Positions 1 through 64,000 of a stretch of 64,000 nucleotides of DNA are shown here, piece by piece; within the stretch, counting starts at the first letter, position 1; each line of letters opens with the position of its first letter. This DNA comes from an uncultured Clostridia bacterium (lineage in GTDB: Bacteria; Bacillota; Clostridia; TANB77; CAG-508). The notes under the pieces were generated by a model. The model was not told where the DNA came from. It searched no databases and saw only the letters and a list, made by a program, of their open reading frames with translations. Where the stretch lies: the NCBI GenBank assembly GCA_944386165.1, contig CALXAA010000002.1:32695-96694 (forward strand), in the 5' to 3' direction. The translations under genes were made by a program, and so were the position numbers.

Positions 1-507
1 CCTGTTGTCTTGTTTAATAAAAATCCCCAATTTCCATTATGTCTATCTGTATTTCCTATTAAGCTATCTATTACAAACATATCCCAAAATTTTTCTTTTG
101 TTTCTATATTATTTATCATTTTGCTTTCTTCTATAACTTCCATTATATCATTTAATTCAGTTTCAATTTTTTTGTCTGGATTAGTACTTAGTGCTAAATT
201 TTCAAATTCATATAAAACATGTTTTTCATCTGTAAAGTCTTCACAAGCACATACAATTTTTTCTTTTCCATTATATTGATATTTTCCTAGTATTGTATTT
301 TGCGTTTTTATTCCTACAATTTTAAATATGTTACTTCCAATGTATTCAGAAAAAGCATTATTTATATATGATATATTCTTATTTTTTTCTCTAATTGGAT
401 CTGGAAATTTGACTAAATATTTATGATCATTATATATTAAAGTCTTCTTTTTTTCTGATCCTCTATAACTATTAAGTTGTTCTATTGCATTAGTAAAATC
501 AATCATT
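1..507 (-). CDS. HipA_C-domain Ser/Thr kinase-like protein, N-terminal part only (gene runs off window start)
   Basis: Minus-strand frame is open from ATG at 507 (RBS GGAGGAA 5 nt upstream) to position 1 with no stop; translation MIDFTNAIEQLNSYRG..EYIGSNIFKIVGIKTQ..FVIDSLIGNTDRHNGNWGFLL carries a HipA_C-type catalytic-loop signature; missing from the ORF track because no stop falls inside the window. Confidence 0.5.
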
Positions 508-604
508 TTTCTTCCTCCACTCTTTGTATATTAAAAGTATAACATAAACAATTAAATTTTACCATATTAAAAATAAAAAAAGCAAAAATAGAACATGCAC
601 TAAT

Positions 605-2801
605 TTATCTAAGTCTTAATGCATTTAATATTACTGTAATACTGCTTAATACCATGGCTACACTTGCTATCATTGGATTTATTGAAATTCCTATTGGTTT
701 TAATATTCCAATTGCTATTGGTATCATTAAACAGTTATAGAAAAACGCCCAGAATAGATTTTGTTTGATATTTCGTATTGTTTTTTTGCTGATATTTATT
801 AATTTTATAATACTGTTTAAGTCATTATTTGTTAATATTACTTCTGAAGAATCCATTGCTATATCTGTTCCACTATTTACACTTATTCCAATATCTGCAT
901 TTGCAAGTGCTGGACTGTCATTTATTCCATCTCCACACATCATTACAAATTTGTTTTGTTGTTTTAATTCTTTTATTGTGTTTGTTTTTTCTGCTGGTAA
1001 TACATTAGATATTACTTTTGTTATTCCTATTTCTTTTGCTATTTTTTCTGCAGTTTCTTTGTTGTCTCCTGTTAGCATAATTGTTTCTATTTTCATCTTA
1101 GATAATTGTTCTATAACTTCTTTGCTTTCTTCTCTTATTACATCATTTACTCCTATGATGCCTAATATTTCTTTGTCTTTTACTACATAAATAATGCTAT
1201 TCCCTTTTTCTGCTAATTTCTTTTCATCTTCTATATGATTATTTTTGATATTGTATTTTTCTATTATTTTTGAGTTTCCTAGTAATATCTTTTCTTGATT
1301 TATTTTTCCTGTTATTCCTAAACCAGCAATATTTTCAAATTCTTGTACTTCTAATACACTAATTTTATTTTCTTCTAAATAATCTGTAAATGCTTTTCCT
1401 ATTGGATGTGTTGATTTACTTTCTATGCTTCCGAGCTAGTTGTAATAAGCTATTTTGTTCAAGAGAACTATAATTGATTACTTCTGCTATTTTTAGTTTT
1501 CCATATGTTAAAGTTCCTGTTTTGTCAAAAACTATTGTGTTTACTTTTTGTGCATTTTCTAAAATTTCACTTTTCTTTATTAAAATTCCGTTTGATGCAC
1601 ATTTTCCTTCACTTACAACTATTGCAAGAGGTGTTGCTAATCCTAAACTACAAGGACAGGCTACAACTAATACTGTTACAAATGTTGTTATTGCTGTTCC
1701 AATGTCTTTTCCAATGGCTAAATATGCAATAAATGTAATAATTGCTATAGCAATTACTGCTGGCACAAAATATCCAGATACTTTATCTGCTATTTTTGCT
1801 ATTGGTGCTTTAGTGTTACTTGCTTCAACAACTAGTCTTACAATTTCAGATACAGTTGATTCTCTTCCTATTTTTTCTGCTTTATATTCAATATATCCAT
1901 CATAATTTAAGCTTCCTGCAATTACTTTGCTTCCAACTTCTTTAGATGTTGGCTTACTTTCTCCTGTTATAAATGATTCATCTAAATGTGCTTTTCCAGT
2001 TATTATTTCTCCATCTACTGCAATTTTTTCTCCTGCTTTTGATACAACAATGTCTCCTTTATGTATTTCATCAAGTGTTACTTGTTTTTCTACTCCATTT
2101 ACTTTTATTACTGCTGTATTTGGGGTAATTTTTACTAATTTTTGTATTGCTTCTTTTGTTTTGTCTTTACTAAGTCCATCAATATATCTGCCAAGTTTTA
2201 TAAAATAAATTACTATACTTGCAGACTCAAAATATAAATTCATAACTTGTGTATGGTCTCCAGCCAATACTAAATACATATTATATAAACTATATAAAAA
2301 GCTTGTTATAACACCTATTCCTACTAAGGTGTCCATATTGGGTGTTTTGTGTATTAAATTTTTGTATCCGTTTTTTAAAATATCAAATCCATACCACATA
2401 AAGCATATAGTTAAAATTAGTAAACTAATCATATAGTTTGTAGAATTTGTGTGAGGATCAAGAAATGGGATTGTTGGTAAATTTATCATATGTCCCATTG
2501 ATATATACATTAGAACTATTGCTAAAATAGTAAATACAATAAATTTTATTTTTTCTTTTTTACTTTTTTCTTCAAATTTAATTTCTTTAAATTCTCCTAA
2601 GCTCTTGAACCCTGCTTGTTTTACAAATTCTTCTATTTTTTCTTGATTTAAAATATTTTCATCATAATCTACAGTTGCATTTGCCATTACTAAATTAACT
2701 GATGCATTATAAACTCCATTTTGTTTGTTTAAATATTTTTCTAATCCATTTGAACAGGCACTGCAAGTCATTCCATCAATTGATAAAATAATTTTTTTCA
2801 T
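605..2801 (-). pseudogene. copA: Copper-translocating P-type ATPase CopA, disrupted by a +1 frameshift near 1433
   Basis: N-terminal ORF 1416..2801 has the HMA motif GMTCSAC, the CPC transmembrane metal site and DKTGTLT; the C-terminal frame (open from about 1430, first Met at 1096) has MLTGDN and GDGINDSPALA. The two frames join if one C is removed from GCT-C-GGA (minus-strand reading) at about 1433. Confidence 0.8.
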
Positions 2802-2833
2802 TTTTATTTTATTCCTTTCTAAATGCCTTGAAA

Positions 2834-3049
2834 TTATTTTTCAACTTCAAATCCAATGTCTTCAATTTTATCTTTTAGAGTGCTTTCTTCAACTTCGTCT
2901 TTTGATGTTACTTTTACTATTCCATTTGTGTAATTTGCCTCTACTTCTTCTACTCCATCTATTGTTTTTAGAGCATTTTTAACTCTATTTTCACATCCAT
3001 TACATACCATACCTTTTACATTTATTATTGTTTCTTTCATTTTAATCAC
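2834..3049 (-). CDS. copZ: Copper chaperone CopZ (HMA domain)
   Basis: 71 aa with a GMVCNGC metal-binding motif, immediately upstream of copA. Confidence 0.85.
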   Translation of the reverse strand: MIKMKETIINVKGMVCNGCENRVKNALKTIDGVEEVEANYTNGIVKVTSKDEVEESTLKDKIEDIGFEVEK

Positions 3050-3101
3050 ATTCCTTTCTTAAATTACAAATTTGTGCAGAATTATTCTGCTGTTTTAATA
3101 T

Positions 3102-3521
3102 TTACTTTTTTTCTAATAAATTTTCGAATTTATCACTAAATTCTTTTGCATGTTTTTTTAAGTTTATTGGTCTTAATTCTATGTTAGTAAAACAATGCTT
3201 TGTTTCTCCAATAAGTACTGTTTTTCCTGTTTTTTTGTCTTTTACATCATACCCTACTGTCATTCTTACTCCTGTATATTCTTTTACAAAAGGTGTTATT
3301 ATTATGATATCTCCAAATGTAACATGATATTTATATTCACAACTTACACCTAAAACAGGAATTGTTATTCCATTTTCTTCTAATAGTGAAAATGGCATTC
3401 CTACACTTTCTAGCCAAGAGCATCTTGCTTCTTCTAAAAATCTAATATAATTTGAGTGGTGTACTACTCCCATTCTGTCTGTTTCATAATAATTGATTTT
3501 TCTTTCAAATGTAAAACTCAT
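3102..3521 (-). CDS. Acyl-CoA thioesterase, YbgC/4HBT hotdog family
   Basis: 139 aa; N-terminus YYETDRMGVVHHSNYIRFLEEAR is typical of 4HBT thioesterases. Confidence 0.65.
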   Translation of the reverse strand: MSFTFERKINYYETDRMGVVHHSNYIRFLEEARCSWLESVGMPFSLLEENGITIPVLGVSCEYKYHVTFGDIIIITPFVKEYTGVRMTVGYDVKDKKTGKTVLIGETKHCFTNIELRPINLKKHAKEFSDKFENLLEKK

Positions 3522-3537
3522 TGTATTCTCCTTCCTG

Positions 3538-3927
3538 TTATTTGTTAAATTTTTTGAATAAACTTATTAACTCATCTATTACTTCAAGTTTACCATTTTC
3601 TAAATCTCTTGTTACACAACTATATAAATGATTTTCTAGTATATGGTTTGATAAACTTTTTATTGAGTTTTCAATAGCAGATAATTGAATTAAAACATCA
3701 TTGCAATATGCATCTTCCCCAATCATTTTTTTGATTCCTTTTAGTTGCCCTTCTATTCTGTTTATTCTGTTATTGATAATTTTCTTTTCTTCTTCTCCTC
3801 TTATTGTTTTTTTATTACAACAAAGTTCTTTTTCCATTCCTGTTTCTCGTATAATTGAAATGTATTTCTTATACGAAATTCTCCTTTCTTTGTTTTTGGA
3901 TTTTAAAGAATTTTTTATCTTTAACAT
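3538..3927 (-). CDS. csoR: CsoR/RcnR-family copper-sensing repressor (true start probably the Met at 3837, MEKELCC..)
   Basis: RINRIEGQLKGI plus conserved C..H..C ligand pattern of the CsoR (DUF156) family; heads the copZ-copA operon. Confidence 0.8.
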   Translation of the reverse strand: MLKIKNSLKSKNKERRISYKKYISIIRETGMEKELCCNKKTIRGEEEKKIINNRINRIEGQLKGIKKMIGEDAYCNDVLIQLSAIENSIKSLSNHILENHLYSCVTRDLENGKLEVIDELISLFKKFNK

Positions 3928-3932
3928 TTAGT

Positions 3933-3961
3933 ATTATATACCATAAGGGGTATTTTGTAAA
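3933..3961 (-). promoter_or_regulatory. sigmaA-type promoter (TTTACA-17-TATAAT on minus strand) with a CsoR-box-like GC-rich pseudo-palindrome ATACCCCTTATGGTAT (3938..3953) in the spacer
   Basis: Read directly on the reverse strand upstream of csoR. A second half-site-like AGAGAGGGTATATA lies at 3961..3974. GC-rich palindromes are rare in this AT-rich DNA. Confidence 0.5.
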
Positions 3962-4059
3962 GAGAGGGTATATAGCTAGAAAACTTTATTTTTTAAGAGT
4001 TTTGAGTTTTCTTTTTAAAAATATATTTTTCATAATTTTATTTTATAAAACTTATTTAA

Positions 4060-5333
4060 CTACTTTTTATTCAATTTATATTTTCTATTCTTATTAGCTC
4101 CTTCAGATATTAATATATTTTTAGCCACTAAACTTCTTAATATTGTTTTTGCTTTTGTATCTTTTAAGTCGAATTTTTCTTTTACAATATTATTTGTTAT
4201 ATATTTATTTTGCTGTAAATATTCGATTATTAAATCTTCAATATTAAGATTATTTATCGGCGTTTTATCGGCGTTTATCGGCGTTTTATCGGCACCTATA
4301 CTTGATAAACTATTTAACGTTTCTTCATTATCCCCTAATGGAATTATAGTTCTAAAAATGTCATCTTCTTTTAATATTGGCACACCACCCGAATATATTT
4401 TTGTATATTTAACCATATTTCTTACACCAGAGCCAAGTTCATCTGCTAGTCCTATTTCTTTAAAGAATTTTGCTATTTTAGGATTTTTAGGATAAGGTTC
4501 ATATGTGTTAATATCAATAGTTCCAATCATTTTGGCTCTATTTGCATTTTCTGTTCTCATACAATTTTTTTCTATAATTAGTTTTGCTGGATATGGATTA
4601 GAAAATTCACGGTGTATAAGAAGATTTGCACATAATTCTCTTGCTATTTTATTTCTTACATCTATTCTTTGCGTTCCTTCTATATAAAATTTATCGTCTA
4701 AATGTTTTTCTATAAATGCTATTAGTCTTTCATAACTTTCAATTAAATTTGTTCTTATGTCATCTCTATCATCATATCTGTCCATACATGATTTTTGCTA
4801 CTATTATTTATTGCCATTTGTCTTGCTCTTTTTATTAAATCTTCTCTTAGGTCAGACATTTCAGCATATGGAAATACTTTATTTTCTGTATAAAAACTTT
4901 GTTTTCTGGCATAAATATTTGCTATTCTTTCTGATATTTTTACTTTATAGTCTCCATCTTCATTTCTATCGAAAACAGTTCCATTAGTTCTATGTACCAT
5001 TGAACTTTCATGAACATATATATGTAGTATTTTCTTTTTTTCAATTTCGTATTCTCTTATGTTTAAATATACTGTTGGATCTATTTTTTCTGGATTACTA
5101 CATAAGTTTGTGAAGTCTTTTTTTAGTTTTGTTATATTTTCTTTATCTATGCCAATTATTTTTCCATTATCTGCAATTCCTAAGAAAATGTGTCCTCCAT
5201 TTCTGTTTAAAAATGCACATACTGTTTCAAATAGTGTTTGTGGTAAGTTTTTATTTGCTTCTTTAAATTCTGTTGTAACTCCTTCTCCGCTTCTTATAAT
5301 TTCTAATAATTCATTTGGAATTTTATCTGTCAT
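4060..5333 (-). pseudogene. AlbA_2 (Schlafen-like DNA-binding) + HATPase_c_4 (RecG C-terminal-like) ATP-binding protein, split by a -1 frameshift in an A5 run near 4780
   Basis: ORF 4755..5333 has the AlbA_2 signature (TTEFKEA..LFETVCAFLNRNGGHIFLGIADNGKIIGI). ORF 4060..4785 has the HATPase_c_4 signature (ELCANLLIHREF..NPKIAKFFKEIGLADELGSGVRNM). The frames overlap by 31 nt; adding one A to the agcAAAAAtcatg run restores a single frame. Confidence 0.6.
4248..4300. repeat. Tandem 11-12 nt microsatellite (ttatcggcgtt)x4 inside a CDS, encoding an ADKTPIN duplication
   Basis: tttatcggcgttttatcggcgtttatcggcgttttatcggcacc read directly; GC-rich relative to surroundings. Confidence 0.8.
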
Positions 5334-5455
5334 ATTTATGCCTTTTTTTCGAAAATCTGTTTGTATTTAATCATGAATATAATTCATTGTCAATGAAATA
5401 AACTGTTTTTATTCAAATTCTTTTCGACAAAAAATGAGAAGATTTGATTTTCTCC

Positions 5456-6700
5456 TCATTTTATTATTATATTTGTAGATAATTTATTAGAATTAATTTC
5501 CTTTATAAATAATATACTTAAAAGTATCAAAGAAATATATAGGAACAAGGATGTTCTCTCTCCTGAAGCAAAAACTGTTGGAGAAAACATCATTACAAAT
5601 CTACTTATAAATCCACAGAAGTAAATTAAACTTCCTATAAATTGTTTTTGCTTACTATCTTTAAATACTAGTAAAATTCCAAATTCAATAAATATAAGTA
5701 TTAAACAATATATTACAAAATTTCCAATCTGAAACAATTGTGAATTAATTATTTCACCATCTAAAATTCTATATAAATATTTTAAAAATATAGTTAGTGC
5801 CAATGGGAATGTCCCAATAATTTTAATTATAATGTTATTTGTTTTAAAATAAACACTATACCATAACAATATTTCAAAAATATAAAATATAACTCTACCA
5901 TCTTTTATCATATAATCCATCATAGAATTTATACCATTAGAAATCTTTGTCATTAATGAAATTTCTGAAAATCCATTATACCATGTAATTTCTTCTCTTA
6001 GCTTTCTCTCAGTATTTCCTGGGCATGTCAATATAAAAATAATAGAAAAAATAATTATCAGATATGTAATTACTATAATTGGTTTTATATTTTTGCTTTT
6101 TATTAAATAAATTATTCCAATTGAGTATACTATAAATAAAATTCCTGCCATTTGTTCCTGATTACATGCATATATTAAACATATATAATGTATAATTTTT
6201 TGATAAACATTTATTTTTTCTCTTTTTATAATTTTTTTTAAAAACAATATTGTATATAATCCTGTTGAAGCAACCCATAAATAATTAGTTGATGTTGCTA
6301 TCCATCCAGCTTCAAAATATAGAGAAAATGGAATTAAAAATATTAATATACTAATATAAGTATTAATTATTTTAATATTTTCATTTTTATGTATAATCAA
6401 TAATTTAGAAATAGAATAAACTAATAAATAAAATATTCCTAAATTAGAAATCTTCCAAACAGATACCGGTAAATATTTTGCAAATATTACTAATATTGTT
6501 TCAATAATTACTCTAGAAGACCATGTATTATACCTTTCAGTAATAAAAGTAAATAAATTTTTATTTTCATTAACAATTGCAAACCAAACATCATCTCCAC
6601 TTTTTTCCATAAAAAAACTTAGAAAGGTATAAATCATAATTAGTATAAGAAAAGGAAATTTGTCTGATTTATATATTTTTTTAATATATTCCTTAATCAT
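5456..6700 (-). CDS. Polytopic membrane protein (10+ predicted TM segments), function unknown
   Basis: 414-aa ORF, highly hydrophobic with repeated aromatic-rich helices; 1-nt gap to the upstream sigma-fusion gene suggests co-transcription. Confidence 0.45.
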   Translation of the reverse strand: MIKEYIKKIYKSDKFPFLILIMIYTFLSFFMEKSGDDVWFAIVNENKNLFTFITERYNTWSSRVIIETILVIFAKYLPVSVWKISNLGIFYLLVYSISKLLIIHKNENIKIINTYISILIFLIPFSLYFEAGWIATSTNYLWVASTGLYTILFLKKIIKREKINVYQKIIHYICLIYACNQEQMAGILFIVYSIGIIYLIKSKNIKPIIVITYLIIIFSIIFILTCPGNTERKLREEITWYNGFSEISLMTKISNGINSMMDYMIKDGRVIFYIFEILLWYSVYFKTNNIIIKIIGTFPLALTIFLKYLYRILDGEIINSQLFQIGNFVIYCLILIFIEFGILLVFKDSKQKQFIGSLIYFCGFISRFVMMFSPTVFASGERTSLFLYISLILLSILFIKEINSNKLSTNIIIK

Positions 6701-6701
6701 T

Positions 6702-8516
6702 CTATTTTTCCCTTCTTATGTATTCAATTTCATACTTGTCCAATAAATCTATTGTAATCTTTCCATCTTTCAATGCATTTTCTACATCAAAATAATCACC
6801 ATCTTTAAAATATACTATTACATAGGCAACTTTACGAGTTGGAAAATAATATTCATAATTTTCATCTTCATAAAACTTGTACTCTCCTTCTGTAGCAACA
6901 TATTTACTACTATCAATAGCTGTATAATCTATTATTTTAGGGTCATCTAATTCTTCTTTTTTTTCTAATATATCTGTATTATCTACTTTTAAGGCAAAAT
7001 ATGGATTATTAGAATTTGCTTCTTTCATAAATATAATAAATTGGTCATCAAAATAACAATATCTTGGTTCATTTGATACTCCCATTATCTCTGCTACTAA
7101 TGTTGCTTGACTAGATAAATTACATCCTTTTTCATTTAAATAAAAGTTTACATTTTGTACTACATCTGTAAAATAGAAAATTGTGTCTTTTATTGTTTTA
7201 TTATATAATTCGTTATATGCAATCATTCCATTTACTCTAACATAAGGAATTCTTAATTCATCTTCTTTTAGAAATTCTTTACTGCCAGTATATGTATTTG
7301 CTTTCTCTTGAATGTCATTATAATATTCATCAAAATTTTTATTTTCGTTTGTTCTGTATAGAATAATTTCGTCTCCTTCTTGTGTTTTTAATTTAATTGC
7401 AAAATCATCACTTTCTGTATTATTTTCATCTTTACTATTAAAAAACATAACTTCAATATTTTTATTCATTTCTTCAGAACTTGCATTGTTAATTCCAAAA
7501 TATTTTATTGGTTCTTCACTATCTCCAAATGTCCAATTATAATTATCGCTAAAATTGTCAAATTCTTCTAAAAAATGTAATTCTTTATTTAGTGATGTAT
7601 CTATTTTATATCCTCCTGTTAAAGTTCTTTCTACAGTAACATTATAATCATTTTCGTCTAACATATCTTTTGTAAAAGTACTTGAATTTAAATCATCAAC
7701 AATTGGTAGATTTCCATCTTCTAAATCAATTCTTTCTCTTCCTAATTGATTTTCTAATTCTTTCCATGCTAAGTCTATTGTTCCTACCCATAAGTTGTTT
7801 ATTGTCTTTTCATCTAATGTACTTTGGTAAGATGGATTCATTGATATATTATGATTTGTATTATTTTTTATATAATTATTGTAAATTACTGTTCCGGCAT
7901 AAACTACTCCTGATAACAATGCTCCAACTAATATTACTATTAATATAACTTTTAAAGATTTATTCATTTCATCAAATCCTTTCTTTATTAAAATTTTTCG
8001 TAATTCTTTTTTGCCTCTATGTACAAGATTTTTTATGTTCTGGACAGTTTCTCCAAGTATTTGGGCTGTTTCTTTATATGATAGTTCTTCTATATTGACT
8101 AAATATATTGCATTTTTGTATTTTTCATCTAACATATTTATTGCTTCAAGTATTTCTTTTCTTTTTTCATTTTCTGTTATAATGTCTATTATGTCATTTT
8201 CTATTTGGTTATTTTCTTTTGAAAAATATTGCTCATTTATTTCCTTTTTTCTGTTTTCCATATTTATATAGTTATATGCTCTACATTTTGCTATTAAAAA
8301 TATATAATATTTAAAGGAATATTTTTCTTGCATTTTGTTTTGGATAATGTAAATAAACACTTCTTGAGTAATATCTTCAGCTTTTTGATAATCTTTTACT
8401 ATGTTGAAAACAAAATACTTTATTTTTTCTTTATATTTATTGTAAAGAATTTCAAAAGCATCTTTTTGCCCATTTAAATATTCATTGTATAGTTTCATGT
8501 CTATGTCTTTTTCCAT
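6702..8516 (-). CDS. ECF (sigma-70 family) sigma factor fused to a TM helix and a ~400-aa extracytoplasmic domain
   Basis: N-terminal ~190 aa have sigma region 2 (DITQEVFIYII) and region 4 HTH (ELSYKETAQILGETVQNIKNLVHRGKKELRKIL); then a TM segment LKVILIVILVGALLSGVVYAG; then an acidic, Asn/Tyr-rich extracellular-like domain. Confidence 0.65.
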   Translation of the reverse strand: MEKDIDMKLYNEYLNGQKDAFEILYNKYKEKIKYFVFNIVKDYQKAEDITQEVFIYIIQNKMQEKYSFKYYIFLIAKCRAYNYINMENRKKEINEQYFSKENNQIENDIIDIITENEKRKEILEAINMLDEKYKNAIYLVNIEELSYKETAQILGETVQNIKNLVHRGKKELRKILIKKGFDEMNKSLKVILIVILVGALLSGVVYAGTVIYNNYIKNNTNHNISMNPSYQSTLDEKTINNLWVGTIDLAWKELENQLGRERIDLEDGNLPIVDDLNSSTFTKDMLDENDYNVTVERTLTGGYKIDTSLNKELHFLEEFDNFSDNYNWTFGDSEEPIKYFGINNASSEEMNKNIEVMFFNSKDENNTESDDFAIKLKTQEGDEIILYRTNENKNFDEYYNDIQEKANTYTGSKEFLKEDELRIPYVRVNGMIAYNELYNKTIKDTIFYFTDVVQNVNFYLNEKGCNLSSQATLVAEIMGVSNEPRYCYFDDQFIIFMKEANSNNPYFALKVDNTDILEKKEELDDPKIIDYTAIDSSKYVATEGEYKFYEDENYEYYFPTRKVAYVIVYFKDGDYFDVENALKDGKITIDLLDKYEIEYIRREK

Positions 8517-8634
8517 TTCTATCCTCCTTTCATTTATACAAACAGATTAAAATTAAAAAAGTTTCAGTTTATAAAATTTCTTATCAAAAAAAGCAACACA
8601 AAATTTAAACTTTTGTAGTGCTATATATCCTTTT

Positions 8635-11106
8635 TTATTCTACATCATGTCTTGCAAGAATTTTTGCAGGTGTTTTTCTTAAAACTTTATAAACAGGTAT
8701 TAAACCAACCCAAAAATTAAAAATATAGATTATAAAAATGCTTAATAATATTACATTAAAATTTATAACAAACATATTTTTAAAATCATTAAACTTAGAT
8801 ACAGTGCTTAGAATATAAAACATAAATATAACTCCTGTTAGACTTGCAACTGTTGTAATTGCAAATATTTCTCCAGTAAACATTCTATAAATATCCATTC
8901 TTTTTACACCAATTGCTCTCAGAGTTCCAATTTCTTTTACTCTAGTTAAAAATGATGCTCTCATCATCAAGTAAATTTCAATCAGTGAAATACAGAAAAT
9001 AATTACTGAGAAAATTATAGTATTATTAACATTTTCTTTTTGGCTATCAATATATTGCTGTTTATCATATTCATATGTATCAATAATATTTAAGTTCTGT
9101 TCATTTTTTAGTTTATTATAAACATCTTCTTTATTTTTTGGATATATTACAAAATTATCTTTATTTTCTAAAACACCATATTTTACTGTATTATTATTTA
9201 CAAGATAATTTTGTTTATTAGTTTTACTTTCATAATATCCAACAACTTTTAGATTTATATTGTTAATTTTAGTATCTATTGTTTTATTTAATTTAATTGT
9301 ATCTTTATTAGCAATATTTACAATAACTTCATAATCATTAGTAGGCATTCTACCTTTTTCTATTGTAATATCATCTAAATATAAATTATAATCTTCAACT
9401 TTTTCAGAAATATTATCATCCTGTGATATAAATCCAAAATTAAAACTTGAATTATTACTTGTTGTATTGTTTAATATATTTATAAAATTATCTTTATTCA
9501 TATATATTGAAGGACTTGCTTTATCTGTAATTCCAACAATAACAAAATCTTCTAAATTGTCAATCGATAATTTTTTTCCTATTACATCTTGAATTTTTTG
9601 TATACCAACTTCATTTATAACATTATTTTCTACACCAGAACTTGAACCACTATTACCTGTAATGCTAGAAATTCTGTCAATTACTAGTCTATCTATAACA
9701 ATCTCATGTTGATTACTTGGCATATTTCCATAAATCAAATCATTTGCATTAATTTCATCAATACTTGTTAGAGAACCAGATATATTTAGAAAAAATCTTG
9801 ATGTTTGAAAATATTCTTCAAATTTCATTTTAAAACTTACTAAACTGTCTCCTGGCAAAATGTAATCAATACCTTCTAGTGTTTCCAATTGTAAATATTG
9901 GTCTATATTAATTTTGCCACTATTTACTTGTAAATAATTTTTATTTTTTGTTATAAAATCTTTGTCTTCAATGTTAAATGTTGCAAATATACTACTAATT
10001 GAATATACTATAAACATTGCAGAAGCAAAATAACCAACAAGTATGGCTTTTTTTAGTATTGAATAATTTCCTATTTTTTTAAATCCATTTATAACAGATT
10101 TTAAAATACCATAAATTGAACTATATCTTGGTTTTCTTTTATTTTCTTCTAAATCAAATTTAAATTCTTTATATATTTTTTTGTCTATTTTTTTATAATT
10201 GTCATTTACAAATTCAATTATAGAATTTTCATCTACTACTTCTACTTTTTTTCCTTCTGCTTCTACATATATATTCCCATTCATAATAGCAAGTTTTGCA
10301 TTTATAGCATCACCATTGTTATAGTATACATCAAGTTTTACATTATCTTTTTGAAAATTTTCATAATTTTCAAAATCTTTTAAATAAATTTTATTATCTA
10401 ATCTATAGTCTAAATATTCTTTATCAGTGTTTTCATAATCTTTTACAATTTGTCCATCTTTTATTTCTATAATCCTTGAAGCATAAAATTTGGCAAGTTC
10501 TTCTTCATGTGTAACTAATATTACTAGTTTTTCTTTTGAAATTGCTTTTAAAATATTCATTATTTCTATTGAGTTTCTACTATCTAGATTTCCAGTTGGC
10601 TCATCTGCTAAAAGAATGTTTGGATTTTTTACAATTGCTCTAGCAATAGCTATTCTTTGTTTTTCTCCACCTGATAGCATTTTGGCTGGTCTATTTCTAT
10701 GTCTGTACATGTTCACACTATTAAGCACATAGTCCACTTTTTTCTTTATTTCATTTTTGTTTTTAATACCTATCATTCTTAAAGATAAAGCTATATTATT
10801 ATACACAGTCATATTATCAATTAATTTGTAATCTTGAAATATATATCCAATATTTGCATTTCTTATTTTGTCTTTTGTATAAGTACTTCTTTTAGTTATC
10901 TTTTTACCATTTATAAATATTTTTCCTTTATTTACATTATCTAAACCACCAATTGTATTTAGAAGAGTTGTCTTGCCACTTCCAGATGGTCCAAGAATTG
11001 CAATTAATCCTGTTTGTCCTAGTTCAAGCGAAATATTATTTATTATATGTATTTGATTAGGTTTTCTTCTATTAAAATATTTGTTCAATCTTTCAATCTT
11101 GACCAT
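8635..11106 (-). CDS. MacB-like ABC transporter, ATPase fused to FtsX-type permease
   Basis: Walker A GPSGSGKTTLLN, ABC signature LSGGEKQRIAIARA, Walker B ILLADEPTGNLD; C-terminal 4-TM FtsX-like domain with a large extracytoplasmic loop. Confidence 0.75.
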   Translation of the reverse strand: MVKIERLNKYFNRRKPNQIHIINNISLELGQTGLIAILGPSGSGKTTLLNTIGGLDNVNKGKIFINGKKITKRSTYTKDKIRNANIGYIFQDYKLIDNMTVYNNIALSLRMIGIKNKNEIKKKVDYVLNSVNMYRHRNRPAKMLSGGEKQRIAIARAIVKNPNILLADEPTGNLDSRNSIEIMNILKAISKEKLVILVTHEEELAKFYASRIIEIKDGQIVKDYENTDKEYLDYRLDNKIYLKDFENYENFQKDNVKLDVYYNNGDAINAKLAIMNGNIYVEAEGKKVEVVDENSIIEFVNDNYKKIDKKIYKEFKFDLEENKRKPRYSSIYGILKSVINGFKKIGNYSILKKAILVGYFASAMFIVYSISSIFATFNIEDKDFITKNKNYLQVNSGKINIDQYLQLETLEGIDYILPGDSLVSFKMKFEEYFQTSRFFLNISGSLTSIDEINANDLIYGNMPSNQHEIVIDRLVIDRISSITGNSGSSSGVENNVINEVGIQKIQDVIGKKLSIDNLEDFVIVGITDKASPSIYMNKDNFINILNNTTSNNSSFNFGFISQDDNISEKVEDYNLYLDDITIEKGRMPTNDYEVIVNIANKDTIKLNKTIDTKINNINLKVVGYYESKTNKQNYLVNNNTVKYGVLENKDNFVIYPKNKEDVYNKLKNEQNLNIIDTYEYDKQQYIDSQKENVNNTIIFSVIIFCISLIEIYLMMRASFLTRVKEIGTLRAIGVKRMDIYRMFTGEIFAITTVASLTGVIFMFYILSTVSKFNDFKNMFVINFNVILLSIFIIYIFNFWVGLIPVYKVLRKTPAKILARHDVE

Positions 11107-11109
11107 CTT

Positions 11110-13320
11110 TTACACCTCCTCATTATATGTACTAATTGCTGTTTTTTGAAATATGTTTTTTGCTACTTTTCGTGATATTAATTTTGACATTAGTATAATT
11201 ATTACATAAATTAATACACATTCCCATAATCCAATGAATTGTGAAAGTTTACTTAAATATTGGATATTAATAATATTAATTTTTGTTAAATATATTATTA
11301 ATATTGATGTAAAATAGGCTAAATTTGAGTTGATAAATAGTTCTATATCTAATATTTTTCTTACTTCTTTTCTACTTGAGCCTAACATTCTTAATGTAGT
11401 ATAATAAATTGCTCTTGATTTTAAAATAATTTTTATTATAAAATATGATATAAAAAATAGTATAAATATTAATATTATTGTTACTATAGTTCTTATCATT
11501 TGTACTAATTGATTATAATTATCATTTGTAATTACCTTAAAATCAGTTACCTTTTTAGTATCTATTCCTAAATTATTAAGTTCTAGAATTGTTGTGTCTA
11601 TATTTTCAATTTCTTTAACAAAAACACTAGATTGATATGGTTGCTTATTAAATAAAGAGTCATATACTTCATTATTAATAAAAATTGCATTACCATATAA
11701 TTTATAATTATCATTTCCAGTTAGTCTTGTAAAAGATTTTTCGGTATATGTATTATTAATTGTTAAATTGATTTTGTCTGAATAAAATATATTGCTTACT
11801 TCAATTTGAATATCTTTTCCTTTTATTCTTCCATTCTTTACCAAACTCTTTAAATCATCACTTACAATTGCATTTTCTTTTTCTACTTTTTCACTAGGAA
11901 CTATTTTGTTTTGTATATATTGGTTTTGAAAAAGTGCTTTTAATGTACTATATTCTTCATTCATATATGTGTTTAATTTTTCAATTTGAGTTGAATACAT
12001 GTATATTTTAGAATCATAATTATTACTATTTTCATTAAATTTTATTCCAACAATTTTTATTCCATCTAAAATTGAATTTTCTTGTGAATCTTTAATAGAA
12101 AAATTTTGTTCTAAAACTTCATCAACAAAATTTTCTATATAATAATTTTTACTACTTGTTTGTAAAATTGCTTCATTTTCTTGTTCTGGTATTCTTCCTA
12201 AGTCAACCTGTTCTTTAAAGTTTTTAACATCATTAATTGTTGTAGCATACCAACATTCTCCATAGCCTTTAGTTGTGCTACGTGATATTGTAATTTGTGT
12301 ATCTAAAAAAACATCATTTTTTACTATATAATCAATATTTTGCAAATTACTTATTTTTGAATAGTCTTCTTCTGAAAAAGAAGTTTTATCTTGTTTTTTT
12401 ATTAATATTCTATTTTCTGATAAGTCTTTAAAAGTTACACTAACTCCATTATCAATGTCGCTCTCTGCTAATTTAAAACTTGTGTATTCTAAAAATAGAG
12501 CTGATGTTATAAAGAAAAATACCATAAATAGTAGCAAAAATTTTGATTTAATATTAAATGTATTTCTAATTCCTAGTCTCAATTTATTAAAAAATGTTAC
12601 TTTTTTGAATTTAGTTTCTTTTATTAAATTAGTTTCATCAATTTTTTCAATCTCTCTATTTTCAATAATTTTACCATCATGCATTTTTATGATTCTTGTT
12701 GCATGTTCTTCAAATTGCTCAATATTATGTGTTACAATTATAACGAGCTTATCTTTTGAGACTTTTCTTAAAATGTCTATTACATCTTTTGCAGATTCTG
12801 TATCTAGATTTCCCGTTGGCTCATCTGCAACTATTATTGGACTGTCTTTAATAATTGCTCTTGCAATTGCTACTCTTTGCTTTTGACCTCCAGATAATTT
12901 TGAAACTTTTGTGTTTTTGAATTTTGTTAATCCTACTTGATCAATAATATCTAAAATTTTCTTTTTGACTTGGCTTTTTTTGTAGCCACTTAAAAGTAAC
13001 ACTAATTCTACATTTTGGTATACTGTATAACTATTTATTAAATTGAAATTTTGAAAGATATTTGCTATATATTTTTTCCTGTATTGTTCTAAATCTTTTT
13101 CTGTGTAATGACTTGTTTCTTGTCCATTTATGTACATTTCTCCTTCTTCATAGCTGTCTAATCCTGAAATAACATTTAATAGAGTACTTTTTCCACTTCC
13201 AGATTCTCCTGTAATTACTACAAATTCTCCTAAGTTTAGTTCTAAATTTACTTTTGAAAATCCTGTGGCTATTATTCCATTGTTATAATATATTTTTGAT
13301 ACATTTTCTAATTTTAACAT
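11110..13320 (-). CDS. Second MacB-like ABC ATPase/FtsX permease fusion (start taken at MLKLENVSKIY; track ORF extends to 13407)
   Basis: GESGSGKSTLLN, LSGGQKQRVAIARA, IIVADEPTGNLD; C-terminal FtsX-like TM domain; RBS AAAGGGGA 9 nt before ATG 13320. Confidence 0.75.
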   Translation of the reverse strand: MLKLENVSKIYYNNGIIATGFSKVNLELNLGEFVVITGESGSGKSTLLNVISGLDSYEEGEMYINGQETSHYTEKDLEQYRKKYIANIFQNFNLINSYTVYQNVELVLLLSGYKKSQVKKKILDIIDQVGLTKFKNTKVSKLSGGQKQRVAIARAIIKDSPIIVADEPTGNLDTESAKDVIDILRKVSKDKLVIIVTHNIEQFEEHATRIIKMHDGKIIENREIEKIDETNLIKETKFKKVTFFNKLRLGIRNTFNIKSKFLLLFMVFFFITSALFLEYTSFKLAESDIDNGVSVTFKDLSENRILIKKQDKTSFSEEDYSKISNLQNIDYIVKNDVFLDTQITISRSTTKGYGECWYATTINDVKNFKEQVDLGRIPEQENEAILQTSSKNYYIENFVDEVLEQNFSIKDSQENSILDGIKIVGIKFNENSNNYDSKIYMYSTQIEKLNTYMNEEYSTLKALFQNQYIQNKIVPSEKVEKENAIVSDDLKSLVKNGRIKGKDIQIEVSNIFYSDKINLTINNTYTEKSFTRLTGNDNYKLYGNAIFINNEVYDSLFNKQPYQSSVFVKEIENIDTTILELNNLGIDTKKVTDFKVITNDNYNQLVQMIRTIVTIILIFILFFISYFIIKIILKSRAIYYTTLRMLGSSRKEVRKILDIELFINSNLAYFTSILIIYLTKINIINIQYLSKLSQFIGLWECVLIYVIIILMSKLISRKVAKNIFQKTAISTYNEEV

Positions 13321-13545
13321 TTGTGTACTTCCCCTTTTTATACAATCTTCTACTTTTATTGTATAGAAAAAAGACAATATAATGATATATTGCCTTTTTA
13401 TTCCCAATTAACTTCATAACCAGTAGTATCTACATTTTCAAATACATCATCATTAATAGTATCTTTATTATACTCAAAGTTAACAACATGTTCAACTTCA
13501 CTATTATTTTACCAAATAATACAAATTTTTCAAGTGTTTTTCTAA

Positions 13546-15627
13546 TTAATTTTCTTTTATAATATTCTTACTACACAAATAAGTAATTACAAAATAGCCA
13601 CCATAAATAACAACTATAAACACTGCTGTCATAACAATTGAAGGCAATAATTGTTCATTTCCAAAAGTAGAAATTACATAACTGCAAAATGTAATACCAA
13701 AAATTGAGTGGATAATTGCAACAACCAGTGGGAACATAAAGAATATTGCTACCTGTCTAAATAATGATTTATTAATCATTTTCTCATCTGCTCCAAGTTT
13801 TCTAAGCATTTTATATCTTTCTTTATTATCTGTGCTTTCTGTTAATTCTTTTAAGGCTAATATTGCTACACTTGCAATTAAGAAAACTATTCCTAAATAT
13901 AATCCTAAAAATGTTACTAAAGCTCCAATTCCAATACTTGCTTCACTTATATCTACTTTGCTATTTATTGAAGGTAAATTATATTTTGTTGCAAGTGGGT
14001 TGTTAACTAAGTTTCTTATTTGATTTTGTATTTCTCTTTGTTCTTCTAATGAATCAGTATAATAATTTCCAATTACAGAATTATATACAATACAGCTTTC
14101 ATCAGCAATATCATCTGGTATTATTATAATTCCAGAATTTATATGGTTGCTTGCCATTTCTACAAATCCATATTTACATTCTTGGTATTTTGGTTTTAAT
14201 GTGTGTCCAAAAACAGTTATTTCTTGATTATTTTGTAATGCTACATTTCTTATTGTTATCATTGAGTCAAAATCTGCTATAATTAAATATTCATCTTCAT
14301 TTAATGTATATTCTTCATTTCCATAAAATTTAGCAACTTTATTATAATCACTTATTGTCATAATATCATCTGGCATATTATATGGTATCATTGATGTATA
14401 AGCATTTTTTATTGTTTCTAAGCTATCACCTAATGTATCTCCAAAAGTTAAATCTTCTGTTTGATAAAGATTATATTCTACACTTTCTTTTAAATAAGAA
14501 TCTATATTAAAATCAAGTCTTTCTAATATTTCTTTAACTGATAATTTAGAATTTTCTATTTGTTCCATATTATAGCCTTGGTCTAACCAACTTTCATCTA
14601 AAACTCTTTTTTCTAATTGAACATCTGCTGGTGCAAGTTCATCTAAATTAGCACTCATAGAATTTTTTAATGATAAACAACTAGATAATACACATATTGT
14701 TACAAATAGCAATAAACATATAATTGTCATAGAAAATACGGTTGTATTTATTTTGCTACTTACTTGTCTTAATGTAAATGTGTTAAGTCCTTTTGTATAA
14801 AAATTCTTCATGCTCATTACAATTTTTAAAATTAATCCAGATAAAGACCAAAATATGAAAAATGTTGATATTCCTCCTATTATAATTGGCTTTAAAATGT
14901 CTTTTGGAGTTTCAACTGTTTCATTTATTCCTCCAGTTACCATATAATAGGCATATCCTAGAGCAACTGCTGAAATAACAAATACAATTGTACATAACAT
15001 TGGATTTTTCATTTTTACTGTTTCAGATTTTTTGCTTGTTTGTATTAAATCTATTAATTTGCATTTTCCAACATTTATTACATTAAATAGCATAACAATT
15101 ACATACATTATTCCAAAATAAATAATTGTTTTTATACAAGCTTCTGATGAAAATATGAATTCATATTTTGTCATATCTGCATCAAACATATTTGCAACTA
15201 GCATACTCATAAGTTGTGATAATACAATTCCTAAGCCTAATCCTACAAGTAATGAAATAATTCCTATTAAAATTGTTTCAAAAAATAATATCATAGAAAT
15301 TTTTCTTTTACTCATTCCAAGTAACATGTAAATTCCAAATTCCTTGTTTCTTCTTTTCATTAAAAATCGACTTGCATAAATAATTAAAAAGCCTAATATG
15401 AAAGCTACAAATACACTTGCTCCTGATAGCATAGTTGTCATCATTTCAATAATGTCATAAGTACTTTCTGTAACATCTAATAATACTGCTTGGCTTTCAA
15501 TACTGTTAAATACATAAAATATTGCAACTCCTAATATTAGTGTAAAAAAGTATATTGCGTAATCTTTAAAACTTTTCTTTATATTTCTAAAAGATAATTT
15601 AATAGTTGTCATTTTCCTCACCTCCAA
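13546..15627 (-). CDS. BceB-type FtsX-family ABC permease (10 TM)
   Basis: 693 aa; N-terminus MTTIKLSFRNIKKSFKDYAIYFFTLILG typical of BceB/VraG/YxdM permeases; overlaps the upstream ATPase gene. Confidence 0.75.
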   Translation of the reverse strand: MEVRKMTTIKLSFRNIKKSFKDYAIYFFTLILGVAIFYVFNSIESQAVLLDVTESTYDIIEMMTTMLSGASVFVAFILGFLIIYASRFLMKRRNKEFGIYMLLGMSKRKISMILFFETILIGIISLLVGLGLGIVLSQLMSMLVANMFDADMTKYEFIFSSEACIKTIIYFGIMYVIVMLFNVINVGKCKLIDLIQTSKKSETVKMKNPMLCTIVFVISAVALGYAYYMVTGGINETVETPKDILKPIIIGGISTFFIFWSLSGLILKIVMSMKNFYTKGLNTFTLRQVSSKINTTVFSMTIICLLLFVTICVLSSCLSLKNSMSANLDELAPADVQLEKRVLDESWLDQGYNMEQIENSKLSVKEILERLDFNIDSYLKESVEYNLYQTEDLTFGDTLGDSLETIKNAYTSMIPYNMPDDIMTISDYNKVAKFYGNEEYTLNEDEYLIIADFDSMITIRNVALQNNQEITVFGHTLKPKYQECKYGFVEMASNHINSGIIIIPDDIADESCIVYNSVIGNYYTDSLEEQREIQNQIRNLVNNPLATKYNLPSINSKVDISEASIGIGALVTFLGLYLGIVFLIASVAILALKELTESTDNKERYKMLRKLGADEKMINKSLFRQVAIFFMFPLVVAIIHSIFGITFCSYVISTFGNEQLLPSIVMTAVFIVVIYGGYFVITYLCSKNIIKEN

Positions 15628-16375
15628 GTAAGGTTACAACATCTATAATTTTGTCAAAGAACTCTTTTCTTGAACTATTTCCTTTTATTATTTCATTAAA
15701 TAATTTTCCATCTTTAATAAAAATAACTCTGCTTGCATATGAGGCACAGAAACTGTCATGAGTAACCATTAAAATTGTAGTGTTTAGTTTTTCATTTAAA
15801 TAATCAAAACTTTCAAGTAACATTTTTGATGCTTTACTGTCTAAAGCTCCTGTTGGCTCATCAGCTAAGACAATTTGTGGGTCTGTTACAATTGCTCTTG
15901 CTGAAGCTACTCTTTGTTTTTGCCCTCCTGACATTTGATATGGATATTTTTGTAATACATCTTTTATTCCTAATTTATTTGATATGTCATTAACTCTTTT
16001 TTCAATTTCTTTTGCTGACTTATTTTGAATAGATAGTGCCAAAGATATGTTTTCATATGCTGTTAATGTGTCTAATAAATTAAAGTCTTGAAAAATAAAT
16101 CCTAATTTTTCTCTTCTAAATTTGTTTAAGTCGTTTCCTTTTAATTTTGTAATATCATCTCCTCCAACATATATATGACCTGATGTTACTTTGTCTATTG
16201 TTGATATACAATTTAAAAGTGTTGTTTTTCCTGAACCTGATGCTCCCATTATTGCAACAAATTCTCCTTTGTCTACTTCAAATGATAAGTTATCTAATGC
16301 TTTTGTTAAACTTGATTTACTACCATAGTATTTTTCTACTTTGTCAATTTTTAATATAGTTGACATATTAATCAC
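15599..16375 (-). CDS. BceA-type ABC ATP-binding protein
   Basis: GASGSGKTTLLN, MSGGQKQRVASARA, IVLADEPTGALD. Confidence 0.85.
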   Translation of the reverse strand: MINMSTILKIDKVEKYYGSKSSLTKALDNLSFEVDKGEFVAIMGASGSGKTTLLNCISTIDKVTSGHIYVGGDDITKLKGNDLNKFRREKLGFIFQDFNLLDTLTAYENISLALSIQNKSAKEIEKRVNDISNKLGIKDVLQKYPYQMSGGQKQRVASARAIVTDPQIVLADEPTGALDSKASKMLLESFDYLNEKLNTTILMVTHDSFCASYASRVIFIKDGKLFNEIIKGNSSRKEFFDKIIDVVTLLGGEENDNY

Positions 16376-16451
16376 AATCCTTTCTAATATTTAATTTTTC
16401 TTTTCAATTATTATTATAGAGGATTAATTTCGGTTTGTCTTTCTTCTAAAA

Positions 16452-17486
16452 TTACCCAACATTACAATTTTGTAATGTTAGAAAAAAATCGTTTTTGTTA
16501 AATAAAATGCTTACCTCTGTAAATTCATTTTCTTTTGAATCTATTGTGATTTTATGTCCTAATTTTTTGCATAGTTGTTTTGCAATATATAGGCCCATTC
16601 CTGTTGATGTTTCTACTTTTCTTCCATTATTTCCTGTAAATGTTTTGTTAAAAACTTTATTAAGATCACTTTTTTCAATTCCTATTCCATTATCATATAT
16701 TTTTAAAATTACTGATTTATCATTTTCTTCAGTTGTTATTTTTATATAGTGTTCTACTTCGCTTCTAATATATTTTATACTGTTACTTACAATTTGATTT
16801 ACTATAAATTCAAGCCATTTTGAATCTGTTAAAACTTTTTTATTTCCAACTTCAACTTCAAAATTTATATTATTTTCTAGTAAGATGTCTTTGTTTTTCA
16901 TGGCTACATTTGAAATTACTTTATTTAGTTCTGTTTCTTTAATTAAATAATCTTTTTCTGCATTTTCACTTCTTACATAATAAAGCACTTGTTCTACATC
17001 ATCATCAATTCTTTTTAATTGTTCTACAATTTTTTTGTCTGATAATTCTTTGTGATTATGTAACATTAAGTTTATTGATGCTAATGGTATTTTTACTTCA
17101 TGTATCCACATTTCTATGTATTCTTTGAAATCTTGAATACTTAAACTGTATTCTTTTATTTTTTCTGCCATTGATTTATCTATTTCATATAATGAGTCAT
17201 ATAAGATTTCTCCATCATAAAAGTTTGGCTTTTCTATCATTTCTGTTATAAGATATTTTTGGTCTAATAAATCTAAATCATTTAAAAATTTATTATAAAA
17301 TTTTTTTCTTCTTTCAAAATCATAAATTATATGTATAATTAGTCCTACTATAAGTATAAAATTTATACCTATAATTGCTTGACTATTTGTTTTGAATGAT
17401 ATTAACATTAAATTTATAATAGCTATAACAACTATAAATAATACTAGATTTAGAAAATTATTTTTTAAATATTTGCTTAATTTCAT
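16452..17486 (-). CDS. Intramembrane-sensing histidine kinase (BceS-like)
   Basis: Two N-terminal TM helices with a very short loop, H-box HEVKIPLASI, HATPase N/G-boxes (YDNGIGI, GMGLYIAKQL). Confidence 0.8.
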   Translation of the reverse strand: MKLSKYLKNNFLNLVLFIVVIAIINLMLISFKTNSQAIIGINFILIVGLIIHIIYDFERRKKFYNKFLNDLDLLDQKYLITEMIEKPNFYDGEILYDSLYEIDKSMAEKIKEYSLSIQDFKEYIEMWIHEVKIPLASINLMLHNHKELSDKKIVEQLKRIDDDVEQVLYYVRSENAEKDYLIKETELNKVISNVAMKNKDILLENNINFEVEVGNKKVLTDSKWLEFIVNQIVSNSIKYIRSEVEHYIKITTEENDKSVILKIYDNGIGIEKSDLNKVFNKTFTGNNGRKVETSTGMGLYIAKQLCKKLGHKITIDSKENEFTEVSILFNKNDFFLTLQNCNVG

Positions 17487-17544
17487 TTAATGGTTTTCCT
17501 TGTAAAAATATTTAGGTTTTTTAAGAAGTTTTTACCTATAAACT

Positions 17545-18207
17545 TTATTTTAAAATGTATCCTTGTCCTTTTCTTGTTTCTATTGCATCTTCATATCCAA
17601 AGTCTTTTAATTTTGTTCTTAATCTACTTATATTTACATTTAATGCATTATCATTTATATATGAATCATTATTCCATAGGTCTGTCATTAAATCATCTCT
17701 TGTTACTATATTTCCTCGATTTGATAGTAAAAATGTGAATATTATCATTTCATTTTTGGTTAAGATAAATTCTTCTTTTCCATTTTTTATTATTCCTTTT
17801 TTTGGGTCTAATATTAAATCATTATATGTTAATACATCATTCTTGTTTTCTATTCTTTTGAATATGTTGTTAATTCTTAATAATAGTATTGTTGGATTAT
17901 AAGGCTTGGTTATGTAGTCATCTGCTCCATAACTCATTGATAAGACTTCATCTGCTTCTGTGTTCTTACTTGTTACCATTATAATTGGTACATTACTTTC
18001 TTTTCTTATTTTTTGTAATAACATTTCTCCGTTTAGTTTTGGTATATTTATGTCTAATAATATTAGGTCTGGATTTTCTTTTTTTATTTCTTCAAATGAG
18101 TTTTCAAAGTCTTTTAATATTATTCCTTCATATCCTGCATTATCTAGCAAGTCTTTTAATTCACTACTTATACTTGTATCATCTTCTATTATTAATATTT
18201 TTTTCAT
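17545..18207 (-). CDS. OmpR-family response regulator (BceR-like)
   Basis: REC domain MKKILIIEDD..DLILLDINIP and winged-helix C-terminus (ISRLRTKL). Confidence 0.85.
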   Translation of the reverse strand: MKKILIIEDDTSISSELKDLLDNAGYEGIILKDFENSFEEIKKENPDLILLDINIPKLNGEMLLQKIRKESNVPIIMVTSKNTEADEVLSMSYGADDYITKPYNPTILLLRINNIFKRIENKNDVLTYNDLILDPKKGIIKNGKEEFILTKNEMIIFTFLLSNRGNIVTRDDLMTDLWNNDSYINDNALNVNISRLRTKLKDFGYEDAIETRKGQGYILK

Positions 18208-18230
18208 ATTTTGTAGAGTTCCTTTCTTGT

Positions 18231-18980
18231 TTAATTATAAATTTCATCTTTAAAGTAATTCTTATATACTTCTTTTGCTCTATTTATTGTTTCTTCATGT
18301 GTCATATTGTATTGATTATATGGGTAAATTCTTTTGTTATTTTTTACTAAATATATTTGCCAAGCTGGATAAAACATCTGTCCACAAAAGTCTGCAAATT
18401 CATTTATTATTTCTGCACTTTTTTCTACATCTTCAAAACTATTTATTTCTATATGTGTGTCATATTCTAACATTCCTTCTTTTGTAATGTTTTCTTCAAT
18501 AGTAAAATATTCTTTATTAGGACTATTCCATTTTTCAAAATAATATTTATGACAAGTTGCTAAAAAGTCTTCTGTTACACCGCCTTTTTTATTGATTGCT
18601 GTAAATTTTATTTCATTATTATCTTTTAGTTGAAATTCGTATGTTACATTTTCTTCTTCGTCTGTAATTTCTGAAATTGTTTCTATTTTTATATTATATT
18701 GTTCTTCTATTGAATCAACAACTGGAAAGTCGATATTTTTCTTGAGATTTGAATATTGCATTAAAACTATTGTAGATACATTGAAAAAAAAGATTATAAA
18801 TATAATGATAACAATAATCTTAACACCTTTTCCTGTTATATTAAATGCTTTGTTTATTTTATTTAATTTTTTCATTTGCTTTGTTGTATCAAAATTGGTA
18901 TATCCTTTTCTTGTTTCTTCTTTCCATATTCTTTCTTTATTCCATTTTTCCAACTCTTTCCAATCTTTATCATTACTCAT
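18231..18980 (-). CDS. Hypothetical membrane-anchored protein (single TM)
   Basis: 249-aa ORF with one hydrophobic segment VKIIVIIIFIIFFFNVSTIV; no recognisable motif. Confidence 0.35.
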   Translation of the reverse strand: MSNDKDWKELEKWNKERIWKEETRKGYTNFDTTKQMKKLNKINKAFNITGKGVKIIVIIIFIIFFFNVSTIVLMQYSNLKKNIDFPVVDSIEEQYNIKIETISEITDEEENVTYEFQLKDNNEIKFTAINKKGGVTEDFLATCHKYYFEKWNSPNKEYFTIEENITKEGMLEYDTHIEINSFEDVEKSAEIINEFADFCGQMFYPAWQIYLVKNNKRIYPYNQYNMTHEETINRAKEVYKNYFKDEIYN

Positions 18981-19025
18981 GTTTATTTTCCCCTTAATTA
19001 CTTCTTTTTTATTAAATTTTTAAAA

Positions 19026-19095
19026 ATAGGAAATAGAGAAACTTTATTTGTTTGTTCTCATTTCCTATATTATCAACTATACAATATTTTCGACA
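19026..19095. repeat. Intergenic hairpin element, copy A (ATAGGAAAT[A/T]GAGAA ... TTCTCATTTCCTAT, 12-13 bp stem)
   Basis: ataggaaatagagaaactttatttgtttgttctcatttcctat followed by ctatacaatatttt; a near-identical copy lies at 27083..27150. Confidence 0.7.
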
Positions 19096-19413
19096 AATAT
19101 CTTATCATTTACCACTATAACAGTATATTTTCTTAAATATGGTATTTCTTTTATTTCTTCAAATTCTGCATATTCTTTAATTTGTATTTTTGCCTCTTGT
19201 TCTGGTATTTTTCCTTGATCTAAATAATTATTCAAGAAAAATAAGCACATATTTGAATTATATAAGTTTTCTACTCTTCATAATTACTTATTTCCTATGG
19301 TAATTTTTTCATAATCATCTATTTCCTCTCTTATAATTATGTTTAAATTATATCATATAAATTATAGATTTTTAATATTAATTTTAAAAAATGTAAATAT
19401 TTTTCAAAAGTTC

Positions 19414-19439
19414 GAAAAATGGAGTAGCATTGCTACTCC
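19414..19439 (-). terminator. Stem-loop GGAGTAGCA-T-TGCTACTCC downstream of the yccF-like gene
   Basis: Perfect 9-bp inverted repeat followed on the minus strand by AUUUUUC. Confidence 0.55.
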
Positions 19440-19477
19440 ATAAAAAAATCACACAAAATAGAATTCAAATTATTTTA

Positions 19478-19837
19478 CTATACTATTCTTGCTCCAAAAG
19501 GTGCTAAAGCTAATTTTGCAATTTTGAAAAATTGCAATCCAAATGGAATTCCAATAATAGTTATACACCAAAGACATCCAATTACAAAATTTTCTATTGC
19601 CATTGGTAAACCACAAAAGATAAACCAAATAACATTGGCAATAAAAGATGGTGCTCCACCATCATATATAATTTCTTTCCCAAATGGTGCAAATGCCATT
19701 GATGAAAACTTAAAGCACTGTAATCCAAGTGGAATTCCAACTACAGTTATGCAACATAAGATTCCTGCTATAACCCATGAAAGCCCACTAAAAAAGCCTC
19801 CAAAAATGAACCATAAAACATTCCCTAAAAAACTCAT
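19478..19837 (-). CDS. YccF-like inner membrane protein (DUF307, tandem repeat)
   Basis: Two repeats each with ...TVVGIPLGLQCFKFSSMAFAPFG / ...TIIGIPFGLQFFKIAKLALAPFG. Confidence 0.75.
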   Translation of the reverse strand: MSFLGNVLWFIFGGFFSGLSWVIAGILCCITVVGIPLGLQCFKFSSMAFAPFGKEIIYDGGAPSFIANVIWFIFCGLPMAIENFVIGCLWCITIIGIPFGLQFFKIAKLALAPFGARIV

Positions 19838-20005
19838 ATTTCTTTCCTCATTTCTTATTATATTTGATTTATTTTGTGTGATTCTTTATACCTGTTACTT
19901 AACTTCTGTAAATAAAAACATTGTACTTTTGTAACTAATGTCATAAATATTTTAACATTTATTTTTATAAATTTCCACTATAATTTTAAAAAAAGTCCAA
20001 AAAAA

Positions 20006-20062
20006 GAACCGGTACTAAATTGCCCAAAAGGGAAAAAAGAGAACCGGCACCAAATTACCCAA
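20006..20062. repeat. Two tandem copies of a 22-nt unit GAACCGGYACYAAATTRCCCAA separated by 13 nt
   Basis: gaaccggtactaaattgcccaa ... gaaccggcaccaaattacccaa; a related copy in inverted orientation lies at 61021..61051. Confidence 0.7.
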
Positions 20063-21224
20063 TATAGTTTTTTAGCTCTATTAGTGATTTTGCTGCTAAT
20101 CTATAATCTTTTACAAAGTTTAGTAAGTAGTTTGATAGTTTTGATGATGGTCTGTCCATATATAAGTCTTTTACTATACATATTCCTAGTCCTTTGTCAA
20201 AGAGTATTTTGAATTGCTTTCCTATTTTTAACATATAGTTATTGTTTTTAATTCTGTTATATCTTTTCTCTGCTTCTCTATGTCTTTTATATAATTCATT
20301 TATAAATTCTTCAAATGAGTATTCTCTGTATTTATACATATGATATATTTGTGCTGCATATTCAAGTCCATATATTGTTTCTAGATTGAATATTTCTAAC
20401 ATTTTTTGGAATTCTTCGTTTTTGAAGTAGTAAATGTGTCCTTGCATTTTATTAAATGATTTCATTGTGTCTAAATATCCAAGTTTTATGTTTTTTACTA
20501 TTCTGTCATGGTTAAATTCAAATGTGCCACCTAAGTCTTCAGATGGTCTTATTATTTTTAAATATATTCCTTTACTTGTAGTTAATTTTCTGCTAAATCC
20601 TACACCTGCAATATCAACTAAAATTATGTTTTTGTAACCTTTTTCTATTAACATGTTTGTTGGGGCACTATCATATAAGCCACCATCATAATATTCTTCA
20701 TTATTAATAACTTGTGGCTTAAAAATTGGGAAACATGAACTTGCAAGTAAATAATTTACCATTTCTTCTTTTGGAATTTCATTTTTAAATTTTTGCAATG
20801 GTTGTTTATTTTTAACGGAATATGTTACTAATCCAAAGTCAATTTCAGAATTATAAAGTTTGTCCATATCTATATATTTTTCAATCATTTTTCTTAAAGG
20901 TGTATTATCTATTCCGTTTTGTTTTCTATAATTTGATGCTAAATTAAATATATTTGATAAGTCAAATATATTTTTGTTTCCATTTACTCCACTAACTTTC
21001 ATAATATTATTTATTTTAATTGTTTCATACATTTTTGATACTTGAGAATAATCATTTTGTAAAAAGAGAGCTCCATTTAATGCACCTATTGAAGCTCCCA
21101 CTATTCCTTTTATTTTTATATTTAATTCTTGAAGTGCTTTCCATACACCTACTTGATATGCTCCTCTAGTTCCACCACCTGCTAGAACTAATCCATATTC
21201 TTTTTCATCAATCATTTTATCCAA
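20055..21224 (-). CDS. Patatin-like phospholipase
   Basis: [11 protein letters not shown] oxyanion motif and GASIGA (GxSxG) nucleophile elbow. Confidence 0.8.
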
Positions 21225-22401
21225 ATATTCCTTTTTTCTTTATTGGTGGCTGTTCATTCATTGTAACAGCTAATTTTTCTAGTAAGTCTCTTTGCTCTCT
21301 GCTTAATCTTTTTGGAGTCTGAACTATAACTGTAAATACAAAATTTCCTCTAGTAGAAGAATTTATTGATTTAAATCCTCTATCTCTAATTGTAAATTTT
21401 GTACCTGTTTGTGTACCTTCTGGTATATCAACTTCTTCTATACTTCCATCAACCATTGGTATTTTTAGCTTTGCTCCAAGAGTTGCTTGTGTAATTGTTA
21501 TTGGAACTTCGCACATTACAGTATTTCCGTCTCTTGTATATATATTGTTTTTCTTTATTCTAACTGTTATGTACAAGTCTCCTTTTGCTCCACCTTTTTC
21601 ACCAGGTTCGCCTTCTCCTCTTAATACTACTGTTTGATTGTCATCTATACCTGCAGGAATTTTTACTTTTATTCTTGCTTGTTTTCTTACTGTTCCTTTT
21701 CCCTTACAGTTATCACATACTTCTTTTATTACTTCTCCAGTTCCATGGCAATTTGTACATGTTCTTGTTGTTTGCATTTGTCCTAAAATAGTATTTGTAA
21801 CTTGTCTTACTGTTCCTGTACCATTACATACAGAACATTTTGTTACAGATGTTCCTGGCTTTGCTCCTGTTCCATGGCAAATAGAACAAGTTTCTGGTCT
21901 AGTTATTAATATTTCTTTTTCTACTCCTAAAAATGCCTCTTCAAATGTAATGTCCATATTTAAGTTTAAATCTGCACCTTTACGAGGACCTCTAGCTTGT
22001 TTTCTTGAACCAGTTCTTGAGCTTCCTCCAAAAAATGAAGAAAATATATCTCCTAAATCTCCAAAATCTGAGAATCCATCAAATCCTGAAGATGTATATG
22101 AATAATATCCTCCATTTCCAAAGCCTCCACCAAATGGTCCTGCTCCAGAGCCTCCAAATCCACCAAATCCTTGTGGTCCATCAGCTCCAAATTGGTCATA
22201 CATCTTTCTTTTTTGTGGATCTGATAATGTTTCATATGCTTCATTTACTTCTTTAAATTTAGCTTCAGCTTCTTCTTTATTATCTGGATTAGCATCTGGG
22301 TGATATTTTTTTGCAAGTCTTCTATATGCTTTTTTTATTTCTTCGTCAGTAGCTGTTTTTGAAACACCTAGCACTTCATAATAATCCCTTTTGCTTGCCA
22401 T
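21217..22401 (-). CDS. dnaJ: Chaperone DnaJ
   Basis: J-domain with HPD (KKYHPDANP), G/F-rich linker, four CxxCxGxG zinc-finger repeats. Confidence 0.95.
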
Positions 22402-22421
22402 ATATTTTTTACTCCTTTTTT

Positions 22422-22442
22422 TTCATAAATTGGGCGAGTATT
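22422..22442 (-). other. Stem-loop GGGCGAGT-ATTAA-ACTCGCCC between dnaK and dnaJ (not a canonical terminator on the minus strand; no U-tract follows)
   Basis: Read directly; GC-rich 8-bp stem. Confidence 0.4.
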
Positions 22443-22475
22443 AAACTCGCCCGTTGTAATTTCTTTTTGCTATAT

Positions 22476-24383
<1,908 letters not shown>

Positions 24384-24418
24384 TTAGCTATTAAAAATTA
24401 TAAACTTGTTTAAATTTT

Positions 24419-24952
24419 TTAATTTGCTACAACTACCATTGAGTGTCTAATAACTTTTGAGCCTATTTTGTAGCCTTTTCTGTATTCTTGCACAATTTCT
24501 TGTACACCTTTTTCTGGATCTTGTATACTGCTTACTGCTTCGTGTTGGCTTGGATCAAATGTTTGACCAATGCTTTCTATTTCTTCAACACCTTTTGCTT
24601 TTAATATGTCTTTAAATTGCTTTAATACAAGTTCTATTCCTTTTTTGTATTCTGTATCTTGTGTTTCTGCTTTAACTGCATTTTCTAAGTTGTCTACTAT
24701 TGGCAGAAATACTCCTACAATGTCTCCTAATATTGAGTTGTATAGTGTTTCTCTTTCTTTGCTGCTTCTTTTTTTGTAATTTTCAAATTCTGCTAAAACT
24801 CTTTTATATCTGTCATTTAAGTCGTCATATTCTTTTTGCTTTGGATCTATTATACAACTTTCTTCTTCTACTTTTTGATTGTTTGTTTGATTATTGTTTT
24901 CTGTTTGTGTTGTTTCTTCTTCGGCATTAGTTGATTTTTCTTCTTCTTTCAT
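24419..24952 (-). CDS. grpE: Nucleotide exchange factor GrpE
   Basis: 177 aa, acidic N-terminus, YKRVLAEFENYKKR coiled-coil, C-terminal GYKIGSKVIRHSMVVV. Confidence 0.9.
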   Translation of the reverse strand: MKEEEKSTNAEEETTQTENNNQTNNQKVEEESCIIDPKQKEYDDLNDRYKRVLAEFENYKKRSSKERETLYNSILGDIVGVFLPIVDNLENAVKAETQDTEYKKGIELVLKQFKDILKAKGVEEIESIGQTFDPSQHEAVSSIQDPEKGVQEIVQEYRKGYKIGSKVIRHSMVVVAN

Positions 24953-24973
24953 TTCTTCGACCTTCTTTCTTTT

Positions 24974-26011
24974 TTATTTTTCTTCTTTTGAATCGTCTGA
25001 ATTGTCGCCTAAGTTATCATTTAGTTTTTTGCTAATATATTTCATAACTGATATTACTTTTGAGTAGTCCATTCTTTTTGGTCCTATTATTCCAATTGTT
25101 CCCAAATCTTTATTTCCTATTCTGTGTTTAAATGTTACTACACTGAAGTCTTTTAGTTCTTCTTTTTCGTTTTCTTCTCCAATATATATATTTATATCTT
25201 TTGCATATCCGTTATTTAACATATCTGCCATTAGTTCTTTTTCGTCTAATATGTTTACAAAGTTTTTGGCTACTTCTAGGCTATTGAATTCTGGTAGTTC
25301 AAATAGTTGTTTTGTTCCTTCTAAATGGACTTTTTCTTCTTCTACAACTTTTTTCATTTGAACTATTATTGGTTTTATTAGGTTTACACTATATTTCATT
25401 TCGTCTACTAGGTATTTTTCAAGTGGTTTATCTATTTTGGTTATTGGTTCACCTTTTAACTTATTATTAAACATATAGTTTAAGGTATTAACTTGATTTT
25501 CTGTTATGTCTTCATCAAATTTTATTATTGTTTCTTTTACAAGTCCATTATCTGTTAAAATTACTGCCATCATCATTCTTGGACTTAATAGTACAAATTT
25601 TATATTTTCAATTAATTGTACATCTGTGTTTGGTCCAATTGATACTGTTGTATAATGTGTTATTTCTGATATCGTACTAGATGCTATTTGTGTTAGATCC
25701 TCTAATTCATTTACTTTTGTTTCTAGTTTATCACTAATATATTCTATTTCATCAACAGTGATTTTATCATCTTCTAATAATTCATCTACATAAAATCTAT
25801 ATCCTTTTTCTGATGGTACTCTTCCTGAGGATATATGTGTTTTTTCTATATATCCCATTTTTTCTAGTTCTGCCATTTCGTTTCTTATTGTGGCACTACT
25901 ACATTCTAGTCCTTCTAAGTTCATTATTGCATTGGAACTTACTGGCTCTGCAGTTTTTATATATTCTTCTACTATGGCTTGTAATACTCTTTTTTTTCTT
26001 TCATCTAGCAA
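24974..26011 (-). CDS. hrcA: Heat-inducible transcription repressor HrcA
   Basis: N-terminal winged helix LDERKKRVLQAIVEEYIKTAEPVSS; operon order hrcA-grpE-dnaK-dnaJ. Confidence 0.9.
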   Translation of the reverse strand: MLDERKKRVLQAIVEEYIKTAEPVSSNAIMNLEGLECSSATIRNEMAELEKMGYIEKTHISSGRVPSEKGYRFYVDELLEDDKITVDEIEYISDKLETKVNELEDLTQIASSTISEITHYTTVSIGPNTDVQLIENIKFVLLSPRMMMAVILTDNGLVKETIIKFDEDITENQVNTLNYMFNNKLKGEPITKIDKPLEKYLVDEMKYSVNLIKPIIVQMKKVVEEEKVHLEGTKQLFELPEFNSLEVAKNFVNILDEKELMADMLNNGYAKDINIYIGEENEKEELKDFSVVTFKHRIGNKDLGTIGIIGPKRMDYSKVISVMKYISKKLNDNLGDNSDDSKEEK

Positions 26012-26044
26012 TTTCGCTCCTCCTCTTTTCTTTTTTGGAAATTG

Positions 26045-26125
26045 CAGTTTATATTTAGCACTCTTTTTTGTCGTCTGCTAATTTACGTATATTATAATAT
26101 AACATTTTTTAGCACTTGTCAAGTA
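26045..26125 (-). promoter_or_regulatory. hrcA promoter region: sigmaA-type -35 TTGACA (26107..26112) / 17 nt / -10 TATTAT (26084..26089) with two CIRCE-like inverted repeats (26045..26071 and 26099..26125)
   Basis: On the minus strand TTAGCAGAC-N9-GAGTGCTAA and TTAGCAAAA-N9-AAGTGCTAA (consensus TTAGCACTC-N9-GAGTGCTAA); the second overlaps -35. Confidence 0.6.
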
Positions 26126-26131
26126 CTTTTG

Positions 26132-27016
26132 CTAAGATTTTTTTAAAATTTTTACAACAAAAAATCCTTCATAATATTTTGTTGGACAAACACATAATGC
26201 TCCATCAATACTTGTAGGCAATACAGGTATATTTTGTGGTACATTTATTGGAATAATTTGTGCTTTAAATTTCTTTAAAACTTTTTTTACTATCTCTTCA
26301 TTTTCTTCTTTTAATATTGAACATGTTGAATAAACCATCTCTCCTGCTGGTTTTAAGATAGTTAATGCTTTTGTTAATAATTCTTCTTGTACTTTAGAAG
26401 ATTTTTGAATTAAATATTCAGAAAAATTTGGAGTAAAAACATTTTCTGTTCCACTTCCACTACATGGTGCATCAAGCAAAATTTTATCAAATGAAAAATA
26501 ATCACTTAATTTTCTTGAATCTTCTTGCATAATGTTTATATTTTTTACACCTTGTTTTTCAACATTATATCTTAGTCTATCACATCTTATTTTGTTTTTT
26601 TCACAAGCTGTTATAAATACTTTATTTTCTGCTATTGCTGAAATTTGTGTGGTTTTTCCTCCAGGGGCTGCTGTCATATCTAATATATTTTCTTTTTCTT
26701 TGGGTTCAAGTACTACTGCTGGAATCATTGAAGATAAACTTTGTAAATAAATTTCTCCATTTTCATAAATACCTAATTTTCTAATTTCATCTTCTCTGAC
26801 ATTTTTTATAATTAGTGCATCTTTATTCCATTCAAGAAATTCATATTCAATATTGTTTTTTTCTAATTCATTTTTTACTTTTTCTAGGCTACTTTTGATT
26901 GTATTTACTCTTAGTGTTACTGGCTTTTCTTCTAAAAGTCCTTCTTCTATTTTTTTTGCTGTTTCTTTTCCGTATTGTTTTTCAATTTTTTCTATAAAAA
27001 AAAGTGGTATTTCCAT
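26132..27016 (-). CDS. RsmB/RsmF-family (NOL1/NOP2/Sun) RNA cytosine-C5 methyltransferase
   Basis: SAM motif DMTAAPGGKT and catalytic DAPCSGSGT ... STCS. Confidence 0.8.
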   Translation of the reverse strand: MEIPLFFIEKIEKQYGKETAKKIEEGLLEEKPVTLRVNTIKSSLEKVKNELEKNNIEYEFLEWNKDALIIKNVREDEIRKLGIYENGEIYLQSLSSMIPAVVLEPKEKENILDMTAAPGGKTTQISAIAENKVFITACEKNKIRCDRLRYNVEKQGVKNINIMQEDSRKLSDYFSFDKILLDAPCSGSGTENVFTPNFSEYLIQKSSKVQEELLTKALTILKPAGEMVYSTCSILKEENEEIVKKVLKKFKAQIIPINVPQNIPVLPTSIDGALCVCPTKYYEGFFVVKILKKS

Positions 27017-27082
27017 TATTGTTTTTACTCCTTAAATAATATTACTTATTTTATCTTGACTTTTTCAATTAATATAATAAAT

Positions 27083-27150
27083 ATAGGAAATTGAGAAACC
27101 ACATCTGCTTATTCTCATTTCCTATGTTTCCTATTCTACAATATTCTTTT
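27083..27150. repeat. Intergenic hairpin element, copy B (same family as 19026..19095)
   Basis: ataggaaattgagaaaccacatctgcttattctcatttcctat followed by gtttcctattctacaatattc. Confidence 0.7.
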
Positions 27151-27186
27151 GGATTTGTCTACAAGTTTTATTAAAATTGCAAAATA

Positions 27187-27234
27187 AATGAATGAACTTT
27201 GGACTTTTTCAGAATTTTCCTAAAATTCATTCAT
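27187..27234 (-). terminator. Long-loop hairpin AATGAATGAA ...(29 nt)... TTCATTCAT downstream of sigK; copy 1 of a repeated element
   Basis: 10-bp stem read directly; followed on the minus strand by UUAUUUU. Confidence 0.5.
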
Positions 27235-27253
27235 CGTTTATTTTTTATAAATA

Positions 27254-27967
27254 CTATTCTTTTATTTCCTTAGCTAATTTATTAATTGCTTTAGTTTCTA
27301 TTCGAGATACATATGAACGCGAAATTCCTAAGTCTTTGGCAATTTCTATTTGAGTTTTTGGTTTATTTCCATCAAGTCCAAAACGGAGTTCTAATATTGT
27401 ACGTTCTCTATCTTTTAAAATTGATTTCATTTTTTCATATAAAAGTTTTACTTTCATTTTTAAGTCTACGGCTTCTTCAACACTTCTTTCATCATTTTCT
27501 AGAACTTCTTGAAGAGTTATACAATTATCATCTTTATCTTTACCAATTGGTTCATCTAAAAAAACTTCAGCTTTTAGTTTTTTTGTAGCTCTAAAATGCA
27601 TTAAAATTTCATTGTCTATACAACGAGATACATATGTAGAGAGCCTAGCTCCTTTTTCAGGCTTAAAATTATTTATCCCTTTAATAAGTCCTATTGTTCC
27701 AATTGAAATTAAGTCATCTTGTTCAACATTTGAATTACTATATTTTTTGCAAACATGTGCAACAAGTCTTAAGTTATGTTCAATTAATATATTTCGTGCA
27801 TCTTCATCTCCTGTGCATAATCTTTCAAGATATAATTTTTCTTCTTCTGTACTTAATGGCTCTGGAAAAAGATTTGTACCAGATATGTAACCAACAACAA
27901 ATACTGCTGTCTGTAAAAATTGAAAAAATCCATTCAAACAAAGTGAGGAAAACATAAAGACCTCCAA
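27254..27967 (-). CDS. sigK: Sporulation sigma factor sigma-K (pro-sigmaK), uninterrupted
   Basis: Pro-sequence ..VVGYISGTNLFPEPLSTEEEKLYLERL, then ILIEHNLRLVAHV, DLISIGTIGLIKGI, region 4.2 IAKDLGISRSYVSRIETKAINKL; closer to SigK than to SigE. Confidence 0.85.
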   Translation of the reverse strand: MEVFMFSSLCLNGFFQFLQTAVFVVGYISGTNLFPEPLSTEEEKLYLERLCTGDEDARNILIEHNLRLVAHVCKKYSNSNVEQDDLISIGTIGLIKGINNFKPEKGARLSTYVSRCIDNEILMHFRATKKLKAEVFLDEPIGKDKDDNCITLQEVLENDERSVEEAVDLKMKVKLLYEKMKSILKDRERTILELRFGLDGNKPKTQIEIAKDLGISRSYVSRIETKAINKLAKEIKE

Positions 27968-28354
27968 TCAAAAGAAGAATATTAAATTTTCTTCTTCACA
28001 TACAAATTATATGTTGTAAAAAAATAAAAGTGCATGACCTAAAATTAAAAATTTTAATCATAATCTTGTACAACCTTGAATATAATAAAAACTTAGAAAA
28101 TTTAATTTTTTATATTGCACATATATCATAATTCCGATATAATTTGTCACGAAACTAAAGAACCTATGAAGAATTTCAAAAAGATATATTTAGGAAAATA
28201 AAAAAAGCTTTAAATGATGTTGATAATGGCAATTATCAAACAATGGAAGAATTAAAATGTACTGCAAAGCTTGGGATATTGACATTGAATGTGAAAACAT
28301 TTGGAGAGAGCCTCTATCTTTTATAAGACATATCAGAATCTCTTAAAATAAAAA

Positions 28355-28406
28355 AAATGAATGAGTTTTAGAATTTTTTCTTAATTTTTCTAAAGCTCAT
28401 TCATTT
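28355..28406. terminator. Long-loop hairpin AAATGAATGAG ...(30 nt)... CTCATTCATTT; copy 2 of the element at 27187..27234; probable bidirectional terminator downstream of sbcC
   Basis: Perfect 11-bp stem; T-rich on both sides. Confidence 0.5.
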
Positions 28407-28411
28407 TTTAT

Positions 28412-31093
28412 TTATAATTCAATATTTATATTACTACCTTCTTGAGATTTTGTAATAATAATTTTCTTATCAATACGTTCTTTTAATTCTGTAACATGAC
28501 TTATTATACCAATCAATTTATTATTATCTGTCAATTGATTTAAAGTATTTATTGCCTGCTCTCTTGACTCATCATCCAAAGAGCCAAAGCCTTCATCAAT
28601 AAACATCGTATCTACCACAATTCCACCTGAATAACTTTGAATTACATCTGAAAGGCCAAGAGCTAAAGAAAGTGCTGCTTTAAATGATTCTCCTCCTGAT
28701 AGTGATTTTACATCTCTTTTTTTGCCACTATAATTATCTATTACTTCCAATTCTAATCCTATCTTGTCTGAAACCTTATCAGAACTTTCCTTTCTAACCA
28801 AAACAAATCTATTATCTGTCATTTTTAACAATCTTTTATTTGCTTCAGCAATAACTAATTCAAAATATGAAGCTTGTACAAATTGTTCAAACTCAATTCT
28901 TCTTTTTCCAGAAATTGTTCCACTGGCTGTTTTAGATAAATCTTCTATCATTATAAATTCTTTGATTTTTGATTTTAATTTTGATGAGTTTTGCACTAAT
29001 TCTTTTAAAATTCTTTCATTATTACCAAATATTTTGTTTTGTTCCATTAAAATCTTTCTTGATTTATCTAATTTCTCTTTGTTTTCATCAAGTGATTTTT
29101 TTGATTCTGTTAAATCTATTTTTGTATAATCTTTTATAACTTTTTCTATTTCTTCTAATTTAGTATTATTAATTGTTACTATTTTTTTATATTCATCAAT
29201 TTCTTTTTTTAATGTTTCTAATTGTTTTTCATTATATACTGTTTTCTTATATTCTTTTTCATTTTCAAAGCCTAAATTTTTAAGTGCTTCTTCATATTGT
29301 TTATTTTCTGCAATCTGCTTATTTTCTAGTTCTACTAAATATTTTTGATTTTCTTCTAATAGTGTTTTGTTCTTTAATAATTGTTCTCTTTTATTAGCAA
29401 TTTTATTTGTAACATCATCTTTAAATTTATCATAATCAAATTCATCAATTTTAATATTTTTCCCAGTTATTTGTTTATAGTAATTATTTATTTCTAAATA
29501 TTTTTCACTAATATCTTTTTCATTTTTATCAAATTTTTCTTTTAATTCTTTTTGATAAGCTTCAATTTCAATATCTTTTTCAAAATCACTTTTTAGTATG
29601 TCAATTTTACTATTAACTTCTGTAACTTTATTTATTGCATCTGTAAGGACATTATGACTTGTTTCTTCTATTTTTCTTAATTCATCTAATTTTTCTTTTG
29701 AAAGTACACTTTCAGTTTTTTGTGCTAGATTTGGATGGTGAATACTTCCACATACAGGACATGGCTGATTTTCTTTTAGATTTTCTGCTAATATTCCTGC
29801 TTGTTCTCTAAAAAATTCTATTTCTTTTTCTGACAAATACTTTTTGATATTTTCCCAATCCGCTTCTAACTTTTTACAATTTTCTTCTAAATGTTTTTTA
29901 TTTTCTATTTGTTTAAAGACTTCATTTACTTTTTTTATATTATTTTCATATTCTACTTTTTGGCTTAAAAGCTCATTATATTTTTGTAGAATAATTTTTA
30001 TCTTATCTAAAATTTCTATTGTATTTTTTGATGCTTTTTCTTCTTCTTCTCCTTTAATTATATTTTGTTCTAAACTTTTTAATAGTTCTTGTTTTTGTAG
30101 AATTTCATTTTTTACTTCTTTTAGCCTTTTTTCTATAGGTAATACTTTATTTATTATATTTTGAATTTTTAGTATTAAATTTTCTTTTTCTTTAATTTCA
30201 TCTTTCTTTTCTTCAAGTTCTCTTTTTTGTACTAAAAGTTCATTTTGTAAATCTATTTGTTTATTTTTATCATCTTGTATTCTTATTTCTTCTTCTAATT
30301 TAGATATTTGCTTTTCTTGTTTTTTTATTTCTTTATCACTACTATTATATGCTTTTTTATTCTTTTGGACTTCTTCTTGTAATTTATTTAGTATTTCATC
30401 TATAATTAGTTCATTTACTTCTTTTATTGGTTCTTTTAAATGTTCATCTTCCCAAATTATATTTGAAGCATTTATTGTAAAAATACTTTTTAATTGCTCA
30501 AGTTCAGATCTTGTAATTTTTGTTTTTTCAACAAGTTTTTTTGATATTTGATTATATATGTCTGTGTCAAAAATTCTTCTAAAAATTTCTGTTCTATCCT
30601 TACTTTCGGCAAATAATATTTTTAAAAATTCTCCTTGTGCAAGCATTGCTATTTGCTTGAATTGTTTTGCATTTATTCCTAATGTTTCTTCTATTTTTGA
30701 ATCTACATTTTTGGTTCCAGATATAATTGTATCTTCAAATTCTAAAGATGCATCTGCTGTTTTCTTGGTTGTTCCTTCTCCTCTTTTTTTTGCTTTTTCA
30801 TATGGAGGATTTCTTCTTATTTTATATATTTTATTTTTGTGATTAAATTCTAGTTCTACAAATGTTTCTGTTTCGTCATTTGCGAAATCACTTCTAAGTG
30901 ATGAAATTTGTCTATTTGATCCACTTACTTCTCCAAATAAAGCATAAGATATTGCATCAAATATTGTAGTTTTTCCTGCTCCTGTATCTCCTGTGATTAA
31001 AAATATTCCACTATTTCCAAGTTTCTTAAAATCTATCTCAATCTCATTTTTATATGGTCCAAATGCACTTATTTTTAAGTTTAATGGTTTCAT
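28412..31093 (-). CDS. sbcC: DNA double-strand-break repair ATPase SbcC (Rad50-like)
   Basis: Walker A GDTGAGKTT at N-terminus, long coiled coil, zinc hook CPVCG, C-terminal signature LSGGESFKAALSLALGLS and Walker B IDEGFGSLD. Confidence 0.85.
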   Translation of the reverse strand: MKPLNLKISAFGPYKNEIEIDFKKLGNSGIFLITGDTGAGKTTIFDAISYALFGEVSGSNRQISSLRSDFANDETETFVELEFNHKNKIYKIRRNPPYEKAKKRGEGTTKKTADASLEFEDTIISGTKNVDSKIEETLGINAKQFKQIAMLAQGEFLKILFAESKDRTEIFRRIFDTDIYNQISKKLVEKTKITRSELEQLKSIFTINASNIIWEDEHLKEPIKEVNELIIDEILNKLQEEVQKNKKAYNSSDKEIKKQEKQISKLEEEIRIQDDKNKQIDLQNELLVQKRELEEKKDEIKEKENLILKIQNIINKVLPIEKRLKEVKNEILQKQELLKSLEQNIIKGEEEEKASKNTIEILDKIKIILQKYNELLSQKVEYENNIKKVNEVFKQIENKKHLEENCKKLEADWENIKKYLSEKEIEFFREQAGILAENLKENQPCPVCGSIHHPNLAQKTESVLSKEKLDELRKIEETSHNVLTDAINKVTEVNSKIDILKSDFEKDIEIEAYQKELKEKFDKNEKDISEKYLEINNYYKQITGKNIKIDEFDYDKFKDDVTNKIANKREQLLKNKTLLEENQKYLVELENKQIAENKQYEEALKNLGFENEKEYKKTVYNEKQLETLKKEIDEYKKIVTINNTKLEEIEKVIKDYTKIDLTESKKSLDENKEKLDKSRKILMEQNKIFGNNERILKELVQNSSKLKSKIKEFIMIEDLSKTASGTISGKRRIEFEQFVQASYFELVIAEANKRLLKMTDNRFVLVRKESSDKVSDKIGLELEVIDNYSGKKRDVKSLSGGESFKAALSLALGLSDVIQSYSGGIVVDTMFIDEGFGSLDDESREQAINTLNQLTDNNKLIGIISHVTELKERIDKKIIITKSQEGSNINIEL

Positions 31094-31112
31094 TTTTTTG
31101 TCCTTTCTTTAA

Positions 31113-32252
31113 TTATTCTTTTATTTCTTTAACAACTTCTTGAATTAAATTTTTTTGTTCAACATTTAGTTCAATATTATTTTGAAATTTATAAAATTCA
31201 TTAAATAATTCTACTTCACTTTTGCTTTTTACTTTTTGTAAGTTTTCTGTTTTAAATTCTATATTTGACAATATTTTAGAATTTTGAACTTCTAATTTTA
31301 ATACATTTGGATATATTCTTCTTAATTGTCCTATTGCATCATATACTGGTTCTTCATTTGTTATAATTGCTCTAATATAATCTTTTGCATTTTCTTCTTC
31401 ATAATTTTCTATTAATTTTTCAATTGGACCTTTAATTTCTCTCATATCTCTTAATGGTTTTAATTCTACTAATTTTATGTCTATATTTCCTTTTTCTTTA
31501 AAATCTATAATTGGCATTGTTTTTTTATGATTTACTTCTGAAAATGAATATTTAAGCATTGTTCCTGCATATCTTGCTGTATCTCTACCTATTCTTTGTG
31601 GTCTATGTACATGTCCTATTGCTACATAATCAAATTTGTTGTAATTAGATATATCTACATTATCTGTTCCTCCTAATGTTAATACTTCTGATTCTGTTCT
31701 TTCTACTTCTTCACCTATAGCTGTTACAAATTGGTGTGTTAAAATAATGTTTCTTTGTGATTCATCAATATCTTCTTTTTCAATTATTTTTTTGATTGTT
31801 TCATCATAACTTAAACTTTCATCATCAAAATATTTTTTTACCTCTATAGGTTTTATAAAAGGTAACATATAAATATTAAGTTTTCCATATTCATCTTGTA
31901 ATTCTACTTTTTTTATTTTTCCTTCATATTTGCTTGAAATAAATAAACCCTCATTTTCAAATATTTTATTTCCAAATCCAAGTCTTTCTTTTGAATCATG
32001 ATTACCTGCAATTATAAATACTTTCTTTTTTAATTCTTTAATAAGTATATTTAAAAATCGGTCTAATAAATCTATTGCATCAGCTTGTGGTATACTCCTA
32101 TCATATACATCTCCAGCAATTAAAATTGCATCTATATTTTCTGCTTTTATTTTTTCTATTATTTTGTTTAACATATATTCTTGATCTTCTAGTAATGATT
32201 GTTCAAAAATTATTTTTCCAATATGTAAATCTGCTAAATGTAATATTTTCAT
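31113..32252 (-). CDS. sbcD: Nuclease SbcD (Mre11-like), start taken at MKILHLADLHIGK
   Basis: Calcineurin-like phosphoesterase motifs (HLADLH, GDVYD, GNHD, GHVH); RBS AAAGGA 8 nt upstream of 32252. Confidence 0.85.
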   Translation of the reverse strand: MKILHLADLHIGKIIFEQSLLEDQEYMLNKIIEKIKAENIDAILIAGDVYDRSIPQADAIDLLDRFLNILIKELKKKVFIIAGNHDSKERLGFGNKIFENEGLFISSKYEGKIKKVELQDEYGKLNIYMLPFIKPIEVKKYFDDESLSYDETIKKIIEKEDIDESQRNIILTHQFVTAIGEEVERTESEVLTLGGTDNVDISNYNKFDYVAIGHVHRPQRIGRDTARYAGTMLKYSFSEVNHKKTMPIIDFKEKGNIDIKLVELKPLRDMREIKGPIEKLIENYEEENAKDYIRAIITNEEPVYDAIGQLRRIYPNVLKLEVQNSKILSNIEFKTENLQKVKSKSEVELFNEFYKFQNNIELNVEQKNLIQEVVKEIKE

Positions 32253-32303
32253 ATAATAATCCTTTCTAAAAAAATTTGGCTGAAAAATATAATTTTCAAC
32301 CAA

Positions 32304-33083
32304 TTATCCAAGTGCTATATCTAATATCATCATAATTACAAATCCTATGCTTACACCAATTACTCCAAGATTTGAATGTTCTCCAGATTGAGCATCTGGT
32401 ATTAGTTCTTCTACAACTACATATATCATTGCACCTGCTGCAAAAGATAATAAGTATGGCAATATTGGTTCTATTGCACCTGTTAAGAAAATTGTTAGTA
32501 TTGCTCCTATTGGCTCTACTATGCCTGAAAGTGTACCATATAAAAATGCTTTTGGCTTTGAAATTCCTTCACTTTTTAATGGCATAGATATAATTGCTCC
32601 TTCTGGAAAGTTTTGTATTGCTATTCCTATTGCTAATGCAATTGTTCCTGCTAATGTAATTCCTGAATTTTCTACTAATACACCTGCAAATGTTACCCCA
32701 ACAGCCATTCCTTCTGGTATATTATGTAGTGTTACCGCAAATACCATCATTGTTAATTTTTTTAGTTTTGATTTTATTCCTTCTGGTTTATTACTTTTTA
32801 CATGTAAATGTGGTATAATACTATCTAAAACTAGCAAAAATGCTATTCCACATAAAAAACCAATACTTGCAGGAACCCATTCAATTAGTCCTTGTTCTTT
32901 TGCCATATCAGTTGATGGAATTAGTAATGACCATATTGAAGCTGCTATCATTACTCCTGATGCAAATCCTGAAAGGAATTTTTCAAGTTTGCTGTTCATT
33001 TTATTTTTCATAAAAAATACTGTTGCAGAACCTAATACTGTTCCTAAAAATGGTATTAATAATATTAAATATATTTTATCCAT
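32304..33083 (-). CDS. zupT: ZIP-family zinc transporter (ZupT-like)
   Basis: HNIPEGMAVG and QNFPEGAIISMPL metal-binding helices. Confidence 0.8.
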   Translation of the reverse strand: MDKIYLILLIPFLGTVLGSATVFFMKNKMNSKLEKFLSGFASGVMIAASIWSLLIPSTDMAKEQGLIEWVPASIGFLCGIAFLLVLDSIIPHLHVKSNKPEGIKSKLKKLTMMVFAVTLHNIPEGMAVGVTFAGVLVENSGITLAGTIALAIGIAIQNFPEGAIISMPLKSEGISKPKAFLYGTLSGIVEPIGAILTIFLTGAIEPILPYLLSFAAGAMIYVVVEELIPDAQSGEHSNLGVIGVSIGFVIMMILDIALG

Positions 33084-33098
33084 TGTTTCACTTCCCTT

Positions 33099-33938
33099 TT
33101 AGATTGATTGCCCTTCAGGTGAATTTGTTACTATTTCAATTGCTCCCATACCACCTTCAATTCTAATATTATTTTCTCCATTACCATATGTATTACCATC
33201 TTGTGCTTCATTGCCATCTATAGTAATACTTCCTAATCCTTTACTTGTTCTTATTTTGTAATTTTCTATATTATCTGTTAAGTTAATACTTAGTTTTCCA
33301 ATTCCTTGTTCTATAACATTATTTCCAATTAGTTTTGTTGTTAAATTTAATTCTCCAAGTCCCATTTCTAAATCTAAATTATGTAATTCTCCAGATATAA
33401 TATCTGCTTTTCCTGCGCCACCTTCAATTTCTGCTTTTTCAAATACTTCTAATTCATTAATTTGTACTTTTCCTGCTCCAATACTAAAGGTTAAATTATT
33501 AGTTTGTAGTTTATCAATATTTATTTCTCCAGCACCTGCTTCAATTTCTGTTCTTTCAAAAATTTTATTTTCTGGTATATAAATTGTTATATTGCTTGTT
33601 TCTTTTTTATTAAACCAATTGTTTTTTTCTTTGATTTCTATTTTGTTACCTTTTTTTTCAGTATAAATTTTTTCATTGTTACATTCAATTTTAAATGCAT
33701 CACCATTTTTTATTTCTAGTTTTGAATAATTTATTTCTATATCTAAATTTGTAATTTCTTCTATTGGGTAATTGTCTATTACTTCTTCAAAATTTTCTGT
33801 GTTTGTAATTGCTTCTTTTACATTAAAGAAAATACCTAATCCTGCAAATATTGTTAATATTATTCCTATTATATTAATTATTAAAAATATGGCAATAGCA
33901 ATTGCGATATATTTTATTATTTTTTGACCAGATGTCAT
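33099..33938 (-). CDS. DUF4097-type putative adhesin / LiaG-like membrane-anchored beta-helix protein
   Basis: N-terminal TM, then repeated GAG(E/K)..I blocks (EIEAGAGEINI, SIGAGKVQI, EIEGGAGKADI, EGGMGAIEI). Confidence 0.55.
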   Translation of the reverse strand: MTSGQKIIKYIAIAIAIFLIINIIGIILTIFAGLGIFFNVKEAITNTENFEEVIDNYPIEEITNLDIEINYSKLEIKNGDAFKIECNNEKIYTEKKGNKIEIKEKNNWFNKKETSNITIYIPENKIFERTEIEAGAGEINIDKLQTNNLTFSIGAGKVQINELEVFEKAEIEGGAGKADIISGELHNLDLEMGLGELNLTTKLIGNNVIEQGIGKLSINLTDNIENYKIRTSKGLGSITIDGNEAQDGNTYGNGENNIRIEGGMGAIEIVTNSPEGQSI

Positions 33939-34618
33939 TTTATACTAACACCTCCAAATAAACACATTGCATTTACATATATAGTTTTTGCATCTTTATT
34001 TTCTTCTACACCTTTTTTGGAATTTGAAACTCCTCCAAAAATTGATGTTGATTTAACTTTAACATTTATTCCTTCAGGTACAATTATTTCTATACTTCCA
34101 AATATTGAAGAACAGTTTATTATTTGATTTTCATTAATTATTGCTTTATATAAGCTACATGTAACTCCACCAAATACTGCAGTTAAGTCTGCTCCTTTAA
34201 AATCTTGATTTTCAAAATTTAAGTTTTGGCTTGAAAATGTTGCACAATATTCAGCATTTTTTCTATTTGGCTCTAATTTTTTTATTTCGTCATTAATTTT
34301 ACTGTTAAATCTGTCTTTAAGTATAATTGTTAAACCTATTACAACAAATACAGCTGGTATTGCTAACTTCCAAACTAGCTCAAAACTTAATACATTTTGA
34401 GCACATAGCAATAAAACTACTCCTACTAATATACCAATTATATTTCCTGTTTTATCTTTGCCATCTAAAAGATCAATAAAACATGGTATTATAATTATTA
34501 AAGTCCACCACCCATCGAAAAATATATTAATGTTGGTAATTTCAAGAGCATTCAATCCTAATATTAATCCAATCGCAATTAATAAAATTCCAAATATTAT
34601 ATTTTTTAGTTTTTTCAT
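33935..34618 (-). CDS. LiaF-like cell-wall-stress membrane protein
   Basis: Four N-terminal TM segments, C-terminal DUF2154-like repeats (IFGSIEIIVP, IFGGVSNS, LFGGVSIK); 4-nt overlap with the downstream gene. Confidence 0.55.
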   Translation of the reverse strand: MKKLKNIIFGILLIAIGLILGLNALEITNINIFFDGWWTLIIIIPCFIDLLDGKDKTGNIIGILVGVVLLLCAQNVLSFELVWKLAIPAVFVVIGLTIILKDRFNSKINDEIKKLEPNRKNAEYCATFSSQNLNFENQDFKGADLTAVFGGVTCSLYKAIINENQIINCSSIFGSIEIIVPEGINVKVKSTSIFGGVSNSKKGVEENKDAKTIYVNAMCLFGGVSIK

Positions 34619-34795
34619 AATTTCAATCCTTTCTTTTTATTATTTGCTTTATTTTATCATAAATCAACTTAATTGTATATGTTTTTTTACAATATTTACT
34701 TTTTAATTTTTTTAAATTTTCATATTGACTTTTCTTAATGATTTTGATATCATTTTTATTAGTTAATATTTAACTTTTTAAGGAGGAATATACAA

Positions 34796-35215
34796 ATGTC
34801 AAAAATTTTAAAATTTAGTTTTTTAATAGGATTTTTATTTATTTTATTATCATATTGTTCATATACTTATGCTGCAAGTGTAAATATGAATTTGAATACA
34901 ACTAGTACAGGAACCACACAAGATACAACAACAAGTAGTACTACTTCTACAAATAGAAACACAACTAGCACAACAGATGAAGATGATTCTAATGAATCAG
35001 GTTCTTCTAGTGTAGGTAGTTCATCTAACAACAATTCAAACTCTTCTAACAACTCTAGTGCAGAAAGTTCTTCAAGTAAAACTCAATTCACAACAGCTGT
35101 TAGTACTTCAACATTTGACTTACAATTAACTAATATTTTAAGTATTTGTCTTATTGTTGTTGGAGTTTTATTAATATTACTAGGTATAGCAATTTTAATT
35201 AGATTGAAAAGTTAA
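34796..35215 (+). CDS. Small secreted Ser/Thr/Asn-rich protein with C-terminal TM anchor
   Basis: Strong RBS AAGGAGGAA 7 nt upstream; signal peptide ending AYAASV; ~90 aa of S/T/N low complexity; C-terminal hydrophobic helix + RLKS tail. One of only two plus-strand genes in the window. Confidence 0.55.
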   Translation: MSKILKFSFLIGFLFILLSYCSYTYAASVNMNLNTTSTGTTQDTTTSSTTSTNRNTTSTTDEDDSNESGSSSVGSSSNNNSNSSNNSSAESSSSKTQFTTAVSTSTFDLQLTNILSICLIVVGVLLILLGIAILIRLKS

Positions 35216-35240
35216 AAAAAGTGGCTAGGCCACTTTTTTT
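35214..35240. terminator. Bidirectional intrinsic terminator AAAAAAAGTGGC-TAG-GCCACTTTTTTT
   Basis: 12-bp stem with A/T tracts on both sides, between convergent genes. Confidence 0.8.
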
Positions 35241-36298
35241 TATATTGCATTATTTTTTAAATCTTTTTTATACTGTTTAAATTCATTGATATTTTCAGCA
35301 GTATATCCTTTTAAAGAATCACTTGGCATTTTACTACATATTTTATCAAATACGCTCTCAAATTCTGGTGTAATATTTCCTTTAATATTTAAACATTGAA
35401 AATTAGTCTTACAATCTTTTAGATGTAATATAATATCACTTGAAACAGTTATCACACCATAATATTTTACTCTATGAGTATGAATCCATTTAATATCAGA
35501 AAATTTAACTGCACAAAATGAGCCATTTGTTGTATCCACAAAATAATCTTTTGTTATAATTACTTTGTCATTATAGAATTTTTCTTCTACATTATCATCT
35601 AATTGTGTTATTAAATCATCTTCATAACCATTTTTCTTTAAATATTTCATTATTCTTGTTCTTGTAATTTTATTTGCTATATGAACTATTATTGTTACAA
35701 AAATTACTATTACAGCAATTCCTATTGCGACTGTTTCTATTGTTAAATCAGATGGAGTTCTTCTTGCATTTAATAATACACTACCAAAATACAATTCAAA
35801 CTCATCCATACTTATTTGCTCTTCTTCTGGAATTCCTTCATTATATACAGAAATAACTATTTCTTTTAGTTCTGTTGGTATTTCTTCAGTTATTCCATAT
35901 ATTGTAACAGGTGCTGGTTTATTTTCTATATTTCCAAATGTATATTCTTGAATTTCTTTTAATTCTTCTAATCCAATACTATCCAAATTTACTATATACC
36001 AGTATCCATCACTAATTGCAATATAATATTTATCATTTTCATCTGAATATGTATTATCATTTGTTCCATAAGTAGCAATTACATCAGTTAATCCTTCTAC
36101 TTGCATGTATACATATTTTTCAGGTTCTAGTCCAATTGCACCATTTTGAGTAAAATCTGTTGCATTAGGTTTTTCATTTTCTAACTTATATCCTCCTATA
36201 AAAATAGAACCAATTATTATAATTATACAAATTAAATATATAATCCCAAAATGCTTAGGCATATGTTTTGCTTTTTTTAAAATTTCTTTTCCATTCAT
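35240..36298 (-). CDS. Hypothetical membrane protein (two TM segments)
   Basis: 352-aa ORF; hydrophobic segments at aa ~16-38 and ~185-207. Confidence 0.35.
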   Translation of the reverse strand: MNGKEILKKAKHMPKHFGIIYLICIIIIIGSIFIGGYKLENEKPNATDFTQNGAIGLEPEKYVYMQVEGLTDVIATYGTNDNTYSDENDKYYIAISDGYWYIVNLDSIGLEELKEIQEYTFGNIENKPAPVTIYGITEEIPTELKEIVISVYNEGIPEEEQISMDEFELYFGSVLLNARRTPSDLTIETVAIGIAVIVIFVTIIVHIANKITRTRIMKYLKKNGYEDDLITQLDDNVEEKFYNDKVIITKDYFVDTTNGSFCAVKFSDIKWIHTHRVKYYGVITVSSDIILHLKDCKTNFQCLNIKGNITPEFESVFDKICSKMPSDSLKGYTAENINEFKQYKKDLKNNAI

Positions 36299-36322
36299 AT
36301 CACAAATCCCCTTTTTATTTTT

Positions 36323-36580
36323 TTAAATCCATCTATATATAAATAATGCTATTGCTATTCCTACTATACTTGCCATATTAATATTAATAACAAAACCTAG
36401 TGTTAATTTTATAACATTTAAATCTAATACGAATGGTTCTGTTAGTCCAAATTGTCCACCATATGAAAGCCAACTTAACCAACTAACTTGTGATGCAAGT
36501 TGACCAATAAGCCCTCCTATAACAATTCCTGCACATACAAGTACAATTAAAACCCATGTATTTTTACTTTTTACTGCCAT
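36323..36580 (-). CDS. Small membrane protein (DUF4321-like)
   Basis: 85 aa, two TM helices. Confidence 0.4.
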   Translation of the reverse strand: MAVKSKNTWVLIVLVCAGIVIGGLIGQLASQVSWLSWLSYGGQFGLTEPFVLDLNVIKLTLGFVININMASIVGIAIALFIYRWI

Positions 36581-36634
36581 TTTTTTATTTTATACTATTT
36601 ATAGTATAATCTCCTTTCTTTTGTTCTTTTATAA

Positions 36635-37960
36635 CTATAATTGATTTTGTCCATAAGCTTCTTCAATATTTGCTGTATTTCCACCATATGTCATATAATA
36701 TGTATTTTGACCTGTTGCTGCATCATATTTTAAATAAACAGAATTTAATACAAATGAACTTATTCTGAGTTTTCCTTTAATATCCATCAAATTATACATT
36801 TTATCTTTTTCTACAACAACAAATCTTAAACTTGAAATTTCTACTGTTGGATAAGTATTTGCTGCTGTTGATGTTGCACATCCTACACCTGTAAATTCAA
36901 ATTCTGTGATTTGATTTCCTTCTACATCAAAAAATCCCCACATATCATTATATTTTACTGGAATCAAAGTATCTAGTAAAATATATTGATTATCTAATGC
37001 ATTTTGTGCATATGTAGTATTACTTACTCCGACTTGTTGATAGAAAGTATCTAATATAGTGTTTCCATTACTGTTTATTACTCCAAATAAATCATCATCT
37101 TTTACTAAATATAGCCCAAGTTGATAATCTATTACTGTAATATCATCATATGCAATATTTACTTTTGTTCTTCCTTCTTTTGTCATAATTCCATATTTAC
37201 CATTGCTTTGTACTAGAAAATCAGATGTATATGGAAGATATGAAATTGAATCATATTTTGTTTCTAAAATATAGTTTTTAGAAACTATATCAATAACACC
37301 AAATTTTTTTGGAGAACTTGATGTTTCAACTATCATCATTCCTTCTAATATAGCTGTTCTATCTCTAAATAGCTTTGGTATTTTCTCTACTCCTAAGCTT
37401 TGTGCATAATTATTAGTTAGGTAATCAGTTGTATATATCTCCAACAGATTTTTGTCAGCATTATAATTTAATGTAATATCAAATGCTTTTATTAACCCAT
37501 CTTCTGTTGTATATAATTGTCCGTCTTGTTCAAATACTTTTTCATCTAAAGTATATTCTTCATATACAGAATCTGCATCTCCTGATGATACTATTAGTGA
37601 ATCTGAATTTACAGTAAACATGGCTATTACTTCACCATTATCTATATAACATTTACTACTATCTTCAGATTTGTTTTTAAAATCTCCTGTATAGCCTGTA
37701 AATCCTAGATAACTTGCTACACTTTTTATAGGAAAATACATTTTTGTTTCTGTTCCATTTTGTTCAATTTCAATTAAATTTCTAAAGTCTGTATTAGAAA
37801 CTCCATTGACTTTTACTTTGAATAATGAACTTTGTATATATACTATTAGACCTACAACTACAGATGTTAGAATTATAAGTAATATGATCATTAGCCCTAT
37901 TAAAATTGGCGATTTTGATTTTTTCTTTTCTTCCTTTTTTTCTTCAAAATATAATTCCAT
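36635..37960 (-). CDS. Membrane-anchored WG-repeat (KWG-like) protein
   Basis: N-terminal TM, then repeated KYGIMTKEG / LFGVINSNG / MWGFFDVEG motifs. Confidence 0.5.
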   Translation of the reverse strand: MELYFEEKKEEKKKSKSPILIGLMIILLIILTSVVVGLIVYIQSSLFKVKVNGVSNTDFRNLIEIEQNGTETKMYFPIKSVASYLGFTGYTGDFKNKSEDSSKCYIDNGEVIAMFTVNSDSLIVSSGDADSVYEEYTLDEKVFEQDGQLYTTEDGLIKAFDITLNYNADKNLLEIYTTDYLTNNYAQSLGVEKIPKLFRDRTAILEGMMIVETSSSPKKFGVIDIVSKNYILETKYDSISYLPYTSDFLVQSNGKYGIMTKEGRTKVNIAYDDITVIDYQLGLYLVKDDDLFGVINSNGNTILDTFYQQVGVSNTTYAQNALDNQYILLDTLIPVKYNDMWGFFDVEGNQITEFEFTGVGCATSTAANTYPTVEISSLRFVVVEKDKMYNLMDIKGKLRISSFVLNSVYLKYDAATGQNTYYMTYGGNTANIEEAYGQNQL

Positions 37961-37978
37961 CTTGTATCCTCCTTTTCT

Positions 37979-40143
<2,165 letters not shown>

Positions 40144-40158
40144 TTTTTTTCGCCTCTT

Positions 40159-42477
40159 TTATTTTTTATTCTTCTTCAATTTTACTACAACTGCATCTTC
40201 ATTATCAAAAATAAATCCTGAATCAGTGGTATCTGTTTGAATTGGGTCTATTTCATTTCTGTCATCAACAAAATCTATATGTTTTGGATCAAATTTTGTT
40301 TTTCGTCTATTACCATTATCTTCGTCAATAACTCCTGATGTAAATTTTTCAAAATTATATACTTTTATTGGTTGAACTTCTTTGTATTTTGCTCCAACAA
40401 AGTCTAGTTTTCCTTCATTAATTTGATATGCTCCATTATCACCTTTTAATTTAATTGCAGCACTTTTAAATGGCATTGTTCCTAATTTATTTGCTGCCCA
40501 GTAGTCTTCATAAGTATAATTTACATCACCCCATTTAGAGTCATATTCAAGTTTACTCATATCCATACTGTTTTTCCACTTCCAAGTTCTTCTTTGATAC
40601 ATTTCTTTACGCCACCACTCTAATTCTGTATTATCCGCATTTCCTAAGAAAATTTTGTTTGCACAGTTTGAAATAATTGTTTCTCTATATTTCATATCTG
40701 GTGCATTTCCTTCTAGTTGCGATAAGTTTTGTGCTGTAATTGTTGTTGCAACTTTGTATTTTCTATATAAAGTAAATATTGCTTCTGTATCTTTACATAT
40801 GAAGTCTGGGAATTCATCTATATAAAAGAAATGTGGAATTCTACTTTTTTCATTTCCTGGCCTTCTTAATACTGCATTTTGCATTGATAATATGAAAAAC
40901 AATCCAAATGCTTTATGACTAGTTCTTCCTAAGTCTCCTCTACGAGTACATACAAATGTAACTTCTCCATTTGCTAAAACTTTGTCAAAATCAATATTAT
41001 TGTGTCTATTACATAGTATTGATTTTACCCCAGGTAATCTTAATAAATTATCTAATTGTGATACTGCTAGGTATAAGTATTGTTCTGTTAGTGCTTTTCC
41101 AACTCCATTTGCATAAAAGTTTCTTTTAAAATATGCTATTTGACTTTCATATTGTTCTGCAAGTTCTGGGTCTTGACACATAATTTCACACATTTTTTCT
41201 ACTAAACTATAATTTGTAAGCATTTTTAACATATCATCTAAATTTGGTAAATTACCACTATTTAAACGAGGGTACATTTCTTTTAACATTATTGCTAAAT
41301 TTTCAATAGCTTGAATTATAAATTCTTCTCTATAAACATCATCAATTTCTGGATGAGAATTTACATACATTGCTTTTAGTGCTGATGAAATTGTTATTGC
41401 AATTTTATTTGCGTCATCATATATAAATGGATTTAATCCTATTGAATCTCTATTAGATGGATCAATAATATTGTATTTAATATGAAAATTATCACATATT
41501 TCCATCATTTTTGATGTTGATTCATAATCTGGTGATATTGATGTTATTCCTAAATCTCTGTAAGAGTATTCATCACCAAGTGTAGATAATATCATTTTAT
41601 TCATATATGATTTATATATTGGCTCTTTTCCTGGAGCTGGTGTTAACATATTTAAAGAAAAGTTTTGATTTAAATAATCATTATTATAAGGCCTATTTAA
41701 AACTGCAATACCAGTTTTTAGAGCTGTATATCCCATTTCTTTGGCATTAGCCCAATAAAAAGCTTTCTTTTCTATGTCTTTTGCAACAAAAGGCTCTATA
41801 ATTAATGATGTTTTACCTGTTCCTGATCCACCACAAACAAGTAAAGATTGATATCTTTTTTGTTCACCAAATACTACTTTTTTTCCTGTTTCAGCATCAT
41901 TACATATTGTTATATCACATGTAAATGGTCCATGTCCTTGTTTTGTGTCTGATAAATTTATTCCTTTATAATCCCAAAGTGATCTTGTCCAGTCTTTACT
42001 ATCTCCAACACCTAAACGTATGAATTTTATTACACTATAAAATGTTACTAATGGGAAATATATTGCAAGAGATGTTAGTGCTGGTCTTATTAATTCAGAA
42101 AAGTTTGTAACTAGTTCAGTATAACCAGGTAATGAAATTAAAAGTAGCCAAATACCTTGATTTACCCATTGTGTTACCATTGAAATTGCAATAATATAAA
42201 GACCTATAACATATACATAAAATAATGTTACTTTAGTATTTTTTGATGATGCAAATTCTGATGCTCCTGAAAATAAATATGCAAATACAGGACATGCTAA
42301 TGCAAATGTATACATAAATGGTCCCCAATAAGACACAGAAACTCCTGTAAATATCATAATTAACATTTCAACTAATCTGTCTATTGCTAAATAAAATGAA
42401 ATTAATGTTAACACATATGTTACAAATGTATTTCTGCTTGCATTTAATTTCTTTAAAAATTTATCAAATAATTTCAT
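40159..42477 (-). CDS. Membrane-anchored P-loop ATPase resembling type IV coupling proteins (TraG/TraD/VirD4-like)
   Basis: ~150-aa N-terminal multi-TM region; Walker A LLVCGGSGTGKTS; Walker B HFFYIDEFPDF; TITAQNLSQLEG box typical of T4CP/FtsK-like ATPases. Confidence 0.5.
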   Translation of the reverse strand: MKLFDKFLKKLNASRNTFVTYVLTLISFYLAIDRLVEMLIMIFTGVSVSYWGPFMYTFALACPVFAYLFSGASEFASSKNTKVTLFYVYVIGLYIIAISMVTQWVNQGIWLLLISLPGYTELVTNFSELIRPALTSLAIYFPLVTFYSVIKFIRLGVGDSKDWTRSLWDYKGINLSDTKQGHGPFTCDITICNDAETGKKVVFGEQKRYQSLLVCGGSGTGKTSLIIEPFVAKDIEKKAFYWANAKEMGYTALKTGIAVLNRPYNNDYLNQNFSLNMLTPAPGKEPIYKSYMNKMILSTLGDEYSYRDLGITSISPDYESTSKMMEICDNFHIKYNIIDPSNRDSIGLNPFIYDDANKIAITISSALKAMYVNSHPEIDDVYREEFIIQAIENLAIMLKEMYPRLNSGNLPNLDDMLKMLTNYSLVEKMCEIMCQDPELAEQYESQIAYFKRNFYANGVGKALTEQYLYLAVSQLDNLLRLPGVKSILCNRHNNIDFDKVLANGEVTFVCTRRGDLGRTSHKAFGLFFILSMQNAVLRRPGNEKSRIPHFFYIDEFPDFICKDTEAIFTLYRKYKVATTITAQNLSQLEGNAPDMKYRETIISNCANKIFLGNADNTELEWWRKEMYQRRTWKWKNSMDMSKLEYDSKWGDVNYTYEDYWAANKLGTMPFKSAAIKLKGDNGAYQINEGKLDFVGAKYKEVQPIKVYNFEKFTSGVIDEDNGNRRKTKFDPKHIDFVDDRNEIDPIQTDTTDSGFIFDNEDAVVVKLKKNKK

Positions 42478-42580
42478 GCTTTTTTCCTTTCATTTTCTAT
42501 TTTATATTTAAATAAATAAATTCTTTTCCTACATTTATATTATCCTACAAAATAGTGAAAATTTCAAGTTTTTTTTAAAA

Positions 42581-43432
42581 TTAAATTATAATTTCTAAAA
42601 CTATTCCAGATATCACTCCAATTGCATATAATAAGCCTACTATCTTTAAGTTTTCCTTCAAATTTTTATTTATTTTAAATAACACTAATAAGCCTACACC
42701 TGCATTAACACAAAGTCCAGAAATTAATATTGGCATTGAAATTACATTTTCTACAAATAGTTGTGTTAAAATTACAGAAGATGCACAATTTGGAACTAAT
42801 CCAATAATTCCTGCTATTATTGGTCCTAATATGACATTTTGACTTACAAAATTAGATATGGTATCTTCTCCTATTAATTCTATTATTCCATTTAAAACAA
42901 GTGTAAATATAAAGACATAAATGAAAATATTTATAGTATGTTTTAATGCTGATTTTACAATTCCATTTTCACAATGACAATGTTCATGTTCACAAATATC
43001 TACTATTTTTTCTTCTAATTTATTTTTATTTAATTTTCTTGCAATAAAATCAATTATAAATCCTGCAACAATTCCTATTACTAATTTTATTCCTAATATT
43101 GTTAAAATTGTAACAATTGAAATATTTTCAGAAATTAAAATCGGTAGCATTTCATCAGATGTTGTTAAATAAACTGAAATCAGTGTTCCTAAAGTTATTA
43201 CTCTTGCTGCATATAAATTAGTTGCAGAAACAGAAAATCCACATTGGGGAACTATTCCTACTAGTCCCCCAAGTAATGGACCTAATTTTCCTGACTTTTG
43301 TATAGCATTTCTTACTTTATTGCTTGTTTTGTGTTCAATATATTCCATTAATAAATATGTTAAAAATAAAAATGGTACTAATTTAATACTATCTATTACT
43401 GTATGTTCAATTATTTCAAATAATTCGTGCAT
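42581..43432 (-). CDS. Two-repeat permease with conserved Cys motifs (DUF318/ArsP-like)
   Basis: Internal duplication with VPQCGFS and VPNCASS; cytosolic HEHCHCENG cluster between halves. Confidence 0.45.
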   Translation of the reverse strand: MHELFEIIEHTVIDSIKLVPFLFLTYLLMEYIEHKTSNKVRNAIQKSGKLGPLLGGLVGIVPQCGFSVSATNLYAARVITLGTLISVYLTTSDEMLPILISENISIVTILTILGIKLVIGIVAGFIIDFIARKLNKNKLEEKIVDICEHEHCHCENGIVKSALKHTINIFIYVFIFTLVLNGIIELIGEDTISNFVSQNVILGPIIAGIIGLVPNCASSVILTQLFVENVISMPILISGLCVNAGVGLLVLFKINKNLKENLKIVGLLYAIGVISGIVLEIII

Positions 43433-43446
43433 AAAAATCCCTTTCT

Positions 43447-45818
<2,372 letters not shown>

Positions 45819-45879
45819 TTATTTCTATCATTCCCTTCAAACTTTTACCATATAATTTTATTACAAAATTTGCTCTATG

Positions 45880-47088
45880 TCAATATTTAAGCATTAAATC
45901 TGCAAAAACTGCATATCCCACTTGTGGGTTATTTACTAACACATGTGTAATTGCTCCAATAAATTTCCCGTTTTGAATAATTGGAGAACCACTCATCCCT
46001 TGAACAATACCACCTGTTTTTGATATTAAATCTTTATCAGTAATTTTTATAACCATGCTTTTATTGTCATAATTATTATTTAAATAAATTTTATCTATTT
46101 CTAAATTATATTCTTTTACTTCACCATCAATTGCACTTAAACATGTTGCTGGTCCTAACTCTATTTCTCCTCTAGATGCTACTTTCATTTTTTTACTATA
46201 ATCTAAATTCAAATTATTTAAATCTTTTATTATACCAAATACACCAAATTTTGTGTTATTATAAATATTACCAATTACTAAATTGTTATTTATAGAACCT
46301 TCTATTCTACCTGGCTCATTGGTTTCACCTTTTATAATTGATAAAATTTGAACACCATCAATTTCTCCTGAAGATGTACTTATTATTTCACCTGTATCTA
46401 TATCTGTTATTGCATGACCAAGAGCGGCAAAACATTTAGTATCTTCATTATAAAAGGTCAAAGTACCAACACCTGCTGCACTATCTCTAACCCATAATCC
46501 AAGTTTATACAGATTTTCCATATTTTTTACTGGCTTAATTTTAGCAATCTTTTGATTATTTTTATGAATAAATTTAATTTCAATTTCATTTCCACCAGAT
46601 TCGTTTACTTCTGATATTAGTTCATCTGCTGTATTTACAGATTTTCCATTAATTTCAATTATGGAATCTCCCTCTTGTATTCCTGTATTTTCAAAAGGTT
46701 TGTATATATTTCCATCAATTCCTTCAATTGAAGATGTTCCTACAACTAGCACTCCACTTGTATAAAGTTTTATTCCAACTATGTCACCAGATGGTATTAC
46801 TTCAACATCTTCTAATACTTGAACATTTATAGTTTTAAGTTTTATTTTTTCAAACAAACTTACTTCTAATTTTTCTTCTCCTACATTCTCAAATGTGCTT
46901 GAATTTAAATTACTGGTAGTTTGTATACTTTCATCTTCTTTTTTTATATTTATTCCCCATAATGTTGGAATGTTAATTTCTTCACCTTGAAATATTGCTA
47001 TATTTTGTGGAATATTGTCAATAGAAACAATATAAGTATATATAAAAAATAATACAAATAACAAAACAATTTTCTTAAAGTATTTCAT
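45880..47088 (-). CDS. spoIVB: Sporulation serine peptidase SpoIVB (PDZ + S55 peptidase)
   Basis: N-terminal signal/TM, PDZ region, C-terminal GIVQGMSGSPIIQNGKFIGAITHV catalytic-serine motif. Confidence 0.85.
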   Translation of the reverse strand: MKYFKKIVLLFVLFFIYTYIVSIDNIPQNIAIFQGEEINIPTLWGINIKKEDESIQTTSNLNSSTFENVGEEKLEVSLFEKIKLKTINVQVLEDVEVIPSGDIVGIKLYTSGVLVVGTSSIEGIDGNIYKPFENTGIQEGDSIIEINGKSVNTADELISEVNESGGNEIEIKFIHKNNQKIAKIKPVKNMENLYKLGLWVRDSAAGVGTLTFYNEDTKCFAALGHAITDIDTGEIISTSSGEIDGVQILSIIKGETNEPGRIEGSINNNLVIGNIYNNTKFGVFGIIKDLNNLNLDYSKKMKVASRGEIELGPATCLSAIDGEVKEYNLEIDKIYLNNNYDNKSMVIKITDKDLISKTGGIVQGMSGSPIIQNGKFIGAITHVLVNNPQVGYAVFADLMLKY

Positions 47089-47135
47089 CTTAACTCCTTT
47101 TCTAATTTGTTTTATTATTTGTACTATATATTATT

Positions 47136-48941
47136 TTATTCAGCCAAATTCTGCTTTTGCAATATCATACCTGATGAATTTCGAATTACAGTTTTTAAAT
47201 TATATTTTTCAATTTCTTCATCAATTTTATCATAATCTCCACCATAATCTATTTTAAATAATACTATATATTCTGTATCACTTTCCATAAATTTATCTAA
47301 ATTTTTAGTTATTTCTCCTGTTGAAGAATCTGTAAAATTATTTGGATTTTTCAATATAGAATAAATCCACCTTGCACGTCCATTATTTCCTTGAGAACGG
47401 CAGAAATATGTGCTTTTCTTTGTTTCATCAGGATCATTTATATTTTTATTATAATAATCTAATATTTTTAATTCATCTGTATATACTAATTCATATTTTT
47501 TACTTATTTCTTCTCCATTGTATTTATATATATCAAAAACGTAAAAATTCTTTTTATATACAATTGCCTCAAAAATTCCTATAGCATAAATTCCAATTAG
47601 TATATATGTTGCTATTTCTATTTTTTTGTTTTTTTGAATAATTATTTTTATTATTTCATAACTACTTGAAACTAATACTATATATGCCATATAGTAAATT
47701 TTGTAAAAATAGTATTCAGAAACAATGCTAAGTTTCATTCCTAATAAAATTAATAAATAAAATACTATTGTTGTAAATAAAAATTTATCATTAAAAATAT
47801 CTTTTTTCTTTATAAAATTATATATTAAATATATTTCTGATAATAATAAATAAGGAATTATGTTTGTAATTAAATTTTCATATATAAATCCTTCTGTTCC
47901 AATTGCAGATATATAATTTATTGGTCCAGAAGTTGTCTGCAATAATGGTAATAAAATAAAATATATTACTCCTATTAATCCAGGAATTACTAGTGTAATT
48001 ATTACATCTAGGAAAATTTCAAAATTAAATAATTTTCTTCCTTTTGCCTTATTATCACTTATTGTTTGCCATAATATAGTAATAAATACTACTGGTGCAA
48101 AATAATAATAAGAAAACATTATTCCGAAATTTAGCAAAAATAAAGCTATTCTCTTATAAAAAGTAGGTAATTTTGCTTTCATTATTATTAGTATTCCTAT
48201 TATTATATCTAGTCCTACTCCTAAATATGAAAATCCTGCAAATAAACTGTTTAGTTGATATGCTAATGCATAAAAAAATGTAAATACTAAAGCAAGTATT
48301 TTATATTTAATATTTTTACTATGCATTGCAAGTAGTACATACATTAATAGTGCGGATAAAATCCAAACTAATATATCAAATAAGAAATATAATTGGCAGA
48401 AAAATGTTTCACTTATAATACCATCAAAAAGTTTTAAGAATATTCCTGTATTTATATATGCTCCTGTCATTAAATAAGATATTCCAATCCAATTTATACT
48501 ATCTGAATTTTCTCTTGGTAATAGTGTTGAATATCTGTAAAAGTCATCAGCTGCAAAGTAATGTGTTGCAGCATCTGTAACACCATGTTTTAATTTAATG
48601 TTTACACTATAATTTTTTATTACTATGGTAATTGTTACAATTAGTATAATTATAACTGCTATTAAATCAACCCAATTAATATAATATTTTTGCATTTTTT
48701 TTGTTTTTATTAATCTAATTATTGGAAAAATTGAAAATATTAAATTTACAATAGATAGATTTAATAATGTGGATTTTATTGTTAAAAAGTACATAATTGT
48801 ACAAATAAAAATATTATAAGCTAATAAAAAACAAGCACTTATAATTATACTAAATATTAAATTTTGTTTTTCTTCTTTTTTATATATTAATAAATATGAT
48901 AAAAATAATACTAATAGTGTTAAAATATATATAATACTCAT
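47136..48941 (-). CDS. Large polytopic membrane protein (>=12 TM) with ~150-aa C-terminal soluble domain; last gene of the Tad-like operon
   Basis: 601-aa ORF; hydrophobic helices throughout; hydrophilic tail from ~aa 450. Confidence 0.4.
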   Translation of the reverse strand: MSIIYILTLLVLFLSYLLIYKKEEKQNLIFSIIISACFLLAYNIFICTIMYFLTIKSTLLNLSIVNLIFSIFPIIRLIKTKKMQKYYINWVDLIAVIIILIVTITIVIKNYSVNIKLKHGVTDAATHYFAADDFYRYSTLLPRENSDSINWIGISYLMTGAYINTGIFLKLFDGIISETFFCQLYFLFDILVWILSALLMYVLLAMHSKNIKYKILALVFTFFYALAYQLNSLFAGFSYLGVGLDIIIGILIIMKAKLPTFYKRIALFLLNFGIMFSYYYFAPVVFITILWQTISDNKAKGRKLFNFEIFLDVIITLVIPGLIGVIYFILLPLLQTTSGPINYISAIGTEGFIYENLITNIIPYLLLSEIYLIYNFIKKKDIFNDKFLFTTIVFYLLILLGMKLSIVSEYYFYKIYYMAYIVLVSSSYEIIKIIIQKNKKIEIATYILIGIYAIGIFEAIVYKKNFYVFDIYKYNGEEISKKYELVYTDELKILDYYNKNINDPDETKKSTYFCRSQGNNGRARWIYSILKNPNNFTDSSTGEITKNLDKFMESDTEYIVLFKIDYGGDYDKIDEEIEKYNLKTVIRNSSGMILQKQNLAE

Positions 48942-48990
48942 TGCAATAAATTACCTTTCTTAAGCACGTCAAAATTTTACATATATAAAT

Positions 48991-49527
48991 TTATGTTGTA
49001 GCTCCATTTACTGCAATTGTTCCAGAAGCTGTAGCAACTATTATATGTAAATCTTCTCCTTTTATTTTATAATAAATATTTTTAATAGATTGTGATAATG
49101 TTTTACTAGTATTTCTTGCAGTTACAAAAATTATATCATCTTCTTTTAATACTATTTTGTCTGCTCCTCCATCTGTATTAGATAACTTATCTTCTATTTG
49201 ACTTGTATAAATTGAATAATATTCATTTTGTCCGATTTCTTGACTTTCTTCAGTATATTTTTGTGATGCATTTTTATCTAAGATTTTCACTTCAATATCA
49301 ACTTCATAAGTGTTTCCTGAACTATTCAATCTATTTAAATATCTTTGATAATTTTCATTAGTAATTACTCCATTTTTTAGGACTTCATCTACAAAAGAAG
49401 CTGTTGCATTTTGAGCTACCAATTGTGCTATATCATCATTTCTATCTGATAATAAAACTAATGGAACTAAAAACATTAATACTGCTGCTACAATTATTCC
49501 AATTATTGATGTAGGTGTATCTTCCAT
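48991..49527 (-). CDS. Membrane-anchored protein in Tad-like locus (single N-terminal TM; possible pseudopilin/TadE-G-like)
   Basis: MEDTPTSIIGIIVAAVLMFLVPLVLLS; RBS AAAGGAGG. Confidence 0.4.
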   Translation of the reverse strand: MEDTPTSIIGIIVAAVLMFLVPLVLLSDRNDDIAQLVAQNATASFVDEVLKNGVITNENYQRYLNRLNSSGNTYEVDIEVKILDKNASQKYTEESQEIGQNEYYSIYTSQIEDKLSNTDGGADKIVLKEDDIIFVTARNTSKTLSQSIKNIYYKIKGEDLHIIVATASGTIAVNGATT

Positions 49528-49552
49528 ACCCAGCCTCCTTTTATAAAAATTT

Positions 49553-50245
49553 TTATTGATATAATTTATAAGTTATAATTCTTTTTTTGGTCTTATTTAT
49601 TTCTGCAACTTGAGTTTCAGGTATTTCTGTACCTGCTTCAGCATCTTCTTGGTAATATTCACCTAAGATTTCAATAAATTTTTTGTCTACTAAAAAGTCA
49701 TATAATCCATCTGGATAATATATTTGTCTTTTATATTTTGTATAATATTTTTTATCGTCTTTTTGATAATTATTTCCATATAAAATAAAGTCTAAGTGTT
49801 GTATTGCATCTTCAACACCGCCTAAAACTTCTTCCTCTAGATCAACAAAATTAATTTCAATTTCTTCTCCATAATCATCTTTTTCTCTAGGCAAAACAGT
49901 AACACTTTCTCCATCAACAATTTCAGTTTCTTTACTACTATTTCTTGTCTTATAATATAAAGTAATAGGGTTACCATTTTGGTCTAAAAATAATATTTTA
50001 TAATTTTCTTTATATGCTTTATACATTGCAGGAACAATTGTTTCAACTCCAACAATTCGGTTATTATTTTCATCTACACCATTTGCTTCTGTAACATATA
50101 CATAACTTTGAGTTTTGTCTTCATTTGTCATTATATTTGTAATTGCTCTTGTAGCATTAGAAAAAGTGGATATACTAAGAGAAAGTGCAACTACAAATAT
50201 TAATACTCCAAATCCAATTTCCAATGCTTTGGTTGCGTTCTCCAT
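49553..50245 (-). CDS. Pilin-like protein paralog 4 (conserved MENATKAL N-terminus)
   Basis: MENATKALEIGFGVLIFVVALSLSIS; 5' end and RBS AGGAAAGGAG near-identical to three neighbouring genes. Confidence 0.5.
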   Translation of the reverse strand: MENATKALEIGFGVLIFVVALSLSISTFSNATRAITNIMTNEDKTQSYVYVTEANGVDENNNRIVGVETIVPAMYKAYKENYKILFLDQNGNPITLYYKTRNSSKETEIVDGESVTVLPREKDDYGEEIEINFVDLEEEVLGGVEDAIQHLDFILYGNNYQKDDKKYYTKYKRQIYYPDGLYDFLVDKKFIEILGEYYQEDAEAGTEIPETQVAEINKTKKRIITYKLYQ

Positions 50246-50274
50246 AATATATCCCTCCTTTCCTATGCTTAATT

Positions 50275-50694
50275 TTAGTTACTACCAGAACTTCCTACTT
50301 CTGTAACTGTAATTGATGTAATTAATCCAGAATTTTTGTCTTTATTACAAACTACAGTATATCTTTTACCTGTTCCTACACTAGGTTGTGTATCTGCATC
50401 TATAGCTAAAGTAACAGCACCATCTATACTGATTTTTCTTGTATCATCTGATTCTGTTAAATTATGTTGATAAACAGTTTTTATAAGAGAATTTACTCTT
50501 GAACCTGCTACAGAAGTTCCTTCATAGTTTTCATATGTAGAGTTAAATGTATTTATTTCAAGATTAGATAAAGCTTCTTCTCCACCTTGTAATTGGTCTT
50601 GTCCCATACCTACTACATATACTCCTAATGAAATTATAATTATTACAATTAATACTGCTGCCGCAATTAAAAGGGCTTTTGTTGCGTTCTCCAT
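50275..50694 (-). CDS. Pilin-like protein paralog 3 (start taken at MENATKAL ATG; track ORF begins at a GTG 9 nt upstream)
   Basis: MENATKALLIAAAVLIVIIIISLGVYVVG. Confidence 0.5.
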   Translation of the reverse strand: MENATKALLIAAAVLIVIIIISLGVYVVGMGQDQLQGGEEALSNLEINTFNSTYENYEGTSVAGSRVNSLIKTVYQHNLTESDDTRKISIDGAVTLAIDADTQPSVGTGKRYTVVCNKDKNSGLITSITVTEVGSSGSN

Positions 50695-50750
50695 ATAATT
50701 CACATCCTTCCATTTTTATTTTTTATATAAAATTGAATTTTAAAAACTTA

Positions 50751-51176
50751 TTAAATTTGTTCAAATAAAATATATTTTATTCTTCCATTTTTTTCATTAT
50801 ATTCTACTTTTGATGATTTAAATTTTGCATCTAAGAAAAACTGAACAAATTGTTCTGTTCCTTGATTGTAAATTTGCTCCATCTTATATGTCTTTTCACC
50901 TTCAGTAAGATATATTTCTATTTCTATTGAGTTTTCGTCATTTTGTATAAAAAAATTATTTTCATCTTTTTCTACACCATTTTTTATGTTTTTATCAACT
51001 GCTTTATTAATAATTGATGCAATATCTATTCCATAAATTTCCTTGTTTAAATAAATTTCAAATTCTTCATTTTCAGCAAAGATTTGACTTTTATTTATAG
51101 CAATAGAATGATAATTAAATAAAATAATGCATACAATTATAACAACAATTGCCAAAATTATTAATATTTTTTTCAT
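50751..51176 (-). CDS. Small membrane-anchored protein in Tad-like locus (start taken at MKKILIILAIVV)
   Basis: Single TM; RBS AGAGGA 4-5 nt upstream of ATG 51176. Confidence 0.4.
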   Translation of the reverse strand: MKKILIILAIVVIIVCIILFNYHSIAINKSQIFAENEEFEIYLNKEIYGIDIASIINKAVDKNIKNGVEKDENNFFIQNDENSIEIEIYLTEGEKTYKMEQIYNQGTEQFVQFFLDAKFKSSKVEYNEKNGRIKYILFEQI

Positions 51177-51227
51177 AAATTCCTCTTTAATTATAACATT
51201 TATGTTTTTTATTCGCAATAATTTAAA

Positions 51228-51731
51228 TTAAATTTTTTCAAATGTTATTTTATATACTCTTTTTGAATCTGTACTTACATCAATTTTATTGCATTTATAT
51301 TTAGAGCTATAATTATATTGTAACCATTCAGATAAAAGTTCCGGATCCCCAACAACTCTTTCTAAACTTTCATATGTTGCACTTGTTTCTTCACCTGTTT
51401 TTGGACTAATATATCCTTTTATTGTCACTTGAACATAGTTTGTAGTTCCATCACCTATATAAGAATCTCCAGTTAATTCATTTTCAAAATTGTTATCATA
51501 AGCAATATTTGCAACTGTAATAACATCTTGAAATGAAAGTTCTTCATTTTCTTCTGTTTGGTAATTAAAAAATTGAGTATTAAATTTATTTATAGCATTA
51601 TTTTCTATTATTTCCTGTGTTTCACTCATATAAGAACTTATTCCACTAAATAAATAAACTCCCATGGATAATATTATCATTCCTATTAGTACACCTGCCG
51701 CTATAAGCAAGGCTTTTGTTGCATTCTCCAT
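51228..51731 (-). CDS. Pilin-like protein paralog 2
   Basis: MENATKALLIAAGVLIGMIILSMGVYLFS; RBS AAAGGAG. Confidence 0.5.
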   Translation of the reverse strand: MENATKALLIAAGVLIGMIILSMGVYLFSGISSYMSETQEIIENNAINKFNTQFFNYQTEENEELSFQDVITVANIAYDNNFENELTGDSYIGDGTTNYVQVTIKGYISPKTGEETSATYESLERVVGDPELLSEWLQYNYSSKYKCNKIDVSTDSKRVYKITFEKI

Positions 51732-51747
51732 TAATACTCCTTTCTTA

Positions 51748-52584
51748 TTAATTAAGAATTATATTACCATTACTGTCAGTACAAACTCTAAAACTCATTT
51801 TATTTACTCTACCTGTAACAGAATCATATTCTAATTCAATACAATCAAAGTGTGCTCTTTTAAATTGAGTAAACTCATAATATTTTAAAGTAACATCTTT
51901 TATAGTTGAAACCATATCTACATATTGAGAATCTGTAGTATATGTTGTGGTATTTGAACCACAAACATTTACTTTGAAAATATTCTTTAGTAAATTTGCT
52001 CTTTTTCTTCTTGCTTCATTTCTATTAGAAATTTCATATTCATTTGATGCTCCACTATTAGTTTCTTCAACCATAATGTTTGCAATATTTGATGATAATT
52101 GTTGCAATAGAGTTTCTGTTATTCGAACAGATCCAGAAACTGATTGTAAAGTACTTATTAAACCTGTTGATGGGTCATTAACTCTACTTGAAAAATCATT
52201 TAATTTATTTTCTGTAATTTTGCTATTTGATCCACTCAAAAGATATTTATTACTATTTGCACTTTCATAATTAAATTGTTTAAACAAATCTGTACTTATA
52301 AAATCAACTTCAAACTCCATTTCTGCATAACCATTTTCAGGTTCTGTAGCATTATAATCATCAACCATATTCATAATTGAAAGTAATTCATTACCTCTAA
52401 TTTCTTGATTTTCATAACTTTCAAATTTTTTATTAAATTCTAATCTTTGTTGTTCTTCTGTCTTATTACTATTACTTTGATAAAAACCAGAAACTTGATT
52501 ATACAGTAACAAAAGTGCTGATAATATTATTAATCCAATTAATACACTAGCAACAATTAGTAAAGCTTTTGTTGCATTTTCCAT
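51748..52584 (-). CDS. Pilin-like protein paralog 1 (largest, 278 aa)
   Basis: MENATKALLIVASVLIGLIILSALLLLYNQ; RBS GAAAGGAG. Confidence 0.5.
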   Translation of the reverse strand: MENATKALLIVASVLIGLIILSALLLLYNQVSGFYQSNSNKTEEQQRLEFNKKFESYENQEIRGNELLSIMNMVDDYNATEPENGYAEMEFEVDFISTDLFKQFNYESANSNKYLLSGSNSKITENKLNDFSSRVNDPSTGLISTLQSVSGSVRITETLLQQLSSNIANIMVEETNSGASNEYEISNRNEARRKRANLLKNIFKVNVCGSNTTTYTTDSQYVDMVSTIKDVTLKYYEFTQFKRAHFDCIELEYDSVTGRVNKMSFRVCTDSNGNIILN

Positions 52585-52611
52585 ATAATCAAACTCCTTT
52601 CCTATTAAATT

Positions 52612-54687
52612 TTATTGTAGTCCTGAAAATGCTCCAGACATACTTGTTAGTCCAATAAATACTAGTGGTACAATTAAGTATCCAACAAATAGACAAATTA
52701 ATGGGGCAAAACCTACCACTTTTCCTATTATACCTTTTTTAGATATAAATTGTTCATTTGTAGCTTTTCTCTTTTCTCTATGATAATCTCTATCTGCATC
52801 TAGCTCATCAAATGCCTCTCTAATTGGAATTTTTTCTACTGCTGCTTGCAAGCTTTCTACAATTCTTATCATAGCTTGATTTGATACTGAATTCTTTAGT
52901 TCTTCTAATGCCTCCCATGCTCCTGCTTCATAGTTATTTACACATTTTGAAATTGGTTCTTTAAATATATTAGAATATCTTTCTAGCCATTCAAGAATCA
53001 TTTCTACATTAACTCTTTCAATTTTCATAAGCATTAAAATAATTGTTTGGAATTGCATTACTTCGTTTTCCATTTCCATTTGTCTCATTCGTTTTTGGAA
53101 CATCATTAACCATACTGGTGCCATATATCCAACTATTGCAAATCCAATTGCTAATAATTCTTCAAACCATTTCATGCTTTCAGAATTAACTACATCTAAT
53201 TTGCCTAAAATTCTCTCAGCATCAGTTTCTAAATTTTCATCTGTTTCTGTATAATATTTAGATTTTATCATTTCATCTTGAATATCTTCAACTGTAATAT
53301 CAAGATCACCTTTTAATTTATTTATAAAATAATTATCTTGCTCAGTTAATTCCATAGCATTTTGCAAGTCTTTATCAGACATCGTACCAAGAACCTGAGT
53401 TCTTGTAGTTGGTTCAGTATAAACATAATTAATTGCTAGTTTATGTAATTGTGCAGTAAATACAATTGTTGCAATAAAAGTAACTATAAATAGTGCTATT
53501 CTATTTACATATACCCATTCCATTTTTGATTTTGATGCAGAATCTTTTAGCAATTTCTGTATTTTTTTATAATCTTTTGAACCTGGCTTTGGAACAAATA
53601 AATTTATAAATTTTTTCAAAATTGGATTTTTATATACTTTTTCTTGCCAAGGGTGTTCATTGTTTGTTGCTGTTTGAACTCCTCCATTATCTTTCAATTT
53701 TCTAGTTAAGATATAAGAAACAACTGTTAATATAACAATTAAAATTTGAGCAATCATTCCTAATTTCCCATTGTAAAAGCTACTAGTAAATGAGAAGTTC
53801 GACATACACCAACTTTTTAATGGCTCTAACAATAAAACTGGCACAATTGAAATTACAGATAAACTCTGAAAAACATAATTTAATTTATCTCTTTTTAAAA
53901 TTTCAATTTGCATTTCTTGTGTAATGTTATCTATGTTTTTTAAATATAAAGAAGAATTATCCTTATCTTTTCTATCTCCAAATTCTTTTGTCATATATGA
54001 TATACCAGCAAACTCTTTTAAATAACTGTTTGGAGCCACATCATAATATTTTTCAAGTTCTGTTTCAGGATCATCAGAAATTAAAATTTCATAAATTTTT
54101 TCACCTTGTTTAGAAACATTTTTTTCATCATCTAGTGAGACTTGGTAAATTGCTTCTTCAACCATATTAAATTCGTGATATGCATGTCTAATTTCTGCAA
54201 AAAAATCTACTTGTTCTTTTAACAAGTTATTATCAATTTTATCTACCATTCCATCAACCATTGTATCTATAATGAAAAGTTCAAAAATTAATAAAATACT
54301 CATTAATAAGAAATTTTCTCTTGTTAAAGAAATTGTAATTAGTATGACTGGTATTAAAATTATAATAGCCTTAAATAATATCTTTGCCGAATCTCTTCTT
54401 GTGGCATATTCATCATCTATGTTTATAATCTCTAATCTTCTACGAAGTTTATATAAATATCTTTTTAAGAAAGGTATTTTATTAAAGATAATATATGCTT
54501 TTTGATAAAAAACCTCAATTGAGAAACTGCTACTTCTAGTTCCTTGTTGTAACTTTTTTATTTGTCGGTATTCTGATTTTGCAAGTTTCTTATTCAAAAT
54601 TACATATGCTATAATAATTAACACAAATAATCCTATTGCGCCAAATAATATATATTTTAGCATATCTGTATTCATTAAATCAAACAC
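52612..54687 (-). CDS. Fused TadB/TadC-like (GspF/T2SSF-type) platform membrane protein
   Basis: 691 aa with two blocks of paired TM helices separated by cytoplasmic helical domains; immediately downstream of the CpaF-like ATPase. Confidence 0.5.
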   Translation of the reverse strand: MFDLMNTDMLKYILFGAIGLFVLIIIAYVILNKKLAKSEYRQIKKLQQGTRSSSFSIEVFYQKAYIIFNKIPFLKRYLYKLRRRLEIINIDDEYATRRDSAKILFKAIIILIPVILITISLTRENFLLMSILLIFELFIIDTMVDGMVDKIDNNLLKEQVDFFAEIRHAYHEFNMVEEAIYQVSLDDEKNVSKQGEKIYEILISDDPETELEKYYDVAPNSYLKEFAGISYMTKEFGDRKDKDNSSLYLKNIDNITQEMQIEILKRDKLNYVFQSLSVISIVPVLLLEPLKSWCMSNFSFTSSFYNGKLGMIAQILIVILTVVSYILTRKLKDNGGVQTATNNEHPWQEKVYKNPILKKFINLFVPKPGSKDYKKIQKLLKDSASKSKMEWVYVNRIALFIVTFIATIVFTAQLHKLAINYVYTEPTTRTQVLGTMSDKDLQNAMELTEQDNYFINKLKGDLDITVEDIQDEMIKSKYYTETDENLETDAERILGKLDVVNSESMKWFEELLAIGFAIVGYMAPVWLMMFQKRMRQMEMENEVMQFQTIILMLMKIERVNVEMILEWLERYSNIFKEPISKCVNNYEAGAWEALEELKNSVSNQAMIRIVESLQAAVEKIPIREAFDELDADRDYHREKRKATNEQFISKKGIIGKVVGFAPLICLFVGYLIVPLVFIGLTSMSGAFSGLQ

Positions 54688-54714
54688 CTCTCCTTCTATA
54701 GTATATTTAACATA

Positions 54715-56622
54715 TTATTTATTTTTGCTTTTCACAGACTTTCCCCATGTATTTTCAATAAATTTATCAAATTCAATTGCATCTGCCTCATCCATATTTG
54801 CTCTCATCTCACTAATATTTTGGTCAGAAATTTTATTTGTTAATTGGTATTCTCCATCTATATATTCTAATACATTTTGATAAACATAAAGTTTTTGTTC
54901 TGTAACTTTTGAAAAATATGTTGTTGCATTATCAAAAAATTTAACCCATTTATCATCCATATTTTTTTCAGTTCTATAATCGTAATTGTATTCTGAAGTA
55001 TCTTTTACTGGTATACATTCTGTTACTCTTTCTATATATCTTCTACCTCTAAAGTCTTTTTTTAAGTGAATATCAAAATTTAAAACTTGTACAACTTGTT
55101 CTTCTGCAGTTTTTTCATTTGTAAATACTCCTGCTCTTAACATTGAGTTTCTTAAAGCAGTTACTAAATCTGGGAATGTTTTAGCATGGTGAGTAAATAA
55201 AGTAAATTTAGAAGCAACTTGTGCAGATTGTATCATCCAAGATGCTACTGGGTCTGTTGCAACCTCACCAATGATATTAACAGAACCATCTGTTTTTTTC
55301 TGTACGTCCAAACACTCTTGACCAGAAATTGTATCTGTTTCACGCATTGATAAAATATTTCTAGTTGGATATACTTTTCTTAAGTGTAACTCAAATGCAG
55401 TTTCTGTAATACGTAAGTTCATTGTTTCATATATATTTTCAATTAATCCCATAAGTAATGTTGTTTTACCACAACCCTGCTCACCAGTAATTGAAACAAT
55501 TCTTGCACCTTTTACAAGATATTTTAATAAATCAATTGCTTTTTCCTTTCCTTGCATATCTCCTGTCCATTGTTCAACTGTTGCAAGTTTTACGTCAAAT
55601 TTTCTTACGAAAAATGCCCATGTTTCAGACATACTTGGTCTTACTACAACAACACGTGATCCGTCTTTCATTTCATTGATTTTATATCCATTTGTATCAG
55701 ACAATTGTCCTGGGTTATTATACTTATAAATATTTTGGCATACTCTTTTTAATTCTGATTCTGATCCAAATGATAAAAATGCTAAACGTATTGATTTACC
55801 TTGGAAAAATATCCAAATACTATCACATGCACGTGGAACTTTATGTTCAGCTACTTGTTCTATATAATCACCAGCTCCAGATTGTGCTACTTGATTTAAG
55901 AAACTTTCTGGTAAACCAGATACACCACCAGATACACCATCTATATTCATGTCTCTTATTTCATCTATAGAACTATATCCTTTATAATGTTGATAAATTC
56001 GTTGAACAACTACTTCTAATTTGTCTCTAAAATTAAGTATAAATCTTTCTTTTTCATAAATTTCATCAATTTCTTCAGCTGTAATAACATAAGATGGTTT
56101 TGTTTCACCTTGTAAATATTTTAAAGAAGCTAGATTATATCTTTTAATAAGTTCTGTTAAAGCTTCATATCCAAATTCTTTTTTATACATATATAGTAAA
56201 ATGTCAAATTTATCTTGTGATGATAATAAAGATGGCACATCAAAAGGGATTGCTCTAGATATGTTAGTTTCATCAACACCATATTCTTTTTCTAATATAT
56301 CAGATATTAATTCTTTTACATATTTTTTATCATTAATATCTCCATATGTACAACCTTTCAAAGCTTTTTTTAATGCATATTTTTTATTTTTTCTTCTCTT
56401 TAATTCCTCTTCAGAAAGTCCAATATCATATAAGTTTACTTTTGTAATTTCATCTAATCTCTTTTTTACATACTCTCTCATTACATCAATAGTGTATGTT
56501 TTATCATCTTTTTCAACTTCAGTTTCTACTTCAGCATTTTTGTTTTTATTTATATAATATAATAATAGTATAATAGCTATTATAAAAACTAAAATTATTA
56601 AAAGTATATTAAATAATGTCAT
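54715..56622 (-). CDS. CpaF/TadA/VirB11-family secretion ATPase with unusual N-terminal TM anchor and ~330-aa extension
   Basis: Walker A GEQGCGKTTLL; Walker B-like IIGEVATD; His-box FTHHAKT; N-terminus MTLFNILLIILVFIIAIILLLYY is hydrophobic. Confidence 0.6.
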   Translation of the reverse strand: MTLFNILLIILVFIIAIILLLYYINKNKNAEVETEVEKDDKTYTIDVMREYVKKRLDEITKVNLYDIGLSEEELKRRKNKKYALKKALKGCTYGDINDKKYVKELISDILEKEYGVDETNISRAIPFDVPSLLSSQDKFDILLYMYKKEFGYEALTELIKRYNLASLKYLQGETKPSYVITAEEIDEIYEKERFILNFRDKLEVVVQRIYQHYKGYSSIDEIRDMNIDGVSGGVSGLPESFLNQVAQSGAGDYIEQVAEHKVPRACDSIWIFFQGKSIRLAFLSFGSESELKRVCQNIYKYNNPGQLSDTNGYKINEMKDGSRVVVVRPSMSETWAFFVRKFDVKLATVEQWTGDMQGKEKAIDLLKYLVKGARIVSITGEQGCGKTTLLMGLIENIYETMNLRITETAFELHLRKVYPTRNILSMRETDTISGQECLDVQKKTDGSVNIIGEVATDPVASWMIQSAQVASKFTLFTHHAKTFPDLVTALRNSMLRAGVFTNEKTAEEQVVQVLNFDIHLKKDFRGRRYIERVTECIPVKDTSEYNYDYRTEKNMDDKWVKFFDNATTYFSKVTEQKLYVYQNVLEYIDGEYQLTNKISDQNISEMRANMDEADAIEFDKFIENTWGKSVKSKNK

Positions 56623-56626
56623 CTTA

Positions 56627-57457
56627 TCACCTCATTTGCAATTCTTGTAATCTATTTATTATGAACTCTGCTACTTTTTGCACTTCTTTCATAAAAAAGT
56701 AATTTTTATCTGTATTATCTTTTATATTACTTAATTTTAAGAATAAATCCATAACATTAGCTTCTTCTGAAGCTTCAAAATATAAAGTATTATAAGGAAT
56801 TACTAATAATTCTCCCTTTTCTTCTAAATATTTCCCAAGATTTTTTTTATTATATTTTGAGTCATTATCATATTTAGCTATTAGTACAGAATTTTTTAAA
56901 GAATTTAGATTTTTATCTTTGTTTTTTAGGTTTATATAGTTCTCAATATCGGAAAGTTTTTGAGTTGTAACATATAAATTCAAGTCTGAAATTTCTAGAA
57001 TCTGTTTTTTAATTTCCATATTTAAACGTCCATCTAAATCTACTAAAACAATGTCATAATATTGATTTGCTACTTGTAATACTTTACAATAGTTTTGATA
57101 TATCTCATTATAAATTTCTACATTTTTACCTGCAACATTATCAGATAAAGCACTAAAACCAAATAATACTTCAAATCTTCCTTTTAAAATCGCATGAGAA
57201 TAATCTGTTATAACACTTGGTTCAATTTTATTACTTGTAATTAATCTCATAAGTCCTTCTATACCATTTTCTACTTCTAAGCTGCCTGGTTCACTTATAA
57301 GTTTGCTTTTATTTTTATTTTCTTTCCAAAAGCATCTTTTAACAGTTTCATCATTAACACTTGTAGAGACTAATAATATTTTTAAATTACGTTCAATGGC
57401 CATTTTAGTTGCAATAGCAACTGTCGAAAGTGTTTGTCCGATTTGTTTTTTTATCAC
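56627..57457 (-). CDS. Degenerate ParA/MinD/CpaE-like protein (pseudo-ATPase; Walker A lost)
   Basis: TVAIATKMAIERNLKILLVS in place of GGKGGVGKTT; retains YYDIVLVDLDG Walker B-like block. Confidence 0.45.
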   Translation of the reverse strand: MIKKQIGQTLSTVAIATKMAIERNLKILLVSTSVNDETVKRCFWKENKNKSKLISEPGSLEVENGIEGLMRLITSNKIEPSVITDYSHAILKGRFEVLFGFSALSDNVAGKNVEIYNEIYQNYCKVLQVANQYYDIVLVDLDGRLNMEIKKQILEISDLNLYVTTQKLSDIENYINLKNKDKNLNSLKNSVLIAKYDNDSKYNKKNLGKYLEEKGELLVIPYNTLYFEASEEANVMDLFLKLSNIKDNTDKNYFFMKEVQKVAEFIINRLQELQMR

Positions 57458-57494
57458 TACTCCATAAAGTTACAATTGACATCCTTTTTCTCCT

Positions 57495-58181
57495 TTATAA
57501 ATCTTTAATTATATTTTTTATATTTTTTTGACCTAATGATGGCTCTATTTCATTTACTAAATAAGTAACATTTTCTTTAAAAATGTTGCTTAAATTTTTG
57601 AATTTTATATTTTCTAATCTTTGATTTTCTATTAATGCTGCTTGATCTCCATTTTCTAATGGAAAATATAATTTTGTTTCTTCCCATTCAACCTTTAGGC
57701 CTAATGCTAAATAATCAAAATATTGTTCTTCTTCTTTAAACATCTGTTTTGAATAAAATAATTTTGACATTTTTATTGGATATTCTAAAAAGCGTAAAAG
57801 TTCAATACCTTTTTTTAATGAATATGCATCAAATGATGTAACGTAATATAATAAATCAAAACTAGATAATTCAAAATTTTCAAAACCATAATAGTCATCT
57901 ACATCAACGAAAATATAATCATAATCTAAACTATCATTTTCTTCAATTCCACAATATTCTTTTACTTGATTTATATCTCCAAATCCAACAGCTATATCTA
58001 TACCTTGGTAATCTGTTAGGTATGATATAGTTGGCATTATTGTTGGAATTACATATTTGGTTTTTTGAATTGATGTTGCATCAATAAATAATACTCTTGC
58101 TTCTGCTTTAGTTAAAATTTTAGAAATACAAAGTATTAAATCTGTTTTATCAAAAACCCCCACAAATCCAATTTTTTTCAT
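57495..58181 (-). CDS. Second degenerate ParA/CpaE-like protein
   Basis: MKKIGFVGVFDKTDL in place of a deviant Walker A; YDYIFVDVDD block. Confidence 0.4.
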   Translation of the reverse strand: MKKIGFVGVFDKTDLILCISKILTKAEARVLFIDATSIQKTKYVIPTIMPTISYLTDYQGIDIAVGFGDINQVKEYCGIEENDSLDYDYIFVDVDDYYGFENFELSSFDLLYYVTSFDAYSLKKGIELLRFLEYPIKMSKLFYSKQMFKEEEQYFDYLALGLKVEWEETKLYFPLENGDQAALIENQRLENIKFKNLSNIFKENVTYLVNEIEPSLGQKNIKNIIKDL

Positions 58182-58258
58182 ATATCTATCCTTTCAAGTC
58201 TATTATCTTTAATATTATCACATAGTAAGGGCATATGCACTATGCCCCTACAATTTAT

Positions 58259-59371
58259 TTACTCTACCACATCTAGAGATTCAATATAGTTTCTTCTAGC
58301 AGATTGTGCATTTGTTGTGCTTTCATCCATTCCAGTTTGAACATTTGCATTATATGATGGATCATTATTTATTGAAGATTGTAAATATTCATTTCTTGCA
58401 GTGGTTGCTGGAGCTTGATATCTTCTTCTTAATTCATTTTTTGCTTCTTCAACTACATTAGGATTTGAAATATTTCCATTTGCATCTACTCCTAATAGTG
58501 TTGTAACTGCAGAGTTTGGTCTATATGTTGGTATTGAAGCATCTTGCATTCCTGGTTCTTTGTATTTAGAAGCATATAATTTAGCTCCTTGTATACCATA
58601 AGCTTCTACTATAGCACTAGATAATGAAAGAATTTCATCCTCTCTTAAATTTAATCTAATTGTATCAGCTACATATGTCCCATCACTATTTAAAGGTATA
58701 TCTACTTGTTTCTTTGATACTACTATAAAGTTTTGTCCATCTGGAGTCATTAATCTTATATCAACATAATCTCCAGACATTAAGTCTACTGGTAAAACTA
58801 TCATATTGTAGTCTTCTACCCTTACATCATCAGTTACTGGTGCATCTGATTGTACGACTAAATTAGGTGTAATAACAGTATTTGCATCCATATCTAATTT
58901 AGCTAATACTGGTACATTATTTAATTCAATAGTTTCTGTGTTTCCATTTCTATCTTGTGTATAATAATTTCCTGTTGAAGAATCTTGGTAAACTCTTACT
59001 GTTTGTCCTTCTGCATCTGTGTAATATAGTCCTTCTGCATCTGTATTTAACATAGTTCCACTTGTTGTTTGTAGAAACCATCCACTTATTACCTCAGCTA
59101 CAGATGTAGCATTTGCTGGTATTGTACTTCTATCAACAGATTTTAATGTAAACATATCTTCTGTTAGTACTTGTCCTGATTTTACATCTTGGTTTAGTAC
59201 ATAAACTCTAGCAAGTGCAGCTTGTGCCGCATCTTGATCGTCTTTCATATTTTTTAAAAGTAATAGTAACAATACTATTATAATTCCTGTTATTAATAAT
59301 GTAATTAATACACCTGTTAAAAATGATGTTCTTGCCTTTTTTTGCATTGGATTCATTGCCATTTTTATCAC
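58259..59371 (-). CDS. CpaB/RcpC-like Flp pilus assembly protein (SAF domain)
   Basis: N-terminal TM LTGVLITLLITGIIIVLLLLLL, then SAF-like VYVLNQDVKSGQVLTEDMFTLKSV; first gene of the operon. Confidence 0.55.
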   Translation of the reverse strand: MIKMAMNPMQKKARTSFLTGVLITLLITGIIIVLLLLLLKNMKDDQDAAQAALARVYVLNQDVKSGQVLTEDMFTLKSVDRSTIPANATSVAEVISGWFLQTTSGTMLNTDAEGLYYTDAEGQTVRVYQDSSTGNYYTQDRNGNTETIELNNVPVLAKLDMDANTVITPNLVVQSDAPVTDDVRVEDYNMIVLPVDLMSGDYVDIRLMTPDGQNFIVVSKKQVDIPLNSDGTYVADTIRLNLREDEILSLSSAIVEAYGIQGAKLYASKYKEPGMQDASIPTYRPNSAVTTLLGVDANGNISNPNVVEEAKNELRRRYQAPATTARNEYLQSSINNDPSYNANVQTGMDESTTNAQSARRNYIESLDVVE

Positions 59372-59514
59372 ATTCCTTCCATTCGTTCTTTTTCTTTTTT
59401 CATTTTACAATATTTTTATTTAAAAATCAACAACAAAAGTTTATTGTAATATAAAATTAATACTGTTGTAATATTTCTGTAATATTATTATTTTTATATT
59501 ATAAATTTACATTT

Positions 59515-60387
59515 TTATCCAAAAAACATTTTCTCTAATATAACTGCAACTCCGTCATTATCATTGCTTGTAGTAACTTCATTAGCACATTCTTTAACAT
59601 ATGGTGCACTTTCTCCCATTGCAACACCAAGCCCTGCATTTTTTAACATTTTTATATCATTTGCATTATCTCCTATAGTAACAACTTCTTCTTTTGTAAT
59701 ATTCATAAGTTCTATTAGTTTTTCTAATGCATTCCATTTATCAACATCTTTAGCAGAAATTTCGGTATAAAAATATTCTAATGCAATTTCTTCTGTTCCT
59801 TGTTTTATTATTTTTCTAGACATATGAGAAACATCTAAAATTTCTATATCTGTAATTTCTCTTATTTTTTTCATGATGGAATTAAAAATAGGCTTACTTC
59901 CATCACATATCATTATTTTTAATATTTTTTCATCTCTCTTTTCAATATAATCATAAATACTTTCAACAATATTTATATGTGTTTTGTTTTCTTCTAATTT
60001 ATTTAAATTTTCTTTATAGTAATATAATGTATTGTAATTTAAATTTTTTGCTATGATGCCATTTTCTGTATAAACATTATAATATATACTATTTTCTTCA
60101 CAGATTTTAATTACTTGTAAAACTTTATTTTTGTTTAAAATATTTTCGTATAAAATCTTATCATTTTTTATATCATATGTAATAGCTCCATTTCCAGATA
60201 TGAAATATTTTTGACTATTAATTTCTTTAGAAAAATTTTTAACAGAATTAATAGGTCTTCCAGATGCAATAATTACTTCTACACCTTTTTCTTGAACTTT
60301 TTTTATAACATTTTTTGTATTTTCTGTAATAACGCCATATTTATTAAGCATTGTTCCATCTAAATCAATTGCAACTAATTTATACAT
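59515..60387 (-). CDS. Cof-type HAD-IIB phosphatase
   Basis: LVAIDLDGTML motif I, SGR motif II, GDNANDIKML motif IV. Confidence 0.8.
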   Translation of the reverse strand: MYKLVAIDLDGTMLNKYGVITENTKNVIKKVQEKGVEVIIASGRPINSVKNFSKEINSQKYFISGNGAITYDIKNDKILYENILNKNKVLQVIKICEENSIYYNVYTENGIIAKNLNYNTLYYYKENLNKLEENKTHINIVESIYDYIEKRDEKILKIMICDGSKPIFNSIMKKIREITDIEILDVSHMSRKIIKQGTEEIALEYFYTEISAKDVDKWNALEKLIELMNITKEEVVTIGDNANDIKMLKNAGLGVAMGESAPYVKECANEVTTSNDNDGVAVILEKMFFG

Positions 60388-60661
60388 TGTTTTTCTTCCT
60401 TATTGTAAAAATATTTAGGTCTAATTTAAGACCTATAAGTCTATTTTAATAAATAAAAAAAAATATTTCAATATATTTTGACAATTTATTTTATTTTCCA
60501 AAAACTTCTTGTTTAATTTATTGAAATTTGTACATTCTATTCTTAGAAAAAGTTTTTACTTTTTCTAAACAAAAAATAAAAAATTCCATATAAGAAAATT
60601 AAAATTTAAAATATATTTATATAGGAATTATAGATGTTATATATAACGGAGGTGAATAGGA

Positions 60662-60862
60662 ATGGCAAATTCAAACAGCAACAAAAAATTAGTACCAGAA
60701 GCTATGAGCGCTTTAGATAAATTCAAATATGAAGTTGCTTCAGAAATAGGTGTAACATTAAAAGATGGTTACAATGGTGATATATCAGCTAAAGATGCTG
60801 GTAAAATAGGTGGAAACATGGTTAGAAAAATGATCCAACAAGTTGAAAACAATATGAAATAG
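60662..60862 (+). CDS. Alpha/beta-type small acid-soluble spore protein
   Basis: 66 aa; KFKYEVASEIGV ... GKIGGNMVRKMIQ matches both conserved SASP boxes. Confidence 0.85.
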   Translation: MANSNSNKKLVPEAMSALDKFKYEVASEIGVTLKDGYNGDISAKDAGKIGGNMVRKMIQQVENNMK

Positions 60863-60879
60863 TTTTAATTGTTTAATCT

Positions 60880-60920
60880 GGGGTCAGTTCCAAAATTGTT
60901 TGGGGTCGGTTCCAAAATTG
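60880..60920. repeat. Two tandem copies of 19-nt unit GGGGTCRGTTCCAAAATTG separated by TTT
   Basis: ggggtcagttccaaaattg ttt ggggtcggttccaaaattg read directly after the SASP stop. Confidence 0.7.
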
Positions 60921-60994
60921 ACAAAATTAAAATAATTGTTAGGCAGAAGTATTATTCTTGGTTTTATTATGTTTTTTGTTTAAGCATACATAAA

Positions 60995-61015
60995 GGCAGG
61001 AGTTGTGCTCCTGCC
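60995..61015. terminator. Hairpin GGCAGGAG-TTGTG-CTCCTGCC between convergent SASP gene and RAMP operon
   Basis: 8-bp GC-rich stem; preceded by a T-rich tract on plus. Confidence 0.55.
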
Positions 61016-61020
61016 TTGTC

Positions 61021-61051
61021 AATTTGGTGCCAGGTCATTTAGTGCCGGTTC
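61021..61051. repeat. Inverted-orientation relative of the 20006..20062 repeat
   Basis: Reverse complement aaaaaaagaaccggcactaaatgacctggcaccaaatt matches aaaaaaagaaccggtactaaattgccc at ~20 consecutive positions. Confidence 0.6.
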
Positions 61052-61065
61052 TTTTTTTGACCTTT

Positions 61066-63096
61066 TTACTTAATATATTTAGGTAATAGTAGTCCACTTA
61101 TTTCTCCCAATTCTCTTCCGTTTTCTTTTATTTTTGAACTTTTAAATCCTTCTACTCCGTTTTCATCTTTTCCATCTATAATTCTTGGTAGAACCATTAA
61201 TATATATGGATTTCCTAATTTGTCAGATTTATTTAACATAAACCAATACATACTTGCTTCTTTTCCATTTTTTGTTCCTACTGGATATTGAACTAATGCA
61301 TCTTTATAATTATTTTTTATATAATTAAAGTCATATATTCTTAATGCTTCTTTCATTGGAATTGTATCCATATTAAACATTTTTAGAGAAATATTGCTTA
61401 GCTTCATTTCTGAAGAGTTGAAGAAATTATCATAATCTATTATTGAATATTGTATTTTGCCATTGTTTTCTGTAATATTTCTTATATAAACATTTTGTAC
61501 ATCTATTTTACAACTTCCAAAACCTAAAGGTTTAGCTTTTCCTATTTTATGACACAAGTCTTTATTATCATATTTTAAATTAATTACAGCTATTAATTCA
61601 TTCAAATTTTCTTCATTTATATTATTAAAATAAATTTTAAAATTAAATTTTGTGTTTACTTTTACCGGTGTTACTTCACAATTTCTTTCTGTTTTTTCAT
61701 TTGTAACACTATTTTGTATATCATCATGATGCCAATACATTTTTCTTCCTCTTATTGATATATCTCCTTCTTTTATATCAACTTTTCCATTTTGTGTTAT
61801 GCGTACATCATAATTAAAGTCAAAATTTTGTGGAAGGTTTTGAAATTGATTGTTTGGAGCATATAATGCATAAAATGCAGCATTTGCTATATGTGGACTT
61901 GCAAGTTCTTTAATTATCATCTTTTTGTCATATGGATTTTCTTTTGCCTCATAAATAGCATCAGATACACGAATTTTTGATGATATGGCATCATTTTCAG
62001 ATACAAAACCAAACATATTACATGCATTACATATATTATTTTTATCTATACATGGCATAAATTCTCCTACTAATTCATGTAATTTCCTGTGATATGCTTC
62101 TTTACCTATTGCTGCTAATGACAAATATCTTCTATTCTGAGTATCTGGTTTACTATACCATACTGGAAGTACTTGTAATTTTGCTATATCATATCCTGCA
62201 TACCAAACTTTATTTTTTCCTCTTATTTTTTGATTAAAAGCTTTATCATTATACATATCAAAAATTTCTTTTAAATTTTTAATACTTTCTTCTATATTAG
62301 ATATTTGTACTTCTACATTTTGTTTAACAAAAATACTATCATGTATATTATTATTTCCATTTTTATCTACTTCTTTTTTTCCACCCAATTCTCCAACAAA
62401 CAAAATGCCTTCTGTATTTCCGCTTCCAATAGATATAACATATGGTGATAAATGTGGATTATTTGATGGCTTAAATGTAAATTTAACCCTATCTCCTGTT
62501 TTATAAATTTTATCTCCAACTTTTAATCCGTTATTTTCATCAACAAAATAAGTTGCACAATTTTGAACACTTGCATCTTTAGGTTTGCCTTTACCTCTTC
62601 TACATGTATTTACAGCATACCTTTTTGCCTCATATAAATGCCACTTTCCATTATTGTCTTTTTCCAATATTCCAGGCATTTTTATATCTTTTGATCTTGA
62701 AATAAATGATATGTCATCATTTAATGTTGACATACATGAATTTGTAAATACTTCATAATCAGATCTTAGCATTCCTCTAATTTCACTTCCAGGTATTACA
62801 GGTACAGTAAAATTATTTTCTGTACTTTTTTCCCCATAATTAAAGAACTTATATTTTCTAAACTTCTTATCTCCACCCAAATTTTCTTCTTCAACATCAT
62901 TTGTACTTGGAACTATAATTGGTGTTTTTGCTATTAATTCACATTCAATAAATCCTGTTAATTTTCCTCTTCTTTCTGATTCTGGCAATCTTTCACAATT
63001 TTCTGGAAGAGTTATAAAATTATAAGGATTAATATATTTTACATTTTTATCAATACTTACATTATTACTTTTTCTTTGATTATTATAATTTTGCAT
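61066..63096 (-). CDS. Large RAMP-superfamily protein (two RRM/RAMP-like halves; Cas7/Cmr1/Csm5-like)
   Basis: 676 aa; RAMP motif VPVIPGSEIRGMLR (aa ~95); Cys cluster CIDKNNICNACNMFGF; C-terminal glycine-rich loop GKAKPLGFGSCKI; first glycine-rich segment SIGSGNTEGILFVGELGG; RBS AAGGAGGA; start abuts stop of upstream gene (TAAATG). Confidence 0.55.
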   Translation of the reverse strand: MQNYNNQRKSNNVSIDKNVKYINPYNFITLPENCERLPESERRGKLTGFIECELIAKTPIIVPSTNDVEEENLGGDKKFRKYKFFNYGEKSTENNFTVPVIPGSEIRGMLRSDYEVFTNSCMSTLNDDISFISRSKDIKMPGILEKDNNGKWHLYEAKRYAVNTCRRGKGKPKDASVQNCATYFVDENNGLKVGDKIYKTGDRVKFTFKPSNNPHLSPYVISIGSGNTEGILFVGELGGKKEVDKNGNNNIHDSIFVKQNVEVQISNIEESIKNLKEIFDMYNDKAFNQKIRGKNKVWYAGYDIAKLQVLPVWYSKPDTQNRRYLSLAAIGKEAYHRKLHELVGEFMPCIDKNNICNACNMFGFVSENDAISSKIRVSDAIYEAKENPYDKKMIIKELASPHIANAAFYALYAPNNQFQNLPQNFDFNYDVRITQNGKVDIKEGDISIRGRKMYWHHDDIQNSVTNEKTERNCEVTPVKVNTKFNFKIYFNNINEENLNELIAVINLKYDNKDLCHKIGKAKPLGFGSCKIDVQNVYIRNITENNGKIQYSIIDYDNFFNSSEMKLSNISLKMFNMDTIPMKEALRIYDFNYIKNNYKDALVQYPVGTKNGKEASMYWFMLNKSDKLGNPYILMVLPRIIDGKDENGVEGFKSSKIKENGRELGEISGLLLPKYIK

Positions 63097-63483
63097 TTAT
63101 ATCTCCTCCTTATCAGTAAATCCAACTAAACGAGAATCTTCAATTATTACTTGATTATTTTTATCTATATTTAAATAATTTCTCACAACTAATCTTTTTA
63201 AATTATCACTTCTTAAAAACATATATTCATCAAAAAAATCTATACCTTGAGTATCATCAATTCTCTTGCTTAAAATTTTTCCATCTTTAACTATTAATCT
63301 TATTTCTAAATCTTTATTAAATAATCTAATTTGATTACACAAAGAAAATTCAACATCTTGATCAAATTTCATTTCATTGTTTTCATATTTTCCTACACAT
63401 ACTTTATTGTAAAAATAAGCTATTACATTAGCATTTTCAACATTTTCGGCTTTTATAATGTTTAAAACCATATCTTTATTCAT
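63097..63483 (-). CDS. Small protein between the two RAMP genes (start taken at MNKDMVLN; 8-nt overlap with upstream gene)
   Basis: 128 aa; no recognisable motif. Confidence 0.4.
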   Translation of the reverse strand: MNKDMVLNIIKAENVENANVIAYFYNKVCVGKYENNEMKFDQDVEFSLCNQIRLFNKDLEIRLIVKDGKILSKRIDDTQGIDFFDEYMFLRSDNLKRLVVRNYLNIDKNNQVIIEDSRLVGFTDKEEI

Positions 63484-64000
63484 CTGCCACACCTCCAAGA
63501 ATTTTACTAATAGCATTATCTAAATCCAATTTTTCTCCATTTAATGTTACATTTTCTACTTTAAATAATCCTCTACCAATTGATGTTTGTCCACCAAGTG
63601 CAACTAGTCCATTATCAATATCTTTTATAACTAATGCAATTAATCCAATTATTCTACTATTATCATTATCTTGTTTTATACTTTTCTTTACTTTTATACC
63701 AAGACAAGTATAACCATTAAAATATGCAGATTCAGAAAATAATGCTCTATCAGCTGCTCCTCCTGAAAATCTATCAATCTTATTTCTAGTTAAATCTATT
63801 TTATTTGCATTGTTAATAGTAGATTCTTCAATAATTATATTGGAAGAAAATGCTTCTTGTTCTTTACTTTTTTCTCTTCCAAACCAATCTGTTAAGATAA
63901 CACCAGAATTATGTATTAAATCATTTTTCATATATTCTAAAATTTGTCTTTTAATTAACCCATTCCAACTAGTTCCAGGAATAACAGGTTTTCCATTAGA
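63476..64000 (-). CDS. Cas7-like RAMP protein (Csm3/Cmr4/Cmr6-like), 5' end beyond window
   Basis: Frame open to the window edge: ..SNGKPVIPGTSWNGLIKRQIL (PGSSWKG-type RAMP motif), then DRFSGGAADRALF and C-terminal G-rich loop LVALGGQTSIGRGLFKV. Confidence 0.55.
   Translation of the reverse strand, partial: SNGKPVIPGTSWNGLIKRQILEYMKNDLIHNSGVILTDWFGREKSKEQEAFSSNIIIEESTINNANKIDLTRNKIDRFSGGAADRALFSESAYFNGYTCLGIKVKKSIKQDNDNSRIIGLIALVIKDIDNGLVALGGQTSIGRGLFKVENVTLNGEKLDLDNAISKILGGVADE

What the first reader, a model, noticed from the sequence alone, without database searches (positions are those of the whole stretch)
40159..42477. Orphan type IV coupling protein-like membrane ATPase embedded among housekeeping genes
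N-terminal polytopic anchor, Walker A CGGSGTGKTS, Walker B FFYIDEF and a downstream TITAQNLSQL box resemble TraG/TraD/VirD4 coupling ATPases. No relaxase, VirB4, integrase or other conjugation genes are nearby (neighbours are queA and a permease, then obgE/trpS). A T4CP-like motor without a T4SS could serve the nearby Tad-like filament system, DNA or protein translocation in sporulation, or be a relic of an integrated element
Basis: partly seen in the sequence, partly recalled or inferred. Interest (0 to 1): 0.55.

Follow-up and report, generated by a model that had tools for sequence, protein, structure and literature searches.

The report
Chromosomally fixed conjugation coupling ATPase
This gene encodes a genuine relative of the "coupling" motor proteins that feed DNA into bacterial conjugation channels, yet in a large group of uncultured gut Clostridia it is inherited like a strongly conserved housekeeping gene, not carried on a mobile element.

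Summary
The ORF at 40159-42477 (minus strand, 772 aa) is real. It is a true VirD4/TraG/TrwB-type coupling protein (T4CP) homologue. Two Pfam T4CP models score above their cut-offs, the predicted fold matches TrwB, Cagbeta and DotL best, the Walker A/B motifs are intact, and the N-terminus has 4-5 membrane helices.

It is not a decaying relic. dN/dS to its nearest orthologues is 0.03-0.06, at or below queA, obg and trpS. The ArsP_2-T4CP-queA-tgt order is kept in all 11 relatives examined. The exact protein occurs in 177 blocks of the metagenome collection.

"Orphan" holds only locally. In sister lineages the orthologue sits tail-to-tail with a ~310-aa PF13814 (MOB_C relaxase-class) protein, usually beside an S1-domain protein, in a conserved housekeeping block. 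A Clostridium beijerinckii plasmid carries the same three genes next to a VirB4-like gene.

A large clade of partner genes with no T4CP nearby mirrors the window-type T4CP clade with no partner nearby. The partner is therefore probably elsewhere in this genome (inferred, not shown).

Best reading: one half of a plasmid-derived T4CP + MOB_C DNA-processing module, fixed in the chromosome of a probable TANB77 clade. Its function is inferred, not shown. No link to the neighbouring Tad-like pilus is conserved outside this clade.

The parts
40159..42477 (-). T4CP-like gene (772 aa), a VirD4/TraG/TrwB-family coupling ATPase homologue
   Evidence: ORF. Pfam PF12696 and PF02534 above cut-off. AlphaFold model with pLDDT 82.4. 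Best PDB fold matches are TrwB, Cagbeta and DotL. dN/dS 0.05-0.06.
41968..42477 (-). N-terminal polytopic membrane domain (residues 1-170, 4-5 predicted TM helices)
   Evidence: Hydropathy. Long helices 15-44, 53-70, 79-114 and 127-159. As conserved as the ATPase core within the clade (mean 0.77). Shared with plasmid relatives.
41809..41832 (-). Walker A / P-loop, GGSGTGKT (residues 216-223)
   Evidence: G216 is invariant and K222/T223 are at least 90% conserved across the wider family. All are invariant among 121 clade members.
40969..41412 (-). All-alpha domain inserted in the nucleotide-binding domain (residues 356-503)
   Evidence: Helices 356-503 in the model. Partial PF10412 TrwB_AAD_bind match at 20.2 bits against a cut-off of 20.5. 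Alignment to TrwB covers about 530 columns.
40813..40830 (-). Walker B, FFYIDE (residues 550-555)
   Evidence: D554 and E555 are invariant in the clade.
40333..40596 (-). Small C-terminal beta-rich domain (residues 628-715), absent from TrwB-type structures
   Evidence: Strands 628-634, 652-658, 672-678 and 684-690. F709 is invariant in the 22-sequence family alignment, which includes the plasmid copies.
40162..40332 (-). Predicted disordered acidic tail (residues 716-772) with a conserved short motif (P745, Q747, D752, F-x-F-D-N, A)
   Evidence: pLDDT below 50, yet several positions are invariant in 121 sequences. The motif is shared with partner-bearing sister clades. A partner-docking role is an inference.
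42539..42567 (-). Sigma-70-type promoter-like site, TTGAAA-N17-GATAAT, upstream of the gene
   Evidence: Consensus scan. The same site lies at the same position in L008 and in L001, L005 and L009. Such matches are common in AT-rich DNA, so the evidence is the conservation, not the match itself.
40144..40158 (-). 15-bp junction to queA. The hairpin terminator and separate queA promoter seen in relatives are missing, so the gene is probably co-transcribed with queA-tgt in this species.
   Evidence: Sequence comparison. Terminator and queA promoter found in L008. The same 15-bp junction appears in 10 independent contigs.

Best explanation
The gene encodes a functional coupling ATPase (T4CP) of the VirD4/TraG/TrwB family. 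It has an unusually large membrane domain of 4-5 helices.

It is one half of a DNA-processing and transfer-initiation module. The module consists of a T4CP and a MOB_C-class (PF13814, restriction-endonuclease-like) relaxase-like protein, often with an S1-domain protein beside it. The module resembles those of clostridial conjugative plasmids. It has become fixed in the chromosome and is inherited vertically in a large clade of uncultured, low-GC gut Clostridia, probably order TANB77.

In sister lineages the two genes still sit tail-to-tail in a housekeeping block (rpsB-tsf-...-rluX-rluY-S1-MOB_C / T4CP-murJ-hup). In the window's lineage the T4CP gene has moved to ArsP_2-queA. The partner most likely stayed at the rlu locus.

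Inferred mechanism: a membrane-anchored hexamer binds a relaxase-processed nucleoprotein substrate, perhaps through the conserved motif in its disordered C-terminal tail. It then uses ATP hydrolysis to drive the substrate across the membrane. The route could be a mating channel supplied in trans by a co-resident conjugative element, or the protein's own polytopic membrane domain.

Shown here: family membership, intact catalytic motifs, vertical inheritance, strong constraint, and partner association in sister clades and on plasmids. Inferred: that the partner is present in this genome, that the substrate is DNA, and the translocation route.
For: Family membership:
- Pfam PF12696 and PF02534 score above their gathering cut-offs.
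- The nearest NCBIfam model is a VirD4-like conjugal transfer family.
- The model is confident (pLDDT 82.4, pTM 0.73). Its best PDB matches are TrwB (E about 1e-11, TM up to 0.70 on the target), Cagbeta and DotL, ahead of HerA, DndH and VirB4.

Constraint:
- dN/dS is 0.054-0.058 against L001 and L002, and 0.03-0.04 among those relatives. queA gives 0.08-0.10, obg 0.09 and trpS 0.06.
- The Walker A lysine, Walker B D-E and the TRRGDLG block are invariant in 121 clade members.
- The exact protein is present in 177 collection blocks from independent gut metagenomes.

Vertical inheritance:
- The order ArsP_2-T4CP-queA-tgt is identical in 9 species-level MAGs and 2 further contigs.
- In partner-bearing clades, T4CP identity tracks the identity of syntenic housekeeping genes. 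For L016 versus L021 it is 63%, against 63-72% for the neighbours.
- 28 metagenome loci keep the same murJ / T4CP / MOB_C / S1 block.

Partner:
- A ~310-aa PF13814 protein (27-31 bits, cut-off 25.3) lies tail-to-tail with the T4CP in L012, L013, L016, L018 and L021. It co-diverges with the T4CP.
- PF13814 corresponds to the MOB_C relaxase class (PMC5357655; PMC12857230).

Plasmid origin:
- Clostridium beijerinckii plasmid p1 carries homologues of the T4CP, the partner and the S1 protein near a DUF87/VirB4-like gene.
- C. botulinum plasmids carry the T4CP near DUF87.
- Plasmid copies branch outside the chromosomal clades.

Partner probably retained elsewhere:
- More than 30 long loci have the partner at 77-80% identity, at 25-28% GC, with no T4CP within 10 kb.
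- In the two trees, this lone-partner clade and the window-type T4CP clade are the main ones left without a counterpart. The only other is a small lone-partner group, L044/L045/L051.
- The lone-partner clade is as abundant as the window-type clade, with clusters of 395, 248 and 151 members.
Against: - No relaxase, VirB4, VirB6 or other channel gene lies in the 64-kb window, or within 10 kb of any chromosomal family member examined. The translocation route is therefore unknown.
- The link between the lone-partner clade and the window's lineage is circumstantial. There is no sequence overlap and no shared MAG accession was found.
- The partner's Pfam score is only just above the cut-off. Its predicted structure is weak (pLDDT 61.5) and the fold search is inconclusive (best hit FokI at E 3e-3).
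- The S1-domain neighbour resembles ordinary CvfD/GSP13-type regulators and is missing from some lone-partner loci. It may be unrelated.
- A more divergent chromosomal branch (P0133-P0142) has degenerate Walker motifs. At least some relatives may therefore work without ATP hydrolysis.
- No oriT was identified.
Confidence: 0.6

Rival explanations
1. Domesticated motor with a non-conjugative cellular role. The T4CP-like protein, with its 4-5-helix membrane domain, acts as a self-contained translocase in the manner of FtsK/SpoIIIE or Streptomyces TraB. Possible roles include DNA release, chromosome handling during division or sporulation, or protein export. It would work independently of any type IV secretion channel and perhaps independently of the MOB_C-like protein.
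For: - The gene behaves as a core gene, with strong constraint and vertical inheritance.
- No T4SS channel gene lies near any chromosomal copy.
- The architecture of polytopic membrane domain plus hexameric-type ATPase parallels FtsK/SpoIIIE (the comparison rests on my own knowledge).
- The gene has its own conserved sigma-70-type promoter.
- In several lineages (window clade, L019, L020, L025) no partner is adjacent.
Against: - There is no FtsK/SpoIIIE (PF01580) match, and the fold is T4CP-like, not FtsK-like.
- The relaxase-like partner is conserved and co-diverges in sister clades. This points to a relaxase-coupled substrate.
- The conserved tail motif is shared with partner-bearing clades.
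Confidence: 0.25
2. Decaying remnant of an integrated conjugative or mobilizable element, with no current function.
For: - The nearest characterised kind of module (VirD4 coupling protein plus PF13814/MobC relaxase) is found in integrative mobilizable elements (PMC5357655).
- Plasmid relatives exist.
- The window contains no conjugation partner genes.
Against: - dN/dS is 0.03-0.06, as low as the neighbouring housekeeping genes or lower.
- The reading frame is full-length in more than 120 clusters at 70% identity or above.
- The catalytic motifs are invariant.
- The location is identical in 11 relatives and 10 further contigs.
- There is no integrase and GC composition is uniform.
Confidence: 0.03
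3. Accessory motor of the neighbouring Tad-like pilus system.
For: - The gene lies about 4.7 kb from the end of the pilus cluster (47136-59371) in this clade.
- Both the pilus cluster and the T4CP-like family appear widely conserved in the same group of organisms.
Against: - Pilus genes lie within 10 kb of the T4CP-like gene only in the window's own clade, and in none of about 95 other loci.
- spoIVB, trpS, obg and ArsP_2 lie between the two.
- The pilus cluster has its own TadA/CpaF-like ATPase (PMC11680825).
- To my knowledge no Tad system uses a T4CP.
Confidence: 0.05
4. Component of an anti-phage defence system, on the basis of a weak PADLOC match to mad8 of the methylation-associated defence system.
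For: PADLOC mad8 match, 33 bits, E 1.1e-8, covering residues 189-626.
Against: - The match is weak and covers the generic P-loop core.
- The flanking genes are ordinary housekeeping genes (queA, tgt, ArsP_2-type permease, obg), and the permease gave no PADLOC match.
- Defence islands are variable, whereas this locus is fixed and vertically inherited.
- T4CP models and T4CP structures match better.
Confidence: 0.04

Closest known systems
VirD4/TraG/TrwB-type type IV coupling proteins of conjugative plasmids (TrwB of R388, Cagbeta, DotL; clostridial plasmid copies such as WP_264647377 on C. beijerinckii p1 and WP_172688299 on C. botulinum pFWSKR40E1)
   Same: - P-loop ATPase core with an inserted all-alpha domain, Walker A/B motifs and the QN..QL block.
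- Pfam PF12696 and PF02534 membership.
- Best structural matches.
- The clostridial plasmid copies share the whole architecture, including the polytopic N-terminal domain, at 27-29% identity over 86-87% of the length.
   Different: - Chromosomal and single-copy in a housekeeping context, inherited vertically, and under constraint as strong as housekeeping genes.
- No VirB4 or channel genes nearby.
- 4-5 membrane helices, against the two I recall for TrwB/VirD4 (my own knowledge).
- An extra C-terminal beta domain.
- Shorter than the plasmid copies, at 772 aa against 920-1000 aa.
Mobilization modules of integrative mobilizable elements that carry a VirD4 coupling protein plus a PF13814/MobC relaxase (streptococcal IME_Class_8; Coluzzi et al. 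2017, PMC5357655)
   Same: The same two-gene logic, seen in the sister clades: a VirD4-family coupling protein with a MOB_C-class relaxase and no T4SS of its own.
   Different: - Those elements have a serine integrase, defined ends and patchy distribution.
- Here there is no integrase next to the pair and the flanks are conserved housekeeping genes across genus- or family-level divergence. The genes co-diverge with the genome.
- In the window's lineage the two genes are not even adjacent.
MOB_C relaxases (TraX of pAD1, MobC of CloDF13). This applies to the partner, not to the window's gene.
   Same: The partner matches PF13814 Replic_Relax above the cut-off. That Pfam family corresponds to the MOB_C class, which is related to PD-(D/E)XK restriction endonucleases (PMC5357655; PMC12857230).
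   Different: The score is only just above the cut-off. The structure prediction is weak and the fold search inconclusive. No oriT or nicking activity is known. The gene is a chromosomal core gene, not plasmid-borne.
FtsK/SpoIIIE and TcpA-type DNA translocases
   Same: Overall design: several N-terminal membrane helices followed by a ring-forming P-loop motor of the FtsK-HerA superfamily (my own knowledge of that classification).
   Different: There is no PF01580 match. The fold and profile matches are to the T4CP branch, not the FtsK branch.

Membership tests
VirD4/TraG/TraD/TrwB type IV coupling proteins (T4CP) | Profile match to the family's curated models above threshold | tested here: met
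   PF12696 TraG-D_C scores 36.8 bits (cut-off 22). PF02534 T4SS-DNA_transf scores 28.6 bits (cut-off 20.1). PF10412 TrwB_AAD_bind scores 20.2 bits, just below its cut-off of 20.5.
VirD4/TraG/TraD/TrwB type IV coupling proteins (T4CP) | P-loop NTPase with intact Walker A and Walker B motifs | tested here: met
   GGSGTGKT at residue 216 and FFYIDE at residue 550. These are invariant in 121 clade members.
VirD4/TraG/TraD/TrwB type IV coupling proteins (T4CP) | TrwB-like fold: nucleotide-binding domain plus an inserted all-alpha domain, closer to T4CPs than to VirB4, HerA or FtsK | tested here: met
   The model has pLDDT 82.4. Foldseek E-values: TrwB 1e-11, Cagbeta 2e-11, DotL 5e-8, HerA 1e-7, VirB4 1e-6.
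VirD4/TraG/TraD/TrwB type IV coupling proteins (T4CP) | N-terminal membrane anchor | tested here: met
   4-5 hydrophobic helices in residues 15-159. This is more than in the classical members.
VirD4/TraG/TraD/TrwB type IV coupling proteins (T4CP) | Encoded together with a relaxase | tested here: not met
   No relaxase lies in the 64-kb window or within 10 kb in 11 close relatives. The feature is met in sister clades, where a PF13814 protein is adjacent, and on a plasmid.
VirD4/TraG/TraD/TrwB type IV coupling proteins (T4CP) | Encoded with, or dependent on, a T4SS channel (VirB4 and others) | tested here: not met
   No VirB4/DUF87 or other channel gene was found among the window ORFs scanned, or in the called genes around other chromosomal copies. 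DUF87 appears only next to the plasmid relatives. The rest of the genome could not be searched.
VirD4/TraG/TraD/TrwB type IV coupling proteins (T4CP) | Hexamer formation, ATP hydrolysis, and binding of DNA or relaxase | not testable with these tools
   These need biochemistry or multimer modelling.
NCBIfam NF045973, VirD4-like conjugal transfer protein, CD1115 family | Score at or above the curated cut-off (250 bits) | tested here: not met
   57.5 bits over residues 334-679. The protein is related but is not a member.
VirB4 / HerA (DUF87) ATPases | Best profile or fold match to VirB4 or HerA | tested here: not met
   There is no DUF87 or VirB4 Pfam match. HerA and VirB4 structures score 4-5 orders of magnitude worse than TrwB.
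FtsK/SpoIIIE/TcpA translocases | PF01580 FtsK_SpoIIIE catalytic domain | tested here: not met
   PF01580 is absent from the Pfam matches at E up to 1.
Integrative mobilizable element (IME, VirD4 + MobC class) | Integrase, defined ends, and patchy (non-vertical) distribution | tested here: not met
   No integrase lies in the window. Synteny is fixed and the genes co-diverge with housekeeping genes. Attachment repeats were not searched for specifically.
MADS defence system (mad8) | Membership of a multi-gene MADS locus | tested here: inconclusive
   There is a weak mad8 match (33 bits). The flanking genes are queA, tgt, an ArsP_2-type permease and obg, and only the permease was scanned against PADLOC, with no match. 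PADLOC gives no curated cut-off.

The most novel reading that the evidence does not exclude
The T4CP-like protein and the MOB_C-like nuclease form an order-wide, chromosomally encoded DNA export or transfer system that is a trait of the organism itself, not of a mobile element. It would be a core-genome, conjugation-like system in uncultured TANB77-type gut Clostridia. It might use the protein's own polytopic membrane domain as the conduit, or the clade's equally conserved Tad-like pilus, and so mediate chromosomal DNA exchange or DNA release.
Probability: 0.15. Interest if true: 0.85.

Novelty: new variant of a known kind. Interest (0 to 1): 0.6.

Why it matters
Coupling proteins and relaxases are hallmark genes of mobile elements, and genome-mining tools use them to call plasmids, ICEs and IMEs. 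This family behaves differently in three ways:
- It has stayed at fixed chromosomal loci across deep divergence.
- It evolves under constraint as strong as tRNA-modification and ribosome-assembly genes.
- It has been kept even where its relaxase-like partner is no longer adjacent.

This suggests one of two things. Either the module has been taken over for a host function, or DNA transfer is encoded as a host trait in an abundant, uncultured gut clade. That clade is probably TANB77, which has been linked to immunotherapy response (PMC11680825).

Practically, such genes will produce false "mobile element" calls in gut metagenomes. Biologically, they give a testable entry point into how conjugation parts are co-opted.

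Tried and rejected
- Sequence search of the PDB gave no hit. The fold search was needed instead.
- tblastn against phage genomes gave no match.
- The AFDB fold library was not available, so no UniProt names or organisms were obtained.
- The genome-contig scan with the single protein reached only close relatives of at least 81% identity. Deeper contexts came from representative proteins and exact-sequence look-ups.
- tblastn and a custom HMM found no partner or S1 homologue in the window or in the flanks of close relatives.
- Attempts to link the lone-partner loci physically to the window's lineage all failed. There was no DNA overlap. The records for P0540 came from the same studies but not the same MAGs.
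The permitted shallow alignment gave a weak model and an inconclusive fold search.
- The PADLOC mad8 hit was considered and set aside as a generic P-loop similarity.
- The pilus-motor idea was set aside for lack of conserved linkage.
- The relic idea was rejected on the dN/dS results.
- I did not attempt a systematic oriT search. No MOB_C nic-site consensus was available to me, and AT-rich intergenic DNA gives many chance repeats.
Full report
**1. The observation**

The ORF at 40159..42477 on the minus strand is real and encodes 772 aa. At about 28% GC roughly 8-9% of random codons are stops, so an open frame of this length has a chance probability near 1e-30 (my own arithmetic).

Hydropathy and the AlphaFold model show 4-5 long hydrophobic helices in residues 15-159.

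The neighbours are queA and a frameshifted tgt downstream, and an ArsP_2-type permease, obg, trpS and spoIVB upstream. The remaining ORFs scanned are housekeeping genes: hrcA, dnaK, dnaJ, sbcCD, ABC transporters, a two-component system and rsmB. There is also a Tad-like pilus cluster. I found no relaxase, VirB4, integrase or other conjugation gene in 64 kb. GC content is uniform.

**2. What the protein is**

Two Pfam T4CP models score above their gathering cut-offs: PF12696 at 36.8 bits (cut-off 22) and PF02534 at 28.6 bits (cut-off 20.1). PF10412 falls just short. The nearest NCBIfam model is a VirD4-like conjugal transfer family, but the score of 57.5 is far below the cut-off of 250. Sequence search of the PDB finds nothing.

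A model built from a 53-sequence alignment is confident (pLDDT 82.4, pTM 0.73). Its best PDB matches are the classical coupling proteins TrwB (E about 1e-11, TM up to 0.70 on the target), Cagbeta and DotL. HerA, DndH and VirB4 score several orders of magnitude worse.

Three features differ from the textbook T4CP:
- a larger membrane domain;
- a small beta-rich domain at residues 628-715;
- a disordered acidic tail that still keeps an invariant short motif.

**3. It is a constrained, vertically inherited core gene**

More than 120 clusters share at least 70% identity over the full length. Nine species-level MAGs of "uncultured Clostridia" (including Clostridium sp. 26_21 and UBA10678) and two further contigs keep the order ArsP_2-T4CP-queA-tgt. 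Their T4CP identity of 81-94% is comparable to obg and queA.

dN/dS is 0.054-0.058 against the nearest relatives and 0.03-0.04 among them. This is at or below queA (0.08-0.10), obg (0.09) and trpS (0.06). The catalytic residues are invariant in 121 clade members, and the membrane domain is as conserved as the ATPase core.

The exact protein occurs in 177 blocks of the assembly collection. In all ten places shown it has the same neighbours. A sigma-70-type promoter-like site (TTGAAA-N17-GATAAT) is conserved upstream. These results exclude a decaying relic.

**4. The family normally has a partner**

A search of 1.84 billion representative proteins shows a compact full-length family reaching down to about 30% identity. 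I looked up contexts for members at 51%, 51%, 41% and 40% identity.

In all four the gene lies tail-to-tail with a ~310-aa protein. That protein matches PF13814 Replic_Relax above the cut-off (27-31 bits against 25.3). PF13814 corresponds to the MOB_C relaxase class, which is related to PD-(D/E)XK restriction endonucleases (PMC5357655; PMC12857230).

In three of the four the surrounding block is housekeeping: rpsB-tsf-...-membrane protein-rluX-rluY-(S1)-MOB_C / T4CP-murJ-hup. The fourth (L012, 40% identity) is followed instead by DNA polymerase A and TraC-like genes, a more mobile-looking flank. T4CP and partner identities fall together with those of the syntenic housekeeping genes. Twenty-eight metagenome loci repeat this arrangement.

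**5. Plasmid origin**

tblastn against plasmids finds full-architecture relatives at 27-29% identity on C. botulinum and C. beijerinckii plasmids. These lie next to DUF87/VirB4-like genes.

The C. beijerinckii plasmid also carries homologues of the MOB_C-like protein and of the adjacent S1-domain protein. A 29%-identity relative sits in a plasmid-like context with ParM-like and Rep-like genes.

In a neighbour-joining tree the plasmid copies branch outside the chromosomal clades. The window's clade nests among the partner-bearing chromosomal clades. The simplest history is that a plasmid- or ICE-type T4CP + MOB_C module was captured by the chromosome, fixed, and later split in the window's lineage.

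**6. Is the window's protein truly orphan?**

Locally, yes. No partner lies in the window or within 10 kb in 11 relatives.

However, the metagenome scan with the partner alignment found more than 30 long loci that have the partner (77-80% identity to the L016 partner, GC 25-28%, usually with S1) and no T4CP within 10 kb. One such locus, L070, is pure housekeeping: rluX-rluY-S1-MOB_C-acyltransferase-lepB-holB-ychF-rlmN.

This lone-partner clade is as abundant in gut metagenomes as the window-type T4CP clade. In the two trees every partner-adjacent T4CP clade has a matching partner clade. That leaves one large unmatched clade on each side, plus a small second lone-partner group (L044/L045/L051).

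I infer that the window's lineage keeps the partner at the rlu locus. I could not prove it. There is no sequence overlap and no shared MAG record.

**7. Mechanism**

- Shown: family membership, intact ATPase motifs, the membrane anchor, constraint, and the partner association in relatives and on plasmids.
- Inferred: a membrane-bound hexamer docks a relaxase-processed DNA substrate, possibly through the conserved tail motif. It then drives the substrate across the membrane through a channel supplied in trans, or through its own polytopic domain.

The main rival is that the protein has been taken over for a cellular role independent of a T4SS.

A link to the adjacent pilus is unsupported. Pilus genes are near the gene only in this clade. 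A defence role rests on a single weak mad8 match.

**8. Comparison with known systems**

The closest known module is the VirD4 + PF13814/MobC mobilization module of streptococcal IME_Class_8 (PMC5357655). The present case has no integrase, no element boundaries and a vertical inheritance pattern, so it is not an IME by definition.

I found no paper describing a vertically inherited, core-genome T4CP/MOB_C pair. That search covers open-access literature only.

**9. Verdict**

This is a new variant of a known kind: a chromosomally fixed coupling protein, split from its relaxase-like partner. Interest 0.6.

Noticed in passing
window 47136-59371 (minus strand): The gene cluster matches the "TANB77-exclusive" Tad-like pilus cluster of PMC11680825 (Table 1) in order and in protein sizes. 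The window proteins are 370 (SAF/CpaB-like), 228, 276, 635 (weak T2SSE ATPase), 691, 278, 167, 155, 142, 230, 178 and 601 aa. The paper lists 358, 231, 280, 640, 693, 165, 170, 143, 146, 237, 178 and 621 aa. Only the sixth protein differs much (278 vs 165 aa), perhaps because the ORF start was called too far upstream. This suggests the organism belongs to order TANB77 and that the 601-aa protein is the counterpart of "pilin 938". The sequences themselves were not compared.
   Followed up: partly
window 37979-39143 (around 38864): tgt (queuine tRNA-ribosyltransferase) is split into a 97-aa ORF and a 288-aa ORF by what looks like a single extra C (..GAAGCAGGT[C]GGATTACAT..). Relatives have an intact 374-aa tgt. 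This is either a sequencing error or a strain-specific pseudogene.
   Followed up: partly
window 40144-40158; compare L008 12320-12460: Relatives have a hairpin terminator after the T4CP-like gene and a separate queA promoter (TTGAAA-N17-TACAAT). In this species both are missing, and only 15 bp separate the stop codon from the queA start. The same junction appears in 10 independent contigs, so queA-tgt is probably transcribed from the T4CP-like gene's promoter here.
   Followed up: yes
window 61066-63096: A 676-aa protein with a RAMP-superfamily domain, with small ORFs beside it. This may be a type III CRISPR-Cas module at the window's end.
   Followed up: no
P0133, P0135, P0137, P0142; loci L020 and L025: A more divergent chromosomal branch of the family (25-32% identity; the two loci looked up, L020 and L025, share an fmt-hup context) has degenerate motifs. 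Walker B is D-D in place of D-E, and P0142 has lost the Walker A lysine. Some relatives may therefore be catalytically inactive.
   Followed up: partly
L107-L109 (partner P0540) and L070 10980-11855: In lone-partner loci the MOB_C-like gene is followed by a 291-aa protein with a weak 2-oxoacid dehydrogenase acyltransferase domain. In L107-L109 a convergent tyrosine-integrase gene comes next. In those loci the S1 gene is absent between rlu and the partner.
   Followed up: no
L005-L009, L023, L024 (for example L023 13493-14569): A 358-aa ORF with no Pfam match lies between queA and tgt in one sub-clade. It is absent from the window, L001, L002 and L004. L003 also has a ~1.9-kb gap between queA and tgt, which I did not examine.
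   Followed up: no
L010 6764-8567 and L016 12494-13946: An S1-domain protein lies immediately upstream of the MOB_C-like gene both on the C. beijerinckii plasmid and in the chromosomal blocks. It most resembles CvfD/GSP13-type S1 regulators. Whether it is a relaxosome accessory factor or an unrelated neighbour is unresolved.
   Followed up: partly

What the first reader, a model, noticed from the sequence alone, without database searches (positions are those of the whole stretch)
49553..52584. Four tandem paralogs share a near-identical 5' end (RBS plus first ~20 codons) but divergent C-termini
The reverse-strand starts read atggagaacgcaacaaaagcc / atggagaatgcaacaaaagcc / atggaaaatgcaacaaaagct / atggagaacgcaaccaaagca. 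Each is preceded by AGGAAAGGAG, while the proteins range 139-278 aa with unrelated C-terminal domains. This is the pattern of filament-subunit gene families (archaellins, type IV pilins). It also provides homology for recombination/gene conversion, so antigenic or functional subunit switching is plausible
Basis: seen in the sequence. Interest (0 to 1): 0.55.

Follow-up and report, generated by a model that had tools for sequence, protein, structure and literature searches.

The report
Pilin-like gene cluster, TANB77 Tad-like pilus
The four look-alike gene starts belong to a set of pilin-like subunit genes in a pilus operon already reported from the uncultured gut clade TANB77; their shared start is kept by selection on the protein rather than by recombination, and it unusually has no recognisable cleavable leader peptide.

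Summary
Four minus-strand genes begin ATGGARAAYGCAACMAAAGC (4 hits, 0 expected), giving MENATKAL. Over the first 20 codons nucleotide identity is only 62-78%, and the longest exact shared run is 15 nt.

The genes are pilin-like. Each has one hydrophobic segment from residue 7. An AlphaFold2 model of the 167-aa paralog shows a 54-residue N-terminal helix and an alpha/beta head.

They lie in a 12-gene operon: CpaB-like, two small proteins, a membrane-anchored CpaF-like ATPase, a 691-aa 8-TM protein, six pilin-like genes and a polytopic membrane protein. Gene by gene this matches the TANB77 "pilus gene cluster" of Kim et al. 2024 (PMC11680825), so the locus is already published.

Subunit switching is not supported. 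Order is mostly fixed across 85 loci. Synonymous codons are no more alike within genomes (0.59) than between them (0.56-0.62).

Three of the four heads are homologous, not unrelated.

Apparently unreported: MEN at residue 1 runs straight into the helix. No class III signal peptide model matches, no prepilin peptidase lies in the operon or window, and distant systems share the feature. Assembly without prepilin-peptidase cleavage is possible but untested.

The parts
59445..59484 (-). Four direct TRTTACA boxes at an exact 11-bp period (the third is degenerate, TATTAAT). Putative activator-binding array upstream of the operon promoter.
   Evidence: Conserved in related loci: 63 of 72 have two boxes 11 bp apart, and the first box lies 53-54 nt upstream of the -35. 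Function is inferred.
59402..59430 (-). SigmaA-like promoter: TTGATT, 17-nt spacer, TAAAAT.
   Evidence: Found by the consensus scan. Positionally conserved across loci: 45 of 72 match a strict regular expression. Not shown to be active.
58259..59371 (-). CpaB/RcpC-like protein, 370 aa, one N-terminal TM segment and a SAF domain.
   Evidence: Pfam SAF 6.1e-6 (27.1 bits, above the 21-bit cut-off); TIGR03177 CpaB 1.3e-4, below its cut-off. Found in 72 loci. Kim et al. protein 927.
57495..58181 (-). Small cytoplasmic protein, 228 aa, in the position of TadZ. Possibly a degenerate ParA/MinD fold.
   Evidence: No Pfam hit. The profile search of PDB gives only MinD at E=0.26. Kim et al. report structural similarity to TadZ.
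56627..57457 (-). Second small cytoplasmic protein, 276 aa, ParA/CpaE-like at best.
   Evidence: The profile search of PDB gives CooC at 0.066 and a ParA-family ATPase (3ea0) at 0.11, neither significant. Kim et al. report structural similarity to CpaE.
54715..56622 (-). CpaF/TadA-like secretion ATPase, 635 aa, with an N-terminal TM anchor.
   Evidence: PDB CpaF (8rkd) 5.9e-7; TIGR03819 5.5e-10 and Pfam T2SSE 8.6e-5, all below curated cut-offs. TM segment at residues 3-21. 61-94% identical across loci.
52612..54687 (-). 691-aa protein with 8 hydrophobic segments, in the position of the platform protein.
   Evidence: No Pfam, NCBIfam or PDB sequence hit, even with a 30-sequence profile. The AF2 model has pLDDT 83.5 but no Foldseek-PDB hit. 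The family is large: 1139 representatives at 50% identity. Kim et al. report TadC-like and TadB-like halves by structure.
51748..52584 (-). Pilin-like paralog A, 278 aa, MENATKAL N-terminus.
   Evidence: Head residues 33 to about 90 are homologous to B, C and the 141-aa protein.
51228..51731 (-). Pilin-like paralog B, 167 aa, MENATKAL N-terminus.
   Evidence: 168 homologs, none with a functional name or a Pfam domain apart from one 224-aa chimeric-looking sequence (P0096, PF01268). AF2 pLDDT 89.8: helix 2-55, helix 67-83 and four strands. No Foldseek-PDB match.
50751..51176 (-). 141-aa head-domain paralog with a Sec-type N-terminus (MKKILIIL...) instead of MEN.
   Evidence: hhalign of its head against B: 99.2% over 121 columns. 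BLASTP 1e-4. Found in 83 loci.
50275..50694 (-). Pilin-like paralog C, 139 aa. The smallest, and a candidate major subunit (inference only).
   Evidence: It follows the longest intergenic gap in the operon, median about 70 nt. Related to a pilin-like protein of a distant system at 5e-12.
49553..50245 (-). Pilin-like paralog D, 230 aa. MENATKAL here, MENAxEAL in most orthologs. Its head is unrelated to A-C.
48991..49527 (-). Pilin-like paralog E, 178 aa, N-terminus MEDTPTSIIG..., conserved ADRNDD after the TM segment.
   Evidence: One TM segment at residues 8-26.
47136..48941 (-). Accessory 601-aa polytopic membrane protein (about 10 hydrophobic segments).
   Evidence: Present after paralog E in only 19 loci. 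40 loci carry a single-TM protein there instead, and 16 run straight into spoIVB. No family hit.

Best explanation
The flagged genes are four of six pilin-like genes (A, B, the 141-aa paralog, C, D, E). They form the distal part of one operon encoding a divergent Tad-like type IV filament machine. This is the 'pilus gene cluster' conserved in the uncultured gut Clostridia order TANB77.

The shared 5' end encodes the extreme N-terminus (M-E-N-A-T-K-A-L) and the start of the long hydrophobic helix. That helix first anchors each subunit in the membrane. In a filament it would pack in the core.

All subunits would have to fit the same platform/ATPase machine and the same helical core. This part is therefore held nearly invariant by purifying selection on the protein, while the exposed heads diverge. 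The paralogs are old and functionally specialised, presumably one major and several minor subunits. They are not a switching system.

Shown here:
- operon anatomy and synteny;
- the CpaF-like ATPase;
- one TM helix in every paralog, and a lollipop model for paralog B;
- invariance of the motif;
- absence of within-genome homogenisation.

Inferred:
- that a filament is actually made;
- which paralog is the major subunit;
- that the subunits are used without prepilin-peptidase cleavage, with the acidic residue 2 doing the charge-neutralising job of Glu5 in classical pilins.
For: - Operon content and order.
- The core genes from the CpaB-like gene to paralog E co-occur in 72-84 of 84 related loci, mostly in the same order.
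- Gene-by-gene match to Kim et al. proteins 927-937. Their lengths are 358/231/280/640/693/165/170/143/146/237/178 aa. The window has 370/228/276/635/691/278/167/141/139/230/178 aa.
- One hydrophobic segment from residue 7-8 in every paralog.
- AF2 lollipop model of paralog B, pLDDT 89.8.
- MENA[TS]KAL found 201 times in these loci, always at residue 1 behind a Shine-Dalgarno sequence.
- Synonymous-codon identity 0.591 within genomes against 0.557 and 0.616 between genomes.
- Exact shared runs of at most 15 nt.
- Systems whose platform is only 24-28% identical also have pilin-like proteins starting MENI, MENV, MDNV or MNEV directly before the TM helix.
Against: - No filament has been observed for this system; even Kim et al. 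call the pilus a hypothesis.
- No pilin, Flp, TadE or N_methyl profile matches any paralog.
- Foldseek against PDB finds no pilin for the model.
- The putative platform has no T2SSF signature by sequence, no internal duplication signal and no PDB fold match here. Its TadC/TadB assignment rests on the published Foldseek result only.
- A prepilin peptidase, one of the four universal core type IV filament proteins according to Pelicic 2023, was not found in the operon or window.
Confidence: 0.72

Rival explanations
1. Canonical prepilins with an ultra-short leader. 'MENA' would be a 4-residue leader ending in Ala, removed by a prepilin peptidase (A24 family) encoded elsewhere in the genome. The system would then be an ordinary Tad/type IV filament with a detached peptidase.
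For: - Leader peptides end in Gly or Ala (Pelicic 2023), and Ala4 is present in classes A-D.
- Some type IV filament loci, such as MSH, lack their own peptidase and borrow one (Denise et al. 2019).
- Only 64 kb of this genome could be inspected.
Against: - Position 4 is Thr in paralog E and Ile, Val or Pro in homologous pilin-like proteins of distant systems. Met-Glu/Asp-Asn at positions 1-3 is what stays conserved.
- The would-be leader is net acidic or neutral and far shorter than described leaders.
- There is no Glu at +5 of the would-be mature protein.
- No Peptidase_A24 hit among the ORFs of at least 110 aa in the gene-bearing frames of the window.
- No polytopic peptidase-like gene in the operon in TANB77 loci or in L085-L087.
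Confidence: 0.2
2. Not a pilus. The proteins would be membrane-anchored or short pseudopilus components of a secretion or DNA-uptake device resembling the Com pilus or a type II secretion pseudopilus. Alternatively they could simply be bitopic surface proteins sharing a signal-anchor.
For: - The layout of ATPase, platform and about five pilin-like genes parallels comGA-GG, which has one major and four minor pilins.
- No filament has been seen.
- The heads have no match to known pilins.
- The 141-aa paralog shows that the head domain can be exported with an ordinary Sec-type N-terminus.
Against: - An invariant first octapeptide across paralogs and across 85 loci is not a property of Sec signal-anchors.
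- The AF2 helix runs uninterrupted from residue 2 to 55 as in polymerising pilins.
- The ATPase is CpaF-like rather than ComGA-like: NF041000 ComGA scores only 5.5e-4 against 5.5e-10 for TadA.
Confidence: 0.17
3. The shared 5' ends would serve as recombination or gene-conversion substrates, allowing antigenic or functional switching between subunit genes.
For: Tandem same-strand paralogs with a shared 20-nt start. A few loci show an extra C-class copy, in the patterns ACCD and ABCCD.
Against: - Longest exact identity between paralogs is 11-15 nt.
- No excess of shared synonymous codons within genomes.
- All copies are full-length, each with its own Shine-Dalgarno sequence and start codon. There are no silent cassettes.
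- Gene order and class identity are mostly stable down to about 25-30% identity.
Confidence: 0.04

Closest known systems
TANB77 'pilus gene cluster', proteins 927-938 of HRGM_Genome_2725 (Kim et al. 2024, Nat Commun 15:10726, PMC11680825)
   Same: - Same operon, with matching gene order, lengths and TM counts for 927-937.
- The same kind of host, uncultured gut Clostridia MAGs.
- The flagged genes correspond to their pilin-like proteins 932, 933, 935 and 936. The interposed gene corresponds to 934.
   Different: - The window carries a polytopic 601-aa protein where their strain has the single-TM 621-aa 'pilin 938'.
- The paper does not mention an N-terminal motif, a signal-peptide class or a prepilin peptidase. 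The words 'prepilin', 'peptidase' and 'N-terminal' each occur 0 times.
- It calls the cluster exclusive to TANB77. Here, distant homologous systems were found in contigs of 41-52% GC.
Tad / Flp pilus (type IVc pilus), e.g. Aggregatibacter tad and Caulobacter cpa loci
   Same: - CpaF/TadA-like ATPase.
- CpaB/RcpC-like SAF-domain protein.
- Two small proteins where TadZ/CpaE sit.
- Several pilin-like genes in one operon.
   Different: - No Flp-type subunit (a small protein with the G/XXXXEY motif). The subunits here are 139-278 aa with globular heads.
- No TadV/CpaA peptidase in the locus.
- The platform is one 691-aa protein without a detectable T2SSF motif.
- The ATPase carries an N-terminal TM anchor.
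- No secretin, as expected for a monoderm.
Com pilus of monoderm bacteria (comGA-GG plus comC)
   Same: A compact operon of ATPase, platform, then about five pilin genes, in a Gram-positive lineage. A lollipop subunit with a small head.
   Different: - ComG pilins have a standard class III signal peptide and need ComC.
- The ATPase here is closer to CpaF/TadA than to ComGA.
- The CpaB-like and TadZ-like genes are absent from com operons.
Neisseria pilE/pilS type antigenic variation
   Same: Multiple pilin-related sequences with conserved 5' parts.
   Different: That system uses promoterless silent partial copies and long identical tracts. Here all copies are complete, expressed-looking genes with at most 15 nt of exact identity and no homogenisation.

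Membership tests
Type IV pilin (class III signal peptide, IPR012902 / PF07963 N_methyl; Flp PF04964; TadE PF07811) | N-terminus recognised by the curated pilin, Flp or TadE signal models | tested here: not met
   No such Pfam or NCBIfam family appears for any of the six paralogs, even at E up to 1 or 0.1.
Type IV pilin (class III signal peptide) | Hydrophilic leader peptide ending in Gly or Ala, cleaved by a prepilin peptidase | tested here: inconclusive
   - The conserved motif starts at Met1, with no upstream in-frame start.
- 'MENA' ends in Ala in classes A-D. But position 4 is Thr in class E and Ile, Val or Pro in distant homologs.
- Cleavage itself is not testable in silico.
Type IV pilin | About 20-25 hydrophobic residues forming alpha1N, and a lollipop architecture | tested here: met
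   One hydrophobic segment from residue 7-8 in each paralog. The AF2 model of paralog B has helix 2-55 plus an alpha/beta head, pLDDT 89.8. Foldseek against PDB nevertheless gives no pilin hit.
Type IV pilin | Glu at position 5 of the mature protein (frequent, not universal) | tested here: not met
   The acidic residue is at position 2 of the primary product (Glu2 in classes A-E). Position 5 is Thr, Ser or Pro.
Type IV filament machine (four core proteins, Pelicic 2023) | Extension ATPase of the PilB/GspE/TadA family | tested here: met
   CpaF in PDB at 5.9e-7; TIGR03819 at 5.5e-10; T2SSE at 8.6e-5. All are below curated cut-offs, so this is a divergent member.
Type IV filament machine | Platform protein with the T2SSF motif (IPR018076 / PF00482) | tested here: not met
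   - No hit with single sequences, half-proteins, a 30-member scan or a profile against PDB.
- No Foldseek-PDB hit and no N-half versus C-half duplication signal.
Type IV filament machine | Prepilin peptidase (Peptidase_A24) | tested here: not met
   - None among the ORFs of at least 110 aa in the gene-bearing frames of the 64-kb window.
- None among the operon genes in L001-L005 and L085-L087.
- Presence elsewhere in the genome could not be tested.
Tad / type IVc pilus | Flp-type major subunit, plus TadZ and CpaB/RcpC accessory proteins | tested here: inconclusive
   - CpaB-like: SAF 6.1e-6 and TIGR03177 1.3e-4.
- TadZ-like: only MinD at 0.26 and ParA at 0.11.
- Flp-type subunit: absent.
TANB77 pilus gene cluster (Kim et al. 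2024) | Conserved run of genes 927-937 with the stated lengths, TM counts and order | tested here: met
   Lengths 370/228/276/635/691/278/167/141/139/230/178 aa against 358/231/280/640/693/165/170/143/146/237/178 aa. The ATPase has 1 TM segment and the platform 8. Sequences of the paper's proteins were not available for direct alignment.
Recombinational pilin variation system | Long identical tracts, silent cassettes, within-genome homogenisation | tested here: not met

The most novel reading that the evidence does not exclude
These 'MEN' pilins would be the subunits of a widespread Firmicutes branch of Tad-like type IV filaments that needs no prepilin peptidase. The primary translation product (f)Met-Glu-Asn... 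would insert with essentially no cytoplasmic leader and be polymerised uncleaved. Glu2 would take the role of Glu5. That would remove one of the four components currently regarded as universal to all type IV filaments. The same family would provide the TANB77 surface structure linked to immunotherapy response.
Probability: 0.35. Interest if true: 0.8.

Novelty: new variant of a known kind. Interest (0 to 1): 0.5.

Why it matters
- The locus is not a discovery in itself. It is the TANB77 pilus cluster already tied to the response to checkpoint-blockade therapy.
- The N-terminal anatomy has apparently not been described. If the subunits are truly leaderless, the rule that every type IV filament needs a prepilin peptidase would have an exception.
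- The platform family suggests that exception would cover a large family: 1139 representatives at 50% identity.
- The invariant octapeptide (MENA[TS]KAL) and its 20-nt coding motif are practical markers for TANB77 pilin genes in metagenomes.
- The analysis removes the more exciting but unsupported idea of recombinational subunit switching.

Tried and rejected
- **Pilin fold match.** Foldseek of the paralog B model against PDB gave nothing below E=0.1.
- **T2SSF motif in the platform.** Pfam, NCBIfam and PDB sequence or profile searches, including half-proteins from four divergent systems, were all negative.
- **Internal duplication of the platform.** hhalign probability was 1.5%.
- **TadZ/ParA assignment of the two small proteins.** Only non-significant MinD, ParA and CooC hits.
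- **Second homolog search.** The search for homologous proteins on the platform listed only close relatives of 76-100% identity, so it was uninformative for remote links.
- **Sigma-70 and terminator scan.** Not above shuffles in this AT-rich DNA: 117 sites against 122 expected. Only cross-locus conservation made the promoter credible.
- **Sporulation link.** Considered because the operon always sits between a SASP/HAD gene and spoIVB. The conserved promoter looks sigmaA-like, so the idea was dropped as unsupported.
- **Literature.** 'MENATKAL' and 'leaderless pilin' each returned 0 papers. No supplementary files of Kim et al. were held.
Full report
**Observation**

The region holds five minus-strand ORFs. 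Four of them (starts 52584, 51731, 50694, 50245; 278, 167, 139 and 230 aa) begin MENATKAL.

- The degenerate 20-mer ATGGARAAYGCAACMAAAGC hits exactly these four starts. The expectation from shuffles is zero.
  - The first 15 nt are 12-14/15 identical.
  - The first 60 nt are only 62-78% identical.
  - No pair shares more than 15 consecutive identical bases.
- AGGAAAGGAG is exact before two genes only. All four do have a Shine-Dalgarno sequence.
- The heads are not all unrelated.
  - With residues 1-32 removed, profile-profile comparison links the 278-, 167- and 139-aa classes at 97-98% probability.
  - It links the 167-aa class to the interposed 141-aa gene at 99%.
  - BLASTP agrees.
  - The 230-aa head and the next gene (178 aa, MEDTPTSIIG...) stand apart.

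**Context**

All these genes lie in one same-strand block with no terminator-like site inside it. In order, the block contains:

- a CpaB-like SAF-domain protein;
- two small cytoplasmic proteins;
- a 635-aa ATPase whose best solved relative is the Tad motor CpaF (5.9e-7), and which has an N-terminal TM helix;
- a 691-aa protein with eight hydrophobic segments;
- the six pilin-like genes;
- a 601-aa polytopic protein, followed by spoIVB.

Each pilin-like protein has one hydrophobic segment starting at residue 7-8. An AlphaFold2 model of the 167-aa paralog (pLDDT 89.8) shows a continuous helix from residue 2 to 55, then a helix and a four-stranded sheet. This is the lollipop plan of type IV pilins. 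Foldseek nevertheless finds no pilin in PDB.

**Relatives**

- The 167-aa protein has 168 homologs, none with a functional name or a pilin domain (one 224-aa chimeric-looking sequence, P0096, carries an unrelated Pfam domain). All start MENATKAL.
- Scanning one genome for each of 185,579 species with that octapeptide returned 201 stretches, 156 of them confirmed. Nearly all are in uncultured gut Clostridia MAGs.
- In 85 loci the genes from the CpaB-like gene to paralog E mostly recur in the same order. 40 loci read ABCD or ABCDE and most others are subsets of that order.
- The ATPase (61-94% identical) and the 691-aa protein (56-91%) are far more conserved than the pilin-like proteins (22-85%).

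**Literature**

Kim et al. [quoted passage not shown]

- Their proteins 927-937 match the window gene for gene in length, order and TM count.
- They assign CpaB, TadZ, CpaE, TadA/CpaF and TadC+TadB by sequence or structure.
- They pilin-like from context and topology only.

The locus and its pilin interpretation are therefore already published. The paper says nothing about the N-terminal motif, the signal-peptide class or a prepilin peptidase.

**Why the 5' ends are alike**

- In 196 MENA[TS]KAL genes, synonymous codons at positions 2-8 vary freely: GAA/GAG, AAT/AAC, four Ala codons, five Leu codons.
- Paralogs within a genome share identical synonymous codons in 59.1% of comparisons.
- The between-genome figures are 61.6% for the same class and 55.7% for different classes.

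There is thus no within-genome homogenisation. Together with the 15-nt limit on exact identity and the mostly stable class order, this rejects gene conversion or switching. It points to purifying selection on the peptide.

**The unusual part**

- The conserved motif begins at the initiator Met and runs straight into the TM helix. There is no hydrophilic leader of the usual kind.
- Type IV pilins are defined by a leader ending in Gly or Ala. The prepilin peptidase is counted among four universal core proteins (Pelicic 2023).
- No pilin, Flp or TadE signal model matches.
- No Peptidase_A24 gene is in the operon or among the ORFs of at least 110 aa in the gene-bearing frames of the window.
- The 691-aa protein belongs to a large family: 1139 representatives at 50% identity.
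- Four members only 24-28% identical sit in contigs of 41-52% GC. The three contigs long enough to show it (L085-L087) have the same kind of operon.
- The pilin-like proteins of all four begin MENI..., MENV..., MDNV... or MNEV... directly before the TM helix.
- So Met-(Glu/Asp)-Asn at residues 1-3 is the conserved feature. Ala4, the only candidate -1 residue, is not conserved.
- By established knowledge, Met followed by Glu is not removed by methionine aminopeptidase.

My inference is that these subunits may be used uncleaved, with Glu2 playing the part of Glu5. This is unproven. A peptidase elsewhere in the genome that cleaves after Ala4 remains a live rival.

**Limits**

- I could not reproduce the TadC/TadB assignment of the 691-aa protein. 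Sequence and profile searches, a half-versus-half comparison and Foldseek against PDB were all negative. The larger structure libraries were offline.
- The TadZ-like assignments are likewise only hinted at.
- No experiment shows a filament.

**Verdict**

This is a real but ordinary signature of a pilin gene cluster, in a locus already in the literature. The switching hypothesis is not supported. The leaderless MEN N-terminus, shared with a broad family of related systems, is the one feature that deserves follow-up.

Noticed in passing
window 59402-59484 (minus strand), upstream of the operon's first gene: Four TRTTACA boxes at an exact 11-bp period lie 53-54 nt upstream of a conserved TTGATT-N17-TAAAAT promoter. 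63 of 72 related loci keep the boxes. This looks like a binding array for an unknown activator, and like a vegetative rather than a sporulation promoter.
   Followed up: partly
window 50751-51176 (minus strand): The 141-aa gene between paralogs B and C has a head homologous to the pilin-like heads (hhalign 99% against B). It starts MKKILIIL... like a Sec signal or anchor instead of MEN. It is conserved in 83 loci. Its role is unknown, and it may be a non-polymerising paralog.
   Followed up: partly
window 54715-56622 (minus strand), residues 3-21: The CpaF-like ATPase carries an N-terminal transmembrane helix. This is also seen in the distant systems L085-L087. Type IV filament ATPases are normally soluble.
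   Followed up: partly
window 47136-48941; loci L001-L084: The gene after paralog E is variable. 40 loci have a single-TM protein of 110-1239 aa, probably the 'pilin 938' type that Kim et al. tested on dendritic cells. 19 loci, including this window, instead have a polytopic protein of about 600 aa. 16 loci go straight to spoIVB. This strain therefore seems to lack the 938-type gene at that position.
   Followed up: partly
L085, L086, L087, L088: Related operons with MEN-type pilin-like genes occur in contigs of 41-52% GC, outside the low-GC TANB77 background. The cluster is therefore not strictly exclusive to TANB77 at the family level. L087 sits next to a 1323-aa FtsK/SpoIIIE-type ATPase.
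   Followed up: partly
intergenic region between the 141-aa gene and paralog C in many loci (e.g. L033, L018, L034, L053, L042); window 50695-50750: This is the longest intergenic gap of the operon, median about 70 nt. In many loci it contains a short GTTCG...CGA hairpin followed by AATAAACAAAAGT. No obvious hairpin is present in the window itself. It may be an RNA processing or expression-tuning element in front of the candidate major subunit.
   Followed up: no
window 61066-63931 (minus strand): RAMP-superfamily proteins (676 aa and 151 aa, Pfam RAMPs 5e-11 and 2.7e-10) indicate part of a type III-like CRISPR-Cas effector module at the window edge.
   Followed up: no
window 40159-42477 (minus strand): A 772-aa protein has TraG/TraD/VirD4-type coupling-protein domains (TraG-D_C 4.4e-9) among housekeeping genes (obg, trpS/tyrS-like, queA, tgt). 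No other conjugation genes were seen nearby.
   Followed up: no
window 6702-8516 (minus strand): A 604-aa protein has sigma-70 regions 2 and 4 confined to its first roughly 175 residues. This is an ECF-type sigma factor fused to a long C-terminal extension.
   Followed up: no

Follow-up and report, generated by a model that had tools for sequence, protein, structure and literature searches.

The type III-Dv CRISPR-Cas system of Synechocystis sp. PCC 6803 is encoded by a five-gene operon, behind which lie cas6-2a, the genes for adaptation and an array of 56 spacers (PDB 8S9T/8S9U; Schwartz et al., 2024, PMC11026444). Its chains include Cas10, a Cas7-Cas5-Cas11 fusion, Cas7-2x and a Cas7-insertion protein. 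Csx19 is a small core subunit, placed between Cas5 and Cas10 in both III-D1 and III-Dv complexes (PMC11026444). Type III-E Cas7-11 (gRAMP) joins four Cas7 domains and Cas11 in a single polypeptide of 1,300-1,800 aa, has neither Cas10 nor Cas5, and is partnered by the protease Csx29 (PDB 7WAH, 8D97). Type III-D2, a reduced type III-D relative from Gammaproteobacteria bacterium HyVt-522, carries Cas7x3 and Cas7-5, lacks Csx19, is accompanied by CorA and VapBC-like ancillaries, and makes SAM-AMP (Mitsuda et al., 2026, PMC13294483; PDB 9WXH). Type III-D loci of a Csx19/24 cluster have also been catalogued, by gene clustering only, in Lachnospiraceae (example ERE_12150; Shah et al., 2018, PMC6546367), which shows that the csx19-containing III-D kind is already on record in gut Firmicutes.

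The locus described here lies at the edge of a 64-kb stretch of DNA from an uncultured Clostridia bacterium (the window). Its three visible genes are very probably the last three of a type III-Dv interference operon, the rest of which sits past the window edge. A preliminary description had seen RAMP genes with neither cas10 nor cas6 nor an array in view; this appearance is due to the window edge and does not point to a new class 1 effector.

Genes at the Window Edge

The minus strand of positions 61066-64000 carries three ORFs (Table 1). As first described, they are tightly coupled: the stop of csx19 abuts the start of the 676-aa gene, and the csx19 start at 63483 overlaps the cas7-2x stop by 8 nt. 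An alternative upstream ATG at 63516 would extend csx19 to 139 aa (63097-63516). The motifs from which RAMP membership had been proposed are all present in the translations (IPGTSWNG, LGGQTSIGRGLF, IPGSEIRG, KPLGFGSCKI, and NPYNFITLP), as is the C-x6-C-x2-C cluster, CIDKNNICNAC. Profile searches bear the proposal out. The 676-aa protein scores 244 bits against TIGR03986 (cutoff 161) and matches PADLOC Cas7_IIId at 6e-142, the middle protein scores 58.7 bits against TIGR03984/Csx19 (cutoff 35) and matches PADLOC Csx19 at 1e-13, and the truncated third ORF matches Pfam RAMPs at 2.7e-10. With both TIGR scores above their cutoffs and the Pfam match in addition, the resemblance, as judged from these profiles, is not one of chance. 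Comparison of Csx19 with PDB sequences gives no meaningful match, so that its assignment rests on the HMM profiles.

Table 1. Features of the operon and its downstream border. Positions are those of the window unless contig L001 is named.
Feature	Position	Strand	Evidence or remark
cas7-insertion, TIGR03986 family RAMP, 676 aa	61066..63096	-	TIGR03986, PADLOC Cas7_IIId, fold match 8s9t_E
csx19, 128 aa	63097..63483	-	TIGR03984, PADLOC Csx19; start as picked by gene callers
cas7-2x, 3' part, residues ~245-419 of 419	63476..64000	-	cut by window edge
cas7-2x, full gene, 419 aa	L001 8362-9621		
cas10, 511 aa	L001 4707-6242		2.8 kb past window edge
Hairpin, terminator-like, 10-bp G+C-rich stem, 5-nt loop	60993..61017	-	49 nt past cas7-insertion stop
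22-nt tandem motif	60879-60920		beside operon end
Alpha/beta-type SASP gene	60662-60862	+	Pfam SASP; downstream of operon

The 676-aa protein had been taken to hold two RAMP-like halves. Alignment to Cas7-11 and the fold search show that these are the N- and C-terminal parts of a single Cas7 domain (residues ~20-136 and ~441-566), split by a large insertion (residues ~137-440) and followed by a C-terminal extension. The Cas7.4 domain of Cas7-11 aligns with both parts, its own insertion falling between them. A four-cysteine cluster (C121, C349, C356, and C359) is conserved in 90% or more of 47 homologues. The fold is shown by an AlphaFold model (pLDDT 89, pTM 0.87). Its best PDB match, over the full length, is 8s9t_E (E 1e-26, TM 0.60/0.60), which in the III-Dv complex of Synechocystis is the Cas7-insertion chain. 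The complete Cas7-2x, recovered from the adjoining contig described below, matches PADLOC Cas7_IIId at 1e-114 and shows two RAMP stretches by Pfam, and its best PDB sequence match is 8s9t_D, named “Cas7-2x” (2.6e-17).

The hairpin behind cas7-insertion occurs at the same position in loci L003 and L089, in the latter with both stem arms changed. A simple scan for terminators missed it; the operon probably ends here. The sporulation gene reported downstream is indeed a SASP gene. Between them lies a 22-nt tandem motif, the core of which also flanks cas6 in L086/L087. Its matches in IMG/VR (40 single, 0 paired) are close to chance by our rough estimate. The motif was rejected as a CRISPR array, its period being too short.

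The Operon Beyond the Window

Over 4001 nt, the public contig L001 and the window agree at 100% identity, and the genes upstream can therefore be assigned to the same genome or strain. The remaining operon genes sit there just beyond window position 64000, giving the order cas10 (511 aa), cas7-cas5-cas11 (706 aa), cas7-2x (419 aa), csx19 (128 aa), and cas7-insertion (676 aa), all on the minus strand. They are preceded by genes for a Csm6-like CARF-HEPN protein, a MYG1-like DHH-type enzyme and a STAND/TPR NTPase. Of the earlier suggestion that an operon ended here, with its other genes and an array beyond 64000, the gene part is thus confirmed (cas10, a cas5-group domain, a CARF gene, and cas6 are all there), whereas the array is missing from the stretch covered past the edge (10 kb in L001, ~18 kb in ten conspecific strains).

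Cas10 matches Pfam Cas10-Cmr2_palm2 (6e-11) and PADLOC Cas10d (2e-117), and its sole PDB sequence match is the Cas10 chain 8s9t_C (7e-21). It has no HD motif, and the palm-1 motif at residue 8 opens the protein. The motifs YDVRGIQ, HIDGN and AGDD, the last in place of the canonical GGDD, are invariant in 14 diverse homologues. In the 706-aa fusion, Pfam RAMPs (residues 7-194) and Csx10 (residues 445-548) cover the Cas7 and Cas5 parts, respectively, and the ~150 C-terminal residues are a putative Cas11. The fusion matches PADLOC Cas5_IIId (709 positions) end to end at 1e-172 and aligns over residues 5-545 to 8s9t_A (2e-9), with its D26 opposite the catalytic D26 of that chain. The Csm6-like protein retains an R-x4-H motif. 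In conspecific strains a divergently transcribed cas6 lies upstream of the operon; all ten carry an intact copy (237 aa). The gene occurs also in L003, and its product scores 118 bits against TIGR01877. Ordinary polysaccharide-synthesis genes start directly after it in the ten strains. All these family assignments are above curated cutoffs or have very low E-values, and PDB sequence searches lead to the four corresponding 8S9T chains (Cas10, Cas7-Cas5-Cas11, Cas7-2x, and the TIGR03986 chain). The gene identities and their order are established.

The window alone, showing RAMP genes only, would also fit a system apart from Cas10-based type III interference, be it a novel module of RAMPs alone, type III-E (gRAMP) or something like type IV, and parts of the 676-aa protein do match III-E gRAMP (131 bits) and, weakly, Csf2. 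The Cas10 gene in the same operon already refutes this reading. Moreover, the gRAMP match falls far short of the profile's cutoff of 700 and is confined to the Cas7.4 domain that the two share, the Csf2 and Csf3 profiles give weak sub-threshold matches (16-26 bits against cutoffs of 130-140), there is no Csx29, TPR-CHAT, Csf1 or DinG gene, and Csx19 marks III-D1 and III-Dv. We give it virtually no credence. Since every subunit matches an existing type III-D profile over its whole length and the operon follows the characterized III-Dv architecture, a new kind of system is unsupported, and of the array-less module of unknown function, or repurposed effector, that had been envisaged there remains the lack of an adjacent array or adaptation module in the copy of this species.

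Proposed Mechanism

By analogy with the solved structure from Synechocystis, the subunits, each in a single copy, would come together on one crRNA of ~37 nt processed by Cas6. The 3' end of this crRNA would be held by the insertion domain of the 676-aa protein and exposed as a seed. Cleavage of target RNA would take place at the Cas7 sites, and the bound target would also induce the palm domain of Cas10 to produce a nucleotide second messenger. This would most likely be cyclic oligoadenylate (cOA), which in turn would activate the neighboring Csm6 HEPN RNase. D26 of the fusion, HIDGN and AGDD of Cas10, and R-x4-H of the Csm6-like protein are all retained.

SAM-AMP-type messengers are known from type III-D2 and from a Bacteroides fragilis III-B system, and Cas10 might make these instead of cOA, with the MYG1-like enzyme as an off switch analogous to NrN. 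The closely related III-D2 complex makes SAM-AMP2 besides SAM-AMP, and phosphodiesterases of the DHH family (NrN) are encoded in SAM-AMP loci (PMC13294483); the unusual, invariant AGDD of this Cas10 family and the translational coupling of the DHH-type gene to the signaling gene are consistent with such a scheme. However, the ancillary protein is a CARF-HEPN, Csm6-like one, the standard cOA receptor, and the locus has no CorA gene. At the motif level, the Asp in palm-1 (D12-V-R-G-I-Q) appears to resemble D253 of the cOA-making L. lactis Csm1 and to differ from E8, the Glu by which SAM is contacted in III-D2. We consider SAM-AMP signaling here improbable, and cOA the likelier messenger.

Array and Adaptation Genes

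The statement that the 64-kb window holds no repeat-spacer array is upheld by TRF, a k-mer chain scan, a repeat search, and Rfam with its CRISPR-DR families; at the gathering threshold, Rfam finds zero families, CRISPR-DR models included, over the window, L001 and L003. The array that had been expected past the edge is absent from the next 10 kb in L001 and from the next ~18 kb in ten conspecific strains. Adaptation genes (cas1/cas2) are likewise absent from the window, the 10 kb beyond it, and the ten strains. A complete canonical type III locus with an array upstream had been named as the outcome that would make the finding ordinary: the effector locus was found, the array was not. Repeat remnants were sought in the window, L001 and L003 with six relatives' repeat variants and the solo repeat of L089, at up to 9 mismatches. 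Just two 9-mismatch matches at chance level resulted, at window position 31166 (L011 variant) and at L003 position 21420. Nothing meaningful was found in L083 and L086, and four variants at up to 8 mismatches gave no remnant in the conspecific strains.

The same operon with the same gene order is found in 65 GTDB species-level loci, mostly of gut Clostridia and Lachnospiraceae. An array lies within the fetched flanks of 36 of the 65, and of 27 among the 42 well-flanked loci, the flanks of the other 15 being without one. The same Cas6 family accompanies 37/65 loci and RT-Cas1/Cas2 23/65; the CRISPR repeats of these loci are 30 nt long and of the family GTTTCAAAyCyCTAAyGrGTAAkGTAAAAC. Related loci thus range from complete (array, cas6, and RT-cas1/cas2) to array-less.

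These absences could mean that the module is an orphan, which lost its array and adaptation genes and now holds a guide-less effector, either decaying or kept for a crRNA-free function. The island lacks both array and cas1/cas2 in the strain of the window and in the ten conspecific ones, the syntenic sister lineage L089-L091 retains one solo repeat, and cas7-cas5-cas11 is broken by a nonsense mutation or frameshift in two conspecific assemblies, which together make loss of the guide supply and decay conceivable. The single repeat-like sequence of L006, the degenerate array of L081 and the array-less loci among the well-flanked relatives point the same way. On the other hand, faulty metagenome assembly could account for both broken copies, and arrays of type III systems are often located elsewhere. 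An intact cas6 in every conspecific strain also speaks against an orphan, as we know of no role for cas6 without a repeat to cut. The effector genes of L001 and L003 differ with a dN/dS of 0.12-0.32 at a dS of 0.56-0.68, like flanking housekeeping genes; purifying selection has therefore acted on them over a dS of ~0.6. An orphan effector is accordingly the less likely case, and crRNAs are probably supplied from an array elsewhere in the genome, because the effector genes are still under such selection. A pseudogene remnant in the window's strain was rejected, since all ORFs are intact and dN/dS is in the range given. Save for the missing nearby array and spacer-acquisition genes, the locus is an ordinary one.

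Conserved Neighbors

The gene for a MYG1/UPF0160 DHH-type phosphoesterase is a recurrent neighbor of the operon and is translationally coupled to csm6. It and the STAND/TPR gene are two conserved neighbors that are not catalogued as cas accessories, and the literature searched contains no link between MYG1/UPF0160/COG4286 and type III CRISPR. A more speculative account, to which we assign a low probability, would make the MYG1-like enzyme a new type III accessory, acting as a messenger off-switch or as a crRNA 3'-trimming exonuclease, in an island whose guides are made elsewhere or come from no classical array. Should this neighbor prove functional, type III signaling or crRNA maturation would gain a further class of enzyme.

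Comparison With Known Systems

Synechocystis III-Dv is the closest described relative. The order of the five genes is identical, each protein has the corresponding chain as its best or only PDB sequence match (except Csx19, placed by HMM only), Cas10 is HD-less in both, a Csm6-type accessory gene lies upstream in both, and the 676-aa protein has the fold of chain E (TM 0.60). Sequence identity is ~18-30%. The proteins are somewhat shorter here, with 676 aa against 795 and 511 aa against 575, and AGDD replaces the GGDD of Synechocystis. By contrast with the arrangement there, neither a cas6 gene nor adaptation genes nor an array follow the operon; cas6 is found upstream on the opposite strand, array and cas1/cas2 are absent nearby, and the STAND/TPR and MYG1-like genes are added.

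Type III-E shares parts with this locus: the Cas7.4 domain, insertion domain and C-terminal region of Cas7-11 have their homologue in the 676-aa protein, and the second domain of Cas7-2x resembles an internal Cas7 domain. However, the subunits are separate here, and Cas10 and Cas5 are present, which places the locus outside III-E. Like type III-D2, it has fused Cas7 domains, one insertion domain and a small Cas10 devoid of HD and, by analogy, presumably signals through a second messenger; Cas7-2x, a separate Cas7-insertion, Csx19 and the CARF-HEPN protein set it apart from III-D2. The presence of Cas10 separates it from type IV (Csf2, Csf3, and Csf1, with no Cas10). The Lachnospiraceae type III-D loci come from the same bacterial group and carry the same csx19-containing cassette; a MYG1-like or STAND/TPR neighbor is not mentioned for them (Shah et al., 2018, PMC6546367). 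The locus adds a Firmicutes example of the III-Dv architecture, which links type III-D1 complexes, built of several subunits, to the single-protein Cas7-11.

Gene Content and Classification

At the window edge lies an ordinary operon of type III-Dv, which that edge cuts. Its part inside the window consists of three tightly packed minus-strand ORFs (61066-64000), which agree with the preliminary description, and all the motifs quoted there are found in their translations. The RAMP character of two of them also holds: the 676-aa product matches TIGR03986 ("type III CRISPR-associated RAMP protein" in NCBIfam) and the truncated third ORF matches Pfam RAMPs (2.7e-10). The gene downstream, on the opposite strand, encodes an alpha/beta-type SASP, as had been stated. 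Exact-protein look-up of the 676-aa product retrieved L001, a 122-kb ENA scaffold (ERZ28614365:scaffold_202) in which position 9097 corresponds to window 64000, and which represents the window's genome or strain because the two are 100% identical over 4001 nt. Beyond 64000, where the proposal was to look, L001 encodes cas10, a Cas7-Cas5 fusion and a Csm6-like CARF-HEPN gene.

Features of the type III-Dv island, its neighborhood and related loci
Feature	Window	Other loci	Strand	Details
TIGR03986 protein (Cas7-insertion)	61066-63096	L001 10001-12031	-	676 aa; TIGR03986, 244 bits (cutoff 161)
Csx19	63097-63483 (128 aa) or 63097-63516 (139 aa)	L001 9614-10000	-	TIGR03984, 58.7 bits (cutoff 35); PADLOC Csx19
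Double Cas7 (Cas7-2x)	63476-64000, runs off window end	L001 8362-9621	-	419 aa; PADLOC Cas7_IIId 1e-114
Cas7-Cas5(Csx10) fusion		L001 6242-8362		706 aa; PADLOC Cas5_IIId 1e-172, end-to-end match
Cas10		L001 4707-6242		511 aa; PADLOC Cas10d 2e-117
CARF-HEPN, Csm6-like		L001 2891-4687		598 aa; PADLOC CARF_HEPN 7e-20; motif RVSAAH
MYG1/UPF0160 protein	about 70203-71159, were the window extended	L001 1938-2894		Pfam 4.6e-73
STAND/TPR protein		L001 1-1904 (start beyond L001); L003 4568-7204; L083 4336-7026; L086 1869-4577; L132 7340-9967		Pfam TPR families; 875-879 aa in conspecific strains
Tad/Flp-like cluster	52612-59371		-	ATPase-like, 635 and 691 aa; SAF-domain, 370 aa; ParA-like, 228 and 276 aa
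Paired 22-nt repeats	60879-60920			TGGGGTCAGTTCCAAAATTGTT / TGGGGTCGGTTCCAAAATTGAC
Solo repeats		L089 472-501; L090, L091 481-510		CTTTCAAATTTCTAATGAGTAAGATAAAAC
Repeat-like sequence		L006 17680-17709
Frameshifted cas7-cas5-cas11		L134 14738-14862		65-nt tandem duplication
Interrupted cas7-cas5-cas11		L137 14305-16425		nonsense codon at position 458

The PDB sequence matches of each large subunit point to the corresponding chain of 8S9T, the type III-Dv complex of Synechocystis sp. PCC 6803. The sole match of Cas10 is 8s9t_C (7e-21), and that of the 706-aa fusion is 8s9t_A ("Cas7-Cas5-Cas11"), whose catalytic D26 aligns with D26 of the fusion, while the 419-aa protein matches best to 8s9t_D ("Cas7-2x"). 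The 676-aa protein matches the TIGR03986 chains 8s9t_E and 9wxh_D, and also the Cas7.4 domain of Cas7-11 on either side of the insertion in that domain. Its structure was predicted, as had been suggested, by AlphaFold2 from a 47-sequence alignment (mean pLDDT 89, pTM 0.87), and the model has the Cas7-insertion fold, with 8s9t_E as top PDB fold match (E 1e-26, TM 0.60 by either length) and Cas7-11 structures next. The "two RAMP-like halves" ascribed to this protein are therefore a single Cas7 domain, interrupted by an insertion domain. Its C-x6-C-x2-C cluster forms with C121 a four-cysteine set, kept in at least 90% of the 47 homologues. The gene order of L001 is exactly that published for Synechocystis, cas10, cas7-cas5-cas11, cas7-2x, csx19 and cas7-insertion with a Csm6/Csx1 gene upstream (PMC11026444). 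Types III-E, III-D2 and IV were also tested as identities, and each fails on defining features.

Proposed Mechanism and Signaling

By analogy with the solved complex, Cas6 would cut the pre-crRNA, and one crRNA would assemble one copy of each subunit. Csx19 is expected to sit between Cas5 and Cas10 and assembly would depend on it. The 676-aa subunit's insertion domain would present the crRNA's 3' end as the seed, and target RNA would be cleaved at the Cas7 active sites. Cas10 has no HD domain, and its palm motifs YDVRGIQ, HIDGN and AGDD are invariant across 14 diverse homologues. Its output is most likely cyclic-oligoadenylate signaling to the Csm6-type RNase, since a CARF-HEPN protein is encoded next door. 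SAM-AMP signaling, which was recently demonstrated in III-D2, a related type (PMC13294483), is a minor alternative; against it speak the CARF type of the effector gene here, the absence of CorA and the Asp that Cas10 carries at the palm-1 position.

The Missing Array

TRF, a k-mer chain scan, find_repeats and Rfam all agree with the earlier observation that the 64-kb window contains no array. Searching with MYG1 found an identical protein on many contigs. Ten conspecific loci were fetched (96.5-98.5% nucleotide identity to the window). In all ten the island is the same: an LCP (LytR) gene and polysaccharide-synthesis genes flank it upstream, the SASP gene flanks it downstream, and it contains cas6 on the opposite strand, followed by a STAND/TPR gene, MYG1, csm6 and the five effector genes. 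The 237-aa cas6 product is intact throughout, and none of the ten islands contains an array, cas1 or cas2. Of the two readings first offered, that of a type III operon continuing past 64000 stands for Cas10, the Cas5-type fusion, the CARF gene and cas6, but not for the array, and that of an array-less RAMP module stands for the lack of array and adaptation genes, but not for a function unknown.

Related loci came from a scan in which a Cas10 alignment was run against GTDB species genomes; of the 78 loci that it gave, mostly from gut Clostridia and Lachnospiraceae, 65 share the order of Cas10 and Cas7-insertion. Among these 65, an array lies in the fetched flanks of 36 (27 of the 42 that are well flanked), 37 carry the island's Cas6 family, and 23 an RT-Cas1 fusion with Cas2. 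The repeats are typically 30 nt long (e.g., GTTTCAAATCCCTAACGGGTAAGGTAAAAC). With up to nine mismatches allowed, neither the window nor L001 nor L003, a syntenic species representative, contains a match to them, save two isolated, chance-like matches at nine mismatches. The sister lineages L081, L089-L091 and L006 show array erosion: the array of L081 is degenerate, a solo repeat is all that remains in L089-L091, loci in synteny with the window, and one repeat-like sequence adjoins the otherwise array-less type III-Dv locus L006. These solo repeats seem to be what is left of eroded arrays.

Despite the missing array, the effector genes are kept under constraint, with dN/dS of 0.12-0.32 at dS of 0.56-0.68 between L001 and L003, the same as in the flanking HAD and SAF genes. 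The fusion gene cas7-cas5-cas11 is broken in two of the ten conspecific assemblies (L134 and L137), which may reflect either real decay in some members of the population or errors made in assembling the metagenomes. It is concluded that the island is a type III-Dv interference module without array or adaptation genes, for which crRNAs are most likely supplied by an array elsewhere in the genome; that the module is guide-less in the window's species seems improbable.

Synonymous divergence from L003 is sharply mosaic across the island in L001 and locus L132. The LCP, cas6, STAND/TPR and MYG1 genes are nearly identical (dS 0.04-0.12), csm6 reaches 0.20, and cas10 through cas7-insertion, together with the flanking HAD and SAF genes, 0.56-0.69. 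This jump between the MYG1 and cas10 sides implies that a recent recombination event had its breakpoint near csm6/cas10.

Neighboring Genes and Repeats

The MYG1/UPF0160 gene (PF03690, DHH-type, motif KYDHHQ) shares 4 nt with the csm6-like gene in L001, and the family was also noted at L003, L004, L005, L010, L011, L028, L034, L044, L052, L057, L073, and L078. Of the 65 related loci, 13, distant ones included, have a homologue no more than 10 kb away, nearly always upstream and co-directional. The literature searched contained no link between MYG1/UPF0160 and CRISPR. As a candidate accessory, the protein might either switch off the messenger or trim crRNA 3' ends. Between cas6 and MYG1, the window's clade conserves a gene for a P-loop NTPase of the STAND type (875-902 aa) whose C-terminal part holds TPR repeats; it has no PADLOC match, and could be a separate defense gene or an accessory.

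The stretch from the SASP gene to the operon end contains a pair of 22-nt direct repeats that abut each other. Their core, GGrACyGACCCCA, doubled at a 22-nt period, also occurs beside the cas6 3' end in two related loci (L086 and L087); the chance expectation for such a pair in the window is 0.01. An IMG/VR scan gave single matches only, and no pairs. Further into the window, a run of genes resembles, by eye and from one faint Pfam SAF match, a Tad/Flp-type pilus assembly cluster.

Comparison with Known Type III-Dv Systems

The operon belongs to a kind already defined and structurally solved, and NCBIfam and PADLOC profiles recognize every subunit; III-D cassettes with Csx19 had been catalogued in Lachnospiraceae by 2018 (PMC6546367). 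Compared with the Synechocystis prototype, sequence identity is low and the Cas10 motif is AGDD instead of GGDD. The cas6 gene is relocated upstream on the other strand, and the island, unlike that of Synechocystis, adjoins neither an array nor adaptation genes. Its two conserved neighbors are extra relative to the prototype.
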